Source: Clostridiales bacterium (GTDB taxonomy: Bacteria; Bacillota; Clostridia; Lachnospirales; UBA12420). From it: a stretch of 64,000 nt of DNA. Both the position numbers and the translations under genes were made by a program. Positions 1 through 64,000 of this stretch are shown piece after piece. Below the pieces are notes generated by a model, which did not search any database, was not told the DNA's origin, and saw only the letters and a list, made by a program, of their open reading frames with translations. How positions within the stretch are numbered: position 1 is the stretch's first letter; the number at the start of each line of letters is the position of its first letter. The DNA lies in the NCBI GenBank assembly GCA_003452395.1, contig DMOI01000014.1:13402-77401 (forward strand), in the 5' to 3' direction.

Positions 1-2190
1 TATTCCTATATACTTTGCATCATATATTCCAGATACCTTACCAGTCACAACCCCTAGCCTATACTCACCCTGCTCGTTTATGTACGGCACCGATTGGTCT
101 CCATCATGCGCCATAAAGCTCTTGATTACGTTGTCTACGTATTCCTTATTTATATCATCCGCCATCATACCTTCTATCTTTAGGTACTGAGAAAGCTCTA
201 GCTTAAAAAAATTTGGCTCAGCAAATATATACTTGTCCGCCATATCGGTATCCATCGCAAGCACCACAGCTTTATACTTTGGCTCAACAATCAAAGCATT
301 TATTATCCCCATATCTACAAATGCTTCCTCTATAATCCCTTTATATTTTTCTTCTATATCACCCTTGTAGTCTATCGCCTTATACAAAGGTATGTGAGGT
401 ACGCCTAGACTTGTGAGCCTATCCCTATTTTTCCTCACCTTATCAAAAAGCTCAGGCTCAGGCTCTCTTTTATTTTTCCATTCCTCGATTTCATCACGTC
501 TATCGTTTATGACTTTATCTATCCTATTAATTTCGGCTTTCCATTCATTTATGGCAGTATCAAAAACAGATGCAGTCACAGATTTATGTGTGAATAATCG
601 CTCCCTAACCTCACCAAGTGTATCCTCTTCTCCGTAGTTTTCTATAATCTGTGCAAGTTTTACTAGATTTTCCTTTTCTATCTTGAAAATTTCATTGCCT
701 TTCTCCCACGCATACATGTTTTCTATACTATTTTCTCTCTCATGTAATAAAAGATTATATGCCTCGCCTGACCTGCGGTTTTTCTCATCCCTTGACTTTT
801 TTATATCCTCCAAGCCCTTTATCTTGCGTTCATAGTCAATACTAGTCCTATCTGTCTCCCTCAAAATCTCAAGTACATCCGCAATTCTCTTTTTATAGTC
901 TATTACCGCCTTCTTCACATAGCTAAAGCTATATGCTCCGTCAATTTTCTTTAAAAGCTCATCGCTAAAAAATCTCTGCTCGTCAAATTTGAACTCATCA
1001 GATGCATCGTCCATATCACCTAAAACCTTTATTATCTCTTCCTTTATTACCTCTGAGTCGTCCGCCGTCTTCTTTATAGACATGGCTATCTGCCTTTCGC
1101 TTGCCTTTTTCTCTTCTAGTGCCCCGTCCTTCCTCTTTTTATCTGCCTCGTAGTCTACTATATTCCGTTTTGTCTTCTCTAGCTCTTCTTTTATCGCAAT
1201 AATATCTTGTGCGTTTAGCTTTGCCTGCTTGTCCTCTAGAGCCTCTTTTTCTACTCCAAGCTTACCGAGATTTTCATCACACCTTTGTTCCTCTTTCTCA
1301 AACAATTCCTTACTCTTTTCATAACCTACCATATCTCGCTTTATCCGTTCAAATGTAAGCTTTGCATCCATATGCCTACTTTCCTTCTCCACGAGAACAA
1401 ATTTATTGTACTGGTCATACTCCTTTATTATCCGGTCAAGCCCTTTCTTACTTTGAAGTAAATACTCAAGCTGACTTTTTATATTATCCATATTTTCTAT
1501 TGCCTCAGACATAGGCATAAGATCCTCGTCTGATAGCGTTTGTAGCGAATTAGACATTATCTCGTAGCTTACCGTAGGCTTATAATCCTTAGAAAGCTTT
1601 GGACTCCTAAGCTGTACGACTAGCTTTATCAGCTCATCGTAATCATCAATTGACTCGTAGCCAAACAACAGCTTATTTACCATACTCATATACTCTTTTT
1701 GTGCCTCAAAAACCTGTCCACCCTCACTCAGCCTGTTTTGCAGTTCACGTCTCGTCAAAGGTATTTTACCGCCCATTTCTTTATACAGATACAAATCCTG
1801 CCCTATCCGCCTTCCATCAGTTACCACGAACCCCCATGAGTCAACACTCCTGCCCTTCACACCACGAAGCCCCATACCTATAGTCATATAAGCATTTGAC
1901 TCGGGCTTTGCAAACTCCATATATAAATACCCTGTTCTCTCATCAATATCATCACCATCTTCTATCAGATAATTCTCGATTTTCCTAGCCTTAGTACCAA
2001 AAGGGTCAAGCCGACTAGGGCTTTTATTACCGTCAAGCAGAAGCGGAATAACACTCTGCATAGTAACAGACTTCCCCGAACCATTTGCCCCGCGCAGAAG
2101 AAGCCTCCCGTCAACAAAATCAAACTCCTCATCATCATAATACCAAAAATTTATAAACCCTATACGATTTATCTTCCATCTTTCCGTCAT
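1..2190 (-). CDS. jetC: Wadjet JetC-like SMC-family ATPase (TIGR02680-type), N-terminal 730 codons; 3' end beyond the left window edge
   Basis: Absent from the ORF track because it runs off the window. Own translation from ATG 2188-2190 (SD GGGAGG upstream): MTERWKINRIGFINFWYYDDEEFDFVDGRLLLRGANGSGKSVTMQSVIPLLLDGNKSPSRLDPFG. Walker A is GANGSGKS. The frame stays open to position 1, and the rest is E/K-rich and coiled-coil-like. Family call from memory. Confidence 0.7.
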   Translation of the reverse strand, partial: MTERWKINRIGFINFWYYDDEEFDFVDGRLLLRGANGSGKSVTMQSVIPLLLDGNKSPSRLDPFGTKARKIENYLIEDGDDIDERTGYLYMEFAKPESNAYMTIGMGLRGVKGRSVDSWGFVVTDGRRIGQDLYLYKEMGGKIPLTRRELQNRLSEGGQVFEAQKEYMSMVNKLLFGYESIDDYDELIKLVVQLRSPKLSKDYKPTVSYEIMSNSLQTLSDEDLMPMSEAIENMDNIKSQLEYLLQSKKGLDRIIKEYDQYNKFVLVEKESRHMDAKLTFERIKRDMVGYEKSKELFEKEEQRCDENLGKLGVEKEALEDKQAKLNAQDIIAIKEELEKTKRNIVDYEADKKRKDGALEEKKASERQIAMSIKKTADDSEVIKEEIIKVLGDMDDASDEFKFDEQRFFSDELLKKIDGAYSFSYVKKAVIDYKKRIADVLEILRETDRTSIDYERKIKGLEDIKKSRDEKNRRSGEAYNLLLHERENSIENMYAWEKGNEIFKIEKENLVKLAQIIENYGEEDTLGEVRERLFTHKSVTASVFDTAINEWKAEINRIDKVINDRRDEIEEWKNKREPEPELFDKVRKNRDRLTSLGVPHIPLYKAIDYKGDIEEKYKGIIEEAFVDMGIINALIVEPKYKAVVLAMDTDMADKYIFAEPNFFKLELSQYLKIEGMMADDINKEYVDNVIKSFMAHDGDQSVPYINEQGEYRLGVVTGKVSGIYDAKYIGI

Positions 2191-2214
2191 GCTGGTTTGC
2201 CTCCCTTGTTGATT

Positions 2215-3048
2215 TTATTTTACTTCTTTGTTAATTTTTGCAGGTAAATAATTTTCATCAGTAACTACATTCCTTCCAGTTTTTGTTTCTAATTCCAATC
2301 TAGCAGATTTAGCAATTCCTCCACCTGTTTTACTTGCTAATTTATTTTCTTCTATACCTGTCGCCTCAATACTTTCAGCAACTTGCCTTGTTGAAAGTTC
2401 TGCCAAAGCTGTAAAAATTAGCTCAGCTTCACTCATATGGTCTCTTAAATTTTGTGTCTTTAATCCTTTAATATTCTTGTGTTCTTTTACACTTAGTCCC
2501 GACCATTCTTGATGAATAATATTTGTGAGTGTGGCATACTCTTCGCCTTCTTTTATTTCATGTTCTTTCCAATAATCCGTAAGTTTATTCCTCGTTTCTT
2601 GTCCCATCATTCGTTGTTCTATCCACTTTTTACTTCGTCCATGCTTCTTCCATGTTTCTCTTGCTCTATCAATTGCTTGAGACGGATCTACTAGTTCCTG
2701 CATTCTCTCATAACCCACTTTTGCAAGCCAAAGCTTTATCGGCTCAGCTTTTGGGCTAGGAACTGATTGAATAAGCCTAAGTAAAGTTTCAGGGTCAGCA
2801 ACATCTGTTAGTCTTAATTTACCATCTGCTGCTTCAATTTTCAACTGGTGACAATTTGTCACCGTTTCACTTCCCTCTTTATTTAAACGTTCTTTAAGTT
2901 TGTTCCAATATTTTCTAGCCGTCTGATAATCTGCCTGTTGTATCAGAACTCGAATAATGTCTATTACAGAAAAGTACCACATTTCTTTTTCTTTATCATA
3001 CTGACGACGAATATCATAGTCTTCAAAAATTGCTAAATCATTTTTCAT
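2215..3048 (-). CDS. DinD-like DNA-damage-inducible protein with Bro-N-type N-terminal region
   Basis: 277 aa. KGLKTQNLRDHMSEAELIFTALAELSTRQ resembles E. coli DinD KGLKKNQKILDHMGSTELAANLFRATQTEE. The stop lies 24 nt before the jetC start. Confidence 0.6.
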   Translation of the reverse strand: MKNDLAIFEDYDIRRQYDKEKEMWYFSVIDIIRVLIQQADYQTARKYWNKLKERLNKEGSETVTNCHQLKIEAADGKLRLTDVADPETLLRLIQSVPSPKAEPIKLWLAKVGYERMQELVDPSQAIDRARETWKKHGRSKKWIEQRMMGQETRNKLTDYWKEHEIKEGEEYATLTNIIHQEWSGLSVKEHKNIKGLKTQNLRDHMSEAELIFTALAELSTRQVAESIEATGIEENKLASKTGGGIAKSARLELETKTGRNVVTDENYLPAKINKEVK

Positions 3049-3141
3049 AGTAACCTCCTTATTTAATCGTTAAAGTTATGGATTGTTTTTTAACTATTTC
3101 ATCCTTTAACTTGCACTATTTAACTATATCTGCCCATGTAG

Positions 3142-3531
3142 TTATTTTATAATCTTAATTTTTACCTTTTCATACTTTGTATTTTCAGAGAATTCCCCTG
3201 GCATCACACTTGCTGCATATTTAAGCTTATCATCATAATTATCAAAGGTTTTATTGCTTTTTTGGCAATAACGTTCAATCATTCTTGCCGCCTCGAACAA
3301 GAACTCTTTATCATCTTCATTCATTACCATAATCTCATTGCTCTCATAAGCTTGTTTTGGTGGTAACCACATATACCATTTTTTAGATTTGTCAATATCT
3401 TCGCCTAATTCTAATTTCTCATATTGCTCTTCTGTTAGCTCAAGTATTTCTTCCTCTTTCGGATCTATTCCTAATTTAAATATCATAATTAAGGCTGGTG
3501 CCACTTTAAACATCAAACTAAAAAAATCCAT
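3142..3531 (-). CDS. hypothetical protein, 129 aa
   Basis: ORF track only. Co-directional with the jet genes. No recognisable motif. Confidence 0.4.
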   Translation of the reverse strand: MDFFSLMFKVAPALIMIFKLGIDPKEEEILELTEEQYEKLELGEDIDKSKKWYMWLPPKQAYESNEIMVMNEDDKEFLFEAARMIERYCQKSNKTFDNYDDKLKYAASVMPGEFSENTKYEKVKIKIIK

Positions 3532-3559
3532 CTTTAGAATCTCCTTTTCAAAATATTTT

Positions 3560-3640
3560 TCATATCAGCCGCCGTGCTTCGCCACCGCTGATTGGCACAG
3601 GCATGCCGGTGCCCTACGAGGAGGGCTTACGCCCTCATTT
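3560..3640 (-). other. GC-rich three-hairpin element (possible IS200/IS605-derived end relic or small structured RNA)
   Basis: GC is clearly higher than the flanking AT-rich DNA. Hairpins: atcagc/gctgat (3564-3592), ggcac/gtgcc (3594-3613), and gagggc-ttac-gccctc (3621-3636; GUAA tetraloop on the minus strand). Shares TTGGCACA, CCGCCG and CCCTCATTT with 9141-9232. Confidence 0.4.
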
Positions 3641-4783
3641 ATTTCCGACCTCTGACTTCTGACCTCCGACCTCTAGTTTATATCCCCCAACCACCTTACC
3701 GACCATCGGCAATATATCCACCTCAGTATCATGCATATCGATAAATCTGTAGTAGTACATATATTCCTTTACTTCCTCTACAAACTCATTTATCCCCATT
3801 TCACGGTAGCTTTTGCCGAAGTTGTGGTTGTTTTTATTTCTTGTTTCATTTATTATTCTCTCAAAGCGTGGCAGTGACACGGTTATCACGTCTCTTTCGG
3901 CTTTTATAAGCTCTCCGTTTTTCAAGCGAGCACATATATCACCATTTACTAGAAGCACTATGTCTGATATGTTTTTGTCGCTTGGGAATACCTCTTTGTA
4001 GTTTTTGTCTTCTGAAAGTAGCACCATTGCTCCGTTTTTATGTACTTGAAAGCTGGAATCAAATAGCTTTTCTATATCATTTTCTATTACACTTCTATAC
4101 TTTTTTATATAAAGATAGTCCATATCCTCCGCTCCGCCGTTGTACACAACTGGCGACATAAATATTTTCCTGTATACCCTATTCCTTAGAAATATTCCCT
4201 TATCCGTATTTACATCCTCAAGCGAGCTTTTCTCAAAATCCTTAAAGCTTTCGTAGTTTAAAATGCTTTCATTAAAATGATTTAGAAAATACTTAGAAAG
4301 CCCTGTGTTTTCGTACAGAACCTCACCTGACTCACTGTTTACAAACTGTGAGTCGTCACCGTCAGTGACCTTTATCAAATACTGCTCTGTAGCATACCTT
4401 AACACCTTGATAAGTCGCCTTCTATGGGTGTATATGGTCCAGTCAACCTTAGTCTCGCCCTCATACTTACTCTCGACATAGTCAGTAAGCTGTGAAAGTA
4501 TAAACTGCTCCTCCGCACCCTTATCCTCTAAGAACATCAGTATTATGGTCAGGAACTTGTATTCCTGTACCGACTCAAAATAAAGAATCCCCATAAAGCT
4601 CTCAGCCATTCCTGGCTTTTTCTCTAGCTTTATGAATTTAGGGTTAACAATTATGCTATACCCGAGCTTTTCTTTTATAAATTCCTTATAATCATCCAGC
4701 TTATTTTTCACTCTATAATACATGTCACTATCTTTCTCACGAACAACCCACCTATTTTCAAGCAATATCTCAAATTCATTCAT
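3635..4783 (-). CDS. jetB: Wadjet JetB-like protein (DUF2398/TIGR02678-type)
   Basis: 382 aa. ATGA start/stop overlap with jetA. Size and position fit the TIGR02677-02678-02680 gene order. C-terminal tail LEVGGQKSEVGNK is encoded by a heptamer array. Confidence 0.6.
   Translation of the reverse strand: MNEFEILLENRWVVREKDSDMYYRVKNKLDDYKEFIKEKLGYSIIVNPKFIKLEKKPGMAESFMGILYFESVQEYKFLTIILMFLEDKGAEEQFILSQLTDYVESKYEGETKVDWTIYTHRRRLIKVLRYATEQYLIKVTDGDDSQFVNSESGEVLYENTGLSKYFLNHFNESILNYESFKDFEKSSLEDVNTDKGIFLRNRVYRKIFMSPVVYNGGAEDMDYLYIKKYRSVIENDIEKLFDSSFQVHKNGAMVLLSEDKNYKEVFPSDKNISDIVLLVNGDICARLKNGELIKAERDVITVSLPRFERIINETRNKNNHNFGKSYREMGINEFVEEVKEYMYYYRFIDMHDTEVDILPMVGKVVGGYKLEVGGQKSEVGNK
3646..3673 (-). 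repeat. 4 tandem heptamers (minus strand GAGGTCG GAGGTCA GAAGTCA GAGGTCG)
   Basis: Read directly. Preceded by CTA and followed by GAAATAAATGA on the minus strand. Confidence 0.9.
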
Positions 4784-6321
4784 TTTCCCACCTCCGACCT
4801 CTCACCTCTGACCTCTAGCACGTACCCCGGCATCTCTAGTTCCCCATCCTTTGATTTTAGCACACAGCGTTCTCTAGTATCTGGATTCAGTATTTCAACT
4901 CGTCTACCATCCTCAGTTTTAGTAATCTTACTTGTATTTGCAAGTGCTTTGGCCAGCCATCTTAGCAATATCTTTCGGGTGTTTTTTTCTATAACTGGCA
5001 AGACTTTAAAGTCTAGTATGCCTTCATTTATATAGCTATTGACTGTCTCCATATCACGTGCAATACCCTCAAGGTAAGCCTCTAGAGCCTCCTTTTTCTT
5101 ATCCGTATTATCACGTATCACGGTCTTCTCAAAGGTTTCCCTATAAGCTCTTATTCTCGGCTTGATATCTAGTAGCATCGGCTTTTCTTCATAAATGCTG
5201 CTGTTTATACTTTCTGTATCCCTAGTCAGGTTTCCCTTTATATGTCTACTTCTCTCTATCCCAAATAAATGTGACGCAAGCTTGTGAGCCTCGTGTATGT
5301 CTTTACAACCAGAAAAAAGAGTAACTATCTTAATATACTCCTCTTTTCGATTAACCACCATTCGACTACTCTCAGCTAAATGTACAGCATATCTCGTCAT
5401 CTTCCTTATGATATCATTTGTTATTTCTAGCAGCTTCTCAGACTCACTTATCATTCCTTTGCTACCTAGGAACCACTCCTTTATATTATCCCAAACCCCC
5501 GCAATGTTGTCCCTGATTTGTTCACGAGTAACCACTTCTATTTCTATTTGGGGTATTGACTTTTTATAATTTACAAGCCTTAGTATAACTTCACTTTCCA
5601 TCTTAGGAGTTATATGATTTAAATATTTCTCTATCTGATGTGCATTATCCTGCAAAGACTTTATAAAATCCCGCAAATATTCCACAAATTTATCTTTATA
5701 TACGATAAACTCCTTACTCTTTAATAGCTCATCAGCCTTCATGCTTTGGAAATTTCTTATGTAGTCTTGATAGTTTTGATTCAGCCTTTTAAAACTTATA
5801 TTCAAGTCATCCCACCAAATGCTAAGCTCTTTTTCGCTCTTGCCGTGCATATGATCAAACTGTACTATGTACTGCTTAAGCCTTTCTATAAGGGTAGGTT
5901 CAAGCGACGCACCCTCTATAAATAAATTTTCAAGTTTTATCGTCATACGCTCTATCTCAACTGTATATTCAGAAAGCCTATATCTAAATTTTTTGTTCTT
6001 AAACTCATCTATACTCTGAACCCTAGATGTATCCTGCACAGGAACGATATTCCCCCACCGAACCAAAGCCTCCAAATCCTGCAGGCACATATCCATCGTA
6101 TACTCCCGAAAAACATCATGCTTTTTAAGCTCCTCATATATTTCCTCTTTATAAAACCAGTACTTTATTTTCTCATATTGCGTAAACAAAAACCGTATTA
6201 TGGTTCGATACCTATAAGCATTATCCTCTACCAAATACTTAACCTCTACTATCTGTTTTGTTACCTTACCATTTATCTCCACACTATCACACATCCTAAG
6301 CTTTTTGTTATATTCTACCAT
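4780..6321 (-). CDS. jetA: Wadjet JetA-like protein (DUF2397/TIGR02677-type)
   Basis: 513 aa. First gene of the co-directional set. N-terminal DNAYRYRTIIRFLF region is as remembered for DUF2397. Tail LEVRGERSEVGK is encoded by a heptamer array. Confidence 0.6.
   Translation of the reverse strand: MVEYNKKLRMCDSVEINGKVTKQIVEVKYLVEDNAYRYRTIIRFLFTQYEKIKYWFYKEEIYEELKKHDVFREYTMDMCLQDLEALVRWGNIVPVQDTSRVQSIDEFKNKKFRYRLSEYTVEIERMTIKLENLFIEGASLEPTLIERLKQYIVQFDHMHGKSEKELSIWWDDLNISFKRLNQNYQDYIRNFQSMKADELLKSKEFIVYKDKFVEYLRDFIKSLQDNAHQIEKYLNHITPKMESEVILRLVNYKKSIPQIEIEVVTREQIRDNIAGVWDNIKEWFLGSKGMISESEKLLEITNDIIRKMTRYAVHLAESSRMVVNRKEEYIKIVTLFSGCKDIHEAHKLASHLFGIERSRHIKGNLTRDTESINSSIYEEKPMLLDIKPRIRAYRETFEKTVIRDNTDKKKEALEAYLEGIARDMETVNSYINEGILDFKVLPVIEKNTRKILLRWLAKALANTSKITKTEDGRRVEILNPDTRERCVLKSKDGELEMPGYVLEVRGERSEVGK
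4788..4815 (-). repeat. 4 tandem heptamers (minus strand GAGGTCA GAGGTGA GAGGTCG GAGGTGG) ending at the jetB start
   Basis: Read directly. Each unit contains the SD core GAGGT. Followed by GAAAATGA, which holds the jetA stop and jetB start. Confidence 0.9.
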
Positions 6322-6532
6322 CTTTTTCTACCTTTTTCAATATATTTACTTAAATTTTATTCTACAATCTCGTCAAAACTTCTCCATTTATATCAATTAC
6401 TTTTATTTCTACATTATCATCACCACGGAGATTATGTGACAAAATCTACATCCTAAATATTACTCATAATCTTCACTTCCCCTAAATATGCATCCACTTC
6501 TATTATGACATTTTAGGACCGTCCCCATTTGT

Positions 6533-6964
6533 CTAATGGTATCTGACCCCGTTTATTTCACTTTTTGTCTGGCACTCACTACACTCATTGTCATGTATAG
6601 AGATTATGCCACCACAAACAGAACAGGTATATTCTCTCTGTTGTAGTATCATAAACTCCACAAGTCCTATCTCTTTTACTTTGCTGCTGTTATCCATGAG
6701 ACTTGCACCATAACGAGAGTTATAGCTTTTTTCAAGTGATTTAATTCGCTTACAAGGATATTCTGAACACTCAAAACAGTAAGAAATTCCTTTTTCTTTG
6801 ACGCAATCTTTAATTTTACATTTTCGACAATGTTCTGGTTTGCCAATATCGCTGTTTAAGCAACCATCACACGGCTTCTTATTATAGCAATGCTTATAGC
6901 AAACCATGCAGTTCATTCCGCAAAGTGCAAACATTGCAACTTCAATTTTATCTGGCATTTCCAT
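6533..6964 (-). CDS. Cys-rich DUF3795-like protein
   Basis: 143 aa with many CxxC pairs (CGMNCMVCYKHC, CDGC, CRKCKIKDC, CFECSEYPC, CSVCGG, CSEC). Confidence 0.5.
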   Translation of the reverse strand: MEMPDKIEVAMFALCGMNCMVCYKHCYNKKPCDGCLNSDIGKPEHCRKCKIKDCVKEKGISYCFECSEYPCKRIKSLEKSYNSRYGASLMDNSSKVKEIGLVEFMILQQREYTCSVCGGIISIHDNECSECQTKSEINGVRYH

Positions 6965-7060
6965 ACTGCATAGCTCCTTTCAATTTCCTTCGTAAATTAG
7001 GCTTAAAATCTACGATGTCATCTATATTTTCGCCTATTTGCGGACCAATTTCACCATGGT

Positions 7061-7197
7061 CTCAGCCGTAGACTGCTTCCAATCAGATTTCGCTCACACT
7101 CATCTTCTTGGGCAGTCCTGACATGGGTAGTCGTAAAAAACTTACTTCGTCGTTTCTCTCCTTGTAAGTTTAACGACTGTCTCCACATGCATCGTAT
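7061..7197. repeat. 137-bp perfect direct repeat, copy 1 (rlmD 3'-end relic plus att core)
   Basis: Base-for-base identical to 17372-17508. Contains the core gtctccacatgcatcgt at 7179-7195. Confidence 0.9.
7142..7197 (-). pseudogene. rlmD 3'-terminal relic (...TMHVETVVKLTRRETTK*)
   Basis: Minus-strand translation matches the C-terminus of intact rlmD (TMHVETVVKLTQKV*) up to the core, then diverges. Confidence 0.7.
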
Positions 7198-7392
7198 CCC
7201 TTTTCCATTTGTTATCCTATATCATACAATATCACAGAGTATCTCTCAACCCTTTGAACAGTAAGCGGATGTGCGATACTTTTTATTTTTTTATATCTAT
7301 GTATATCTCAGAATATAATGGCATATTATCCTGTAGGTTATCAAATGGTTATCATAGTTACTTTCTTTTTTCACATTTTTCAGCTTCAATTA

Positions 7393-7704
7393 CTAACTTA
7401 TAATTGCTTTCTTCGAATTCACCCTAAAACCAATTGATATAATCATGTCAAGATTATAATACTTCACCTTATATTTCTGCCCTGTTTGACCCACATGTTC
7501 CAAAATGGAACATGTGCTACTTTCTATTAATTCTTGTTGTTTATAAATATTATTTATGTGCTTTGTAATCGCTGGTCTTTCTACTTCAAATAATTTAGAT
7601 ATAGTCTCTGCATTTAACCATACATTTTCATCACTATATATTACCTCTACCTCTGCCTTTCCATCTTCTCCAGTGTATATTAGTATATCAGATTTTTCTT
7701 TCAC
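7393..7704 (-). pseudogene. RhuM-family protein, N-terminal fragment only
   Basis: DILIYTGEDGKAEVEVIYSDENVWLNAETISKLFEVERPAITKHINNIY...YYNLDMIISIGFRVNSKKA matches the remembered RhuM N-terminus. It stops at ~100 aa, whereas the family is ~330 aa. Confidence 0.6.
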
Positions 7705-7762
7705 TAAAAGCCCTCCTTATAATATTTTATTCAATATCGCTTTTTCCCAAATTACACTTTGA

Positions 7763-7902
7763 GCAAAGTGTTTGTAATATATATCCAATTTCAATTAAAA
7801 CCCTATATTTACAGCGTTTACCCTCATTTTTGATAATCACTTCACTTTTGGTTATCAAACGGTTATCAAATGGTTATCATGAATATAGGTTACGGTTATC
7901 AT
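7763..7902. repeat. core-less att-arm junction: right-arm homologue followed by 4 GGTTATCA(A/T) copies
   Basis: 7763-7845 shares gtttgtaatatatatcc, aaaaccct.tat.tacag and atttttgataa with 17296-17371. GGTTATCAAA at 7850 and 7861; GGTTATCAT at 7872 and 7894. Confidence 0.5.
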
Positions 7903-7903
7903 T

Positions 7904-9105
7904 CTAATATGTACTTGTATTGTCAAATTTCAAATCTTCAATCCATATTTCCTTTAACAATAGGCCTGTCGATGGATTTATTAGTTTCCATTTTTCTCCG
8001 TGAAATATTATTATATCTCCTGAATTTAATTCTTTTAGTATAACATCTTTAACATTTGATTCTTTTTTTACTGATTTAGAGTTTTTAGTTTTCCCATAAG
8101 TATCAATATCATCATTTTCAATCGTATATATTCCTTCTGTTACTTTATTTACAACATTAGTTTCATCTATTTTTAAAGCAGGTCTCACGCCCACGTGGTA
8201 GTAGACAAGTTGTCTATCCAAATTCCCATTGTTATTAATATACCAAATGCATTTTGGTGCACTTGAGCACGGAGTTATAAGCCACCATGGTGTATTATTT
8301 ACACTATTTAAAAATAGCCCAGCCGATTTTGCAGACTCATACTCACTTTTTCTAAGTAACCCTATCTTTGCTTGTGTACTTTTTTCTATTTCGTTAGTGT
8401 CATCTCCTGTATACCATGTACTATCCTTTATTATTAACTTTTCTGCTGGCGTAAATGTATTATAGTACTGGTTATTCAGATAAATGCTATATTGTTAATA
8501 TTACTTGAATTATAAGATTTCCTTTGATTCAGTAGCTCTTTTTTATAGTCATCATCTGCTTTTATACCTATCATGCATAATATACTAATTATTAATGATA
8601 CAGCTAAAATAATATGAGATAGCCTCTTTGAGGTACAAAACAGGTTATACCAAATTATAGGTAACATAAATATGCCTAATATCCCGATACCCATATACCC
8701 TGGCATTAAAACTGCAATTAATCCTATAAGTCCCCAACCACTATTATGCGACAATAAAAATAATACAGAACCTATAATAATTACAATTATACTTATTACC
8801 CAATATTGTCTTAAAAACTTATTAGCTATCACTTTACAAGCTTTATCAGTAATCATAAAAAACATTAAACAAGCTGCAATATTAGAACTTATTAGTATCG
8901 TAGATAACAATATCTGCTTATTGCTCCAATTTGTTCCCTCAAGCATAGTATAGTAATATAGAATACTAGAACCTATTCCTATTAATACTAAAAATAAAGC
9001 TATAATGAAATTATTTTGGTTGTGTATTTCACCATCACAACTGCACATTTGTATTTCTTTTAGTGACTCCTCTGTAACTTTGTTTTTTCTTTTGTTAATT
9101 TCCAT
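7904..9105 (-). pseudogene. frameshifted gene: polytopic membrane N-terminus + WWLxxP...GVRPAL (DUF6273-like) C-terminal domain
   Basis: The frame of ORF 7904-8221 is open up to 8494 with no ATG/GTG/TTG before 8221 (checked codon by codon). It encodes ...NNTPWWLITPCSSAPKCIWYINNNGNLDRQLVYYHVGVRPALKID. The upstream membrane ORF 8476-9105 ends in another frame, overlapping it. Confidence 0.5.
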
Positions 9106-9140
9106 AACACCAACTCTCCTTTGTAATCATTTAACTTTTT

Positions 9141-9600
9141 AAGGTCTCCATGCTTGGCACACTCACCCGCCGCTCACCACCAGTGAAACTGGTGGGTTGA
9201 TATGAGCACCTATAAGGCGCACCCTCATTTCGCTAAAGCGAGTATTATTATTTTGCGGCAGCATAGGTTTTATTCTACCATTTCTTCTGCTCGCTGTTCT
9301 CTTATATATTTTTTGATTGTTTCTTCGTCAGCTCCTACTGTTGTTACAAAATAACCTCTTGCCCAGAATATTTTGGATTTGCTGTATTTCCATTATTGTT
9401 TGTTTTCGATATTTTGGTATAAATACTACATGGTACTTGCATTCCCACTTCGCGTGTGATAAACTATTAATCACAAACATCACTCCTTTTTTGGTATTTT
9501 CCATAGCTGCCGCTATTAGATTATACCAATTTCCGTGATGTTTGTCTTTAGTTGTCGAAAAACTTTCTGTATAACACTGTCCACGCATCCAAGCTTAGCT
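9141..9600 (-). mobile_element. IS200/IS605-family remnant
   Basis: tnpA fragments plus a GC-rich end with the hairpin ccaccag-tgaaa-ctggtgg (9175-9193). Confidence 0.6.
9270..9480 (-). pseudogene. tnpA: Y1 transposase TnpA with internal deletion and frameshift
   Basis: The N-terminal piece SLSHAKWECKYHVVFIPKYRKQ is joined out of frame to the C-terminal piece FWARGYFVTTVGADEETIKKYIREQRAEEMVE* (own translation). The ~80 central residues of the family are missing. Confidence 0.65.
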
Positions 9601-9758
9601 TGGAGGTAACTTCAATTCACTTTCAAGTGCTTCCTGAATATTAATGCTTATAGTTTTATAGTGCTTTTTTGCACTTTCAAAACATTGATTAATTTTAATC
9701 AATAATTCTCTTGATATCATTCAATCACCCCAGTAAAGTTAATCTGTATCTTTAGTAT

Positions 9759-10739
9759 TTAACTTTGTAATAATCTCAAGAATTCGTTTTCATCTATAAT
9801 TTGCAACTCACTTCCTGATGCAATTAACTGCTTTGCTTTTTTAGTTTTACTACTTTCTTTCCCGTCAGCAAACTTTGAGTAATCCTGCATCCCCATGACT
9901 AGATAATTCACATCACTAGTCATTGAATCTCCTATCAGACCACCAACATTCACTACTTTTTGCATTGCTTCTTTTCTTTCCATGCTAGATAGTGTTCCTG
10001 TAAATACTACTTTTCTATTATAAAATTCATGTTCAGGATCAAAATTATACGTCTCCGCTTTTATCCCTTTAACATCTATTCCATGCTTATCTTTTGCAAC
10101 ACTGCAAGGGGTATATCCTGCTGCAAATAACCTACCTATTTTTAATCCTACACAGTTAGAAAGTTCTGTTATCGAATTCACATTCTTCTCTTTCATACAG
10201 TGAATAAGAACATTTCCGCAGGCTTTTGCATCCTCTTCTGCATTATGATGCGAAAATTCAAAGTTTAAATGTTTACTTACCGTATCCAACTTATAATTCT
10301 CTAATCCTATCCAAAACTTTGTTGCTAACTTATATGTACATACATAATCTATTTCAGGGTACTTAATATCATATAAATCTAAAACATGCCTCAGTGCTGA
10401 CATATCAAAAGCAGCATTATGGGCTACTAAAACTGAGTCAGCTAACAACTCCTTGATTTGGCTATAAACATCTTTAAAATTCGGAGCATCTTTTATATCC
10501 TTTTCTGTAATACCATGAATCATCACATTAAACGGATCAAAGTAACTATAGTCCCTATGTGGCTTCACTAGCCAACTTTTAGTTTCTAATATTTTGTCAT
10601 CTTCAATAATTGCCAACCCTACAGAACATATACTGCCAATAAAACTATTAGCTGTTTCAAAATCAATACATACAAACTTCACACTACCACTCCTTAGCCT
10701 TTTAATTATTATATTACTACTTTTTCTAATCTTTTTCAA
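9759..10739 (-). CDS. DEDDh 3'-5' exonuclease (DnaQ-like) with C-terminal BRCT domain
   Basis: Exo motifs CIDFETAN, AHNAAFDMSAL and HHNAEEDA. C-terminal KVVFTGTLSSMERKEAMQKVVNVGG...YLVMG is BRCT-like. Confidence 0.7.
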   Translation of the reverse strand: MKKIRKSSNIIIKRLRSGSVKFVCIDFETANSFIGSICSVGLAIIEDDKILETKSWLVKPHRDYSYFDPFNVMIHGITEKDIKDAPNFKDVYSQIKELLADSVLVAHNAAFDMSALRHVLDLYDIKYPEIDYVCTYKLATKFWIGLENYKLDTVSKHLNFEFSHHNAEEDAKACGNVLIHCMKEKNVNSITELSNCVGLKIGRLFAAGYTPCSVAKDKHGIDVKGIKAETYNFDPEHEFYNRKVVFTGTLSSMERKEAMQKVVNVGGLIGDSMTSDVNYLVMGMQDYSKFADGKESSKTKKAKQLIASGSELQIIDENEFLRLLQS

Positions 10740-10766
10740 CTAATTTATTTATTTATTCTTTACTGC

Positions 10767-10791
10767 AAAATAAAAGCACTCGTTTGAGTGC
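10767..10791 (-). terminator. rho-independent terminator after the 343-aa gene
   Basis: gcactc-gttt-gagtgc hairpin followed by TTTTATTTT on the minus strand. Confidence 0.45.
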
Positions 10792-10813
10792 CTATTAAAA
10801 TCATCCTATATTC

Positions 10814-11845
10814 TTACATACCCATTTCATATTCATTTTCTTCCTCTTGTTCTTGAACATTTTCCACTATCTGCTTTTTCGTTTCTTTCACTTCTTTTTT
10901 TGAATACCCAAATGGTGTCATTTCATTTTTCTGTTCAAATTCCCCAAATGCTAATGTATCTGCCATACCTCTTATCATATCCATAGATGTTAATCTATCA
11001 GTTTCAGCTACCTTACAAATATCATTAGGATTAAATACTAAATCTCCAACATTTTGCTGTATATTGAATAAAGTACCATTTGCATACGACCATTCACTTT
11101 CAGCCGCTCCTTCAATTCCTACACCATTAATTTGGTCTATCATGCTGCCTATTTTCCCAATCTGTTCAACTGGAATATCAGATTTCAACTCGCTATCAGC
11201 CGAAGAAATTGTACCTAAAACTGCTCCTGTCTTAGTCCCTATATCTATATCGCATCTTATTTGGTCTGGATTATTTTTATTATATGTAGCTTCTACTTTA
11301 TAATGTTGACCCTTATGTTCTACTACTCTTGTTTCAACAACTGTTCCGTCAGACTTACTATCAACAGTGAACAACATACTCTTTTGGTTTTCACCTATTC
11401 CTGTTTTAGCAAATAACTTCTCAAATCTAGAACCATCTTCATAGTTTTTCATACTATATCTACATGTATTTGTTCCATGATTTCCGAAATATATGATTCC
11501 ATTTGGGTCTGTCTGTATTTTTGCTTTTCCTTTTTCACTATCAACTGACAATTCGCTCTTTGTAATTTTACCATCATAATCAGTCGCTACTACCAAATTT
11601 TGTCTTGAGTCTCTTAAGTGTGGTTGTGTTGATTCTAATTGATATTGATTATCTTTTTGTTGTATATGATATTCTATTCCTTCTGCTATATCTTTAACAT
11701 CAATGTCTACTCTTTCATCCAAATTAGTATCTGACAATCCAAGACCACATACTTGATTTTCTACATTAACTAAATCTACATAATTACCCTTAGTATTAAC
11801 TATTTTTACACTACTGCTCCCTCTATCTGTATAAATTAATGCCAT
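10814..11845 (-). CDS. hypothetical protein, 343 aa, acidic C-terminus
   Basis: ORF track. Strong SD (AAAGGGGGAG) and a consensus promoter upstream. No motif recognised. Confidence 0.6.
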   Translation of the reverse strand: MALIYTDRGSSSVKIVNTKGNYVDLVNVENQVCGLGLSDTNLDERVDIDVKDIAEGIEYHIQQKDNQYQLESTQPHLRDSRQNLVVATDYDGKITKSELSVDSEKGKAKIQTDPNGIIYFGNHGTNTCRYSMKNYEDGSRFEKLFAKTGIGENQKSMLFTVDSKSDGTVVETRVVEHKGQHYKVEATYNKNNPDQIRCDIDIGTKTGAVLGTISSADSELKSDIPVEQIGKIGSMIDQINGVGIEGAAESEWSYANGTLFNIQQNVGDLVFNPNDICKVAETDRLTSMDMIRGMADTLAFGEFEQKNEMTPFGYSKKEVKETKKQIVENVQEQEEENEYEMGM

Positions 11846-11879
11846 CTCAAACTCCCCCTTTATCTTTTGCTATGAATAA

Positions 11880-11908
11880 ATTATATCCCATATTTTTACA
11901 TTTGTCAA
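11880..11908 (-). promoter_or_regulatory. consensus sigma-A promoter TTGACA-17-TATAAT
   Basis: Minus strand caTTGACAaatgtaaaaatatgggaTATAATtt. The spacer was counted as 17 nt. It lies ~35 nt upstream of the start at 11845. Confidence 0.6.
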
Positions 11909-12040
11909 TGGTTTGGAGAAAATTAATGGTATAAATTGTAATATTTTGAAGGCTTTTTAGTTATTAATTATATCACTAGAATACATAAAGTAAGCTCACT
12001 AATTCGTTTATTTCTCTTGCGGCATATCTATTTACATTAC

Positions 12041-12577
12041 CTATTTATTTCTTGTCAGCAACTCTAGTAACTCTTCAATCGAATCTGCCAGTACTCCATT
12101 TGGGTCTTTATTCAAATCACCGAATTGACCATACTCAAAATCAATCCATTCAATCTCTCCAGTATCGTTATTAAAAACTAAAATCATGTCTCCTCTTGTA
12201 TCTTCAATAGTTCCTAACTCTATTCTCTTACCAAAATCTATTCCACCTGTCCATGATGATAACCTTGTATGTACAATCTTACTTATATCGTCATCTACTT
12301 TAATACCTAATAATGTTATAAGAATTTCCTCATTCTGCCCTTCATAGTCAAACCAATTTCCCCACTTTTCAGTTAGTTTTATTTGACTCGGATGCAAAAT
12401 TCCGTCAATTTGATTAAAACAAAAACTATTCCAAAATTCCTTTAAGTTCCTATGTAATTCAAATCCTATCGATTCTTCAACATTTTTAAATTCAATTTGA
12501 GCTGGTTCTTTTGACCCTATAAATTCCCTAACAAATTCTTTAATTTTCATATCCTTTGTCTCCCTATTCTTCTCCAT
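12041..12577 (-). CDS. SMI1/KNR4 (SUKH-1) family protein
   Basis: 178 aa. The LKEFWNSFCFNQIDG region and overall layout are as remembered for SMI1_KNR4 immunity-type proteins. Confidence 0.5.
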   Translation of the reverse strand: MEKNRETKDMKIKEFVREFIGSKEPAQIEFKNVEESIGFELHRNLKEFWNSFCFNQIDGILHPSQIKLTEKWGNWFDYEGQNEEILITLLGIKVDDDISKIVHTRLSSWTGGIDFGKRIELGTIEDTRGDMILVFNNDTGEIEWIDFEYGQFGDLNKDPNGVLADSIEELLELLTRNK

Positions 12578-12586
12578 GGTACTAAA

Positions 12587-13396
12587 TTATGAATTATTCT
12601 TTAGTTGTTCTTCTTTTCTATAAACTGCCATTCGAAGCAATGGCATCAAAGTTTTGCTCTCATCATATCTAGTACTATCTTCCTTATACTTTAAATATTC
12701 TTCATAAGAAACTGAATTTAGTTCTTCTACTGAATATATATTGTAAAAATATTTTTTAGGCATAACGAGATTGCCAGTAAAGTCAATTACATTCTCACTA
12801 TTATCTATACAAAAAGAATGATAATACTTTTGACCTAAATCTTTCATACATATCGATGTAATTGCATGATATTCTTTACTATTTTCAATTAAAAACAATG
12901 CACTTTCATGGCACCTTTCTTCGATATACTCTTTCTGTAAAAAAGTTTTTATCTTCTCCTCATTAAACTTTTCCGAGGCTTTACTAAAAGTAATTGTCCC
13001 AAACAAATGTGAATCTATTATAAAATTTCCATTGTCAGCTTTAGATACTGATTTGATAACTTCTCCTTTTATTAATGCATCTATAATAACATTAACATTT
13101 GATTTTTCTCTTGTTATTACCAAAACAAGAGAATTTAGCATTTCTTTATGATATGTTTCTATTTGTATATTGGAGTGCTCTAATGCGCTCATTAATAAAT
13201 CTTTATAATATACTAGCAGCCAAACCTTTAAGCTTTTAAAAAGTTCTCTTGGATTATTTTTGTTATACTTTACATATAAATCAGTTTTCATTTCTTCATT
13301 TAAAAAATCAATTATTTTCTTAGCATTTGATTCAGATTCTATTATCCATGATTTTTCAGATAATTCAATATATTCCGATAACTTTATTTCACCCAT
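12587..13396 (-). CDS. hypothetical protein, 269 aa
   Basis: ORF track. 9-nt gap to the SUKH gene. Confidence 0.5.
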   Translation of the reverse strand: MGEIKLSEYIELSEKSWIIESESNAKKIIDFLNEEMKTDLYVKYNKNNPRELFKSLKVWLLVYYKDLLMSALEHSNIQIETYHKEMLNSLVLVITREKSNVNVIIDALIKGEVIKSVSKADNGNFIIDSHLFGTITFSKASEKFNEEKIKTFLQKEYIEERCHESALFLIENSKEYHAITSICMKDLGQKYYHSFCIDNSENVIDFTGNLVMPKKYFYNIYSVEELNSVSYEEYLKYKEDSTRYDESKTLMPLLRMAVYRKEEQLKNNS

Positions 13397-13410
13397 ACTA
13401 ATCCCCTCTT

Positions 13411-13860
13411 TTATGTAGCCTTAAAATTCTTCATATATTCTTCTATCATTTCTAGAAGCTCTAATCCTGTCCAGTGTATATTAAGCATCTTTGCATTCTT
13501 TATACTGACTAACTCCAGTTTGCTTTCCTTTCCCGTATCGTATTCTTTTTCTGTTAAAACAAATTTATTCAGCTTATCACCAAGATTAGCAACGTACATA
13601 TGCGCATCTACTTCCCAAGTTTCACCTTTTTTATCAAATACAAAGTTTTTATGTCCAATTAAGTCATACTCTCCTTGTTTCAAGTCATAGCAAAGTTCCT
13701 CTTTTACTTCTCTTACAACAGCTTCATCTGGTGTCTCTCCTTTTTCAATACCGCCCCCAATATAACTGTATTCGTTAGTATATCCGTCTGGTCTATGCAA
13801 CAATAAAATTTTATCTCCTTCATAAAATACAATATACGATCCTGGTCTCTTTTTCATCAC
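13411..13860 (-). CDS. Nudix hydrolase
   Basis: Nudix box GGGIEKGETPDEAVVREVKEELCY. Confidence 0.75.
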   Translation of the reverse strand: MMKKRPGSYIVFYEGDKILLLHRPDGYTNEYSYIGGGIEKGETPDEAVVREVKEELCYDLKQGEYDLIGHKNFVFDKKGETWEVDAHMYVANLGDKLNKFVLTEKEYDTGKESKLELVSIKNAKMLNIHWTGLELLEMIEEYMKNFKAT

Positions 13861-14446
13861 TTCATCCCCTGTTCTAAGTTAATATGTTCTAGTGAATACA
13901 ACTTTTCATCTTCAAATACCAATTTCCACATATCAGGTGTCTTCATTTTCCCTCTATCTTCAAATCTATAATCTGGATCAAAATATCTGAACAGTGTGGA
14001 GATAGCTGTACCATGACTTGATACAATAATTATTTTACCTCTATGATTGCCGATAATACTATTAATTGCCGTAACCATTCGGTCTTGCGTTTCTCTTAGC
14101 GAGTCTCCACATTCATACTTGTAGTCCATATCTTGTCCTTGCTTCGAATCGTATTCTTTATCATCATCAGGTCTATTACCAACCAATCGTTCTCGTAAGT
14201 TTTCGTCAAAATTACTTTTAAATTATGCTTTTCGACTATGTGCTTAACTGTTTCAATAGTTCGCATATAGGGGCTAGAGTATACACATTCTGCTTACTCA
14301 AATTCTTTTCTTTCTGCCAACTTCATCGCAAGTAACGTTCCTTCTGTGCTAAGTGGCATATATGAATCGTCTTGCTTTGACACTCCATCCCTAGACCATT
14401 CCCACATTCTTTTTGAATGTCTAATTAAATAAATTGTTGTTTGCAT
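13857..14446 (-). pseudogene. histidine phosphatase (phosphoglycerate-mutase family) broken by at least two frameshifts
   Basis: Three pieces in three frames: MQTTIYLIRHSKR...KEFE*, then ..VYSSPYMRTIETVKHIVEKHNLKV.., then FDENLRERLVGNRPDD...VSSHGTAISTLF. SD AGGAG precedes ATG 14444-14446. Confidence 0.6.
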
Positions 14447-14480
14447 ATCATTTCTCCTGCTTGTTTTTTAAACAGTAGCA

Positions 14481-15590
14481 GGGTCAGGTTTGATTTATTC
14501 ACTTACTCTATCTTCCAATTACCTCGTCCATATAAACCGTCATCATAATCTCTCCTGCTCTTATCTTAAAGAAGTAACAACAAATGGTGTCAGGTTTATT
14601 TAACAAATGGTAACAAATGGTGTCGGTTTATTTTATTCACTTATTCCACCTTCCTATTACTTCATCCATATAAACCGTCATCATAATTTCTCCTGCTCTT
14701 ATCTTAGATATCCTAGATATCGGGATGTTTAATTTATTTGCGAGTTCTGTACTAGAAGTTTTACAGTTTTTTTCAGCTAATATAACTATTACTTTTCTTA
14801 TATCAGATATTTTTTGCTTTTTTGTTTTTTCTCTTATTTGTTCAAATGTTACTTTTTCTTGTTCTAATATTTCTTCTATTAGTTTATCTAATCCTATATA
14901 CTTTGTCTTATCTATGTTCCCTTTTTGTGCTTCTGTAACCTCGTATTCTACTTGTTCTATGTCTCCATCTTCTTCTTTCATATATATATTGTATTCTCCT
15001 ATTGCTTTAGACTTATTATTCGATAATATTTTCAGTACAAAATCGGTATCAACTAAACCATTCTTTCCATTTGCATATTCTTTATAACTACTCCATTCGT
15101 AATTTACATCTTCCGTCATATGTGCTTTTACTGGATTCATATGTATGTATTTTGTTAAGTGCAATAAATATCCATCTTTATTACACACAACTGCTTTATA
15201 TCTTTGCTGAAATACATGTCCTGTTCTTTTGTTTTTTCTATTATATATTTGTGTATAAACAAGTTGTATGCCTTGCATTATCTTGTTTAATGGAACTTTT
15301 TCAACTTCTACCAACATATGTATGTGGTTATCCATTATACAATATGCATATAGCTTGAACCCATATCTTTCTTTATATCTCTGAATTAGTTCTATATATT
15401 TTGTTTTATCTTCGTCGTTTTTTAATATATATTCACCATTATTTCCTCTGGCTATTACATGGTACAATGCACCATCATAATGTATCCTTTGCTTTCTTGG
15501 CATTTTTATCACCTCGAAAACATTTTAACATATATTTTATGATGTTTCAATAGATTTTAATATAATATATGAATAAATCAAACCTGACCC
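14481..15590. mobile_element. RAYT-like unit bounded by 21-bp perfect inverted repeats
   Basis: gggtcaggtttgatttattca (14481-14501) is the exact reverse complement of 15570-15590. Degenerate extra copies at 14585-14605 and 14616-14640. Confidence 0.6.
14637..15503 (-). CDS. Y1 (IS200-like / REP-associated RAYT-type) transposase with C-terminal DnaA-C-like HTH
   Basis: MPRKQRIHYDGALYHVIARGNNGEYIL...YAYCIMDNHIHMLVE. C-terminal ISDIRKVIVILAEKNCKTSSTELANKLNIPISRISKI. Start moved to ATG 15503 (SD GAGGTG). Confidence 0.65.
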   Translation of the reverse strand: MPRKQRIHYDGALYHVIARGNNGEYILKNDEDKTKYIELIQRYKERYGFKLYAYCIMDNHIHMLVEVEKVPLNKIMQGIQLVYTQIYNRKNKRTGHVFQQRYKAVVCNKDGYLLHLTKYIHMNPVKAHMTEDVNYEWSSYKEYANGKNGLVDTDFVLKILSNNKSKAIGEYNIYMKEEDGDIEQVEYEVTEAQKGNIDKTKYIGLDKLIEEILEQEKVTFEQIREKTKKQKISDIRKVIVILAEKNCKTSSTELANKLNIPISRISKIRAGEIMMTVYMDEVIGRWNK

Positions 15591-15594
15591 CACT

Positions 15595-16020
15595 CTACTT
15601 TTTACTCTTTATTATTTCTTTTTCAATTGCAAGTTGAACTGTTTTACCAATTAGTAAGTCAAGTAATTCTAAATCCTTTAGACGAAGTTTTCTAAACTTT
15701 GTTAATGAACTTGCATTTATTACGTCTGCTTCTGGTGCAATATCAAGAAAGTATTTAAATGACATATCATATCTTGAACGCTCAACTACATCAATATCCG
15801 ATAGCAAATGAATCACTTTTAGTAACAGATATTTAAACATTTGGATTGGATCAATTGCAGTTCGCCCGTTAACCATTGAATATTTATCTTTTAGCTCTTT
15901 ATAAATAAAACTGAAGTTTATTAATTCTTTGATTTTTCTCAATATATTATCTTTTGGTACTACTATATCATAAATGTTTGTATATTCGCTTATATTCAAG
16001 CTTTGTTGTGCGTTCAACAT
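15595..16020 (-). pseudogene. IS1182/IS5-type transposase, N-terminal (DUF772) fragment
   Basis: NGRTAIDPIQMFKYLLLKVIHLLSDIDVVERSRYDMSFKYFLD. The reading frame ends 4 nt from the RAYT-unit inverted repeat. Confidence 0.6.
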
Positions 16021-16147
16021 ATAATCACCCTTTGTTTTCTAGTATGTCTAATTATACCAAAAAAACTTAATTTATAATATAGTTTTTTGCATTTATTCAT
16101 ATTTTATGCTGACTTTTTCAGTGGCCTCGATACGTCCCCGATTCGCA

Positions 16148-16164
16148 GTCTCTGTATGCATCGT
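16148..16164. repeat. degenerate att core copy (14 of 17 positions)
   Basis: gtctctgtatgcatcgt versus gtctccacatgcatcgt. Followed by an arm homologous to 7198-7355 and 17509-17640. Confidence 0.5.
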
Positions 16165-16424
16165 ACTAATCTTCCGTTTGTTTTCCTATATCTCACAATG
16201 TCACACAGTGTCTCACAGTCCTTTGACTTCTAAGTGGATGGGGATACTGTTTATTTTTTTGTATCTCAGTGTATCTCAGAATGTTGTGGTGTGTTTTACT
16301 CACGGTTATCATAGTTTTGCGGGGTAGGTTTGTCAAAGCGGTTATCATTTGGTTATCAATCTTTTTAAGATATCATTTATTAATCTCTTTCTACATATAT
16401 TAAATTGTAACTTTATTTTTAAAT

Positions 16425-17207
16425 CTAACTCTTTCCAAAATACTTAGTAAACCATTGTTCACTCATATTTATTAAAATATCATAATAATGTTCTTGAAAA
16501 CTATGCGTTGCACCATCAATAACTTCAATTCTTGACTCGGTAGATAAATATTTAACTGCATTCTTTGAATTCTTCAAAAGTAGCCTTTCTTCTTCATCGT
16601 TATTACCATGAATTATTAAAACTGGGCATGCTACATTTCTTAACATTTCTTCTGAATTAACCTGCTCAAAATCCAAAAGTGTTTGAGCAGTAATTTTTAT
16701 ATATTGCCTCCAGTTAGATGCAGCTTCATATAAAGTATATCCTTTATCTCTTAATTCGCTCATTTGTTGTTCTGAAAGATATTGGTTCCAATCGTAATAC
16801 ACAGGAGCAGTACAAGCACCAGATAATACCATTGTTATAATATCATTAGAATAACAATTTAAACAAATCAAAGTTCCAAGACTATGACCATAAAAAGCAA
16901 GTTTTTCATAACCTAAGGATCTAACATGATCAATAGCGTTTTTTAAATCATCAATTTGATTACTAACAGTTATAACTTCATCTTCACTTTCACCACATCC
17001 GCTAAAATCAAAAGCCAATACATCAATTTCTAATTCATTTAATTTTTTTGCCATTTTTTCAAATCTTCCACTTGAATGTTTATCGGAAGTAAATCCATGA
17101 CACATAATCACAATAACTTTAGAATTACATGTATATAAGTTTCCGATTAAATCTAAGTTTCCGATTAAATCTAAGTTTCTAGAATTTTTAAATATAACTC
17201 TTTTCAT
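16425..17207 (-). CDS. alpha/beta hydrolase
   Basis: Nucleophile elbow GHSLG. HG oxyanion region MCHGFTSD. Contains an in-frame 18-bp tandem duplication (NLDLIGNLDLIG). Confidence 0.7.
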   Translation of the reverse strand: MKRVIFKNSRNLDLIGNLDLIGNLYTCNSKVIVIMCHGFTSDKHSSGRFEKMAKKLNELEIDVLAFDFSGCGESEDEVITVSNQIDDLKNAIDHVRSLGYEKLAFYGHSLGTLICLNCYSNDIITMVLSGACTAPVYYDWNQYLSEQQMSELRDKGYTLYEAASNWRQYIKITAQTLLDFEQVNSEEMLRNVACPVLIIHGNNDEEERLLLKNSKNAVKYLSTESRIEVIDGATHSFQEHYYDILINMSEQWFTKYFGKS

Positions 17208-17371
17208 AATGTATGCCCCCTAATTTTATTTAATCTCCACATCTGACACAATCAGAAACTATATCATATTGTGTTGCACAATGTATTACTGTGTTTCCTG
17301 AAGTTTGTAATATATATCCTTTTTATGTAAAACCCTTTATCTACAGGATTTATATGCATTTTGATAACCGC

Positions 17372-17508
17372 CTCAGCCGTAGACTGCTTCCAATCAGATT
17401 TCGCTCACACTCATCTTCTTGGGCAGTCCTGACATGGGTAGTCGTAAAAAACTTACTTCGTCGTTTCTCTCCTTGTAAGTTTAACGACTGTCTCCACATG
17501 CATCGTAT
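17372..17508. repeat. 137-bp perfect direct repeat, copy 2
   Basis: Identical to 7061-7197. Contains the rlmD relic 17453-17508. Confidence 0.9.
17490..17506. repeat. prophage attL core gtctccacatgcatcgt
   Basis: Same 17-mer as 54947-54963 inside rlmD. Confidence 0.7.
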
Positions 17509-17530
17509 TCTACCACCGTTTATCTTCCTA

Positions 17531-17631
17531 TATCTCACAATATCTCATAGTATCTCACAGACCTTTGAACAGTAAGCGGATGTGGGATACTATTTATTTT
17601 TTTATATCTATGTATATCTCATTATATCACA
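17531..17631. promoter_or_regulatory. two clusters of three 10-bp-phased TATCTCA-like repeats (putative arm-type or accessory-factor sites)
   Basis: tatctcacaa/tatctcatag/tatctcacag at 17531, 17541 and 17551. tatatcta/tatatctc/tatatcac at 17603, 17613 and 17623. Confidence 0.4.
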
Positions 17632-17647
17632 CAGTATTTTCTCCCAC

Positions 17648-17665
17648 GGTGGCAAACGGGTGGCA
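17648..17665 (+). promoter_or_regulatory. tandem GGTGGCAAAC GGGTGGCA motif (putative integrase arm site, attL side)
   Basis: Same motif as 54863-54883 beside the integrase gene. Confidence 0.45.
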
Positions 17666-17772
17666 GAGTTTACAGTTTTTTACTGGTAACTATATTTCTA
17701 AATCTTTGCATTATCTCGTTATTGTAATCCTACTCTATTTCAATTAGCATACAAGTGACAAAATTTTCGCTT

Positions 17773-20577
17773 CTAATTTCTATTTTTCTTTTTTCTCTTA
17801 CCCTTCATTTTATATACTTTACTGTTATCTTTTAAATTAAATTTGTAATTTACAAAGCATTTTAAATTGACCAATGTCTTTAGATATTCTTTTTGTTTAT
17901 CTAGACCCTCTATTTCATTTAACCATTCTGGTTTGCTCTTAATAAGCTCTTCCATTAATTCTGTTTCTTCCCCATCTTCCATAAATGTTAAAATCTTAAT
18001 ACATATTTTCCCTACTTCATAATTTGCATCTTCTACCTTTGATTTAAACATTTCAAGCTCAATATCTTTTTCATTTAGAATATATATATATTCTTCTTCA
18101 GAGGCAAATACATAATATACATTCACATATACATCTTCATTTAAAATTTGCCCTATGAATGTCCCTTCGTACTTGTTATCCCTTATATTTATTTCATTAA
18201 CCCTAACTTCTCTATTTATTCTGTAGAATGGTTCAAAATTAGCGCCGAAAATATCTCTTAAATCCTCTGTCCACATATTCGTCACTAAAATATTATTGTG
18301 TCCTATATTTTTTAGAAATATCGACTTTGACATTATTTCTGCTCTTCCACTTATCAATTTATAGAAATCTTTATTTAATTGATCATAGAATCCTCTTACA
18401 TAACCTGCAGCATACTGGCTATATCCAACGCTTGAATCTACGAATATTTCTTTTTTCTGCATCGTATTCATTATTTTCTGGTTTTCTTCAATTCCATATT
18501 GATCTTTTTCTTCATAATTACCATACAACTTTAGTATCTTTAGTAAATCAGAGCTTTTATTATATTCATCAAAAAACTCTTTATAAAATCTCTCTAAATA
18601 TTTCGTTGATAATTCACTCGATTTTACCCTTTCGATTTCGGCTATTTTTTGTTTTTCCTTTTCCGATTTTAATATTTCTAGCAATGAGTTTATACACTCT
18701 TCTAAATTTTTATTATATATCTGTGCTATATCGATAATATATTGCTTATACTCTTTTTCAGTGTAATATTTTATAACACCTTCTATCATACTTATAAGCA
18801 TGTCATTACTTTCTATAGTTAATGTGGTTTCTATTTTCTCATAGTTTACTAAGCATCCAATAAGAAGTAAGTCTTTTATATAATTATGTGTTTCACACCA
18901 CCATGTTTCTACCCACATATTGTATTCTCTTTCTCCAAAATCTTCCCAATAATCAGTCATACTTCCAAATTTACTGTCTTCACACAATAGTTCCAGTAAG
19001 TCCTGAATATATGTGCTTAGAGATATATCTTTCAGAAAATACATTATTTGCTCTTTTAGATCTGGTTGCTCTTGTTTACGTGATAGATATAAGCAAACTC
19101 CATATCTGATATATCTTGACTTTCTATCTGTATGTTTTTTAACTTGTTTCAATAAATTATCGTATTGAATATGTACATTTATATTTATTATATTTTGAGA
19201 AAACTTAATAACTTTGTTGCTAAGTTTTTTATTTTTCACTTTAATTGTCCATATTAGTAATTTTTGTAAAAGTAGATATATCGTATCAATCTTATTGATT
19301 AATCTCTCTTTTAACTGCACATCCTTTTGCTTGCTAATACTATCAATATCATCCTCTATAGAATAATGTAGACTAGAATATAAAATATCTAATAGTTGTT
19401 CTATTACTGTGACACTATCTTCTATGCTTTTGCCTTTATACAATGTCTCACACCATAAAAATGCATCACTAAAAGATTCACTATTATACTCTTCGCTAAT
19501 GTATTTACACCATATATTTGTTAGTTTTCTAATCATATTCATATTCTTAATATCCTTACTTTTAAGTAATACACCCTCTAGTCCTATTATTAAATATTCT
19601 TTAACAACTTCCCCTTGTGATAGTATTTCCTTTTTTACATATTTTGCTAATATATCTATATATAATTCAAAATATTCAAAATCATTCAATAGCATCTTCT
19701 CAGATATTATTGCAATTAAATCATTCTTATACACATATGGTTTTTTTACTTTTCGTATTTCTATTAAGTCATCAAAGTCCGATAATTTAATAGACTTATG
19801 AATTAAAACCACACTTTCATTATTGTTAACATAGTCTCCTATCTCTTTTTGAATAATTACATAATACTCTGGATTTTCTTTTTGATTAGTGTTATTATTG
19901 AAAGGTTTATCTACCAAATTAATAATTTTATTAATTTTTTTATAATTAATCTTTTCAAATATTCCTTCCTTATTATATTTTACTTCCCTATAATCATCTG
20001 CATTATTAAATATAATAAATCCATACTTGTCAATTGTACATTTCTTATTAAGCTTGTGTTCGTAGTCAATACTATTTTTCAGTATTTTTGCATTTATTAG
20101 TTCTTTATATCTTTTTTGAAAGTATTCTTCAGCTGATTTTTTATATAATTCCATTGCCATCTCATTATTGCACAAATCTCGCACTGCCTTAATTATAAAT
20201 CCACCAAGTAGCACTAATGCTAAGAAAGATATTAGTTTCACACGTATGAAGCAAAAAAATATTGATAGCACTACTATTCCCACAGTGATTTCCTTAACTT
20301 TTGTAATATTAAAGTATACCTGTTTCTTATATCTATCCTTCACTTGAGCAATATAAATATATAGTGAAATTGCAACAGTAGCAAATATACCTAATATTGT
20401 TGTAGCATCAACATCAAGTATTCCATCAATGTACGTATAATAAATCACAACAGCATTAACAAAATTATTGATGCCTACAAAAAATGTGCTAGTATCAATA
20501 AAATTAATTATAATCGTGACTACTAAAACATATAATGCCTTTTTATCATTTGTCATACTTTTCATAACCTCACCCAC
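17773..20577 (-). CDS. 934-aa protein with N-terminal multi-pass membrane domain and large helical K/E/I/Y-rich soluble part; function unknown
   Basis: About 4-5 hydrophobic segments in residues ~15-140. No catalytic motif recognised. Alternative start at ATG 20565. Confidence 0.65.
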   Translation of the reverse strand: MGEVMKSMTNDKKALYVLVVTIIINFIDTSTFFVGINNFVNAVVIYYTYIDGILDVDATTILGIFATVAISLYIYIAQVKDRYKKQVYFNITKVKEITVGIVVLSIFFCFIRVKLISFLALVLLGGFIIKAVRDLCNNEMAMELYKKSAEEYFQKRYKELINAKILKNSIDYEHKLNKKCTIDKYGFIIFNNADDYREVKYNKEGIFEKINYKKINKIINLVDKPFNNNTNQKENPEYYVIIQKEIGDYVNNNESVVLIHKSIKLSDFDDLIEIRKVKKPYVYKNDLIAIISEKMLLNDFEYFELYIDILAKYVKKEILSQGEVVKEYLIIGLEGVLLKSKDIKNMNMIRKLTNIWCKYISEEYNSESFSDAFLWCETLYKGKSIEDSVTVIEQLLDILYSSLHYSIEDDIDSISKQKDVQLKERLINKIDTIYLLLQKLLIWTIKVKNKKLSNKVIKFSQNIININVHIQYDNLLKQVKKHTDRKSRYIRYGVCLYLSRKQEQPDLKEQIMYFLKDISLSTYIQDLLELLCEDSKFGSMTDYWEDFGEREYNMWVETWWCETHNYIKDLLLIGCLVNYEKIETTLTIESNDMLISMIEGVIKYYTEKEYKQYIIDIAQIYNKNLEECINSLLEILKSEKEKQKIAEIERVKSSELSTKYLERFYKEFFDEYNKSSDLLKILKLYGNYEEKDQYGIEENQKIMNTMQKKEIFVDSSVGYSQYAAGYVRGFYDQLNKDFYKLISGRAEIMSKSIFLKNIGHNNILVTNMWTEDLRDIFGANFEPFYRINREVRVNEINIRDNKYEGTFIGQILNEDVYVNVYYVFASEEEYIYILNEKDIELEMFKSKVEDANYEVGKICIKILTFMEDGEETELMEELIKSKPEWLNEIEGLDKQKEYLKTLVNLKCFVNYKFNLKDNSKVYKMKGKRKKKNRN

Positions 20578-20651
20578 CTATATAAGTTTCTTGTTATTGT
20601 TTACATATCCGTATGTGGAGACCTTCATCTAATCTCAATATCCAAAACACT

Positions 20652-21356
20652 TTACAGTTTTTTACTGATAGTTGCAGTGTCTGTCCCTATTACGGATAAC
20701 TCCGCCAATACACTATTTTTAAAGTCCAGCACTTCCTTTACATCCCTCTGCTTTTTCAAATCATCTATGTAATATAATATTCCTTCAGATATGTCAGGTC
20801 TCGTTATTAAATAATTATACTCTTCAATAAATTCCGCATATAATTTACTTGCATGAGATTGAAACTTCTCTTTATACTCTTTTTGCAAAACCCCTGTAGA
20901 CTCATGACCTGTAAAAGGGTCCATTACTTTAGGTACGAAAGCTATATTCCATGGTGCTTCAAAAAGAAAAATATTTTTAGTCCTTCCAAAGATATGTGAC
21001 ACTTGATAATTAAATATATTTTCATTACGAATATAATTTGTTAATTCTGATATTATCTTTTGAGGTTCTGAATTATTAGTAGGATCCTTTTTTACATTAT
21101 TATTTTTAAATAAGTACTTATACAAGTCAATATACAAACTCGTTCCTTTTGCATCCCTCCCATACCCTCGGATTTTAACTGCGCCATCATTAAATATTCT
21201 ATTTTTAAGATCTTTCCAATTTTCAGAAACCGAGTCAATTGGCGGCAAGATAGTTTCATCTATACCAAATTTATATAACTCTTCCTTGTTAATATTAAAC
21301 TTCTTTATAAATTTCTCATATGAATCTTTTTTCTCCAACTCCAACATTAATATCAC
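20652..21356 (-). CDS. 234-aa protein, weak HNH/beta-beta-alpha-Me-like motif
   Basis: YQVSHIFGRTKNIFLFEAPWNIAFVPKVMDPFTGH resembles the HNH_2-type pattern (His ... Asn ... His). This is a weak call. Confidence 0.3.
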   Translation of the reverse strand: MILMLELEKKDSYEKFIKKFNINKEELYKFGIDETILPPIDSVSENWKDLKNRIFNDGAVKIRGYGRDAKGTSLYIDLYKYLFKNNNVKKDPTNNSEPQKIISELTNYIRNENIFNYQVSHIFGRTKNIFLFEAPWNIAFVPKVMDPFTGHESTGVLQKEYKEKFQSHASKLYAEFIEEYNYLITRPDISEGILYYIDDLKKQRDVKEVLDFKNSVLAELSVIGTDTATISKKL

Positions 21357-21401
21357 CTCAATTTTCTATTCAATCTAATCTTTCGTAATGGTCATGGTTA
21401 A

Positions 21402-21908
21402 CTAAATTATTACTTTTTCAATACTACCCTTTTTCATTTCATAATCTAACTTAATTTCAAACCCATGTTTTTTGTAAAAAGCTTTTAGCCTATCAATGTG
21501 ATCCCAATCAACACCTGATATTTCCCCATTCACTTTTAAATATCCGACTTTTTTAATAATCTCTAAAGCTTCTTTAATTAGTATACTTCCATAACCCTTA
21601 TTTATATTATTACCCATAATTCTTATATCAGTTATAGTTGCAATCCCATCTGCCCCATTAACACTTAGAAATATGTCTCCTTTACTTACCCCATTGTGGG
21701 TTATAACTATTAGTCTTAATATAAATGCATCTGGTTTATTTGATGTACCACTTAAAACATGACATCTAATAATATAGCAGCGACTTTCTTCCTTAGCTGT
21801 TTTTGTAACAAAGCTATCTTCTGTTGCGACTATATTATTATACTTCTCGTATAGCATTAACATCTTTTTCTTTCTTTTCTCGCCTAACATTTTAATTAAT
21901 AACATCAT
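21402..21908 (-). CDS. GNAT-family acetyltransferase
   Basis: Motif A: ITDIRIMGNNINKGYGSILIKEALEIIKKVG. SD GGAGGT precedes the ATG. Confidence 0.6.
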   Translation of the reverse strand: MMLLIKMLGEKRKKKMLMLYEKYNNIVATEDSFVTKTAKEESRCYIIRCHVLSGTSNKPDAFILRLIVITHNGVSKGDIFLSVNGADGIATITDIRIMGNNINKGYGSILIKEALEIIKKVGYLKVNGEISGVDWDHIDRLKAFYKKHGFEIKLDYEMKKGSIEKVII

Positions 21909-21930
21909 CTTACCTCCACTTAATCCACTC

Positions 21931-22098
21931 TTATTTATCTATTTTTTTAAGTTTTGATACGTACATTTCCACTATATCTTGCATGATTTGCTGAAATTCT
22001 TTTCCATTATTATTATATACTCTCTCTACTTGAATTAGGCGTTTCGTATCGACACCCTTTTTTTCTATACTTACCATTTTCCCTTTAGTTTTCAACAT
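21931..22098 (-). CDS. 55-aa protein, first gene of the GNAT operon
   Basis: Below the ORF-track size cut-off. Own translation MLKTKGKMVSIEKKGVDTKRLIQVERVYNNNGKEFQQIMQDIVEMYVSKLKKIDK*. SD GGGGGT lies 5 nt upstream. Confidence 0.4.
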   Translation of the reverse strand: MLKTKGKMVSIEKKGVDTKRLIQVERVYNNNGKEFQQIMQDIVEMYVSKLKKIDK

Positions 22099-22232
22099 GG
22101 TCTACCCCCTATATATCTCACCTTTATTTACATTTTAAAAGAATAAAATCTTAAAATTACCTAACATTTACTAATTATATCATAATATTATTTTTTTTAC
22201 TATATTAAACCTACCTAAATTTAACAATTAAC

Positions 22233-22261
22233 TTGATTTAAAACGAATTTTATGGTATATT
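22233..22261 (+). promoter_or_regulatory. promoter of the HTH-fused methyltransferase (TTGATT-17-TATATT with TG extension)
   Basis: Spacer counted as 17 nt. TG sits 1 nt upstream of the -10. Confidence 0.45.
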
Positions 22262-22334
22262 CTACTAGTGTAATTGAGTGATACAAGCAATATTAGTTAC
22301 TAAAATTTCAAAACATAAAATGAGGATGATGGCT

Positions 22335-23498
22335 ATGGAAAACAATGAATTAATTACAAATATTAGAAAAAGCTTAGATATTACTAGAAAAGAGTTCTCA
22401 GATGCTCTTCGCCTTCCAAAAGAGCATGAAAAATTATTAAAGCATTGGGAAGAAGGTACAATGGAAGTTCCTAAAGATGTTTTAAACAAAGTTTTATCAT
22501 TTCCTACAGATCCACCATTTAAAAATAGGTCCTTAAGTGAAAGTAAATTTACAACTATTGACTTATTTGCCGGAATAGGTGGAATTAGACAAGCATTCTA
22601 CAAATTAGGTGGTCATACTGTTTTCTCTTCAGAATGGGATAAGTTTTCTCAAAAAACATATCGTATCAATTACGGTGAAGTACCATCTGGAGATATAACT
22701 AAAATAAATGAAAATGAGATTCCAGACCATGATATATTACTAGGCGGTTTTCCATGCCAACCTTTTTCACAAGCAGGCCTTAAAAGAGGGTTCGAGGATT
22801 CTAGAGGGACATTGTTTTTCGATGTAGCTAGAATAATAAAAGCAAAAAGGCCCAAAGCATTTTTATTAGAAAACGTGAAGCAGCTCAGAGGACATGATGG
22901 TGGAAATACACTTAAAACTATACTTAATATCTTAGAAGAATTAAACTATTATGTACCAACACCTCAAGTTTTAAATGCTGTAAATTTCGGTGTGCCACAA
23001 AATAGAGAGAGAATTATAATTGTTGGATTTGACAGAAGTCTTTTACCTCCAATGCCTATACCTTTTGAATATCCTGAGGGGAATAAATGTGTAACACCTA
23101 TAAAAGTCGGAGCAATATTAGAAAAAGAAGTTCCACATAAATTTACTATTTCTGATGCTTTATATAAAGGTCATCTTGAAAGAAAAGCTCAACATAAAGA
23201 AAAGGGAAACGGATTTGGATTTTGTCTTTTTAATGAAGAAAGCCGCTATACTAATACAATAAGTGCAAGGTACTATAAGGATGGTAGTGAAGCTCTTATT
23301 GAACAAAAAGGGAAAAATCCCCGTATGCTCACCCCTCGTGAATGTGCACGTTTACAAGGATTTCCTGATTCTTTTATTATTCCTGTATCAAATACTCAGG
23401 CTTATAAACAATTCGGTAATTCTGTAGCCATACCTGTAATGGAAGCTGTCGCTAAAGAAATGATAATCTTTATGGAATCACACGGTATGTTAAAATAA
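22335..23498 (+). CDS. DNA (cytosine-5) methyltransferase with N-terminal HTH region
   Basis: Motifs FAGIGGIRQAF (I), GGFPCQPFS (IV), ENVKQL (VI), QNRERIIIVG (VIII), GNSVAIPV (X). N-terminal ~60 aa are XRE-like (ITRKEFSDALRLPKEHEKLLKHWE). Start moved to ATG 22335 (SD GAGGA). Confidence 0.85.
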   Translation: MENNELITNIRKSLDITRKEFSDALRLPKEHEKLLKHWEEGTMEVPKDVLNKVLSFPTDPPFKNRSLSESKFTTIDLFAGIGGIRQAFYKLGGHTVFSSEWDKFSQKTYRINYGEVPSGDITKINENEIPDHDILLGGFPCQPFSQAGLKRGFEDSRGTLFFDVARIIKAKRPKAFLLENVKQLRGHDGGNTLKTILNILEELNYYVPTPQVLNAVNFGVPQNRERIIIVGFDRSLLPPMPIPFEYPEGNKCVTPIKVGAILEKEVPHKFTISDALYKGHLERKAQHKEKGNGFGFCLFNEESRYTNTISARYYKDGSEALIEQKGKNPRMLTPRECARLQGFPDSFIIPVSNTQAYKQFGNSVAIPVMEAVAKEMIIFMESHGMLK

Positions 23499-23546
23499 AA
23501 AAAGTGTCTCATCATTTTAATTGAATTTGATGAGACACTTTTTTAG
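23499..23546. terminator. bidirectional terminator between convergent MTase and nuclease genes
   Basis: aagtgtctcatca / tgatgagacactt 13-bp stem flanked by an A-run and a T-run. Confidence 0.7.
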
Positions 23547-23548
23547 TC

Positions 23549-24358
23549 TTATTCGTGCACTTCTGTAATTAAACTATTCCAGAAATTATTGTTAGCTCTC
23601 CATTGAGAATATGGTCGTACATTACCCTCATACATTCCACTATCAAAAAAGACTATACCCTGTTCAACAAGTCTTAACCATTCATCATAATTTACTGGCT
23701 TACCAAAGCATATTTTAGTGTATGCACCTGAAGCATCTTTTTTACATGTAAACCAACCCTCGTGATTAAATTTATCTTCCAACTTTTCTTTTAAACACTT
23801 GTCCGTACGTCTTGTAGAAGGTGAAGAAATACCATACCATCTTGCAATAACTAGATGTTCTATCTGTAAAGCAATTGGAACAATTAAAGATTTATCTGTT
23901 CTCTGATCATGACTGTAAGAATAAACAGCAATAATATCCTTAGTATCAGTTATTTCAAGTCTTTGGCCATATGCATTATAGTGTCCTATTTTAGGACATG
24001 GAGTTCCTGACCAAGAATAACGCTCATTTTTTTCAGGATTTGGTCTTCCGAATATTTTCAAAAAGCTATCTTGCTTTTGGTATTTTGCACTTCCAATAAA
24101 TAATTGACTATATTCGGGCATAGTAAACACATATTGATTCGCAGACCAATCACCGAAAGTTGTTTTAGATGTTGTTTCATCCTTCAATTCATATCCCATA
24201 AAATCAGACTCATTATTTGCATTAGCAGTAATACCAAACTGTTGTTCTAACCAATGTCCCTCTCTACCATCATGTCGTGTGTTCCTTCCTTCAGTATCAG
24301 ATATTCTTCCTTTAACGTTTCTGTAAAACAATTCTAAAATTTTCTCTTTTGCAGTCAT
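23549..24358 (-). CDS. MutH / BcnI-MvaI-like type II restriction endonuclease
   Basis: GHWLEQQFGITANANNESDFMGYELKD parallels BcnI GQILERQFGVQENNITLGDLGEFELKG and MutH ...DFAALGVELK, with the D-x5-E-x-K spacing of BcnI. Start moved to ATG 24358 (SD AAGGAG). Confidence 0.6.
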   Translation of the reverse strand: MTAKEKILELFYRNVKGRISDTEGRNTRHDGREGHWLEQQFGITANANNESDFMGYELKDETTSKTTFGDWSANQYVFTMPEYSQLFIGSAKYQKQDSFLKIFGRPNPEKNERYSWSGTPCPKIGHYNAYGQRLEITDTKDIIAVYSYSHDQRTDKSLIVPIALQIEHLVIARWYGISSPSTRRTDKCLKEKLEDKFNHEGWFTCKKDASGAYTKICFGKPVNYDEWLRLVEQGIVFFDSGMYEGNVRPYSQWRANNNFWNSLITEVHE

Positions 24359-24412
24359 AATATATTTCTCCTTTCCGCTCAATAGAGCCACTTAAGTAAT
24401 CTCATTACTTGC

Positions 24413-25507
24413 TTACTTTTTATCTGAAAATAAACTTCTAAAAACTGCCTCTAATACTGATACTACAATACTATTTCCAGCCTGCTTGTATAGGCTTGTA
24501 TTACTAACCAATTGGCTTGCTTTATAAAAGTCATTATCACTGCACCCCATTAATCTCCACGTCTCTACAGGTTTTAGCCTTCTTACCATAAACTTTCCCT
24601 CAGCATTTTTCTTGTCAGTAACTAATTGCCTTCTATGTTTTGCTAAAAAGTCTTGCAATGTAACACCTTTCCAATAATTAGCATCTAAGCAGTAGCTTAC
24701 TACTTGATTAATTTCGTTATCCATAACCTGACCCTTTTTCAAATAGAAAGAATCTTCTACATTTTCCTCTAGGACATCCTTTAAGACTTTTTTTAGTTGT
24801 ACTGGTTCAGGGAATTTGAAATCAATGGAATGATCCAAAACACTAATACAAAAAACTCTTTCTCGGTTCTGTGGTATTCCAAAATTACGTGCATTCAAAA
24901 TTCCCCATGTATTTTTGTATCCAATAGACTCAAGATATTCCAAGAATTTTTCAAAGTTTTTTTTATGATTGCATCCAATCAAATTCTTAACATTTTCCAT
25001 CATAAGATACTTTGGTTTTTTTGTCTCAATAATTTTGCAGCATTCCCAAAGTAAAGATGATCTGGTGCCTGAATCAGCATTAAACCCATTCTGATAACCT
25101 GCTACAGAAATATCTTGGCAAGGAAACGAGTAAGTAAATAAATCAAAATCTGGCAGTTTAGCTGGATCAATACGTAGAATATCACCATAATTATTTATTA
25201 GCTTATTAGCCAAATACATCTCTTGTAATTTATCTTTTTTTAGCTTCCTTGCCCTGTTTTCAAATGTCTTATAATCTAATGGCACATTAATCTCTTCTAA
25301 ATATTTATATATTTCTTCATCATCATCTGGAATCCACTTATTGATCTCTTTTCTTAAATTTAAGAAATCACTATGAATCGCTGCATATGATAATAGCACA
25401 TCTCCTTCAATTTCTGATATACCTACTACTTCATGAGGTATTTGCAAATTTCTTAATGCCATCCTCTGACTCCCATAACCCGCAAATGCTTCAAATACTT
25501 TCAACAT
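24413..25507 (-). CDS. DNA (cytosine-5) methyltransferase
   Basis: FAGYGSQ (I), YSFPCQDISVAG (IV), ENVKNL (VI), QNRERVFCIS (VIII), AGNSIVVSV (X). Confidence 0.85.
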   Translation of the reverse strand: MLKVFEAFAGYGSQRMALRNLQIPHEVVGISEIEGDVLLSYAAIHSDFLNLRKEINKWIPDDDEEIYKYLEEINVPLDYKTFENRARKLKKDKLQEMYLANKLINNYGDILRIDPAKLPDFDLFTYSFPCQDISVAGYQNGFNADSGTRSSLLWECCKIIETKKPKYLMMENVKNLIGCNHKKNFEKFLEYLESIGYKNTWGILNARNFGIPQNRERVFCISVLDHSIDFKFPEPVQLKKVLKDVLEENVEDSFYLKKGQVMDNEINQVVSYCLDANYWKGVTLQDFLAKHRRQLVTDKKNAEGKFMVRRLKPVETWRLMGCSDNDFYKASQLVSNTSLYKQAGNSIVVSVLEAVFRSLFSDKK

Positions 25508-25538
25508 AATATGCTCCTTTTAATATAATATCTTCCAC

Positions 25539-27092
25539 CTATCTATAATTAACAAACTCACTCATTGAAACACTATCTGCCGATAACATTTCTTCTGTAA
25601 CAGCATCATTTAAAATATATCCTGAAAACTCATCATTCAGGTGCCATTCAATTTTACCTTTATGTTCATACTTCCTATATACTTTTTTAGGTATCGAATT
25701 TTCAAGTGTGCAGAAAAACAAAATATCTTTGATTCGGAGACCCTTTTCAGTAATAACTTTACTAATTTCACTTGCCTCTACATCTCCAGAGTGCAATACT
25801 ACTTTAGCTGTATTACATTTACTCAATCCAACACATGTCCCCTTTAATTTACATTCGCAACATGCGATTGGATTTATTCCTCTTAAATCTGAATTTCCTA
25901 TTGTTCCATACCTTTGGCACCATAAGACATCAAAGAAAGCCTTCATATTTGTTTTGTTAGCCTGACTAGCTAACCATATAACCCTCTCTATTTTCCCAAG
26001 TTTATCAAAGCTATTATAAAAATCGTTTCTATCAACAATTCCCAGTGCATATTGATGAAATGTTTCAATCCATGTGTCTATAGGTATTATTTCATCTTTT
26101 TCAAAGCCTTGTTGTAAAAAGCAGGCAATTACCTTTTCTGAATAGCCTTTCAACTTATTACCATTAGAATAAACCTCTTTAAAAAAGTCCTTTTCCCATG
26201 TTTTATAATCATTTGTAATTATATTTATAGCTGCGCTTGTATAAAATGCTGCTCTCCATCCGTGACGATTAAATGCATCTACCAAGGTATCTAAAGATCT
26301 CTTATCTTCTGCATCTATATCGTTCGTTGCTAAATATTTATTAGTTACGCCTTGCATAAAGTCCTCTTTATTTTGTGGCCAAGCACTAATTTGAGATTTA
26401 AAACTATGCCCTGATATTTCCACGTTTTTTGTAAAGTCTAGATTAAACACTTTTTTCATTGCATTAAATAACCTTTTATATATTGGAAATTCATCTAATG
26501 TATTTGTAGCTATATCTTGGTATGTAGGCAAAAGATAGTACTCTAGATGTTCCCATTTTTGATTAAATTCTACCCTTTCCCCAAATGCACTCATAAAATT
26601 ATATAACATCCTCATTTCACTTTGTCTACCAGTTTTGGGTTGCCAAGCTGAAACAAACCTTATCATTGAGTAGACTTCTTCATAAAACTGACCAAATGGA
26701 ATATAATCTCCGTAAGACAACTTAATGTATGTCCATAAATCTTCAAAGAATGCCTCATACTCCCTATTTCCTTTGCAATATGATAATATATCTTCCTTTG
26801 ATATTTTATGAGAATAACCTATTCTTTCACTTAATTCGCTTTTTAAAATATTGCAAGCAAACTCATCCCCTGTTTCTACATTAGTTAGAACTGTAAATTG
26901 TGCATCACAACAATCCTCTTTAATGTCGAAACTTACGGAAACTGGACAACCAATTATCCGCATTCCATTTTTAACAACGTGTATATACATAATTGGAAAT
27001 TGTGGCAAATCAGTATAGTAAACCTCAATTTTAGGTATCCACTGTAGTGGTACATTTGCTATTGTGATTTTCATTTCATTTTTAAGTTCCAC
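25539..27092 (-). CDS. 517-aa protein with endonuclease III-like HhH motif, Lys/Asp pair and Fe-S cluster-loop cysteines
   Basis: LKGYSEKVIACFLQQGFEKDEIIPIDTW aligns by eye with E. coli Nth [27 protein letters not shown] (Lys120 and Asp138 positions). A Cys lies 53 aa after the Asp, followed by C-x2-C-x5-C (ACCECKLKGTC). The ~300-aa N-terminal region is unknown. Confidence 0.5.
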   Translation of the reverse strand: MELKNEMKITIANVPLQWIPKIEVYYTDLPQFPIMYIHVVKNGMRIIGCPVSVSFDIKEDCCDAQFTVLTNVETGDEFACNILKSELSERIGYSHKISKEDILSYCKGNREYEAFFEDLWTYIKLSYGDYIPFGQFYEEVYSMIRFVSAWQPKTGRQSEMRMLYNFMSAFGERVEFNQKWEHLEYYLLPTYQDIATNTLDEFPIYKRLFNAMKKVFNLDFTKNVEISGHSFKSQISAWPQNKEDFMQGVTNKYLATNDIDAEDKRSLDTLVDAFNRHGWRAAFYTSAAINIITNDYKTWEKDFFKEVYSNGNKLKGYSEKVIACFLQQGFEKDEIIPIDTWIETFHQYALGIVDRNDFYNSFDKLGKIERVIWLASQANKTNMKAFFDVLWCQRYGTIGNSDLRGINPIACCECKLKGTCVGLSKCNTAKVVLHSGDVEASEISKVITEKGLRIKDILFFCTLENSIPKKVYRKYEHKGKIEWHLNDEFSGYILNDAVTEEMLSADSVSMSEFVNYR

Positions 27093-27141
27093 TATAAATC
27101 ACTCCTTTATCTTTAGTTTCTAAATTTCTATGGTGCTATAG

Positions 27142-27564
27142 CTAAATTAACTTTTTTAGTACATCCCAATCTTCTCTAACAAACATTAACTTTACTTTTG
27201 CTGCGTTATCTACATTGTCTTTTATGTATGTATAATAGTTAACGTAAATCTTATATATCAATCTTAATGTATTTTCATCCATATGTTTATTAAATTCTGT
27301 CTTCATTACATCTTCATAAAAAATTGTACTTATTTCTGAAGCTTTTTCATATTTCTTTTGTTCTAAAATTTCTTTAACATTCTCGTAATTTTTACTTGCT
27401 TCATCTTTAAGAAAATTTAACTTAATGTTCATTATTTTTTTCTCATTTTTTATTTTATCGTTCTGTTCTCTTTTATAAAAAATGTAGGCAACTAAATATC
27501 CAAAACTAAACCCAAATATACTACCTATAAACTGAACCAATAAATCTACAACAACTTTTTCCAT
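27142..27564 (-). CDS. small single-pass membrane protein
   Basis: N-terminal hydrophobic helix LLVQFIGSIFGFSFGYLVAYIF, followed by a K/E-rich helical part. Start moved to ATG 27564 (SD GAGGTG). Confidence 0.5.
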   Translation of the reverse strand: MEKVVVDLLVQFIGSIFGFSFGYLVAYIFYKREQNDKIKNEKKIMNIKLNFLKDEASKNYENVKEILEQKKYEKASEISTIFYEDVMKTEFNKHMDENTLRLIYKIYVNYYTYIKDNVDNAAKVKLMFVREDWDVLKKLI

Positions 27565-27582
27565 TGTATGCACCTCATCCGT

Positions 27583-27996
27583 TTAAAATATTTTTATCAT
27601 TTTACCATTCTTATTAAGATAATTCATTAATTCCTCATACTTTTTACTATATGCAAAACTTTGTGGTGGAGTAAACCCAAACTCTGTCTTTAATCTCTCC
27701 AAGGGAATTGGTTCGACCAACTCAAACATATGCAATATTGGATATGCATATTTACCTTTTCTTTCTCCTTTATTAAATTCTACATTTCCTATACCATTTT
27801 CTTCTATCTTATTAGGGTATACTACTGGTGTTTCTACTTCAAATAAATACATTAGCTTCGCCACTGGAACCGTAACATATGTTAGCAATAAGGATGGAAT
27901 GTCCTTTGGTATTCTACTTCTAAATTCATGATTTTTTTTTCCATCTTTAATCATCTTTGCATACTTAGGTTTCAAACTTATTATCACTTCGCTCAT
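27583..27996 (-). CDS. ASCH (PUA-like) domain protein
   Basis: 137 aa. N-terminus ISLKPKYAKMIKDGKKNHEFRSR is typical of ASCH proteins. Confidence 0.55.
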   Translation of the reverse strand: MSEVIISLKPKYAKMIKDGKKNHEFRSRIPKDIPSLLLTYVTVPVAKLMYLFEVETPVVYPNKIEENGIGNVEFNKGERKGKYAYPILHMFELVEPIPLERLKTEFGFTPPQSFAYSKKYEELMNYLNKNGKMIKIF

Positions 27997-28019
27997 AATG
28001 CACTTCCTTTCATGTAAGA

Positions 28020-28048
28020 ATTATAGCATAAAATAATTTATTTTGAAA
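28020..28048 (-). promoter_or_regulatory. promoter TTTCAA-17-TATAAT ahead of the ASCH gene
   Basis: Spacer counted as 17 nt. Lies between the ligase terminator and the ASCH start. Confidence 0.4.
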
Positions 28049-28062
28049 TACTTTAGAAATTT

Positions 28063-28095
28063 AAAAATAGCATATTTTTAAATATGCTATTTTTT
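28063..28095. terminator. terminator after the ligase gene
   Basis: aaaaatagcatat / atatgctattttt hairpin. Confidence 0.6.
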
Positions 28096-28103
28096 ACTAA
28101 ATA

Positions 28104-29057
28104 TTAGACTTCCACTATATTATTTTGGTATATACAATTTTCAGGTAAAACATCATCTCTTAACCCTTTAAAAACAGGCTGTCTTAATCCTCCACTTTCA
28201 GTTTCCTCCATATACTGTACATTACATACAAGTACAGGTTGTAACCAAACTACATTCTCAAAATTGGGAAATTCGGGATAAACTAAGTTCGATGCTCTAG
28301 ATGTTGATTGCATTATTCCATAATCTACCCTAGATATTCCCAAACTTATATGACCTCTATATACAATATTCTTTTCACTGTAGCTACCTATTAAAACACT
28401 AATTATAGAATCACTTTTTTGAAAGTATCCGCACACAATAAAATCCTCATCAATAAGGGCTTTTATTTTTATCCAATCCTTAGATCGTTTGCCAAAGTAA
28501 TACTTGCTATCCTTTTTCTTTGCAACAATACCTTCTAATCCCTGTTGTTCAGCAGCATTGTACAAAGCTATACCTTCTTTTTTAAATACTCTTGAGACCA
28601 CCAAAAAGGGAGTTTCATTAACTAAGTCAGAAAGAATTTTTTTACGTTCAGATAATGGTCTATCCGTAATTTGCTCGTTACCAGCATAAAGTACATCATA
28701 TGCGGCAAAGCAAACAGGTAGCCTTCCTGCAGCGAGAGATATTTTTATTTTATTTGTCATAAGGCTTCTACGCTGCACCTCAAAAAAGTTAGGTCTACCC
28801 TTTTCCATCACAAAAACTTCTCCATCAAGAATGCAACGTTTTTTTACTTGCTTATGAATTGAATTTAATTCAGGATAAGTATCTGTTACTCTTTTATTCC
28901 GTTTATTTCTAAGTTCAACACCCTCATCTGATAAATAAGCTAAACAACGTATACCATCAAATTTTAATTCAAAATAAAATTCATCTGAATTAAAAGGTTT
29001 TTGATTTTTATCAAAAATTAACATCGGGGCGATATCTTTAGTTTCAAAAATATCCAT
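28104..29057 (-). CDS. ATP-dependent DNA ligase (LigD ligase-domain-only type)
   Basis: Motif I ELKFDGIRCLAY (KxDG). 317 aa with no polymerase or phosphoesterase domain. Start overlaps the ku stop (TAATG). Confidence 0.8.
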   Translation of the reverse strand: MDIFETKDIAPMLIFDKNQKPFNSDEFYFELKFDGIRCLAYLSDEGVELRNKRNKRVTDTYPELNSIHKQVKKRCILDGEVFVMEKGRPNFFEVQRRSLMTNKIKISLAAGRLPVCFAAYDVLYAGNEQITDRPLSERKKILSDLVNETPFLVVSRVFKKEGIALYNAAEQQGLEGIVAKKKDSKYYFGKRSKDWIKIKALIDEDFIVCGYFQKSDSIISVLIGSYSEKNIVYRGHISLGISRVDYGIMQSTSRASNLVYPEFPNFENVVWLQPVLVCNVQYMEETESGGLRQPVFKGLRDDVLPENCIYQNNIVEV

Positions 29058-29878
29058 TAGCCTACTACCGCCGTCCTTTTAGTTGTCTTTGTTTTCGTTG
29101 ATGATGATGTTTTTGTTGACGGTTTATTTTTTTCTATACTTAGCTTTAATGCATCCATTAAATTTATAACGTTATTAAATTTCTCATCTTTTCTAACGAC
29201 GATCTCTTGACCTGCGATCTTTTTCGATATCATGTCTTTAAGCTTTTCTTGATACCTGTCTTTGTATTGTTCGGGCTCAAAAGGTTTGACCATTGATGTA
29301 ATTAGGGTTTTAGCCATATTAAGTTCAGGTTCTGATATGTCTTGCTTAGAGTATGTTTTAGGTATCTCTTTTATCTCATCATTATAAAACATCGTTTGTA
29401 TAAGCAAACCGTCTTCCCGAGGTATTAACGCAAGTAATGTTTCTTTTGTACCAAGAACTGTTTGAGCGATTGCTATTTTTTGTTCATCCATCATTGCTCG
29501 TCTTAATAACTCAAACGCTTTATCTCCATTTAGTTCTGGTACGGCATGATAAGTTTTTTCATAAAAAATAGGACTAATTTGATCTATATTAGTGAAATGT
29601 AATATTTCTATTGTTTTGTCTTTTTCAGTTTTTATCTTTTCAATATCGTCTTCATCTATAATTACATACTTATCTTTATCATATTCAAAGCCTTTTACAA
29701 TATCATCTTCTTTTATTTCTTCTCCACAATTACCGCATGTCTTTTTATATCTAACACGACTATTGTCCTCTTTACAAAGCTGATTGAAATGAATGTCATT
29801 ATCGGTTGTAGCAATGTGTAAACTTATCGGTATATGAACAAGACCGAAAGATATTGCTGTTTTAGTTCTAGCTGCCAT
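29057..29878 (-). CDS. ku: Ku protein (bacterial NHEJ)
   Basis: AISFGLVHIPISLH...CGNCGEEIKEDDIVKGFEYDKDKYV...ISPIFYEKTYH closely parallels B. subtilis YkoV. Confidence 0.85.
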   Translation of the reverse strand: MAARTKTAISFGLVHIPISLHIATTDNDIHFNQLCKEDNSRVRYKKTCGNCGEEIKEDDIVKGFEYDKDKYVIIDEDDIEKIKTEKDKTIEILHFTNIDQISPIFYEKTYHAVPELNGDKAFELLRRAMMDEQKIAIAQTVLGTKETLLALIPREDGLLIQTMFYNDEIKEIPKTYSKQDISEPELNMAKTLITSMVKPFEPEQYKDRYQEKLKDMISKKIAGQEIVVRKDEKFNNVINLMDALKLSIEKNKPSTKTSSSTKTKTTKRTAVVG

Positions 29879-29960
29879 TTTATCACCCCTTTTTTGTTAT
29901 TATGTGATGAAATTTGAGTTAATATTACATGCAGCAAACATCTGTTGTGTTTTAAAGTAA

Positions 29961-29990
29961 AAAAAGCAGAAATTGTTTTCTACTTTTTTT
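29961..29990. terminator. weak A/T-rich hairpin terminator after the four-gene operon
   Basis: aaaaagcagaaa-ttgt-tttctacttttt with one mismatch. Confidence 0.3.
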
Positions 29991-30029
29991 ATTCATCTTT
30001 ATTAAAAAACTTGTATATGTAAATTTACT

Positions 30030-30314
30030 TTATTTCTTTTTATTTGGATTTAAATCTATAACCATTCTTTCTTCTTGTTTTTTTAACTTTCTTTCATATT
30101 CTTCTTCAGCTTTATATGAAAATCCCACATTAGATTCTTCAATATCGTCGAAATCTACCGCCCCACCGTATCCATCTAACGCTGAAAAGCATAAGCAATT
30201 TGGTAAATCATCTTCATCTTTATTATCTAATATACTAACCTCAACATAATCATAGCCATCTTTCTCTAATTCCTTTACCATAGACTTTAGTTCTGATACT
30301 TTTACTATTATCAT
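30030..30314 (-). CDS. hypothetical acidic 94-aa protein
   Basis: ORF track. D/E-rich core (ILDNKDEDDLPNCLCFSALDGYGGAVDFDDIEES). Confidence 0.45.
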   Translation of the reverse strand: MIIVKVSELKSMVKELEKDGYDYVEVSILDNKDEDDLPNCLCFSALDGYGGAVDFDDIEESNVGFSYKAEEEYERKLKKQEERMVIDLNPNKKK

Positions 30315-30325
30315 TTTCCTTCCCC

Positions 30326-30694
30326 CTATAACTCATTTGTTTCATAAGGCTTTCTTAGTACATATAAGATATTAGTTACTTGTTCATAATCTCCCACTAA
30401 ATCTTTTGACATAATTATCATTAATATACTATGACTCAAATTATGTCCCATCTCATTTGTCCCCCATATTGTAGGGTCTCCATCTTCATTTTTATACTTT
30501 TGTTTTTCAAACCATCCTTCAGATTCTAAATATTCAATCTCATCTTTATTATCTTTAGCTTTAAATGCTACATTCAAGTAATGATTTATTTTACTACCTT
30601 TCTTGATACCGTTAGTGTATATATCATAATCTGAGTCTAATTTCCACCCTTTTTCACTAAAATGTTTTAGTACTTTTTCAATATCATTTTTCAT
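30326..30694 (-). CDS. hypothetical protein, 122 aa
   Basis: ORF track. 11-nt gap to the next gene. Confidence 0.45.
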   Translation of the reverse strand: MKNDIEKVLKHFSEKGWKLDSDYDIYTNGIKKGSKINHYLNVAFKAKDNKDEIEYLESEGWFEKQKYKNEDGDPTIWGTNEMGHNLSHSILMIIMSKDLVGDYEQVTNILYVLRKPYETNEL

Positions 30695-30736
30695 AATTAT
30701 CCTCCGTATTTTTTCTGAATCCTTTTATTATTTAAT

Positions 30737-30913
30737 TTATTCAGTCACTTTCTTTAGTGCCAAGAAAACAGATAAAGCTTCTTCTATAATATCATTTGTA
30801 TTTTTGCCATGTATAACTGCATATATTTTTGCTTGTTTTAGTAACTCCTCGTCTACTGTTGTAGTATAGTTTTTTCTGATCCTTGTTTTTTCTTTAATTG
30901 GTCTTCCAGCCAT
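30737..30913 (-). CDS. ribbon-helix-helix (CopG/Arc-type) DNA-binding protein, 58 aa
   Basis: Below the ORF-track cut-off. Own translation MAGRPIKEKTRIRKNYTTTVDEELLKQAKIYAVIHGKNTNDIIEEALSVFLALKKVTE*. Shows a beta-strand/helix/helix pattern. Confidence 0.5.
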   Translation of the reverse strand: MAGRPIKEKTRIRKNYTTTVDEELLKQAKIYAVIHGKNTNDIIEEALSVFLALKKVTE

Positions 30914-30925
30914 ATTATCACTCCT

Positions 30926-31306
30926 TTATTCATATTTTCTTCTATAAACTTCTATAGCTTGCTTAACTTCTTTTATTTCCTTTTCAGAATTTTTACCCTT
31001 CATATTCTTAATTGCTATATCTAAAGTCTTAATCATTTCTTTATCAGTAGCAGTTTTTCTGCTTTCCTCTAAAAACTTTAAATCTTCATTTTCCACTACT
31101 CGTTTTTCTATAAAATCTATAAAATCACTGCATTTAAATATATCTGCATCTATGGATGCACCAATAGCTATTAGATTTTCACTCATATCAGAATATATTA
31201 AATTCATTATATAGCTCTTGAACGATTCTGAACGTTTTATATACTTAGTATATATATCTAACACCTCTTTTTCTTCATCTTCTAGTTTTAATAAATATGT
31301 TTTCAT
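30926..31306 (-). CDS. hypothetical protein, 126 aa
   Basis: ORF track. SD AGGAGG. First gene behind the palindromic operator. Confidence 0.5.
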   Translation of the reverse strand: MKTYLLKLEDEEKEVLDIYTKYIKRSESFKSYIMNLIYSDMSENLIAIGASIDADIFKCSDFIDFIEKRVVENEDLKFLEESRKTATDKEMIKTLDIAIKNMKGKNSEKEIKEVKQAIEVYRRKYE

Positions 31307-31318
31307 AGAAAACCTCCT

Positions 31319-31349
31319 CGGTATATACTGATATATACAGTATATACCG
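31319..31349. promoter_or_regulatory. perfect palindrome cggtatatactg-atatata-cagtatataccg (operator)
   Basis: 12-bp arms read directly. Overlaps the -10 of the promoter below. Confidence 0.6.
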
Positions 31350-31367
31350 ATTTGTAAATATTGTCAA
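31339..31367 (-). promoter_or_regulatory. promoter TTGACA-17-TATACT
   Basis: Spacer counted as 17 nt. The -10 lies inside the palindrome arm. Confidence 0.5.
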
Positions 31368-31419
31368 TAGTTTTAATATTTTTTTTACGCAAAAATTACT
31401 AGAGTGAATTTCTTATAAA

Positions 31420-31462
31420 TAAAAAATAAGGGATTAAACTCATTTTACTGAGCTAATCCCTT
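31420..31462 (-). terminator. terminator of the phage late/lysis operon
   Basis: aagggatta / taatccctt 9-bp stem followed by a T-run on the minus strand, 15 nt after the amidase stop. Confidence 0.6.
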
Positions 31463-31476
31463 GTTATTTATCTACT

Positions 31477-32199
31477 TTAAATAAATCCTGCTACCTTATG
31501 TATTAATGCTTGTACATACTCTATTTTATATTCTGATCCTCTTTTCCAATACTCTGGGCTATCTATAATCCCTGCACTTGCAAGTATATCTATATCTCGG
31601 CTTAATTGTGTATATGCTTGTTCAACATATGCTACTCCAAAGAAATCACATATTACTTTTGCTTGTATTTTTGCAATTAACTTCAAATTATTATCCTTCA
31701 GCAAAAATGCTTCATCAATCAAATTATCATGAAATCCATTCTCAACTAATACCACATTCTTGCACCCTACATCCTGTGCTGTATCTATGACTGTATAGTA
31801 GTCTTCTCCTTTTTCTACTGTGCTTTCTCTTATCTTTGCACCTCTATTTATGTTTCCCATTAATGAGGATATTGATTTAGATAGGTTTCCTGCCAATATC
31901 TTATCATCTGGCAAGTCTATGCTATAAAACACTTCCACACCTCTGCAAGTTCCATCATTAGCATTTGAATGCTCACTTATAAATAAATCTGCACCAGCTG
32001 CCATTTTCCCTCTTGTAGTTAGGGATACTTCTTGCGTTGTGTCTTGCCTTGTCAATATGGTAACAAAACCATGCCTATCTAACTCTTGTTTTAAATATGT
32101 ACTTATTTTAAATACTCCATTTCCTTCATTATAACCATTCCTTCCTTTGTTCGGGCAATTTTTATAATGCCCTGGATCGATTATTATTTTTTTACTCAT
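31477..32199 (-). CDS. endolysin, N-acetylmuramoyl-L-alanine amidase (Amidase_3)
   Basis: IIIDPGH...GADLFISEHSNA motifs. Immediately follows the holin gene. Confidence 0.8.
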   Translation of the reverse strand: MSKKIIIDPGHYKNCPNKGRNGYNEGNGVFKISTYLKQELDRHGFVTILTRQDTTQEVSLTTRGKMAAGADLFISEHSNANDGTCRGVEVFYSIDLPDDKILAGNLSKSISSLMGNINRGAKIRESTVEKGEDYYTVIDTAQDVGCKNVVLVENGFHDNLIDEAFLLKDNNLKLIAKIQAKVICDFFGVAYVEQAYTQLSRDIDILASAGIIDSPEYWKRGSEYKIEYVQALIHKVAGFI

Positions 32200-32201
32200 T
32201 T

Positions 32202-32618
32202 TTAACGCCCTCCTTCTTGTTCATTTTTTAATTTTAACAACGCATCCTTTACTTGCTTTGGTACAGGCACTCCCATTTTTGCTGCATTTTCTAGGATGCT
32301 TATTCCTTCATTTGCTATCCAAAAGAATATCGTCCCTGTTCTAAGTGCATTATCTGTACCTACAAGCGCATCTATCTGGCAGGCAATTACTACAACTAAA
32401 AGCATCACCACTTTTTTGATTATGCCTTTGTATCCTATTTCACTTGATAACTCTTTAAGATATATTGCTTTGAGTACTCCTGTGGCATAGTCAATTATTA
32501 TCATTAAGAGCAATGCCTTTAAAAACATATCCCACCCTCCCATCAGCTCACTTACAAACATTCCTGTAGTTCCTGCTAATATTTTTATTGTGTTGAGTAT
32601 TTCGTTTTGCTTGTCCAC
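32202..32618 (-). CDS. holin (Phage_holin_4_1 family)
   Basis: IIDYATGVLKA...LSSEIGYKGIIKK...ANEGISILENAAKMGVPVP matches the remembered family consensus. Confidence 0.85.
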   Translation of the reverse strand: MDKQNEILNTIKILAGTTGMFVSELMGGWDMFLKALLLMIIIDYATGVLKAIYLKELSSEIGYKGIIKKVVMLLVVVIACQIDALVGTDNALRTGTIFFWIANEGISILENAAKMGVPVPKQVKDALLKLKNEQEGGR

Positions 32619-32651
32619 ACTCTCAACTCCCTTTTAGCAAAATAAAAAAGA

Positions 32652-32789
32652 CTAGTGTAAGTCTTTAGATTTTATAATTTCTTGTTTTTGTACTTCTGTA
32701 ATTAGGTTATTAATCACTGCTTCTTCTAGATGTCTTTCGGTTATTTTATCTCTTTGATATAAATATTTTAATCTACTGTACCACACCAT
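32652..32789 (-). CDS. XkdX-like small protein, 45 aa
   Basis: Own translation MVWYSRLKYLYQRDKITERHLEEAVINNLITEVQKQEIIKSKDLH*. Overlaps the preceding ORF. Confidence 0.4.
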   Translation of the reverse strand: MVWYSRLKYLYQRDKITERHLEEAVINNLITEVQKQEIIKSKDLH

Positions 32790-32955
32790 TATCACCTCCA
32801 AGGGATATCACTGCTAAATCGTTTATCATCATACTTTGTTCAAGATTCATAATTAGTAATTCATCTATTTGATCTTGCATTATTTCTGTTTCACTTTTTT
32901 CATTCTTAAAATAAATAATTCCATCTTTTATCTTTTCAATAACCTTCATATTCAC
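32773..32955 (-). CDS. hypothetical phage protein, 60 aa
   Basis: ORF track. Overlaps its neighbours by 4 nt. Confidence 0.4.
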   Translation of the reverse strand: MNMKVIEKIKDGIIYFKNEKSETEIMQDQIDELLIMNLEQSMMINDLAVISLGGDNGVVQ

Positions 32956-34127
32956 TCCTCCCTTGTAGCAGTCATCAATACTTTTTTACCTGCGGTTGTT
33001 CTTGTTGTAGCACCAAAAGTGTTCCACACTTGTTTAATTCTAATATTTTTGATTCCGCTTTGAGTAATTTTATAAGTATATACGTCTTCCGTGTACGATG
33101 TGTCATAAACATATGCATGGTTTTCTTTTTTTATCATTGGTAACCATACAGTCCCTCCATTTATACTTATATAAGGTATAACATCACCAATTGTATATCC
33201 AGTTGGTGCTTTCTTTGTCATCAAGAAGGTTAATTCCTTTATATCAAAATCAAAGGTTTTATTAAATACTACGTTTTCAAATTCTTGTATGGCATATGAT
33301 GTTACTCCAGTTGCATAAATTTCCGTAAATCTAACCCACCAGTCCGTGTATCCTGAACTTCCACCTGTATGTTCTATTACTATGTATTTCACATTTCTCA
33401 CACTACCAAAACTTATATTATTTTGATGAATACTCTGGCTTGTAATTGTATCATTTTGAGTTGTTCCTACTTGAACATTGTTACTATCATAAGCTTTATA
33501 TGTTAAAGTTGGACTTCTTGCACCATACCTCCATGTTACTAAAGTTGAAAAATTTATAGGAGTTGGGAATACAATTTTAAAGCTACCCAATACCCCTCCA
33601 GGATTGTAATATGTACCTCCTGTTGTTGTTGTATCCCCATCATATAATGAGCTTGGAGTACCATTCCATGTTCCAGTCAATGGAACTACACTATTTGGTC
33701 TAATATCTCCCATTGCGGTTGATGTTTCATTATTAGTTTGTATTGTTGTATTAATTGCTAAAGTTTCTGCATTATCTAAGTATGTAGAGTTTACAAGCGA
33801 TTGTGCGAATAGAGTTTCATATAACTTTTCAACATCATACATGAGTCCATCAACATTATTGTCGAGCTTTGTTACTGCATGTTTAACCTTTAAAGAAGTC
33901 ATATACTTTGTATCATCTATTCCAGCTTCAGCCTCTACTTGAGTTGCTTTATCTGGCATTACAGCTAGTGCCTGTTCAATTTGATTCATGTTTGCTGCAC
34001 TTACAGGAGTTCCTTCAGTACCTTTATATATTAGTTTAACATCCGATTGTATTACATTCCCTAATTGGTCAGTTATATCGTATTTATTCTGTCCATCTTT
34101 CCAAACTCTTGGTGTATACGGCATCAC
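32952..34127 (-). CDS. tail fibre / receptor-binding protein
   Basis: N-terminus YTPRVWKDGQNKYDIT...SAANMNQIEQAL is typical of phage fibre N-termini. The C-terminal beta-rich domain may bind carbohydrate. Confidence 0.45.
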   Translation of the reverse strand: MMPYTPRVWKDGQNKYDITDQLGNVIQSDVKLIYKGTEGTPVSAANMNQIEQALAVMPDKATQVEAEAGIDDTKYMTSLKVKHAVTKLDNNVDGLMYDVEKLYETLFAQSLVNSTYLDNAETLAINTTIQTNNETSTAMGDIRPNSVVPLTGTWNGTPSSLYDGDTTTTGGTYYNPGGVLGSFKIVFPTPINFSTLVTWRYGARSPTLTYKAYDSNNVQVGTTQNDTITSQSIHQNNISFGSVRNVKYIVIEHTGGSSGYTDWWVRFTEIYATGVTSYAIQEFENVVFNKTFDFDIKELTFLMTKKAPTGYTIGDVIPYISINGGTVWLPMIKKENHAYVYDTSYTEDVYTYKITQSGIKNIRIKQVWNTFGATTRTTAGKKVLMTATREE

Positions 34128-34465
34128 TGTTTCACCTCCACAGTCCAGTCTATATTTAGACTTTGAGTATTATCTTTATTTATTATTAGCGATTGTGTTG
34201 CATAGCACATACCACTGCCTAGAGTAGTTGTTGCTCCATTTCCATGTAAGCCTACTTCTACAATATTTCCATTGCCTTCATTTTCATTTAAATAGAAGGT
34301 ATAAACATTTTTTACTCCACTTACCTCTGTTATATCTGTTGCTAGCTTTCTAAAAAACTCACCATTTTTATCTCTCAAGCTCATAATAGTTATCTTGTCT
34401 ATTGTTTCTGCTATAACTTCATTAAGGACTAGAGCATTGCCTTGACTCGTTATCAAATCGATCAC
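34124..34465 (-). CDS. hypothetical tail-associated protein, 113 aa
   Basis: Assigned from its position in the tail module. Confidence 0.4.
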   Translation of the reverse strand: MIDLITSQGNALVLNEVIAETIDKITIMSLRDKNGEFFRKLATDITEVSGVKNVYTFYLNENEGNGNIVEVGLHGNGATTTLGSGMCYATQSLIINKDNTQSLNIDWTVEVKQ

Positions 34466-34467
34466 CT

Positions 34468-35874
34468 CTAAATTACAAAATTACCTACCATCATATTTGC
34501 TCCACCAACTAAATAATTGTGTAGATTATAGTTCATTTTCTCTTCAAGTTTCGGTACATTTATTGCATCATAATATACATTGTATTTTTCTACTAGCGTA
34601 TCACCGCTTGTACCGAATAACGCTGTCTCTATTTTAGCTATCCGTTTGTTCATGTTCTTTAGAATGCTTGCGATATCCATCTGTGTACTCTCGAGTGTTA
34701 TTTTTCTGTTCACCATTGCGATCTTGTTGATTGATTCGTAAGTTACATCTTTTATCAGTAGGTAGTCGTTGATATTTAGACTTGGTATTTCAATTTTTAC
34801 TAGTTCCCCTACTCTGTATATTCCGTTAAAAGGCTCTAGACTTCCATTGATAACTGGTTTTGAATACTTTTCAAGATAGTTTGCTCCCGTTTCCTTCGCT
34901 AGAAATTTATTATCAGTTTCTACGTCAAGGATATCTTCATATAAACCATACTGTCCTTGACTTACTTTATCCTCGAGCAATATTTTAATAGGATACTCAT
35001 ATCGATACACTATCGTTCCAGATCCCGATACACATAAATCAGGAACCAAGAGCTTTTCGTTTGAGTTTACCAAAAAGTCTTTAGTCCCTGCTTGAGTTAT
35101 GTTTTGTATTCCAAGTGTCTTTTGAATTCCACCAATCGTCACTGTTATTGTTTCATCATCTGCAACTCTCGGTGTATAGTGTAGTGATATTGGAATAGTT
35201 CCGCTTACAGTTATGTTTTGTGTGTATGGTAAGCTTAGTTTCTTCGAGCCTTTCACCCATAGCTTATTCACTAGCTTTTCAGCACTATGTGTAAATGTAG
35301 TAGTACCTCTCTTGTATTTATCAACTGTAAGTACATTTTCATTAATAGAATTGGCTGTTTTGGAGAAGTTGAGATCTAGATTTTCATCTATGCACCAGTC
35401 ATATCCTGTCAGGTTGCATATCTGTTCCATTGCATCCCAAAGGTAAGTATCAGCAAATCGTATCGTTAGATTACGTGTATTTCCTTGTATCTTGTTTCTC
35501 GTAACCCAAGGAACATATTTAGCAAATAGACTATTCACCACTGTACTCACTGGGATATTTGAATAGCTTTCAGATACTATTATTTTCTGTGTTTTTGCTG
35601 TATAGTCAAAGCCTTCAAGGGTAACTGATTTTACTAGATAATTACTTTTCTTCGGTGGGTTGGTAACATAACCTCTGAACTTATGACCGTCTTGATTTAT
35701 TTGTACATCTGTTCCGATAGTGTATTTACTGATATCATCATCTTTCTTGAATGGAAGTATTATGCTGAAACTTCCTGCTCTTTCTGTTTTAGAACTATTT
35801 ACTCTGCACGAGTCATAGTAAACTATGGTTTCAGCTTCTTGCTGCCCTGTTGGCTTTATCTTTATTTCAGTCAT
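34468..35874 (-). CDS. phage tail / baseplate component (distal-tail-protein position)
   Basis: 468 aa, immediately after the tape measure gene. Confidence 0.5.
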   Translation of the reverse strand: MTEIKIKPTGQQEAETIVYYDSCRVNSSKTERAGSFSIILPFKKDDDISKYTIGTDVQINQDGHKFRGYVTNPPKKSNYLVKSVTLEGFDYTAKTQKIIVSESYSNIPVSTVVNSLFAKYVPWVTRNKIQGNTRNLTIRFADTYLWDAMEQICNLTGYDWCIDENLDLNFSKTANSINENVLTVDKYKRGTTTFTHSAEKLVNKLWVKGSKKLSLPYTQNITVSGTIPISLHYTPRVADDETITVTIGGIQKTLGIQNITQAGTKDFLVNSNEKLLVPDLCVSGSGTIVYRYEYPIKILLEDKVSQGQYGLYEDILDVETDNKFLAKETGANYLEKYSKPVINGSLEPFNGIYRVGELVKIEIPSLNINDYLLIKDVTYESINKIAMVNRKITLESTQMDIASILKNMNKRIAKIETALFGTSGDTLVEKYNVYYDAINVPKLEEKMNYNLHNYLVGGANMMVGNFVI

Positions 35875-38594
35875 TACCTACCACCACCTATACTAAGTGA
35901 AAACCGAGTGCCTATCTTTCTACTAATAAAGTCCGTAAACTCTTCCATTCCACTACTTCCGACTATCGTCCCTTGATTGATTATTGTCAGGCTGTTTCCT
36001 GAACTACCTACCCCTGTCCCTGATACATTGATGTCTCCTGCTGTCCTCGTGACATCACTTGCAAGTGCTCCCATCGCCTTCGTTACCCTATTTTTATTTT
36101 GGTCAATACCAATCGCCATACCTTCTGCTGTGTATCTACCTATTTCCATCATTACACGGGATGGTGAGTGTATTCCTAATGCTGAACGTATTTTACCAGT
36201 AATTTGATCAGCTAGGTCTGAGACTACTTTTGCTACTTTGCTTATCATTGATTTAATACCGTCAATTAGCCCTTGGATGATATTTACCCCGTAATTGAAT
36301 AGTGTGCTTGGCAGGTTTTTGATCCAGTCTATCGCTTTCGTTATACCATCAGTGATTGCATCCCATATTCCTTTTGATACATTTTTAATGCCTTCCCAAA
36401 TGTTAGCGAACATGGACTTTATGCCTTCCCATGCAGAACCTGCTACACTCTTTATCGTTGTCCATACTCCTGCCAAGTATCCTGCTATGGCTTGGAGTGC
36501 TCCTGTAAATACAAGTTTGATACCTTCCCATATCTTCCCGAGCGCACCCTTGATATTCTCCCATATTCCTTTTGAATCTTCGCCTAACTTTGTGAAGTTA
36601 CCAGTCACCAAGTCAATGAGTAGCAATATTGATCCTAGGAATATGTTTTTTATTAGTTCCCATACACCTGAGAAATAGAGTTTCATACCATCAAATATCA
36701 TAAGAATTCCCTTGAAGAATCCGCCAAAGTTTTCTGCTATAACCTTTACGAAACCTATTACGATTTTTATTACTGACGAAGATAAGTCTTGCCATATCTT
36801 ACTTACAGTTGATAGTATTACATTAAATATTTCAGCTATCTTTTGCCCTGATTCTGTAAAAGATTGTGCTACCCAGTTCCACAAATTCGTGAAGAATTCC
36901 TGAATTGAACTCCAATTATTAATGATCAGGTACACCCCTGCTGCAAGTGCTGCTATCGCTGCTATTGCTATTCCAATTGGTCCAGTGATAACAGCCATTA
37001 CTCCACCTGCTACAGCTATCGCACTAGAGACGGCTGTGAATGCGGTAATGAGTGCGGATATTCCTGTGACCATCTGCCCTATAATGATCAAGACAGGCCC
37101 AATTGCGGCAACTATCCCAGCAATCACAAGTATTGTATTTTGGGTTGCAGGTGATAGTTTTGAAAACCAATCAGCAAGTTCTTGTATCTTCTTTGCTACT
37201 GCAGTAATTGCAGGTGCGAGTGCTTGCTGTATTTTGATTCCTGCTGTCTCAAGGCTTCCTGTCATTTGTTCAATGCTTGATTTTGTATTATCTTGCATTG
37301 TCTTAGCCATTTGTTTCGCTGCTCCATCACTTGTCTGTAAACTCTTAGTTAAATTGTCTAAATCCTTCGCGCCTGCTTGCATTAGTACCATCATACCCGA
37401 CATAGCTTCCTGACCAAATATCTGCGATACTACTTGCTGCTTTTGTTCATTTGTTAAGCCTGCTGTCGATTTGCTTAAGCTGTTTATGATCTGACTTAAA
37501 GATAGCATATTTCCCTTTGCATCAAATGCAGAAAAGTTAATAGATGCCATTGCTGTAGCCGCTTCTTTGCTTGGATCAGATAGTCTCGATAGCGCACCTC
37601 TCAGTGTTGTGCCTGCTTGGCTTCCTTGTATCCCTGCATTCGCCATGATACCTATAGATGCGGTGACTTCTTCAAGCGATATTCCTGCTTGGTGAGCAAT
37701 AGGAGCAACGTACTTCATTGCTTCTCCAATACTTGAAACGGATGCATTTGTGTCTGCGGAGGTTTTTGCAAGTACGTCTGCTACGTGACCCGAATTACTT
37801 GCTTCAAGTCCGAACCCTCTTAGTGTACTGGCTGCTATATCTGCACTACTTGCTAGGTCTTCACCGCTACTAGCCGCTAAATCTAACATTCCATCCATCG
37901 CTGACATAATTTCAGTAGTAGAGAATCCTGCAGAGGCTAGGTTTTCCATACCTTCTGCTGCCTGTTTAGCACTAAAGGCTGTATCTGATCCAAGTTGTAG
38001 TGCTTGGTCATTTAGTTTCTGAAACTCTTCCCCTGTCGCACCTGAGATTGCTTTCACTCTACTCATCTGTGCTTCAAAGTCATTTCCCACCATTACTGCC
38101 GCAGCCCCCAGACCTAATATGGGAGCTGTTACTTTTGTACTGAACTCTTTTCCTGCATCGGTCATTCCTTTGCCGAATTTATCGAGTTTCTTTGCTGCTT
38201 CTTCGGCTTGTTGACCGAATGATGAAAATCCATTTGCATCTCTTAACTGTTGTTCTAAGTTTTGCAATTCTTGTTCTGTCCTTGTTACTTCACGTTGGAA
38301 TGCCCGATACTGCCCTTCATTAATTTCACCATTTGCAAATTGCTGGTTAACTTGCTGTTGTGATAACTTTAATGTATCTAGCTTGTCCTTAGTATTTTCT
38401 ATTGCCTTTGCTAGTAATTGTTGTTTCTGCAACACCATTTCTGTATTACCAGGGTCTAGTTTAAGCAACTTATCAACTTGTTTTAATTCTGATTGTAGGT
38501 CTCTAGATTGCTTATTTACACCGCTTAGTGCTTTGTCAAGTCCTGTGGTTTCAGCACCTATAACAATATTGAGTCCTTTGATTGTTTCAGCCAT
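35874..38594 (-). CDS. tail tape measure protein
   Basis: 906 aa. N-terminal coiled coil. MSRVKAISGATGEEFQKLNDQALQLGSDTAFSAKQAAEGMENLASAGF tape-measure domain. Hydrophobic G/A-rich core. Repeated W-x-x-I-K motifs. Confidence 0.85.
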   Translation of the reverse strand: MAETIKGLNIVIGAETTGLDKALSGVNKQSRDLQSELKQVDKLLKLDPGNTEMVLQKQQLLAKAIENTKDKLDTLKLSQQQVNQQFANGEINEGQYRAFQREVTRTEQELQNLEQQLRDANGFSSFGQQAEEAAKKLDKFGKGMTDAGKEFSTKVTAPILGLGAAAVMVGNDFEAQMSRVKAISGATGEEFQKLNDQALQLGSDTAFSAKQAAEGMENLASAGFSTTEIMSAMDGMLDLAASSGEDLASSADIAASTLRGFGLEASNSGHVADVLAKTSADTNASVSSIGEAMKYVAPIAHQAGISLEEVTASIGIMANAGIQGSQAGTTLRGALSRLSDPSKEAATAMASINFSAFDAKGNMLSLSQIINSLSKSTAGLTNEQKQQVVSQIFGQEAMSGMMVLMQAGAKDLDNLTKSLQTSDGAAKQMAKTMQDNTKSSIEQMTGSLETAGIKIQQALAPAITAVAKKIQELADWFSKLSPATQNTILVIAGIVAAIGPVLIIIGQMVTGISALITAFTAVSSAIAVAGGVMAVITGPIGIAIAAIAALAAGVYLIINNWSSIQEFFTNLWNWVAQSFTESGQKIAEIFNVILSTVSKIWQDLSSSVIKIVIGFVKVIAENFGGFFKGILMIFDGMKLYFSGVWELIKNIFLGSILLLIDLVTGNFTKLGEDSKGIWENIKGALGKIWEGIKLVFTGALQAIAGYLAGVWTTIKSVAGSAWEGIKSMFANIWEGIKNVSKGIWDAITDGITKAIDWIKNLPSTLFNYGVNIIQGLIDGIKSMISKVAKVVSDLADQITGKIRSALGIHSPSRVMMEIGRYTAEGMAIGIDQNKNRVTKAMGALASDVTRTAGDINVSGTGVGSSGNSLTIINQGTIVGSSGMEEFTDFISRKIGTRFSLSIGGGR

Positions 38595-38608
38595 TGTTCT
38601 ATCACCCC

Positions 38609-38827
38609 CTAGGCATAGAATGTATCAATATCTGTTTGATTTGCTTGTCTGCTTTTTTGTGTACTGTTTCCGTTGTAGATTCTAGCAAACTTTAAAATGT
38701 CACCAACTCGTAATTGATTTATTTCCTCAAAGTTAAGTCCTGACTTTTTCCCTATCACCAAGATTGTTAGTTCTATATTTTCATCTACTTCATTACTATT
38801 TGCTTCTTGTTGGTGTGTACTTTCCAC
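38609..38827 (-). CDS. tail assembly chaperone extension (T-like part, reached by frameshift)
   Basis: Overlaps the chaperone by 32 nt in its +1 frame. Directly preceded by a T6 run. Confidence 0.5.
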   Translation of the reverse strand: MESTHQQEANSNEVDENIELTILVIGKKSGLNFEEINQLRVGDILKFARIYNGNSTQKSRQANQTDIDTFYA

Positions 38828-39140
38828 GAAAAAAGCCTGCTGCCGCTTCCTCCATAGTCACTTCATAAAGTGCTGTATCTGATAAATCGATACTCTCAAA
38901 CGAACCTAACCAGTCCATAAAGTTTGGGAACGACTGTGGATACGAGTCTGATTTATTCATTGCCCATATCATCTGTAAGAACAGTGTCGTGTCTAAGTTC
39001 ACCATACTGTCTTTTATCTTTTCTAGCTTTGCCATGTCCCCCATGAAGTCGCTTTTAAATTCTTGTTTATAAAACAAAAGAGTTAGAGGTGTCGCCCTAA
39101 CTCTTATCTCCTTATCTCCTATTTTTAAATCTCTAGCCAT
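38796..39140 (-). CDS. tail assembly chaperone (G-like)
   Basis: 114 aa, between the major tail and tape measure genes. Confidence 0.6.
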   Translation of the reverse strand: MARDLKIGDKEIRVRATPLTLLFYKQEFKSDFMGDMAKLEKIKDSMVNLDTTLFLQMIWAMNKSDSYPQSFPNFMDWLGSFESIDLSDTALYEVTMEEAAAGFFRGKYTPTRSK

Positions 39141-39157
39141 ATGTATTTCCCTCCATC

Positions 39158-39742
39158 TTATTCGAATATTGGTTTATAAACTGAATTGAAGAACGCATTA
39201 TATGTTGTCGCATTTGTTGCATTCAGTTCAAGTGTTCCTTTTGTTATTTTCTTACCTGCGATATCTACTGGAACTATCGTGAGTGACAGTGTATCTGTTG
39301 CAGGATCAAGATTTTCTCCCTTGGTATTATGTTCCTTTGATGGTCTTTGTGCTGTGCATGAATAGTACACAAATCTTCTGCTCTTTTGATCTCCCTGAAC
39401 TTGTCCGAGTAATGCAAATTCCTTTGGTGTTGCATCTGCTTCCTCAACTAACATTCCATTATCATCAACTGACCATCCCATCATTTCCTGCAATATTGCA
39501 TCTGGAATTAAAGCCATTTCTAGTTCTGCCTGATATCCATTGTTTGCTGTGACAACGAAGTATGCAGAGTTATCGGCATAGAATGTATTGCTATCACCTT
39601 GTGCCTGTGGTGAAAATTTTACTGCACCTGCTATCGCTACTGGTGTTTTCCATATTGGCTGAGTTCCCACCTCAGTATAGTCTCTAAATGCGATATGTAC
39701 GTTTTGTAACCCATAAACTACTTTGTTTTCTGACATTTGCAT
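39158..39742 (-). CDS. major tail protein
   Basis: 194 aa. Position and size fit a phi13-type tail protein. Confidence 0.55.
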   Translation of the reverse strand: MQMSENKVVYGLQNVHIAFRDYTEVGTQPIWKTPVAIAGAVKFSPQAQGDSNTFYADNSAYFVVTANNGYQAELEMALIPDAILQEMMGWSVDDNGMLVEEADATPKEFALLGQVQGDQKSRRFVYYSCTAQRPSKEHNTKGENLDPATDTLSLTIVPVDIAGKKITKGTLELNATNATTYNAFFNSVYKPIFE

Positions 39743-39749
39743 GCCCTCC

Positions 39750-40064
39750 TTATATTAATTGAATTGTGTAAACAATTTGATATAGCTTTTCTTCACTGAT
39801 TCTCGATTCGTATTTCGAATATACCAAACCGTTTAACTTGAATACATCCTGCACCAATTTCTCGGTAACAGGACTCTTTTTGTCTGTATAAAGTTCCACT
39901 TGATACCCGCTGATGTCTACATAGTTTTGATTGTCAGCCTTGATATCTGCTGAACTAGAAAATTGATAGGTTATAAATGGCGCATTCACTTCCTCTTCAA
40001 ACTCTCCATATACTATGGGTATGCTTGTTGTTTCAAGTGCTGTAACTAGCTCTTCTTGTGTCAT
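39750..40064 (-). CDS. tail completion / head-tail joining protein
   Basis: Assigned from position only. Confidence 0.35.
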   Translation of the reverse strand: MTQEELVTALETTSIPIVYGEFEEEVNAPFITYQFSSSADIKADNQNYVDISGYQVELYTDKKSPVTEKLVQDVFKLNGLVYSKYESRISEEKLYQIVYTIQLI

Positions 40065-40448
40065 CTATCTACCACCTGACCTTATAATTTGTTTTAGTCT
40101 ATCGGTTAGAGTTACTCCATACTTTTCATAAGCCTTTGCCATGTGTGGGAATGCTCTTGTCCTTCCTCCACCTCTTTTTGCATGTCCGAATTCTAGCAAG
40201 TGTACAAGTCTATAGTATTTTTTGTTCCATACTACTGCTCTATTAATATGTGGAGCTGTTATGTTTGACTTTTTAAAGCCTTTAACATAGTTTCCATGTT
40301 TTTTTGGTGCTGTTATCTCAACTTCTGCAAGTATTTTTTCTGCTGTTTCATTTACCTCTTCAGCTATCCCGTTTGACACATCCTCGGTATACTCTTTCAT
40401 CGCACTTACGATTTCATTTGCTAGATTACCAATTGATATATTTATCAT
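40065..40448 (-). CDS. HK97 gp10-family morphogenesis protein
   Basis: LLEFGHAKRGGGRTRAFPHMAKAYE region. Confidence 0.5.
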   Translation of the reverse strand: MINISIGNLANEIVSAMKEYTEDVSNGIAEEVNETAEKILAEVEITAPKKHGNYVKGFKKSNITAPHINRAVVWNKKYYRLVHLLEFGHAKRGGGRTRAFPHMAKAYEKYGVTLTDRLKQIIRSGGR

Positions 40449-40450
40449 GG

Positions 40451-40750
40451 CTATCTAATCCTTTCACATACGAGTTCTACTTCTTCAAAGTCAGTAGCGT
40501 ATGTACGGATCACGTTATATACCACATCTTCAAAGTTTACTTGCTTTTCCTCATTGTACTCATATCCATGAACTACAAAAATAATTTCAGGCTTTAATCC
40601 TGATTTTGCACTGTTATAAAATTCACTCCTACTTACCGATTTAATTTTGCATAAGACCGTTGTTTCTTTTAATGTTGGTATCTGATTTCCTATAGAATCT
40701 TTTGTGTAACCTTCGCTTCCCATTAGTTTTAACTCATAGTCATATGTCAT
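40451..40750 (-). CDS. head closure / head-tail adaptor protein
   Basis: 99 aa. Position plus the SVSRSEFYNSAKSGLKPEIIFVVHGYEY pattern. Confidence 0.5.
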   Translation of the reverse strand: MTYDYELKLMGSEGYTKDSIGNQIPTLKETTVLCKIKSVSRSEFYNSAKSGLKPEIIFVVHGYEYNEEKQVNFEDVVYNVIRTYATDFEEVELVCERIR

Positions 40751-41016
40751 TCCGTACCACCTCCCGTGTGTATTACGAGGTTATGTAATCTAAACTGCAA
40801 ATGCCTTGGTATTGCATCACTATCTTTGTTTTCATATCGCCACGCTGTATAGTCAACTATAAACATTTGATGATAGGAATTGGTCAAATTAATGACCAAC
40901 CCTTTCTCATCTTCTAGTTCTGTTTTTATGCCACTTGCTATAGCAGCTATATATGTATCTCTTACGTTAGTGGTTATCCCCAGTTTGCTTTTTATCAAGC
41001 TAACGATTAACTCCAT
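40747..41016 (-). CDS. gp6-like head-tail connector protein
   Basis: 89 aa, directly after the capsid gene. Confidence 0.5.
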   Translation of the reverse strand: MELIVSLIKSKLGITTNVRDTYIAAIASGIKTELEDEKGLVINLTNSYHQMFIVDYTAWRYENKDSDAIPRHLQFRLHNLVIHTGGGTE

Positions 41017-41028
41017 TTATACCACCTC

Positions 41029-42387
41029 TTATTCATTGGCTGCGTCTGTTGCAAACGTTGCAGCTACTGTCGGAGCTGTATTGTTTAGTCCTATCAACAC
41101 GAATGCACCCTTTCTTACTGGTTTTCCATCGTATCTTGCTGTTGCTTTAAATACTGTCTTGTCACTTGTAAACAAGAACTCTGTTGAACTTGCTGTTTTA
41201 ACATCTGCTCTTTCTGCAAGCAAGTATTTTGTGAAGTCTCCTGCGATGATGTTATTTTCAGGTATTTCTTCACTAAATACTACTTTATATCCGACACCAG
41301 GGAATGCTTGTCCACTCACTGTGACAAATGCACCAGAAGCATTGCTCGCTAATGACATTGGTACGATTGTACCTAACCATGTTGCTTCGTTCATTGCTAT
41401 TGTTATTGGCCCTCTTCCTCTTCTACCTCTTTTGATGAACTTCATTGCTTCAATTATCTTTGCAAACTTGGTATCAGCTACTGATAAAGTTATAATGTTT
41501 GTAGTTCTAAGTCCCTTGTCTGGATCATCATCAACAAAGTCTGCATGAATTGCTGGTACAATACCTAGAGGCATCTTCGTTCCTGTTCCGTATAGAATTG
41601 CTTTGTCTAGTGCTATTGCTATTGATTCTTTTAATAGTTCCTCAACATGTGAAGCTAAGTTGACCATTGAATCTTCAATTAATGAATTGTCTAGTGGAAT
41701 GAATCCTCCAACTTTATATCCATCAACTTCAACATCTGTAAACAATGAAGCTAATTCATTCAGTTTTCCAACCATCTCTGTCCATATTGCTTCTGGAGCT
41801 TCTCCTGAGATAATTGCTCTTCCTTCTCCTGTTAGTTTTGCTTTCCTTACTAAATCGTAGAACACAGAGTATCTTCCTAGATCATCTGTAATTGTATCTA
41901 GTAAGATTTGTGGGATTGTTAGGTCTAGTCCACTTATGCTTCTCTTTTGCACTGCCTGACTTAAGTTTGTATAGAAGCTTCTTACATCTTCTTTGTTTAG
42001 TCTTTCAATCACTAGCTCTCTTGCATTTAGTTTATTTTCTCTCATTCTTGTATTCCCCCTATCGATATTTGATTTTTTTCTTTCTTCTGAATTTTCAGAA
42101 GTTTTATTTTTTTCAGGTCCCTTTGTGATGATCTCATTTAGTTCATCCTCTAGTCCTGCTATTTCTCTTTCAAGTGCTGTCTTCTTCTCTTCATTTTCTG
42201 TCTTTTCAGTTTCTAGTTTTGTTATTTCTTCTTCGATCACTGTAATTTCCTCATCTGTTTTAGCCTCATCAATAGATGTTGACAATTCTTGATTCCTCAC
42301 TTTAAATTCATTTTCTTTTTCTATCAACCCACCAAGAATTGATTTTCTTTGCTGGATCTTTTTATTAAGCATTAATTGTTTTAGCAT
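41029..42387 (-). CDS. major capsid protein, HK97 family, with N-terminal coiled-coil delta domain
   Basis: 452 aa. Follows the prohead protease. N-terminal E/K-rich coiled coil. Confidence 0.8.
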   Translation of the reverse strand: MLKQLMLNKKIQQRKSILGGLIEKENEFKVRNQELSTSIDEAKTDEEITVIEEEITKLETEKTENEEKKTALEREIAGLEDELNEIITKGPEKNKTSENSEERKKSNIDRGNTRMRENKLNARELVIERLNKEDVRSFYTNLSQAVQKRSISGLDLTIPQILLDTITDDLGRYSVFYDLVRKAKLTGEGRAIISGEAPEAIWTEMVGKLNELASLFTDVEVDGYKVGGFIPLDNSLIEDSMVNLASHVEELLKESIAIALDKAILYGTGTKMPLGIVPAIHADFVDDDPDKGLRTTNIITLSVADTKFAKIIEAMKFIKRGRRGRGPITIAMNEATWLGTIVPMSLASNASGAFVTVSGQAFPGVGYKVVFSEEIPENNIIAGDFTKYLLAERADVKTASSTEFLFTSDKTVFKATARYDGKPVRKGAFVLIGLNNTAPTVAATFATDAANE

Positions 42388-42962
42388 ATCTTCAACCTCT
42401 CTTTCAAATTTAGTTTTTTGTGTTCAAGTCTTTTTTCTAAGAAGCTTGCATAATCTTTTTTTCTTGCTTGTACTCCTGTCTCTGCATAAGCAGGAAATGT
42501 ACATACACTCACTTCGTGTAGATCAACTTCTGTAATTCTCCATTTAATAGTTCCGTCATCTCTGTAGTCAGTTTCCTCCGCTAATATGTTGAACCCAAAG
42601 CTACACTGACTTACATCCCCACGTTTTACTCTCTCATAAATATTGACTGCATCGGTATCGTTTTCGTTGATTACAATTCTCCCCCATAGTCCTCTGCTAT
42701 CAACTTTGAGTTCTAGCGTTCCAGCCTTGTTTCTACCTAATACTAGTGTTGTATCATGGTTTATAAGAGCTCTTATGTCATTGCTTAATGTCTTATCAAA
42801 TGCCCTTGCTTCTAGTTCTTCAAATGCACCTTTCCACAACTCTGTTTCTGCATTAAATACTGCGAAGTACCCTTCAATAACTTTCTGTTCTGTCTCTCCT
42901 CTAACCTTTAGTTCTGACTGCAAACTTCTTGTTTGAATCTCTTCTCTATTCACCCTTATCAC
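42381..42962 (-). CDS. HK97-family prohead protease
   Basis: 193 aa. IEGYFAVFN...GAFEE...INHD pattern. Lies between the portal and capsid genes. Confidence 0.75.
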
Positions 42963-44151
42963 CCCCTTGCAGTAGTTTCTTTTGATCTCCTAGCTTATCT
43001 ACAGGGATATAGTTTTCAAGTGCTAGTAGCTCTTTCATTCTTACATCTGGTCCTAGACCTACCCAGTCTCTCCACTCGTTCCTATCCATTGCCATCCTGT
43101 CCACCATTTGTGAGCCTGCATCTATTAGTTCACCTAGATCATAGGCATACAAACTTCTTGGATTAAACTTAAAGTACATATCAGGACTGTATAGAATCTT
43201 CCTTGTAAGTTCTTGCTGTATTCCTTGGGCAATAGGTAAGATTGTTGTATTGATAAAGTTGTTGTATTCATCTTTTTTAAATTCACCAACACCCAACAAA
43301 AAAGCAGGTACTCCGAAGATTCCCGCTACTGTTCGTTTATCAATATTGACTGCATCATTGATAGCTAAGTCATTGAGGCTTAGTGGTTTTACTTGCTCCA
43401 CCTTTACAAGTTCTGCAGGTATGACCCACGGTTTTCCACCTCCTGTTTCTGAGATGTATTTTTTGAGTATTGCATCTCTTCCTTCTTCACTTGCTAGTTC
43501 CTCCGTCATTGCATCTACTGCTACAATGATACTTGGTTTCCATTTGTCAGACATAAAACTATTTTTGGTTTTTGCTGCTTGCTTCAGATTATTTATGATA
43601 TCCTTTAGCACTACTTTGTATCCCGTACCCATATAAGGCTTTTCAGGATCGGGATTGATAACAAAGTGGATTATCTCATCATAGTCATACGTTCTGCTTT
43701 TGTAGACGACTTGATAAGCTTCATCTGTATCAATAAATTGTATCTTGGATGGTTTAAGTGGAATCAGGTCATCGATAAGTCCATCTGTCGTTATTTTAGG
43801 ATATACCACGCTGTTACCGCTACCGTCTAAGAGTAAGGTGTAAACAATGTTATATACCCAAGCCTTTCGTGTCATTAAGCTATAAGGTGCAATGTCTATC
43901 TTTCGTGATAGCTCGTTTTTTACTCTTATGTCGCCATCCTCTGTATTCTGAACTAGATGAATTGTCATGGATGATACAAGTTCAGCGATTTTATGTACTG
44001 CTATTCTTACTTCTGGGTTGTCCGATAGTTTCGTATATCCTTGCACACATAATGTTGTATGTGCTTCGTCAGACAAAAACCAACTGATTGTACTTGATGG
44101 AGCTTCTCTTACCCTAACACTTTTATTTTTCCTTTTGCTCAACCTTTTCAC
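42946..44151 (-). CDS. portal protein, HK97 family
   Basis: 401 aa. [12 protein letters not shown] motif. Follows terL. Confidence 0.8.
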
Positions 44152-45886
44152 CTCCCTTCAGCCATTGTGCTGCGCTCGTTCCTTTCTCTGTTTCTTCTAA
44201 CATTCTTATTGCTCCAAAGACTGAGGCGTCAAAGTAGTCTATTCTTTGGTTTGGCATCACCTTTTCATATTGAATCATGTCATCTGTTTTTTCGATTGCT
44301 CTTACGTTCTGTACGCAATATTCATATGCTTGTGAATGTAGGTAATACAGTTCTCCATCCTTTGCTTTCTTCTCTATCCTTCTAAAGCCTTCTGACTTTT
44401 TGTAGAAATATTGTGGCTGGTCAATCATCTTAAATCCCTTCTTCTTCATCTGTAAGAAGAACTCCCTACTAAACTTCCTATCGAATCCAACTTGCTTGAT
44501 TTTAAATCCCTTTTGCTTCATCTTCACAAACCAGTTAACGATGTCACTGTAATTTACTGTTGGTGTGTTACACATATCAAGCCAACCATCTTCCCTCCAT
44601 CCGAACAAAGGAATTCCATCTTCATCAGCTTTAAGGTGCGCTGCTACTATCGGGAACCAACCATGTGTGATGATAATATCTACACCTTTATAATTTCCAT
44701 ATAATGCTGATGATGTTAAGTCATGTGCTTTTGATAAGTCAGCCCCTCCAAACCATTCAATAGGTAATTTTGCAAGTTCATCCAAAGTCCATTTATATTT
44801 CTTATCTGAGTTTTTAAACTCATTGATATTAAAGTATGCTTTCATTGCACTGGTATAAATATTGAGTGACTTTGAAAAGTAATCTTTTCTTTGTTGTGGA
44901 TCATTCTGTGCTTGCATAGCATCATTTAAAATATCATCAGGTCTTATTGTCACTCCGTAACTCGGATTTGCTTTTTGATGCTCTATCGGATTTAAATAAT
45001 CTACATCTCCATTCTCATCCTCATCAGCTTTACAAATGAAAACTAGGTATGTCTCATCTGTTACCGTTTTATCAAGTATCTTTTTACAATACTGTAGCCT
45101 TTGGTAGCAGAATGAAGTCATGTTATCACCTGCTGTTGTAATTCCTATCATCAGCTTGTTTGTATAGGCCTTCATGGCTTCCTTTATGATGTTGTATTGC
45201 TTTGGTGTTTTGTACGCATGTATCTCATCCGCTATTGCTATATTACAGTTAAGTGAGTCCTGTCTATCAGGGTTTGCGGCTAATGCTTTTATGTAGATTG
45301 ATCCGTCATCTAATCCTCCATCTATGCTATGTTCTTGATTGTTATCAAGTATCCTGAAACTCCCCTTCTCACCTATTTGCTCGATGTTAAAATTAATAAA
45401 TCTAAAACTCTGTAATGATTGTTCAAGTGCAGCACCTACAATATAGCATTTAGCACCTGACTTTCTTTCGAGTAGTCCGAGTGCCCACGATAGTGCAGCA
45501 ACAAATGAGGTCTTGCCATTCTTTCTAGGTACGAATATAAATACTTCTTTAAACCTTCTTATCTTTGTTCCTTTGATATAAAATCCTAGAGCATTGTAAA
45601 TAATAAACTTCTGCCAATCTTCAAGTAAAAAAGGCATACCTCTAAGTGGCATACCTTGTATGTTCTCTCCTTGCATATGTACAATTGTCTTTTCAATAAT
45701 TCCTATTACAAACTCTGCATCTTTTGGATTAAACTCATACTTTTCGTTTTTTAAATCATTTAAAAATCTTTCACAACCTTGAATTTGTTCTCTACATGCG
45801 ACTTTACTTCCTTCACCTATGTTTTTGGCATATTCCATGACTTTGTCATAGTTTTTATAATGCCCTTTTGCTTCTGGTTTTCTCAT
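44123..45886 (-). CDS. terL: terminase large subunit
   Basis: 587 aa. Walker [11 protein letters not shown]-terminal nuclease-type region. Confidence 0.85.
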
Positions 45887-46236
45887 TCCAACATACTCAA
45901 TGCTTCCGATAGTCTTGACTTCTTAGGGTTTTCTGTTGTCACACTTTCAAGAGATTTAGGGTTAAGACATAACCGATCTGAATATGCTAGGATATCTTTT
46001 CTTAGGGTTTCAAGTGTAGCAAGGATCGGTGACTTCTTTGCTCCGCCTTGCATGGTTTCTGTTTGATACCTGTATCCACCATCTACGAACTTTTTTGTGA
46101 ACTTTTCATACTGTTCACAGAGCTCAGAATAAATATCAATAACCCTATCATATTCAGGCTTATAAACACCAAGCTTAGTCATGTCTGAAATAGTGTTTTT
46201 CTTAATTGTTTCCTTGTTTATTGCCTTTCTCGGCAT
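45883..46236 (-). CDS. terminase small subunit-like protein (terL-proximal)
   Basis: Canonical HNH-terS-terL position. ...[30 protein letters not shown] resembles the C-terminal half of P27-type TerS. Start moved to ATG 46236 (SD GGAGGTG). Confidence 0.5.
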
Positions 46237-46321
46237 ACCCCCCACCTCCTTCAAAAAAGTTTTTTCAAGGTCGCTCTATTGGAAATGTCTCCCCTAACCG
46301 TTCCCAAGCGATTAAAATTTC

Positions 46322-46606
46322 TCACTCAGGGGTAGGGGGGGCTACTCTCTCAAGTAATCTCAATCCATCTTCTGATAATCCACTCGTTTGTCTATTATGC
46401 ATTCCTTCATGGCACTTGTTACACAGGCTTATCAAGTTTTTATTTATCAGTCCCATCTCTGGTCTTATTTCCAACGGATGTATGTGGTGAACAGTCTTAG
46501 CTTCTATGGTCTTTCCATACCTTTTACATTCTTGACATTCATACTTGTCACGTCTTAATATCTTTTCACGTTTATGTATCCACTTAGTTGACTTATAAAA
46601 GTTCAT
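46322..46606 (-). CDS. HNH endonuclease
   Basis: CQECKRYGK...VHHIHPLE...NLISLCNKCHEGMH. Confidence 0.8.
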   Translation of the reverse strand: MNFYKSTKWIHKREKILRRDKYECQECKRYGKTIEAKTVHHIHPLEIRPEMGLINKNLISLCNKCHEGMHNRQTSGLSEDGLRLLERVAPPTPE

Positions 46607-46797
46607 CTATGTCTCCTTCGTCTCTTAAGCGATTTCATTGTGGCATCATAACTATTACGATTCTTGATTCCTTTTTCGCTTGCACTTGCTACACACGTTC
46701 TGCATATGTAATAAAAATCATCGGTATCTATATTATGTACTGGCATCAACTCTTTATGGTCTTGGTACTCTTTCTTACAATCTTTACATTTCAACAT
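46603..46797 (-). CDS. small Zn-ribbon-like protein, 64 aa
   Basis: CKDC...CRTC pairs and a basic tail. Confidence 0.4.
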   Translation of the reverse strand: MLKCKDCKKEYQDHKELMPVHNIDTDDFYYICRTCVASASEKGIKNRNSYDATMKSLKRRRRHR

Positions 46798-46808
46798 TTC
46801 CTACACCT

Positions 46809-47165
46809 CTAGTCATCATTATAAAGAAACCTCATCTTTCCTCTAGAGCTTGGTGTCATTCCGAACTCTGTCAAGAAGTCTTGGCATATCTTCATGTACT
46901 TCTGTGCTATTGCTATCTGCGGCAACTGTTGTACATAGTTTCCTTTCCCTGATTTAAATACTGTACTTCCTACGCTATCTATTTGTTTCTCTGCTTCTTT
47001 CCAACGTGAGTATGATTTGCAATACAATTCAATCGCTGTTACATCACCTTCGCTTAATATTTTTCTCTTTCCCAGCTCTGTCGCTACCCTATTCCATTCT
47101 TCTTTGGCTGTATCATCTAGCCACTCAGGTGGAGTTAGTATCTTCTTGTTTTCTGTCTTTTTCAT
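46809..47165 (-). CDS. terminase small subunit, P27 family
   Basis: PPEWLDDTAKEEWNRVATELGKRKILSEGDVTAIELYCKSYSRWKEAEKQI...FGMTPSSRGKM matches the remembered Terminase_4 consensus. Confidence 0.7.
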   Translation of the reverse strand: MKKTENKKILTPPEWLDDTAKEEWNRVATELGKRKILSEGDVTAIELYCKSYSRWKEAEKQIDSVGSTVFKSGKGNYVQQLPQIAIAQKYMKICQDFLTEFGMTPSSRGKMRFLYNDD

Positions 47166-47179
47166 TCCATCACCTTTCT

Positions 47180-48514
47180 TTATTTTTTTATGTCCTCATA
47201 TTTTAATGTCATTCCATCCCTTATCACAAACACATCTTCAATTGATTTTTTGAATTCTATGTATCTGTTGACTATGGCATCACAGTAGCATTCATCGTAT
47301 TCCATTGTAAAGCACGTTCTACCTAACTGCTCTGCACTCATTAGTGTACTTCCGCTTCCTCCGAATGGATCAAACACGTTATCACCTTTTCTACTTGAAT
47401 TACTCATTAGCTTGCCTATTAGTTTTAATGGTTTCATTGTTGGATGTATATCGTTCTTCGTTGGCTTCTCGTTATATATTACAGTGGTTTCCTCCGCCAT
47501 CGTTTGTCTTATCGCTTTTACTAAACTTACGAGCTCCTGCTTATTTAACTTCTTTATATCCACACTGTCATCATTCAAATCTAAGATTGTATCTTTATTT
47601 CTATGACCATACCACGAATGAGCTGCACCCTCTTTCCATCCGTAAAGTATCGGCTCATGTCTCCAGTGATAATCTTGTCTGCACATAACAAACGCATTTT
47701 TTACCCATATCAAACATTGAGTCAACTTAAATCCTGCATCTGTAAAGGCTTTCCTAAAACTTACCCCCTCACCATCTGCATGGAATACATAAATCGGAGC
47801 ACCTTCTTCTGACACCTCAAACATTCTCTTATATGCATCAAATAAAAAAAGATAGAATTGGTTTGACTCCATGTTATCATTCTGGATTTTCATACCGTTG
47901 CTACCTTCATAATTTACGTTATATGGTGGATCAGTTATAGTGAGTTTCGTTTTTTGCCCATTCATTAGGTCAGTTACATCATTTTCGTTTGTACTATCCC
48001 CACACTTTAATCTATGCCTACCAAGTAACCATACATCACCTTTCTGACTAATTGGCTCTTCAGGTATATTTTCTTCTAGATTAAAGTCATCTTCCTGAAC
48101 CTCTCCCTCTTCTCCTAGGATATCGTTTATTTCAGCAATATCAAATCCTGTTATCTCAGCCATGTTGACTATGCTAAGTTCCCTTAGTAGCTCCTCTAGC
48201 TTTTCATTATCCCATTCACCTGTTATTTTATTTAGTGCTATGTTCAATGCCTTTTCTCTGTCCTTATCCACATCTACAATTACACAATCAATTTCATCAT
48301 ATCCTAAGTCTTTCAATACCTTAACTCTTTGATGTCCCCCAATTATCGTTAAGTCCGAGTTAATTATTACCGGATCCACGTACCCGAATACCTGAATGCT
48401 ATTTTTTATTTTCTCATATTCGATATCACCAGGTCTTAAATTTTTTCGTGGGTTGTATGTTGCCGCTTTCAGTTGTTCAACTTTTATTTTCTTTGTTTCT
48501 ACATTTGTTTGCAT
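47180..48514 (-). CDS. ParB-like nuclease domain fused to beta-class N6A/N4C DNA methyltransferase
   Basis: N-terminal ParB-type GGHQRVKVL region. Motif IV TDPPYNVNY precedes motif I FDPFGGSGST. Confidence 0.8.
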   Translation of the reverse strand: MQTNVETKKIKVEQLKAATYNPRKNLRPGDIEYEKIKNSIQVFGYVDPVIINSDLTIIGGHQRVKVLKDLGYDEIDCVIVDVDKDREKALNIALNKITGEWDNEKLEELLRELSIVNMAEITGFDIAEINDILGEEGEVQEDDFNLEENIPEEPISQKGDVWLLGRHRLKCGDSTNENDVTDLMNGQKTKLTITDPPYNVNYEGSNGMKIQNDNMESNQFYLFLFDAYKRMFEVSEEGAPIYVFHADGEGVSFRKAFTDAGFKLTQCLIWVKNAFVMCRQDYHWRHEPILYGWKEGAAHSWYGHRNKDTILDLNDDSVDIKKLNKQELVSLVKAIRQTMAEETTVIYNEKPTKNDIHPTMKPLKLIGKLMSNSSRKGDNVFDPFGGSGSTLMSAEQLGRTCFTMEYDECYCDAIVNRYIEFKKSIEDVFVIRDGMTLKYEDIKK

Positions 48515-48777
48515 TTTAAACTCCTCCTAATTTTGTAAACAAAAAAATAGTCGCCTTTGTGAGTTATCACATGGTCGACTACCATAGCTTCTCTTACTAA
48601 TCCTGTCTTGCTACATTCTTCACACAGTGGATGCTCTGCAAGAAATATTTCTCTTGCCTTTCTCCATCTGCTATTATACCCTCTTTCTGTTGGTGTACCT
48701 CTTTTGTTATCGTAATGCTTATCGTATATCTTTTTGTCATGGACACTGTAATTTATGTGGCATAAAGAATTCTTCAC
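48499..48777 (-). pseudogene. HNH endonuclease lacking its C-terminal third
   Basis: CEECSKTG...VVDHVITHKGD then runs into the SD and start of the next gene. The expected LFWD..N..LC..CH segment is absent. Confidence 0.45.
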
Positions 48778-48785
48778 TTTTGTTT

Positions 48786-49445
48786 CTAACCCTTATAATA
48801 TTTTAATGCTGATTCACCTATAACTTTAGTTCCAATTAAATTAATGCCACCACCTATAGGAGCCCCTATAATAGGTCCTAATTTAAAAAAACTTGTAAGA
48901 CTCTTTTCCCCATTCTTTGTAATTAACTTTCTACTTATAACTTGATTAATTTTTTTCATTACTTCTCTATTTATATATTTATTCATTGCTTTTTTTGCAA
49001 ATTCTTGACCTACTTTTATACCAGCTTTTGCTAAAGTTTCAACTGCTCCGCTGCCACCCATAACTAATAACACATCTGTAGTAATTTCTTTATCATGGAT
49101 ATCCCAACCATATAGGTATGCTATAGCTAAAACCATTCTAGCTTGGATACGAAAAGTTAAATATAAATCTGCAGGCATTGTTATAGGCATTGTTATTATC
49201 CCTCCAACATTTAAAACTGCCCCTATTCCTCCTGCTTTCAATGCTCCTCTTGATATAATTTTTTTCGCTAATTCTTCCCTTTCAATACCACTATTTAATC
49301 TTTTTAAATGTTCAACATAGTCTTCTATGTATTGAGCTTCTTTATCTACTTCGTTTCTTAAAACGTTTATTAATTCTTCCGAATATTTTTGTATTTGTTC
49401 TTTAGAAAAACCTTTTATAATATTATCAACTTTAATTATTTTCAT
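48786..49445 (-). CDS. EcsC-family protein
   Basis: KAGGIGAVLNVGGIITMPITMPADLYLTFRIQARMVLAIAYLYGWD and GPIIGAPIGGGINLIGTKVIGESALKYY parallel B. subtilis EcsC. Confidence 0.55.
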   Translation of the reverse strand: MKIIKVDNIIKGFSKEQIQKYSEELINVLRNEVDKEAQYIEDYVEHLKRLNSGIEREELAKKIISRGALKAGGIGAVLNVGGIITMPITMPADLYLTFRIQARMVLAIAYLYGWDIHDKEITTDVLLVMGGSGAVETLAKAGIKVGQEFAKKAMNKYINREVMKKINQVISRKLITKNGEKSLTSFFKLGPIIGAPIGGGINLIGTKVIGESALKYYKG

Positions 49446-49598
49446 AGCCTCTCCCCCAATTACTCTTATCTTATAATTTTGTATAACTAAAATTATACCA
49501 TTTGTCCCTTATTATGACAATGGTTTTAGACAATTTAGTTTCCAAAGTTACACCTATTGTTTTTCTGAGTAATTACAGAGGGTATAAAAAAATAAATG

Positions 49599-50222
49599 CT
49601 ATATTCTGAATTTCTTCATAGCATCATCTATACTTTCTTGGTTTATTCCTATGTACCTGAGTGTTACTGATGGATGTGAGTGATTAAATATTTGTTGTAA
49701 TGTCACTATATCCTTTGTCTGCTTATAAAAATGATACCCGAATGTCTTTCTCATTGTATGTGTTCCTATACATTCAAGCTCAAACTTTTTACCTACCTCA
49801 TTTATTATCTTATATGCCATACTTCGTTTAATTGCCTTGTTAAAGCCTTCTCTTGACTTTATAAGATAATCATCATCATCTTTACCTTCGATGTACTTCT
49901 GTAGTTCTTTTTTTAGTACTGGGTTTATTTTAAAAGTTCTTTGCTTACCAGTTTTCTTTTCTCTTATATTTATGGTGTTACGATCTTTGATATCTTTCAC
50001 TCTAAGTCTTAATATGTCTGATATCCTAAGCCCTGAGTAAATACCTAAAACAAACATAATATAATTTCTTTCACTTTTCTTTCTCAACTGGTTCGCAATA
50101 TCAAGAACTTTTTCTCTTTCTCTTATTGGCTCTACTACATTTATTTTAATCACCCTCTTTACATACAAAAAGAGCAAGATTTTCTCTCGCTCTATAGTTT
50201 TATCTATTATAAAGTATATCAT
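49599..50222 (-). CDS. small tyrosine recombinase (phage integrase family)
   Basis: SGLRISD (Arg), GTHTMRKTFGYHF (His-x-x-Arg), HSHPSVTLRYIG (His...Tyr). The true start is uncertain. Confidence 0.7.
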   Translation of the reverse strand: MIYFIIDKTIEREKILLFLYVKRVIKINVVEPIREREKVLDIANQLRKKSERNYIMFVLGIYSGLRISDILRLRVKDIKDRNTINIREKKTGKQRTFKINPVLKKELQKYIEGKDDDDYLIKSREGFNKAIKRSMAYKIINEVGKKFELECIGTHTMRKTFGYHFYKQTKDIVTLQQIFNHSHPSVTLRYIGINQESIDDAMKKFRI

Positions 50223-50249
50223 ATCTTTTTACTTAGTTAAATAGAATTT

Positions 50250-50669
50250 TCACTGAATTTTAATAGAATTTAACATGATTATGCTTTTATCTATCGCTTT
50301 TGCTATCGTTGTGACATCTTTTCTCATTTCTGATGCTATGTCTACTATCTTCCTGCCATTTATAAATCTCTCAATAATTACTGTACGCTTGTTGTCATCC
50401 AAAATGCGAATCAATGAATCTAGTACATCTATCTTGCTCTGATGTTCTTTGATTTCTTTCTCTATATCCTGACGTTCATCAGCAATCTTCACTGCCTGCT
50501 TCTCTATCTTGCTTTCTTGAAATGTGGTCTTAGCAGGAATTCCATCATAACTTACAGCTCCAAGTGTCATATGTATTTCGTACAACTCGCTTTTTCTCTT
50601 CTCAAGCATTATCAATTTTGCTTTATATGTATTATAATTAAATAGCTCTTTTTTAACGTCCACCGTCAA
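50250..50669 (-). CDS. ArpU-family late transcriptional regulator
   Basis: 139 aa. C-terminal sigma region-4-like RFINGRKIVDIASEMRKDVTTIAKAIDKSI. Confidence 0.5.
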   Translation of the reverse strand: MTVDVKKELFNYNTYKAKLIMLEKRKSELYEIHMTLGAVSYDGIPAKTTFQESKIEKQAVKIADERQDIEKEIKEHQSKIDVLDSLIRILDDNKRTVIIERFINGRKIVDIASEMRKDVTTIAKAIDKSIIMLNSIKIQ

Positions 50670-51196
50670 TCCCCCTCTTCCTGATTCGTTAGTGCTAACA
50701 TCTTTATTCTGTTTATATCAGCTTGGAACTTTAGCGGAAGTAACTGTTCATTTTTCTTTGTTTCTTTGAGCTCATTGTACATGCTTTTCACGCAATTCAA
50801 CCATACTCCCATATTTGTCATGCCAAGATTCCTAAAGCCTAAACTCTTAACTATCTGATATGTCTTTTCATCTTGTTCCTTTATGTATTCCAGTGCTTCC
50901 ACCGTTTTATAAAATCCGTAATTGTTTATTGCTTTATTTATCAGTTGTATTGATTCGTCTACTGTTAATTCCTTATTTGTTGTTAAGATAACACTTTCCT
51001 GTCTTATATTTGCTGGTGTCGGAAAGTATTTCTCTTTGGCACTTATGTTTTTTATTACTTGTGTTAAAACTCTTATATCTATATCTTTTAATAATTCAAA
51101 ATATATTTTTACCCTTTCTTTTGATACCTCAGTTCCATATACTGTCGAAAGGTATCCCATGACTTCTGCAAACTCAATTAGCTGAATTATAATCAC
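50666..51196 (-). CDS. replication accessory protein (possible G39P-like helicase loader)
   Basis: Position after the replisome organizer. EKYFPTPANIRQE region. This is a weak call. Confidence 0.35.
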   Translation of the reverse strand: MIIIQLIEFAEVMGYLSTVYGTEVSKERVKIYFELLKDIDIRVLTQVIKNISAKEKYFPTPANIRQESVILTTNKELTVDESIQLINKAINNYGFYKTVEALEYIKEQDEKTYQIVKSLGFRNLGMTNMGVWLNCVKSMYNELKETKKNEQLLPLKFQADINRIKMLALTNQEEGD

Positions 51197-52064
51197 CTTC
51201 TTGCATTTCGTTTAGCCATTCATTTATTCCTGAATACTTTTGTTTCTCTGATGAATACTTGCCTTCTAAGACTTTCAGCATATTTGTCTCTTTTAGTAAC
51301 CAGTCAAAGTCAGCCTTCCATCCTCTATCATTATCCCCATTTAAAAATGGTATCTCAGCTACTGTAGCAAAATATTGATTGTATCCTACATTCAGTTTCT
51401 CTAGTGTTTTTACTCTTAATCTTATTAATTGCTTTCTTTGATCTGACAACACTCGTATTCCATTTAGCTTACAGCAAATAGTATTGAATATCTTGCGTAC
51501 CTCTTCATAGTTTAGTTTATCATTCTCTTGAATGTCAGGTACTATAGTATTTTCTTTCTCTATTTCTAAATCTAGCTCTTTTTCTAATTCTAACTCTTTC
51601 TCTGGTGTACAAATGTAACAAGCCACTTCTTCTGTTACATTTGTCGTTACATTTGTAACATCTGTTAGCAAAGGTTTATGCCTGTTATCATCTATTTCTT
51701 TTCTCCATTTTCTTACCCTATCAGCTTCTGTGGTGCTTGTGCCTATAAAATGCTGTATGTCAAGGATATAAATTGCTCCATTGTCTATAACCTCGATAAA
51801 ATTCATTTGCTTTAGCACCTTTAGTCCAACTCTAACTGTATCAATATCTAGATTTGTAACTTGGCTTATCATTTTGGCATCATAAGGTATAGCATCAGTC
51901 ACCATGAGCTTTCCATTTTGCTTTAACGCTTTCAAATATAGCTTTAGTAATAAATTGCTGTAGAAAACTCCTTTATCACTTGATTCTAGTATTTTCACCC
52001 TATCATCATCAAAGAAAGTCTCTTTCAACTTCAAGTAATAGTATTTTTTATTATCGGACATCAT
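51174..52064 (-). CDS. phage replisome organizer (DnaD-like N-terminal domain)
   Basis: MSDNKKYYYLKLKETFFDDDRVKILES...GVFYSNLLLKLYLKALKQNGKLM matches the remembered phage_rep_org_N pattern. Confidence 0.7.
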   Translation of the reverse strand: MMSDNKKYYYLKLKETFFDDDRVKILESSDKGVFYSNLLLKLYLKALKQNGKLMVTDAIPYDAKMISQVTNLDIDTVRVGLKVLKQMNFIEVIDNGAIYILDIQHFIGTSTTEADRVRKWRKEIDDNRHKPLLTDVTNVTTNVTEEVACYICTPEKELELEKELDLEIEKENTIVPDIQENDKLNYEEVRKIFNTICCKLNGIRVLSDQRKQLIRLRVKTLEKLNVGYNQYFATVAEIPFLNGDNDRGWKADFDWLLKETNMLKVLEGKYSSEKQKYSGINEWLNEMQEGDYNSAN

Positions 52065-52071
52065 CTCACCT

Positions 52072-52224
52072 CTAACTTCTAGTTTTTTCGTAGTATTCTC
52101 TGTATAATAGGTGTCTTATTTTGTGTAATTTCATATTATACTTGGCTGTAAGTTCCATTTTAGCCAAAGTATATCCTGTTAATAGACATATAACTATAAG
52201 CACATATACTCCTATTTGTATCAT
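52072..52224 (-). CDS. 50-aa membrane peptide
   Basis: Own translation MIQIGVYVLIVICLLTGYTLAKMELTAKYNMKLHKIRHLLYREYYEKTRS*. SD AGGAGG. Confidence 0.4.
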   Translation of the reverse strand: MIQIGVYVLIVICLLTGYTLAKMELTAKYNMKLHKIRHLLYREYYEKTRS

Positions 52225-52235
52225 ACCTACCCCTC

Positions 52236-52499
52236 CTATTCATCACAGTTTCTGTGAATTGGTTTAATATCACATATATCAGTTATATCCATTCCTGCAT
52301 ATGTTTCTAAAAAGGATTCTAAGTCTTTTTTTCTCACTTTTAGGTTTCCTACCTTTATACCGATTAGTAATCCTTCATTTATCAAATCATATATTCTATT
52401 TGTATTTGTCATTAGTATCTCTGCAACTTCTAAAATAGTGTACAGATATTTATTGTGAAACTTTAATGCTTCCACTATTTGTTCCATAGTTTCCTTCAT
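52236..52499 (-). CDS. excisionase-type (MerR-like) HTH protein
   Basis: LYTILEVAEILMTNTNRIYDLINEGLLIGIKVGNLKVRKKDLESFL. Start placed at the ATG 9 nt after GGAGG. Confidence 0.5.
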   Translation of the reverse strand: MKETMEQIVEALKFHNKYLYTILEVAEILMTNTNRIYDLINEGLLIGIKVGNLKVRKKDLESFLETYAGMDITDICDIKPIHRNCDE

Positions 52500-52716
52500 T
52501 TTCATCATCCTCCATTACAAATAATTCCTCATACTTGCAGTCAGGTTCAAACTCTAGCAAACAGTTAATAAAATTTGTACCAGGTGTTACTCCTTTGTTT
52601 AGTATTCTCCAGATGTTACTCCTAGAGTATCCTAGTTTCTCGGCTAATTCTGTGTTACCTAGTTTCTTCTTTTGCATAATTTCTTTCATCTTGTCTATGT
52701 TGAACTTTTGTTTCAT
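52450..52716 (-). CDS. Cro-like XRE-family HTH regulator
   Basis: LGNTELAEKLGYSRSNIWRILNKG. Divergent from the repressor gene. Confidence 0.65.
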   Translation of the reverse strand: MKQKFNIDKMKEIMQKKKLGNTELAEKLGYSRSNIWRILNKGVTPGTNFINCLLEFEPDCKYEELFVMEDDENEGNYGTNSGSIKVSQ

Positions 52717-52765
52717 TTGGTACCTCCGTCACTCGACTTATTTGTTGATTTTTCGACACACTCTT

Positions 52766-52794
52766 ATTTTAATATCTCGGTGTCAAAATGTCAA
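52766..52794 (-). promoter_or_regulatory. early lytic promoter TTGACA-17-TAAAAT
   Basis: Spacer counted as 17 nt. It contains the inverted GACAC operator copy. Confidence 0.5.
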
Positions 52795-52815
52795 CCAGTT
52801 ATTCAAAAATAGTTG

Positions 52816-52844
52816 TTGCATTTACGACACATGTATGTTATAAT
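52816..52844 (+). promoter_or_regulatory. repressor promoter TTGCAT-17-TATAAT
   Basis: Spacer counted as 17 nt. It contains tttacgacacatg. ATG 52852 lies ~8 nt after the -10. Confidence 0.5.
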
Positions 52845-52851
52845 GCACTAC

Positions 52852-53673
52852 ATGGAGGTGAGAACATTGACCAAAGCTGAAATACTAGCTGATGTTATCA
52901 ATTCTGCTAGAGAAAAAAAGAACTACTCTTTAAGACAATTAGGTGCTATGACTGGTATTAATTTTTCTGCTATTTCTAGATTAGAAGGTGGTGCTGTAAA
53001 AGCTCCATCACCTTTAAATTTGAAGAAACTTGCTGAAGTGCTTGATCTCAAATTTGAGGACTTACTTGAATATGCAGGTTATATTGGTCCAGATGAATCT
53101 GATGCAAGAAGCATCTTAGCTAATAATGCTAATTTTTTATCTGAAAAGGATAGAGATTTTATTGTTAATTCTCTCTATAAAGAATGGGAAGATTCGGCTA
53201 CTAATAATCTTAAAAAGATGGCTACATCTAAATCCGATATAAAAAATTTGATTTTTAGTTCTATTCCTAAAATTGTTAAGAATATCAAGATACCTATTCT
53301 TGGGGAAGTCGTTGCTGGTGTACCCCTTGAGGCTATCGAATGTATAGATGGTTATGTTGATATTTCTGAAGAAATGGCTAGGCAGGGTGAACACTTTGCA
53401 CTTAGGGTTAAAGGTGATAGTATGGAACCACGTATGGTTGCAGGCGACATCGTAATTGTTAGACGTCAATCTGATGCCAATACTGGTGATATAGCTATTG
53501 CTCTTGTAAAGGGTGGTGAAGCTACTGTTAAAAAAGTCTATAAAAACAAAAGTGGCTTAACACTTCAAGCATTTAATCCAAAGTATCAGCCAATGTTTTT
53601 TACTATTGAGGAAATTGAAACTTTGCCTGTGGAGATATTAGGTAAAGTTGTTCAAATCCGAGTAGATATTTAA
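52852..53673 (+). CDS. CI-like repressor: XRE HTH + LexA/S24 peptidase domain
   Basis: HTH YSLRQLGAMTGINFSAISRLEGG. S24 motifs VKGDSMEP and GEATVKK. Start is ATG 52852 (possibly leaderless) or TTG 52867 behind GGAGGTG. Confidence 0.8.
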   Translation: MEVRTLTKAEILADVINSAREKKNYSLRQLGAMTGINFSAISRLEGGAVKAPSPLNLKKLAEVLDLKFEDLLEYAGYIGPDESDARSILANNANFLSEKDRDFIVNSLYKEWEDSATNNLKKMATSKSDIKNLIFSSIPKIVKNIKIPILGEVVAGVPLEAIECIDGYVDISEEMARQGEHFALRVKGDSMEPRMVAGDIVIVRRQSDANTGDIAIALVKGGEATVKKVYKNKSGLTLQAFNPKYQPMFFTIEEIETLPVEILGKVVQIRVDI

Positions 53674-53719
53674 AACTCTTTTGTTTATATCAAATCATAA
53701 GAAAGGATGTGATTGACAC

Positions 53720-54856
53720 ATGACAGGAACTGTTAGAAAACGTGGTTCTTCATGGTCTTATGTGTTTGATATAGGAAAGGTAAACGGCAATCGTAAAAAA
53801 GTTGAAAAAGGTGGATTTAAAACAAAGAAAGATGCACAAGTAGCACTTCGTACTGCTATTGATGAATTTGAAAGTGGTGGAGAGGTATTTAACCCAGAGG
53901 AGATTTCTGTTAGCGATTATTTTGACTATTGGATGGAGAACTATGTAAAATCTAATCTAAAGTTTACTACGTATGAGCACTATGAGCGTGATATAAGAAA
54001 CCATATTCGCCCTGCTCTCGGCAATTACTATTTAAATAGATTGTCGATTCAGCGTTTGCAAGACTTCTTCACTACTAAGTCTAGGGAAGGTTATTCTGCT
54101 AACTCACTTAAAGGTTTTTATGGAATATTATCAGGTGCGTTTGAAGGAGCAATTAAATGGGGTTACTTAAAATCTAACCCTATCCAAAGAATTATCATTC
54201 CTTCTGGTGATGACGGTCCAAAAGATGTTGCAGTTTTAACTCCTCAAGAAATTGGTATCATCCTTAAAAAGTTAAATAAAAAAACTAGCTTTTACATTCC
54301 GCTAGTAATTGCACTTAACACTGGTATGAGAGCTGCAGAAGTTACTGGACTTACTTGGGATAATGTTAACTTCACAAATAACACAATTCAAGTTACCAAG
54401 ATTCTTCAACGAAAAGATGGCGAATGGATTTTTACAACTCCAAAAACAAAAACAAGTACTCGTAACATGGTGATGCCTAATAATTTAAGATTAGATCTCC
54501 TTGAGTGGAAAGAACAACAACGTCAGAACAAGCAAAGGTACGAAAATCATTACCATGAAGGTAATAACATCTGCACTAAAGAAACTGGGGAACTCATAAC
54601 TACAGATTCCTTCAAATACTTAAGTCGTGTTATAAATAGACAACTTAAGATCAGATTTTACTTTCACATGTTAAGACATACCCATGCTACTATGTTACTC
54701 GGGCAAGGTATACATCCAAAGATTGTTCAAGAAAGATTAGGGCACAAAAAAATAACTACCACTCTGGATACTTATAGTCACGTTAGCATGAACATGCAAA
54801 CCGAAGCTATTAGTGCCTTTGATAGTTATTTGACATCTGCCTTGCCACCCACTTAA
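53720..54856 (+). CDS. int: tyrosine integrase
   Basis: 378 aa. NTGMRAAEVTGL (Arg), FHMLRHTHATML (H-x-x-R-H), LGHKKITTTLDTYSHV (Tyr). Adjacent to attR. Confidence 0.9.
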   Translation: MTGTVRKRGSSWSYVFDIGKVNGNRKKVEKGGFKTKKDAQVALRTAIDEFESGGEVFNPEEISVSDYFDYWMENYVKSNLKFTTYEHYERDIRNHIRPALGNYYLNRLSIQRLQDFFTTKSREGYSANSLKGFYGILSGAFEGAIKWGYLKSNPIQRIIIPSGDDGPKDVAVLTPQEIGIILKKLNKKTSFYIPLVIALNTGMRAAEVTGLTWDNVNFTNNTIQVTKILQRKDGEWIFTTPKTKTSTRNMVMPNNLRLDLLEWKEQQRQNKQRYENHYHEGNNICTKETGELITTDSFKYLSRVINRQLKIRFYFHMLRHTHATMLLGQGIHPKIVQERLGHKKITTTLDTYSHVSMNMQTEAISAFDSYLTSALPPT

Positions 54857-54883
54857 TATTTAGGGTGGCAAACGGGTGGCAAA
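54842..54883 (+). promoter_or_regulatory. TTGCCACCC ... GGGTGGCAAAC GGGTGGCAAA (inverted plus tandem arm-type motifs, attR side)
   Basis: Read directly. The same motif is at 17648-17665. Confidence 0.45.
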
Positions 54884-54918
54884 TGCCCTATTTTATAGCT
54901 TTGAATCCCTTGAAAACC

Positions 54919-56328
54919 TTATACTTTCTGGGTTAGCTTGACCACAGTCTCCACATGCATCGTGTGTGGGAACATGTCCACCGGTTGAACCATCTCAACC
55001 TCATATCCCCCATCACACAAATACCTCAAGTCCCTCGCAAGTGTCGCTGGATTGCACGAAACGTATACCACTCTATCCGGCTTCATCTCCACTATCGCCC
55101 GCAGTAACTTATCGTCACAGCCTTTTCTCGGTGGGTCTACCACTATCACATCTGGTTTCACACCTGTTTCCTTAAAATGCCTTGGTATCACTTCCTCAGC
55201 AGCCCCTACAAAAAACTCCACGTTTTCAATCCCGTTCTCCTTAGCGTTTTCTATGGCATCGTTTATCGCTTCTTCTATTATTTCCACTCCGTATACTTCC
55301 TTTGCTTTCTTAGCTAAAAATAGTGAGATGCTGCCTGTTCCGCAGTATGCATCCCATACTATTTCGTTGCCTGTTAGTTCTGCATATTCTAGTGCTTTTT
55401 CGTATAGTTTTTCGGTTTGTAGTGGGTTTATTTGAAAGAATGATCTAGCTGATATTTTGTATTTTATGTCTCCAATGTAGTCTGTTATATGGTCTTGTCC
55501 GTCTATTACTCTTGTTTTATCTCCTAGTACTGAGTTGCCTTTGTTGGTGTTTATGTTTAGTACTATGCTTTTTATTTTTTTTATGCTTTTTAGTTTATAT
55601 ACTAGTTCATTTTTATCTATTATGCTTTCTCCATTTATTATGATGCAAACCATTATTTCTCCTGTTTTATAGCCGTTTCTGATCATAATGTTGCGAATTA
55701 GTCCTGTATGTGTTTTATCGTCGTAAATTAGCGACTCATAGTCGCTCTTACCTTTTTCTTTCTGTGTAATAACAAGATACTTATTTTGTAGATAGTTTCT
55801 TATTATTTTTAGTATTTTTTCTGTTGTTCTATCTTGTATTATACATTTGTCAGTGTCGACTATCTCGTGACTTGCATGCTTATAGCAGCCTATGGCTAAC
55901 TTGCCATTTACTATACCTACTGGGAACATTGCTTTATTGCGGTAGTGATATGGATCATCCATTCTTATAATAGTTGAAAGTTGAAAGTTGAAAGTTGAAA
56001 GTTTCCCTATTCGTTCGAGTGCATCTTTTACTATTTTTTCTTTTATCTTGAGTTGTTCTTCGTATTTTATTTGTTGTATTTGGCAACCTCCGCATTTATT
56101 GGCTACTTTGCATGATGCAGGGTGTCTTATCTCTGACTCTTTTATTAGCTTTATTATTTTCCCTGAAACGTAGTTTTTACTTACCTTAGTTATTTTGACT
56201 TTTACTGTATCGCCTTTAACTCCACCATTTACAAAGATAGTTATCCCATCTATCTTTCCTATTCCTTCACCTTCTGTTCCCATATCTATTATTTCTACTT
56301 CATAGTCTTCATTTAATTTTATATTCAT
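54919..56328 (-). CDS. rlmD: 23S rRNA (uracil-5-)-methyltransferase RlmD/RumA type
   Basis: N-terminal TRAM domain. Cys cluster CKVANKCGGCQIQQ. SAM motif DAYCGTGSISL. C-terminal VYVSCNPATLARD. The last 8 codons are supplied by the prophage. Confidence 0.85.
   Translation of the reverse strand: MNIKLNEDYEVEIIDMGTEGEGIGKIDGITIFVNGGVKGDTVKVKITKVSKNYVSGKIIKLIKESEIRHPASCKVANKCGGCQIQQIKYEEQLKIKEKIVKDALERIGKLSTFNFQLSTIIRMDDPYHYRNKAMFPVGIVNGKLAIGCYKHASHEIVDTDKCIIQDRTTEKILKIIRNYLQNKYLVITQKEKGKSDYESLIYDDKTHTGLIRNIMIRNGYKTGEIMVCIIINGESIIDKNELVYKLKSIKKIKSIVLNINTNKGNSVLGDKTRVIDGQDHITDYIGDIKYKISARSFFQINPLQTEKLYEKALEYAELTGNEIVWDAYCGTGSISLFLAKKAKEVYGVEIIEEAINDAIENAKENGIENVEFFVGAAEEVIPRHFKETGVKPDVIVVDPPRKGCDDKLLRAIVEMKPDRVVYVSCNPATLARDLRYLCDGGYEVEMVQPVDMFPHTMHVETVVKLTQKV
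54947..54963. repeat. prophage attR core gtctccacatgcatcgt inside rlmD
   Basis: Identical to 17490-17506 and 7179-7195. Confidence 0.7.
55973..56003. repeat. heptanucleotide microsatellite (GTTGAAA)x4.4 inside rlmD
   Basis: Read directly. Encodes KLSTFNFQLSTI. Confidence 0.9.
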
Positions 56329-56729
56329 TTTGTCTCCTTTTCAAGATATTCATCAATTGCTTCTATATCCTTCAAATCTTTTTCCCTACCTAACTCTTGC
56401 TTCTTCTTTTTAATACTTTCGAGTGATGCAACTGGTATGCCTTCTATCATTTTAATTTCATCAGTATACCAATTATCTATAAATTCTATATTTGTGTTTT
56501 GTATTGATATTTGTCTGACATTACCGTCTAATAAATTTATTATACAATCTTTTTGCTTTATTAATTCCTCATATAATTTTTCTGTAAACCCTAGGTCTAT
56601 ATCTTTAGTTTGTTCTTTTACTCCGTACATAACTAAAGCTGTACCGCCTGTTACCCAATATTCATTTTTATCATATTTTAGTTCCGACATTATTTTTATT
56701 ACATTTTCCCTTGATAACATGTCAACCAT
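56325..56729 (-). CDS. small minimal-nucleotidyltransferase-fold protein
   Basis: GGTALVMYGVKEQTKDIDL fits G[GS]-x9-11-DxD. 4-nt overlap with rlmD. Confidence 0.4.
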   Translation of the reverse strand: MVDMLSRENVIKIMSELKYDKNEYWVTGGTALVMYGVKEQTKDIDLGFTEKLYEELIKQKDCIINLLDGNVRQISIQNTNIEFIDNWYTDEIKMIEGIPVASLESIKKKKQELGREKDLKDIEAIDEYLEKETK

Positions 56730-56752
56730 CCTTTGTAAATGATTCTCAAATA

Positions 56753-57808
56753 CTATAATATCTCCTCTATCTTCGTATCTGGCTCTTTGTATCTCTTCAT
56801 ATAATGTGTTAAACTCGTATATGTAAAAAATTTATTGATTAGCTTATTCCTGTTTAAAATAAATAATAGATAATTCGTTATATACGTAAATCCTAACGCT
56901 AAAATCACTTGTGCCACTGAAGACACGACATTATTCAAGTCCGGTATAGTTATTATTGGTTTTAGTCTCAAATATATTATGTCAAATATTTCTCCTGTTA
57001 AACCTATGAACATGGCGAATATTAATATTATATGATGCGCTTCTACAGCATTATTAGGACAAAATGCTGTACAACGCATGCAGCTTTCACAGCTAAATTT
57101 CCAGTATGGTCGTTTTTCTTCTTTTCCAAGCATCTTTATAGCACCCACCGGGCAAGATTTGGCACAGAGTCCACAGCCTGTACATTTATGATTTGAGAAT
57201 AACATTTTGGGTAAGAAAAATCTTCCTGCAAATAGGTATGCAAGGGATAAAGGCAAACATACTAGTCCTATCAAAAATGATATAAAACCTCCGTAAACCT
57301 TTTTTCCCGATAATATCTTTTCTGACAATTCATTTACAAATGTATTTGATACTCCTATAATATATTCATTCTTTTTAACTGTATATGTTGGCAGCATTAC
57401 ATTCCAGTTTGGTGGCATATCTATAGCCTCTACACTTACTATATTGTAGCCTTTAAGCGCTAGTATTAGCCCTATAAGATAGCTTCCTGTACCTTCACAG
57501 CCCGGCATATCTTTTAGAAAAGCCCCTCCACTTCTAGTTGCAGTAATCATAACCTTTTGTCCTTTAGCTTTAGGCAGTTCTCGTACAAATTTTATTACGC
57601 TAAATGGCGCGGTAAGAGCATGCGTGGGAAAAGTGATATGTATTATGGTATCAGCATCAGTGTCATCTAGCTGTTTCTTATCATACTTACCAACCGGTAT
57701 CATTTTTACTTCTAACGCTTTTCTACTTGCTTTATCTGCCACCCAACTCGCAACCCTATATGAATTACCCGTTCCCGTATAATAATATGATATAAGCTTC
57801 TTATACAT
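56753..57808 (-). CDS. flavodoxin-like + 2x[4Fe-4S] ferredoxin membrane protein (EFR1-type)
   Basis: CTGCGLCAKSCP and CESCMRCTAFCP motifs. C-terminal hydrophobic helices. Confidence 0.6.
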   Translation of the reverse strand: MYKKLISYYYTGTGNSYRVASWVADKASRKALEVKMIPVGKYDKKQLDDTDADTIIHITFPTHALTAPFSVIKFVRELPKAKGQKVMITATRSGGAFLKDMPGCEGTGSYLIGLILALKGYNIVSVEAIDMPPNWNVMLPTYTVKKNEYIIGVSNTFVNELSEKILSGKKVYGGFISFLIGLVCLPLSLAYLFAGRFFLPKMLFSNHKCTGCGLCAKSCPVGAIKMLGKEEKRPYWKFSCESCMRCTAFCPNNAVEAHHIILIFAMFIGLTGEIFDIIYLRLKPIITIPDLNNVVSSVAQVILALGFTYITNYLLFILNRNKLINKFFTYTSLTHYMKRYKEPDTKIEEIL

Positions 57809-57948
57809 TTCTACTCCTCCAATAAAAAATTGCTTGTTATGATAAAATTATATCATTTCAAGCAGAAAAAGCAAGGAAAACGGGTATTATTTTCATATAT
57901 TTCAAAATAACCCTTATAAGTTGTATTAAAATTAAAATCTCTATTTGT

Positions 57949-58668
57949 TTAGTGAAGTATTATCCCTTCTTTACTGTTTATTGCATCGACACTTTTTATC
58001 GCATTGACACTTTTTACTGTATCAACACTTTTTATCGCATCGACTGCAATAAAGTGTGTTCCTTCCATAGTCACCTTTGATTCTTTGAATGTCTCCTCCA
58101 CATAACCTCTGATACATCTATTTCCCATCATTCCGTACAGTGTTGATGTATCAAACAAATTATCTATTACGCCAGCTATGAAATTTATCTCTGTATCTCC
58201 ATTTAGATATTTATTAGATAGGTAATATATATCTTTTGCTTGATTTAGATTATTTTTCATAGAATTCCCTACTATAGTCATTCCTAAATTATTATGGTTT
58301 AACTTAAAAGCTTCTATAACCTGTATACCCAGGAGTGTGCAATTATTAGGTTTTTCAGATGCTTCTGCCAATTCTTTAAACAACTTAACATCATGTATTC
58401 TTTTTTGAGGATTACCAACACCCCATTTAGCATCTACAGTATATATACCATCATATATTATATTGCCATTTATAATGCCTGCTCTTTCCTTTATTTCTTG
58501 TTTTTCGATTACTTCTCCATATGATTTTTTTCTAGAATACTTAATAGTTGTCTTCGCAGTTTTAGGCCCTTCCTCAGCTTTTATCTCTGTATATTCAGTT
58601 TCTGAACCTTTTTCTTTAATTATTTGTAAATAACAATTTTTTTTGCCTATATAGTAAAGACTACCCAT
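57949..58668 (-). CDS. hypothetical protein; reading frame open a further 94 codons upstream (to 58950)
   Basis: ORF track plus a codon-by-codon check of the upstream extension. Confidence 0.5.
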   Translation of the reverse strand: MGSLYYIGKKNCYLQIIKEKGSETEYTEIKAEEGPKTAKTTIKYSRKKSYGEVIEKQEIKERAGIINGNIIYDGIYTVDAKWGVGNPQKRIHDVKLFKELAEASEKPNNCTLLGIQVIEAFKLNHNNLGMTIVGNSMKNNLNQAKDIYYLSNKYLNGDTEINFIAGVIDNLFDTSTLYGMMGNRCIRGYVEETFKESKVTMEGTHFIAVDAIKSVDTVKSVNAIKSVDAINSKEGIILH

Positions 58669-59003
58669 ATCCAGACTATCATAAATTGTTACTTTTTTGC
58701 CACCATTTTCAGATAAAAAGGTTTGTTGAATAATAATACCTTTATTGTCTGTTTTTATTGTTATTGTTTCTCCATCTTGTTTCTTAAAATAAATAGTATA
58801 TATCTTATCTAATACGTCTGATTCATATCCACTTAAAATGAGCTTTTCTTTAATAGATTCTATATTACGCCCAATACTCCAACTTATACTTTCACCATTA
58901 ACATCTTCATAAAATGTTTGTGTACTAAATTCATATAATGTGCCTATAATAAATCAACTCCCATACAAATATAACTTTTATCTTAGATACATTATATACT
59001 ATA

Positions 59004-59921
59004 TTATTTTATTCGCATCTTCTCAATTAATTTCACAAAATACTCAGGCAGCTCTGACACAAACTCCACATATTCTCCCGTTCTTGGATGCATAAATCCC
59101 AACACTTTTGCGTGTAATGCTTGTCCCCTTAGGTTATATGGTTGTTTCGTTGGTCCATATACTTCATCCCCAAGTAGTGGGTGCTTTTTATGTGCCATGT
59201 GTACCCGTATTTGATGGGTTCTGCCTGTTTCCAACTTGCACTCAACATATGTGAAGTCTCCGAAACGTTCTAGGACCTTATAATATGTTATCGCCCTTCT
59301 ACTATTTCTATCCGTCACTGTCATTTTCATTCTATCAACAGGATGCCTACCTATTGGCAAGTCTATTGTCCCTTTATCTTCTATAAAATTATTAAATACT
59401 ATTGCGTGATATTTTCTATTTATCGTGTGTTCCTTAAATTGTTCAGCTAGTTTAGAGTGAGCTGCATTATTTTTTGCAACTACTATTACTCCAGAAGTTT
59501 CTTTATCGATTCTATGCACTATTCCAGGTCTAATCACACCATTGATTTGCGAGAGATTTCCCTTGCAGTGATATAGTAGCGCATTTACAAGTGTACCTGT
59601 ATAATTCCCTGGTGCGGGATGAACTATCATCCCTTGCCCTTTATTTATAATTATGATATCTTCATCTTCGTATCTGATATCAAGTTTTATATCCTCAGGA
59701 AGTATTTGTAGCTCCTGTGGTTCCTGTATTTGCATTAAGATTTCATCATTAGCTTTTACTTTATAATTTTGTTTTACTTGCATGCCGTTCACTGTTACAT
59801 TACCATCTATTATAGTTTTTTTTATGTATTCTCGTGAATACTCTTCATATTGTTCTGATATATACTTATCTATTCTCTCACCTTCGTCATCTTTATCTAC
59901 TGTTAATTCATATTCGTTCAT
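59004..59921 (-). CDS. rluD: RluA-family 23S rRNA pseudouridine synthase (RluD)
   Basis: S4 domain N-terminus. Catalytic HRIDKETSGV motif. Confidence 0.85.
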   Translation of the reverse strand: MNEYELTVDKDDEGERIDKYISEQYEEYSREYIKKTIIDGNVTVNGMQVKQNYKVKANDEILMQIQEPQELQILPEDIKLDIRYEDEDIIIINKGQGMIVHPAPGNYTGTLVNALLYHCKGNLSQINGVIRPGIVHRIDKETSGVIVVAKNNAAHSKLAEQFKEHTINRKYHAIVFNNFIEDKGTIDLPIGRHPVDRMKMTVTDRNSRRAITYYKVLERFGDFTYVECKLETGRTHQIRVHMAHKKHPLLGDEVYGPTKQPYNLRGQALHAKVLGFMHPRTGEYVEFVSELPEYFVKLIEKMRIK

Positions 59922-59952
59922 ATTGTTTTCTCCTCTTTGTATTGCTTTCTCT

Positions 59953-60414
59953 CTATTTCGTGGTTACCTCGCCTTCTGGGTGCCTTATCACCATTATACC
60001 TAATGCTACACATGCAATACATATATAACTATCAGCAATATTAAATACTGGGTAATTTATACCATAAAAGCTGATAAAATCCACAACATATTTGTTCAAA
60101 ATTCTATCTATTAGATTTCCTATTGCACCAGCCATAATTAGTATATATATTATGTTATACATTTTATTTTTCTGTTGTTTAATCTTCTTTTCATAGTATA
60201 TAGCCCCAATTACAACAAATGATATTGTAAGTATTATAAATATGATTTGAGCATTTTTCATTATTCCAAAAGCTGCCCCTGTATTCTCTACATACTCAAG
60301 TCTCAGTATATTAGGTATAATTTCTATACTTTCTTTATATTTTAGCCCTAGAGTTGCCAAATATTTTGAAAATTGATCAATTAAAAGTAAAGCTATAATA
60401 ATAAAATATCTCAT
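59953..60414 (-). CDS. lspA: lipoprotein signal peptidase II
   Basis: NLIDRI...VVDFISF...PVFNIADS. Start moved to ATG 60414 (SD AAAGGAG). Confidence 0.85.
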   Translation of the reverse strand: MRYFIIIALLLIDQFSKYLATLGLKYKESIEIIPNILRLEYVENTGAAFGIMKNAQIIFIILTISFVVIGAIYYEKKIKQQKNKMYNIIYILIMAGAIGNLIDRILNKYVVDFISFYGINYPVFNIADSYICIACVALGIMVIRHPEGEVTTK

Positions 60415-60468
60415 GTTCAAATCTCCTTTACAAAAAAAATCAAGCTTCACTGCTTGATTTTTATTTTA

Positions 60469-60744
60469 TTATATTGTACTTAATAATGTCATGAGTATCC
60501 TTCTGATAATATCTAAAAAGAATAATGCTATAATAGGTGAAAAATCCATCATTATCCCTGATTGCCATTTACTTAATAGCTTTCTAAAAGGTTCAAGTAT
60601 CGGCTCAGTTGTATCAAATAAAAATTTAAACTTTTTATCCTTTTCGTAATCAATTCCAACCCACGACAATATGACCCTTATAAAAATTAGTATACTTAAA
60701 ACTGTAAAGAAACCATCTACTGCTTGCACTATAATATTTATCAT
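60469..60744 (-). CDS. yggT: YggT-family membrane protein
   Basis: 91 aa with two hydrophobic segments, located between sepF and lspA. Confidence 0.65.
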   Translation of the reverse strand: MINIIVQAVDGFFTVLSILIFIRVILSWVGIDYEKDKKFKFLFDTTEPILEPFRKLLSKWQSGIMMDFSPIIALFFLDIIRRILMTLLSTI

Positions 60745-60754
60745 ATAATACCAC

Positions 60755-61258
60755 CTATTTCATAGCTTTCATCCATGGCAATGTGTTTGGCTTTTCAGTG
60801 CTAAACTGTCCAGATGTTTCAGACGATATATCCACATTGTCTGGTGCAAAAACAAATATATTTTTTGTAACTCTTTTTATGTCCCCATTTAAAGAATAAC
60901 ATGAACCACTTAAGAAATCCATTACTCTTTGTCCTACAGTATGATCCATGTTTTCCAAGTTTACAACAACTGGTTTTCTTGCTCTTACATAATCACATAC
61001 TTCTCTAGCCTCTTCATACGATTGTGGACATACAACAACCATTTTAATCTGAGCGTTATTATGTATATTAACTATTTTCGAGTTATTATTCAAACCATAT
61101 GCTTTTAGATTACTTTCATCAATAATACTACCTGTGTTAAATCCAAAACCTATAGAGTCACCTTTCTCTTCAGTACGCTTATTGTCATGCATATCATAAT
61201 CATCTTCATACTCAACCATTCCCATTGCACCCATAATCTTATTAAATATTTTTTTCAT
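60755..61258 (-). CDS. sepF: cell division protein SepF
   Basis: PQSYEEAREVCDYVRARKPVVVNLENMDHTVGQRVMDFLSGSCYSLNGDIKRV matches the SepF consensus. Confidence 0.85.
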   Translation of the reverse strand: MKKIFNKIMGAMGMVEYEDDYDMHDNKRTEEKGDSIGFGFNTGSIIDESNLKAYGLNNNSKIVNIHNNAQIKMVVVCPQSYEEAREVCDYVRARKPVVVNLENMDHTVGQRVMDFLSGSCYSLNGDIKRVTKNIFVFAPDNVDISSETSGQFSTEKPNTLPWMKAMK

Positions 61259-61399
61259 TGTATACCTCCGTCTCCTTATTTAAGCTACACTTATACGCTT
61301 TTATATATTTTTTCGTACTCTTTTACTTCCATTTTTATATTTTACTACATATTTGGAAATTTTACAAGTATAAATCTGTAAATTAATTAACAAATTTTA

Positions 61400-62911
61400 T
61401 TATTTTATAAACTCACCCTGTTTTATATTCTTGGGATACGTTATAACATTGTCATACATTTTGACAGAATACTCACTATCACTCTTTACAATACAGTAAT
61501 TCTCATTTGAATTTTCTATCTCAATTTTAATAAATTTCGCAAGATTTCCAAGTATGACATATACACCTTGTATTTTACCTGAATTCTTTATCTTGAATAT
61601 ATTATCTTTTTTTGAAATAATTCTGTCGCTTATATGAACTGTTTCATCTTCTACTTTTATATAAACATTTTGTGAATCTTCACAAAAAATATCTATATCT
61701 TGCCTTACATTCGAACCACTTATTTTCTTAGTAATGAATCTCTTTTTAGTATCACTTGATATACATTCCTTTGGAATCACAAATACATTTACATTACATA
61801 CAGAAGAATTAGGAACTTTAATTCCTGCTGTTGCACTTTCAATAATTTCTATATCTATATTTCTAAATTGAAGAAAATTTTGCATTTGTTCTGTTATTCT
61901 AAATAGTATTGTATTTGTGTCCTTATTTTTTATTATATCCTGTATCTCAGCCTTTTGGGTTGCATGCATATTTACAAATCTAATTTTTTTATTCTCACCA
62001 ACTAGCCAATTTTCTGACTGCTTCGTACCTACTTTACAAGCAATATACCAATCATATGTACTTATGATTTTAAAAGCTGGGTCCCCTTTGTTAATCACTT
62101 CTTTTTTAGCAGAATTAATCATCTTTTTTAAATCAATATCCTTGTTGTCAAAAACGGTTAAAAAATTATCTTTCTTATATATATCTTCAAATCCATCTAT
62201 ATAATATGAAACAATACCAGATTCTTGGGATTTCACTGTTTTCTCATTTTCACTTAATTCTTTTTCATAAACTACTCTCTCGTCTTTATATCCTACTGTA
62301 GTGTCTGTATTTTCATTAATTACTAACGTATTTTTCAGATTTATTTTGCTTTCTATTTCATTTCTTAAAGAATATATATCAAAACTATAATTAGTGCCTA
62401 ATAACCTTTGATATTTCTTAATTGAATTATCTATATCTTTATTAATTTCTTCAAATTCTGGTTTATAGTATGAAACATCTTCTCTCTTCGTTTGAATTGT
62501 TTTTATTTCTTGATCTATTTTATCTATTTTTTCTGTTAAATTTGTTTCCGTATTTTTATCTTTTATTTTGAATACAACAAAATCTTTTGGCACCTTATCT
62601 CCCTCAGCAGAAAAGTATTCTATATTTCCAGAATAAGTTGAATAAACAACGGTTTCATTCCTTATTATTTTTCCAATTGTACTTATTTTATTTTCTATTT
62701 GACCAGGCTCTGCAATGCTAACAGGAATGTTTTTATGAAACACATTTACTGATAAACCATAAAAAGAATATATTAGTATTATAATAATTAAAAATCCAAT
62801 AAATCTATTTAACATAATGTTAGATTTTTTTCTTTTTCTTTTTTGTTTTCTATCTTTTTCATATTTCTCACTTTTATGTCTTTCAATATCATATCTATTA
62901 TTTATTGCCAT
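61400..62911 (-). CDS. membrane-anchored 503-aa protein (HlyD-like assignment tentative)
   Basis: Basic N-terminus plus a single TM (FIGFLIIIILIYSFYGL), then a long extracytoplasmic region. Confidence 0.35.
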   Translation of the reverse strand: MAINNRYDIERHKSEKYEKDRKQKRKRKKSNIMLNRFIGFLIIIILIYSFYGLSVNVFHKNIPVSIAEPGQIENKISTIGKIIRNETVVYSTYSGNIEYFSAEGDKVPKDFVVFKIKDKNTETNLTEKIDKIDQEIKTIQTKREDVSYYKPEFEEINKDIDNSIKKYQRLLGTNYSFDIYSLRNEIESKINLKNTLVINENTDTTVGYKDERVVYEKELSENEKTVKSQESGIVSYYIDGFEDIYKKDNFLTVFDNKDIDLKKMINSAKKEVINKGDPAFKIISTYDWYIACKVGTKQSENWLVGENKKIRFVNMHATQKAEIQDIIKNKDTNTILFRITEQMQNFLQFRNIDIEIIESATAGIKVPNSSVCNVNVFVIPKECISSDTKKRFITKKISGSNVRQDIDIFCEDSQNVYIKVEDETVHISDRIISKKDNIFKIKNSGKIQGVYVILGNLAKFIKIEIENSNENYCIVKSDSEYSVKMYDNVITYPKNIKQGEFIK

Positions 62912-63006
62912 GTTTTCAACTCCATTCTAACAGTGCGATATTTATATAATCTCAATTTTATTATAACAATATTATCTTATCACACCTATATAATTCATTT
63001 TAATAT

Positions 63007-63053
63007 AAAACATAAAAAAATTCAAGCATAAAGCTTGAATTTTTTTATGTTTT
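63007..63053. terminator. long perfect hairpin terminator
   Basis: aaaacataaaaaaattcaagc-ataa-gcttgaatttttttatgtttt. Confidence 0.65.
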
Positions 63054-63243
63054 ATATAGTACCTTTGTTTGCTCCGTTTATTACATAGTAGCATTTTCCA
63101 TCTTCTAATTTATAAAACAGCTCCATACTCTCGATGTCTTTTACCATCTTTCCTTCATTTTTCCAAGCTTCTTTTACCGCATTAACCATTTGTTCTTGAG
63201 TTACTTCGGTACCGTTTGCTTGTACAACAAAATTTACTTTCAT
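63052..63243 (-). CDS. small conserved hypothetical protein, 63 aa
   Basis: ORF track only. Confidence 0.45.
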   Translation of the reverse strand: MKVNFVVQANGTEVTQEQMVNAVKEAWKNEGKMVKDIESMELFYKLEDGKCYYVINGANKGTI

Positions 63244-63419
63244 CCTTATCTCCCCTTAATCATAATATTTTAAATGTATTCTACTTTTATTATAATATAT
63301 GTTTTTAATTTGTCAATAAAAATTTAAAAATGTTATTTATCTGTAACAATTAATATATAATTTAAGTGTAAGTGAAAACGCCTTACTTTTCATTTACACT
63401 TAAATCATGATAATTATTC

Positions 63420-63896
63420 TTATACTATAGGAAGTACATTATTTACTACATCTCCGATGTCTTCAAAAAATCCTGTTATTGGTTTATTATTTTTTATATC
63501 ACTCGCTAGTTTTTCTAATCTTTTAAATAAATCGTCCGTAGTAATTATAGTTATATCTCTCGTGTTTCCATATTGATTTATTACTTCTTGCTTTACTTTA
63601 TCCTTAAAATCATAAATATTAGCTGTAGTATTTAAACTTCTTAATTTCGTTCCTACCAATATATTATTTCCTGTCTTTATAATAATTACTTTATCAACAT
63701 CATCATTTTTTAATATCGTTTGTGCTAATATATTTGTATTATTATCATATATTTGTACATTTTCATTCTGTACATATTCTGTTTTACTTATCTCTTCTGC
63801 TGAAATCCTTGTTTGAATTTTTTCAGAATTTTTAGCACAACCTGTATAAAATAATAAACAACTTGTAAATACTAATAGTATAAAATATTTTTTCAC
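63420..63896 (-). CDS. YhcN/YlaJ-type sporulation lipoprotein
   Basis: Signal peptide with lipobox FYTGC. C-terminal KPITGFFEDIGDVVNNV pattern. Confidence 0.6.
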   Translation of the reverse strand: MKKYFILLVFTSCLLFYTGCAKNSEKIQTRISAEEISKTEYVQNENVQIYDNNTNILAQTILKNDDVDKVIIIKTGNNILVGTKLRSLNTTANIYDFKDKVKQEVINQYGNTRDITIITTDDLFKRLEKLASDIKNNKPITGFFEDIGDVVNNVLPIV

Positions 63897-64000
63897 AAAA
63901 TCACCCCGCTTTAGTTAACATTAAGCAGTTAGCACTCACAAAAGGCGAGTAAAGATTTATCATCTGCTAACCGCAACTGTTAACTGATATCTATACTCTT

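Follow-up and report, generated by a model that had tools for sequence, protein, structure and literature searches.

An attP of the lambda type combines a core with arm-type sites, and aberrant excision of the dgal type leaves captured host flank abutting a truncated arm. Tandem accretion and the CIME model have been described (PMC5704250), and the summary given there names the fda 3' end of Streptococcus thermophilus, where a CIME and an ICE lie in tandem accretion, as in ICESt1/ICESt3 (Pavlovic 2004; Bellanger 2011, via PMC5704250). The streptococcal rumA ICEs and CTn5 of Clostridioides difficile use single serine integrases and have repeats of 2-21 bp, with one attachment site within the integrase gene; at the streptococcal rumA hotspot these enzymes recombine inside the gene (PMC4701971). 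The gene rlmD/rum is also among the hotspots for phage-ICE tandems (PMC13651849), and genomic islands of Dehalococcoides are reported to integrate site-specifically at the single-copy ssrA gene (PMC3146451).

Here we analyze a window of 64,000 nucleotides of a Clostridiales bacterium, taken from a groundwater metagenome scaffold, in which the stretch between rlmD and the host flank is probably a tandem accretion array of an intact prophage and a decayed CIME-like island. With its elements at a single 17-nt core it is a clear case but an ordinary one, the route by which islands pile up being well known. As in the fda CIME, so far as PMC5704250 recounts it, an integrase-less decayed element is bracketed by repeats of the 3' end of the target gene and stands in tandem with a functional element of the same core; the block has these direct repeats and carries no integration or transfer genes. 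A history of integration, decay and second integration at a site that retains the gene end would likewise be common to both. Unlike the CIME-ICE pair of that account, the partner here is a prophage and not an ICE, the arm sites of the remnant differ from those of its partner, which makes cis-mobilisation by the partner doubtful, and one end of the remnant has no direct arm sites.

The other systems are more distant. With the rumA ICEs and CTn5 the locus shares a 23S rRNA uracil-5-methyltransferase target whose C-terminus is changed by integration, but it differs from them in its tyrosine integrase with an arm-binding domain and in its 17-nt core with arm sites (PMC4701971). The streptococcal rumA-targeting ICE type, as defined there, was rejected because the sole integrase here is a tyrosine recombinase. 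The initial annotation had called rumA/rlmD a known hotspot in Firmicutes; the streptococcal precedent is one of serine integrases (PMC4701971). Like the phage-ICE tandems, the array joins a prophage to another integrated element by site-specific accretion at rlmD, but in those tandems each partner is functional and the two are co-transferred, whereas the partner here is a recombinase-less remnant (PMC13651849). The islands of Dehalococcoides differ, as far as their description in PMC3146451 goes, in having a tmRNA target, another host phylum and other integrases.

The features of the locus are listed below in window coordinates; X arms are integrase-distal and Y arms integrase-proximal, and arm sites are putative.

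7061..7197, minus strand: R1, distal copy of the 137-nt repeat, an exact match to 17372-17508.
7198..7354, plus strand: X arm of a GGTTATCA-type element (alignment, self-BLAST, motif clustering), with paired sites at 7336 and 7347 (spacing 11 nt), the pair lying 157 nt from the core.
7393..7704, minus strand: RhuM/Bro-N family fragment of 103 aa, N-terminal third only (Pfam, PADLOC), matching positions 3-42 of 252 in PF13310 and about 1-101 of 330-346 in the PADLOC PDC-S05 models.
7770..7901, plus strand: orphan Y-arm relic (self-BLAST, motif clustering, alignment), comprising 75 nt with homology to 17303-17371, an inverted site of degenerate sequence at 7838-7845 and direct GGTTATCA sites at 7850, 7861, 7872 and 7894; no core follows it.
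7902..14480, minus strand: cargo and debris (Pfam, PHROGs and PADLOC scans), including an IS200 fragment of 86 aa (9328-9588), a DEDDh exonuclease with BRCT (9759-10739), a histidine-phosphatase C-terminal fragment of 109 aa (13857-14186), a 105-aa ORF, a membrane protein, two unknowns of 343 and 269 aa, and SUKH-like and NUDIX ORFs.
14481..15590, minus strand: IS-like unit with 31-nt inverted repeats at both boundaries (Pfam); its ORF 14637-15512 encodes a fusion of an IS200-type Y1 transposase with a DnaA_C-like HTH domain.
15595..16020, minus strand: N-terminal fragment, 141 aa, of a DUF772 (IS5/IS1182-type) transposase (Pfam).
16148..16360, plus strand: degenerate core GTCTCTGTATGCATCGT and, after it, another X arm of the GGTTATCA type, whose sites are at 16304, 16340 and 16351.
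16425..17207, minus strand: alpha/beta hydrolase cargo gene, 260 aa (Pfam; PHROG esterase/lipase).
17303..17371, plus strand: truncated Y arm, homologous to 7770-7844.
17372..17508, minus strand: R2, proximal copy of the 137-nt repeat, an exact match to R1, crossed by contigs L005 and L006.
17509..54946, no strand: intact prophage of about 37.4 kb, adjoining rlmD.
53720-54856, plus strand: prophage tyrosine integrase, with a CI-like repressor upstream.
54919-56328, minus strand: intact rlmD/rumA-type 23S rRNA (uracil-5)-methyltransferase, 469 aa, with the core at 54947-54963.

The perfect direct repeats that had been described as bracketing the block agree at 137/137 nt, the match ending at the first base past either edge, and the suggested comparison of the window with itself, made by self-BLAST, recovers both this pair and the homologies between arms. 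Each copy reads TMHVETVVKLTRRETTK and a stop on the minus strand and then continues for 81 nt, in agreement with its earlier description as a relic rlmD C-terminus plus 81 bp of flank. R1 contains 81 nt of the host's flank together with the native C-terminal codons of rlmD and the 17-nt core at 7179-7195, and it runs on to the left into the host gene DUF3795. Comparison with an empty rlmD site, suggested at the outset for strains, was made with a sister species, Clostridiales bacterium GWD2_32_19 (L013; RlmD 85% identical), and with the metagenome contig L093, no empty or block-less site having turned up in a genome of the same species. In both, rlmD ends in ...VVKLTRREATK and a stop, the site is unoccupied, and the last rlmD codons with 41 nt of flank, contiguous with rlmD, are 95% identical to 7101-7197; even the sister species lacks the final 40 nt of the repeat. 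Because this unoccupied site joins the same sequence directly to rlmD, the repeat is the host's own rlmD 3' end and flank. R1 is probably the original copy. A dispersed repeat family unrelated to rlmD was rejected: the window holds only two copies, and a search of the metagenome collection gave one match only, at the 3' end of rlmD in the sister species.

With a metagenome scaffold as source, the repeat could in principle be single-copy and the block a separate circle with one copy, or the property of another strain; contigs assembled at k=127 indeed end exactly 127 nt inside the repeat. Such a misassembly would require junctions of flank, repeat and prophage arm and of block, repeat and block arm, and these are present in no contig. 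Two contigs of another assembly (ERZ27254730), whose k=141 exceeds the repeat length, instead join flank, R1 and block (L160, window 1-13048, spanning copy 1) and block, R2 and prophage (L005); the latter and the concurring NCBI MAG contig L006 correspond to window 15919/15972-27207 and span copy 2. All three are 100% identical to the window, so that the artefact reading is already largely refuted and scarcely deserves credence.

Integration along the array appears to be organized around the 17-nt core GTCTCCACATGCATCGT, which occurs exactly at 7179, 17490 and 54947-54963 and with 14/17 matches at 16148, that is, three exact occurrences and one of 14/17 against 0.09 expected by chance. The last of these was correctly recognized by the initial annotation as a third, degenerate core with a homologous arm (16148-16360): the arm aligns, and to the left of the core lies a 17-codon tail, ANRGRIEATEKVSIKYE and a stop by hand translation, which is not RlmD-like. 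One more core match, at 14103 and with 3 mismatches, lacks homologous arm sequence and was put down to chance. Alignment identifies three homologous X arms, each beginning immediately after a core and each bearing paired arm sites at +156 to +158 from it. Their similarity had been put at about 90%; to the right of R1 and R2 we measure about 80% (76/95 = 80%; 98/119 = 82%, ungapped), and a figure of about 92% holds only when the perfect 137 nt are counted in.

Two motifs are clustered at the arms, GGTTATCA with 13 copies against 1.9 expected and GGTGGCA with 11 against 2.7. On account of this excess and its clustering we take GGTTATCA to be a genuine, if putative, arm-site type, found in the block, with GGTGGCA as its counterpart in the prophage; prophage and block have the same 17-nt core but these different arm sites. 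The GGTGGCA sites of the prophage stand at 17648 and 17659 on the X arm and at 54843 (inverted), 54864 and 54875 on the Y arm, and the layout of this latter arm (54843-54881) is that of the Y-arm relic at 7770..7901. The prophage integrase contains Arm-DNA-bind_4, SAM-like and catalytic domains (Pfam PF14657, PF14659, PF00589) and is predicted to be a lambda-like enzyme that binds the arm sites and recombines at the core. As in lambda, a separate arm-binding domain would act on repeated arm sites at fixed distances from the core on both arms. The prophage supplies rlmD with a new C-terminus, ...VVKLTQKV and a stop, and R2 doubles as the host-side half of its distal attachment site. The prophage is further supported by the gene content of L003, which includes an excisionase-like HTH_17 protein, a replication protein, a terminase and an HNH protein.

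The block itself (7198-17371) lacks genes for an integrase, a recombinase, a relaxase and phage structural proteins, leaving IS-type transposase remnants only. Pfam scans of every ORF from 100 aa upwards and of ten smaller ones, and tblastn with the prophage integrase, detected no integrase, and PHROGs and PADLOC scans of the cargo found no phage or conjugative-element hallmark. Four gene fragments (RhuM, IS200, histidine-phosphatase and DUF772) and the IS-like unit uphold the earlier view of an integrase-less block with IS remnants and three or more pseudogenes. A partial copy of the IS-like unit, 91% identical and starting at the same terminus, is present in the sister species (L013). The DUF772 fragment is a multi-copy repeat and an assembly breakpoint, at which L005, L006, L008 and L011 end (about 15919-15972).

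We propose that repeated site-specific integration at the core in the last rlmD codons produced the tandem array, which retains the serial integration put forward by the initial annotation. The enzymes would be members of a single family of lambda-like tyrosine integrases, each with an arm-binding domain at its N-terminus, that share the core and differ in their 7-8-nt arm sites; membership of the block-side elements is read from the anatomy of their arms. The common layout would be an X-arm pair 11 nt apart at about 157 nt from the core, and a Y arm with one inverted and two to four direct sites. In this reconstruction, the member nearest to rlmD is the intact 37-kb GGTGGCA prophage, and on its far side is a 10.2-kb composite made up of two or more older GGTTATCA elements, whose integrases and most of whose backbone would have been lost through deletions and IS activity. 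At least two older elements are firmly indicated, since four cores delimit three intervals and the prophage takes up one of them. Of the three or more claimed earlier, the third is possible, suggested by the orphan Y arm at 7838-7901. They had also been placed before the prophage, an order of arrival that is not readable from the sequence.

Plain accretion, as first proposed, does not account for the internal repeat copy. It predicts element-specific replacement C-termini, and these are found at 16148 and in the prophage (TQKV and a stop). The truncated Y arm at 17303..17371 ends in an inverted GGTTATCA site (17362-17369) without direct sites, and host flank begins 2 nt further on, at the point where the intact arm at 7838-7901 has its direct sites. 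The distal end of the block is an intact X arm with paired sites, and the proximal end has one inverted site, with host flank in place of the direct sites. Because R2 is host flank at this position and not an element-specific C-terminus, one extra illegitimate event is required, by which R2 would have replaced the normal integrase-proximal arm of the adjoining relic. The likeliest route may be an aberrant excision in which host flank was captured, with subsequent re-insertion at the core or via homology; unlike in lambda dgal, the capture would amount to a mere 120 nt, and a helper of matching specificity is absent.

R2 may alternatively have been made in place, a break in the relic Y arm being repaired by leftward copying from the distal copy, primed by the core and the arms, which are approximately 80% similar, and completed by end joining. 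The left boundary is sharp and non-homologous and the right one homologous, and zero divergence over 137 nt lies beside arms that differ by some 20%, all of which speaks for such a repair. Aberrant excision and re-integration would leave the same picture, each route needing one illegitimate joint, and by-eye inspection of the sequence found no clear microhomology at that joint. We regard repair in place as distinctly unlikely.

That exactly two perfect repeats bracket the block also invites a simpler reading, in which it is a single element whose attachment site shares 137 nt with the host, the core at 16148 and the extra arms being rearrangements or captures. Phages of the HP1 and T12 types have 96-182 nt in common between phage and host sites. 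In 3/80 other Firmicutes species, small islands without an integrase lie between repeats of the rlmD 3' end, 40-120 nt including flank. This recurrence supports the initial interpretation of the locus as well, and long attP-attB identity may therefore be an ordinary feature and not a special event. Against a single element speak the second complete unit of core and X arm that the block contains, whose arm sites stand at the canonical +156, the full but coreless cluster of Y-arm sites at 7838-7901, and the direct sites of a canonical Y arm, in the position that host flank occupies in R2. The sister species, moreover, does not have the final 40 nt of the repeat, so that the element's copy would have to stem from this lineage. 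We consider this reading unlikely, and accretion followed by decay remains our preferred one.

A further possibility, which we rate as very improbable, is that 7179-7901 and 16148-17371 are not deletion products but miniature integrase-less cassettes, moved in trans by a GGTTATCA-type tyrosine integrase. In each short unit a core and an X arm are combined with a single cargo gene and with a conserved pre-arm segment of 75 nt that has Y-arm sites; the idea arises because unrelated cargo is flanked by homologous backbone on both sides, with homology starting at the same point. The rlmD 3' end would then be a cassette-collecting platform, loosely comparable to an integron.

Under the accretion reading, the block is probably inert today. 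Only the prophage itself should be excised by its integrase, since the arms of the block carry the wrong arm sites. Loss of the block by RecA-dependent recombination between the 137-nt copies is plausible; no block-less contig was found, the block being present in 6/6 contigs that carry the prophage end gene.

The search that had been advised for intact relatives with a GGTTATCA-type integrase returned neither such an integrase nor an intact relative in IMG/VR pattern scans and in the contexts of integrase homologues. Most of the relatives examined adjoin rlmD and have the same layout with other site sequences (L162, L164, L068, L081). This arm-site layout is repeated in L068, L162, L164 and L167, the last of which is a free attP in which Y arm, core and X arm are contiguous.

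Two segments of the window, at 7061-7197 and 17372-17508, are identical over 137 of 137 nt, as the initial annotation had claimed; the first base outside differs at both ends, and the window has no further copy. Read on the minus strand, both encode TMHVETVVKLTRRETTK up to a stop codon, with 81 nt after it. They are considered here together with the following features.

Features of the rlmD locus
54919-56328, minus strand: intact rlmD, 469 aa, with TRAM and tRNA_U5-methyltransferase domains and a C-terminus ending in ...FPHTMHVETVVKLTQKV and stop
7179, 17490 and 54947: exact matches to the 17-nt core GTCTCCACATGCATCGT
16148: core match at 14/17 positions
7838-7901: complete GGTTATCA-type Y (integrase-proximal) arm; an inverted site, then four direct sites, with no core after them
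14481-15590: IS-like unit of 1.1 kb with 31-nt terminal inverted repeats and an IS200-type Y1 transposase fused to a DnaA_C-like HTH

The rlmD site is unoccupied in the sister species Clostridiales bacterium GWD2_32_19, whose RlmD is 85% identical to that of the window, and in a JGI metagenome contig. In both, the gene end (...VVKLTRREATK and stop) leads without interruption into 41 nt of flank; gene end and flank together match window 7101-7197 at 95% identity. Because the unoccupied site matches the repeat and is contiguous with rlmD, this comparison identifies the 137-nt repeat as the native 3' end of the host's rlmD with its adjoining flank. The sister species has no counterpart to the final 40 nt of the repeat (7061-7100). 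Searches of the repeat returned zero Rfam matches, zero tRNAs and no terminator-like site; the minus strand of 7040-7200 folds at -48.1 kcal/mol (z = -3.3 against shuffled controls), with neither an Rfam match nor a canonical terminator.

The resident prophage is intact. Leftward from rlmD lie its replacement C-terminus (TQKV and stop), two GGTGGCA sites 11 nt apart, an inverted copy and the tyrosine integrase (378 aa; Arm-DNA-bind_4, SAM-like and catalytic domains), and beyond these a CI-like repressor, an excisionase-like HTH protein, replication genes and terminase genes. The far end, at 17509, has the core and then an arm with two GGTGGCA sites at +158. Adjoining this attachment site is a 930-aa protein without family match (17773-20565), and close by (22278-25507) lies a restriction-modification module in which two cytosine DNA methylases flank an LlaMI/MvaI-BcnI-type endonuclease.

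Core matches with up to three mismatches are expected by chance 0.09 times. One further match, at 14103 (three mismatches), was dismissed as chance, as it has no arm homology and sits in a coding motif. The degenerate core with a homologous arm reported at 16148 is real: its arm is 75-80% identical to the X (integrase-distal) arm of the prophage, and the arm after 7179 is 80% identical to it, the latter below the roughly 90% first given. In these two arms GGTTATCA replaces GGTGGCA at the same offset as in the prophage (+157 after 7179, +156 after 16148); where 1.9 copies of it are expected, 13 are present, 10 of them grouped in four clusters. All X arms, including that of a relative on contig L167 (7220-7260, 16190-16230, 17530-17565; L167 1500-1540), also carry about three tandem units of ~11 nt, (A/G)T(A/G)TC(T/A)CA, beginning ~40 nt from the core (first TATCTCA at 17533, core at 17490), and have AAG(C/T)GGATG and T-rich tracts in common. 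The units could be accessory-factor sites (Xis-like or IHF-like) common to the family, irrespective of arm-site type.

Of the three intervals that the four cores delimit, the prophage fills one, and therefore at least two older elements are secure. The initial annotation had proposed at least three; a third is made possible, though not secure, by the orphan arm at 7838-7901. The locus matches the accretion pattern known for integrative elements, in which an element integrates, decays to a remnant that has lost the integrase and retains the end repeats, and is followed by the next integration at the gene-end site (PMC5704250). The rlmD/rum gene is among the listed hotspots for phage-ICE tandems (PMC13651849). 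The streptococcal rumA elements, invoked earlier as a precedent, share the target but not the mechanism, since their serine integrases carry out recombination within the gene itself (PMC4701971), and the integrase here is a tyrosine recombinase. Overall, the earlier observation is confirmed and its interpretation largely right, although it needs these corrections. This kind of structure is already known, and the locus leaves the current understanding of accretion and hotspots unchanged; its value is as a clean, junction-by-junction example, from an uncultured Clostridiales lineage of groundwater, of how islands build up and decay at a housekeeping gene's 3' end.

The window derives from a groundwater metagenome scaffold (ANAN16-1 scaffold_70), and the same organism is represented by the NCBI MAG GCA_001797235.1. 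In k=127 assemblies the contigs halt after exactly 127 nt of the repeat, from whichever side they enter it. Both copies are spanned in an independent assembly made with k=141: one contig, L160, equals window 1-13048 (flank, first copy and block) and another, L005, equals 15919-27207 (block, second copy and prophage), each at 100% identity, and a contig of the MAG agrees with L005 and is likewise 100% identical to the window. These junctions are those of the integrated tandem form, not of a block-less chromosome plus a separate circle. The block is in place in every contig that carries either flanking gene, and no block-less variant was found among them.

Between the repeats (7198-17371), the absence of an integrase was borne out: Pfam searches of large and small ORFs and tblastn with the prophage integrase revealed no recombinase, tblastn no integrase remnants, and the interval holds no tRNA or phage structural genes. 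Against cultured phages, its DNA gives a single 66-nt transposase match. Four gene fragments are present (RhuM, IS200, histidine phosphatase and a DUF772 transposase), and cargo genes encode, among others, a DEDDh exonuclease with BRCT, a NUDIX protein, a SUKH-like protein and an alpha/beta hydrolase. Matches to candidate-defence models were obtained for several cargo proteins. Both sister species likewise have Y1-transposase homologues no more than a few kb downstream of rlmD. This synteny, seen in three species, could mark the block as native chromosome, a reading we rejected since the IS-like unit is mobile and multi-copy, as indicated by its terminal inverted repeats and by a 91%-identical partial sister-species copy that starts at the same terminus. 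Such inverted repeats are unusual for IS200, and the unit contains an 82-nt direct repeat (14487-14568 and 14625-14706, 89% identity). The block is probably immobile today, because its arm sites are wrong for the resident integrase and one end is incomplete. The prophage should excise alone, via its own site pair, and the 137-nt repeats could permit RecA-dependent loss of the block.

Under plain accretion, internal junctions should have element-specific replacement C-termini, as are found at 16148 (ANRGRIEATEKVSIKYE and stop) and in the prophage. What 17372-17508 holds instead is an exact copy of host flank, the 40 lineage-specific nt included. A 75-nt segment that precedes the Y arm at 7838-7901 recurs at 17303-17371, where it ends on the inverted site. 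The 137 nt of host sequence set in 2 nt further on; the arm is thus cut off where the intact one proceeds to its direct sites. Since host flank sits on a truncated arm at 17372, the sequence would require one illegitimate joint beyond plain accretion. We favour an aberrant excision in which 120 nt of host flank would have been taken along, with re-insertion afterwards; repair of a break with the distal copy as template would serve equally well as a mechanism. Long identical segments may also simply be usual at the rlmD site: Romboutsia maritimum, Paeniclostridium hominis and Mediterraneibacter hominis have integrase-less islands of 2-5 kb, bounded by repeats of 40-120 nt that combine the rlmD 3' end with flank. 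The islands of these three genera have in common the motif GTGTT(T/C)(A/C)C(A/T)TA ~15 nt before the relic core (L078 11430-11560 and 13650-13780; L044 16140; L070 14390), which hints at a different recombinase family likewise targeting rlmD. In the L078 island a RhuM gene adjoins the distal repeat, as in the block.

Most relatives of the prophage integrase whose context was fetched adjoin rlmD with the same layout and differ in their arm sites.

Integrase relatives (identity to the prophage integrase)
L162/L163: 80%; GGTGGCA sites; similar phage in the sister species
L164/L165: 59%; CGTGAGCA sites
L068, Tepidibacter mesophilus: 56%; TTGCCAAC sites
L167: 54%; free attP, with proximal arm, core and distal arm contiguous
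L081, Metabacillus kandeliae: 33%

Arm-site variants seen are GGTGGCA, GTTGGCA, GTGGGCA, CGTGAGCA and GGTTATCA. Judged from these sequences, the series appears to document one tyrosine-integrase family with a constant core in rlmD and exchanged arm-site specificity, a useful natural series on the co-evolution of arm-binding domains and arm sites. The attP on L167 (1380-1680) runs from an inverted site through two GTGGGCA sites, the replacement rlmD C-terminus HVECVVLIVRQ and stop, and a core-like sequence to the distal arm, with sites ~155 nt away, and offers a useful template for the family. The contig of a 58%-identical homologue ends 47 nt past the gene and carries no rlmD. Among species representatives the family is at rlmD in only 2 of 80, and relatives reach at most 40% identity on viral contigs and at most 41% in cultured phages. 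None of the four closest non-identical homologues, all with context fetched (80%, 59%, 58% and 54%), uses GGTTATCA, and an IMG/VR scan with the conserved X-arm pattern for intact GGTTATCA-type relatives gave 0 matches. The 47 IMG/VR matches to GGTTATCANNNGGTTATCA were set aside as unrelated (GC 28-70%; arm, core and integrase similarity absent in all).

Left of the repeat, a Wadjet-like condensin-type operon occupies window 1-6321 and extends leftward beyond the window (L160 10859-17901). It comprises DUF2397, DUF2398, a 1347-aa SMC/SbcC-like ATPase and a DUF2399/JetD_C protein, is broken by a Bro-N protein (2215-3048), a GNAT acetyltransferase and a full-length RhuM gene, and has a GC content of 36-40%, against ~31% for the block. 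In GWD2_32_19, the unoccupied rlmD site is followed by two genes (L013 11938-14343), encoding a 469-aa ATPase-like protein and a 328-aa protein, which look like a defence pair.
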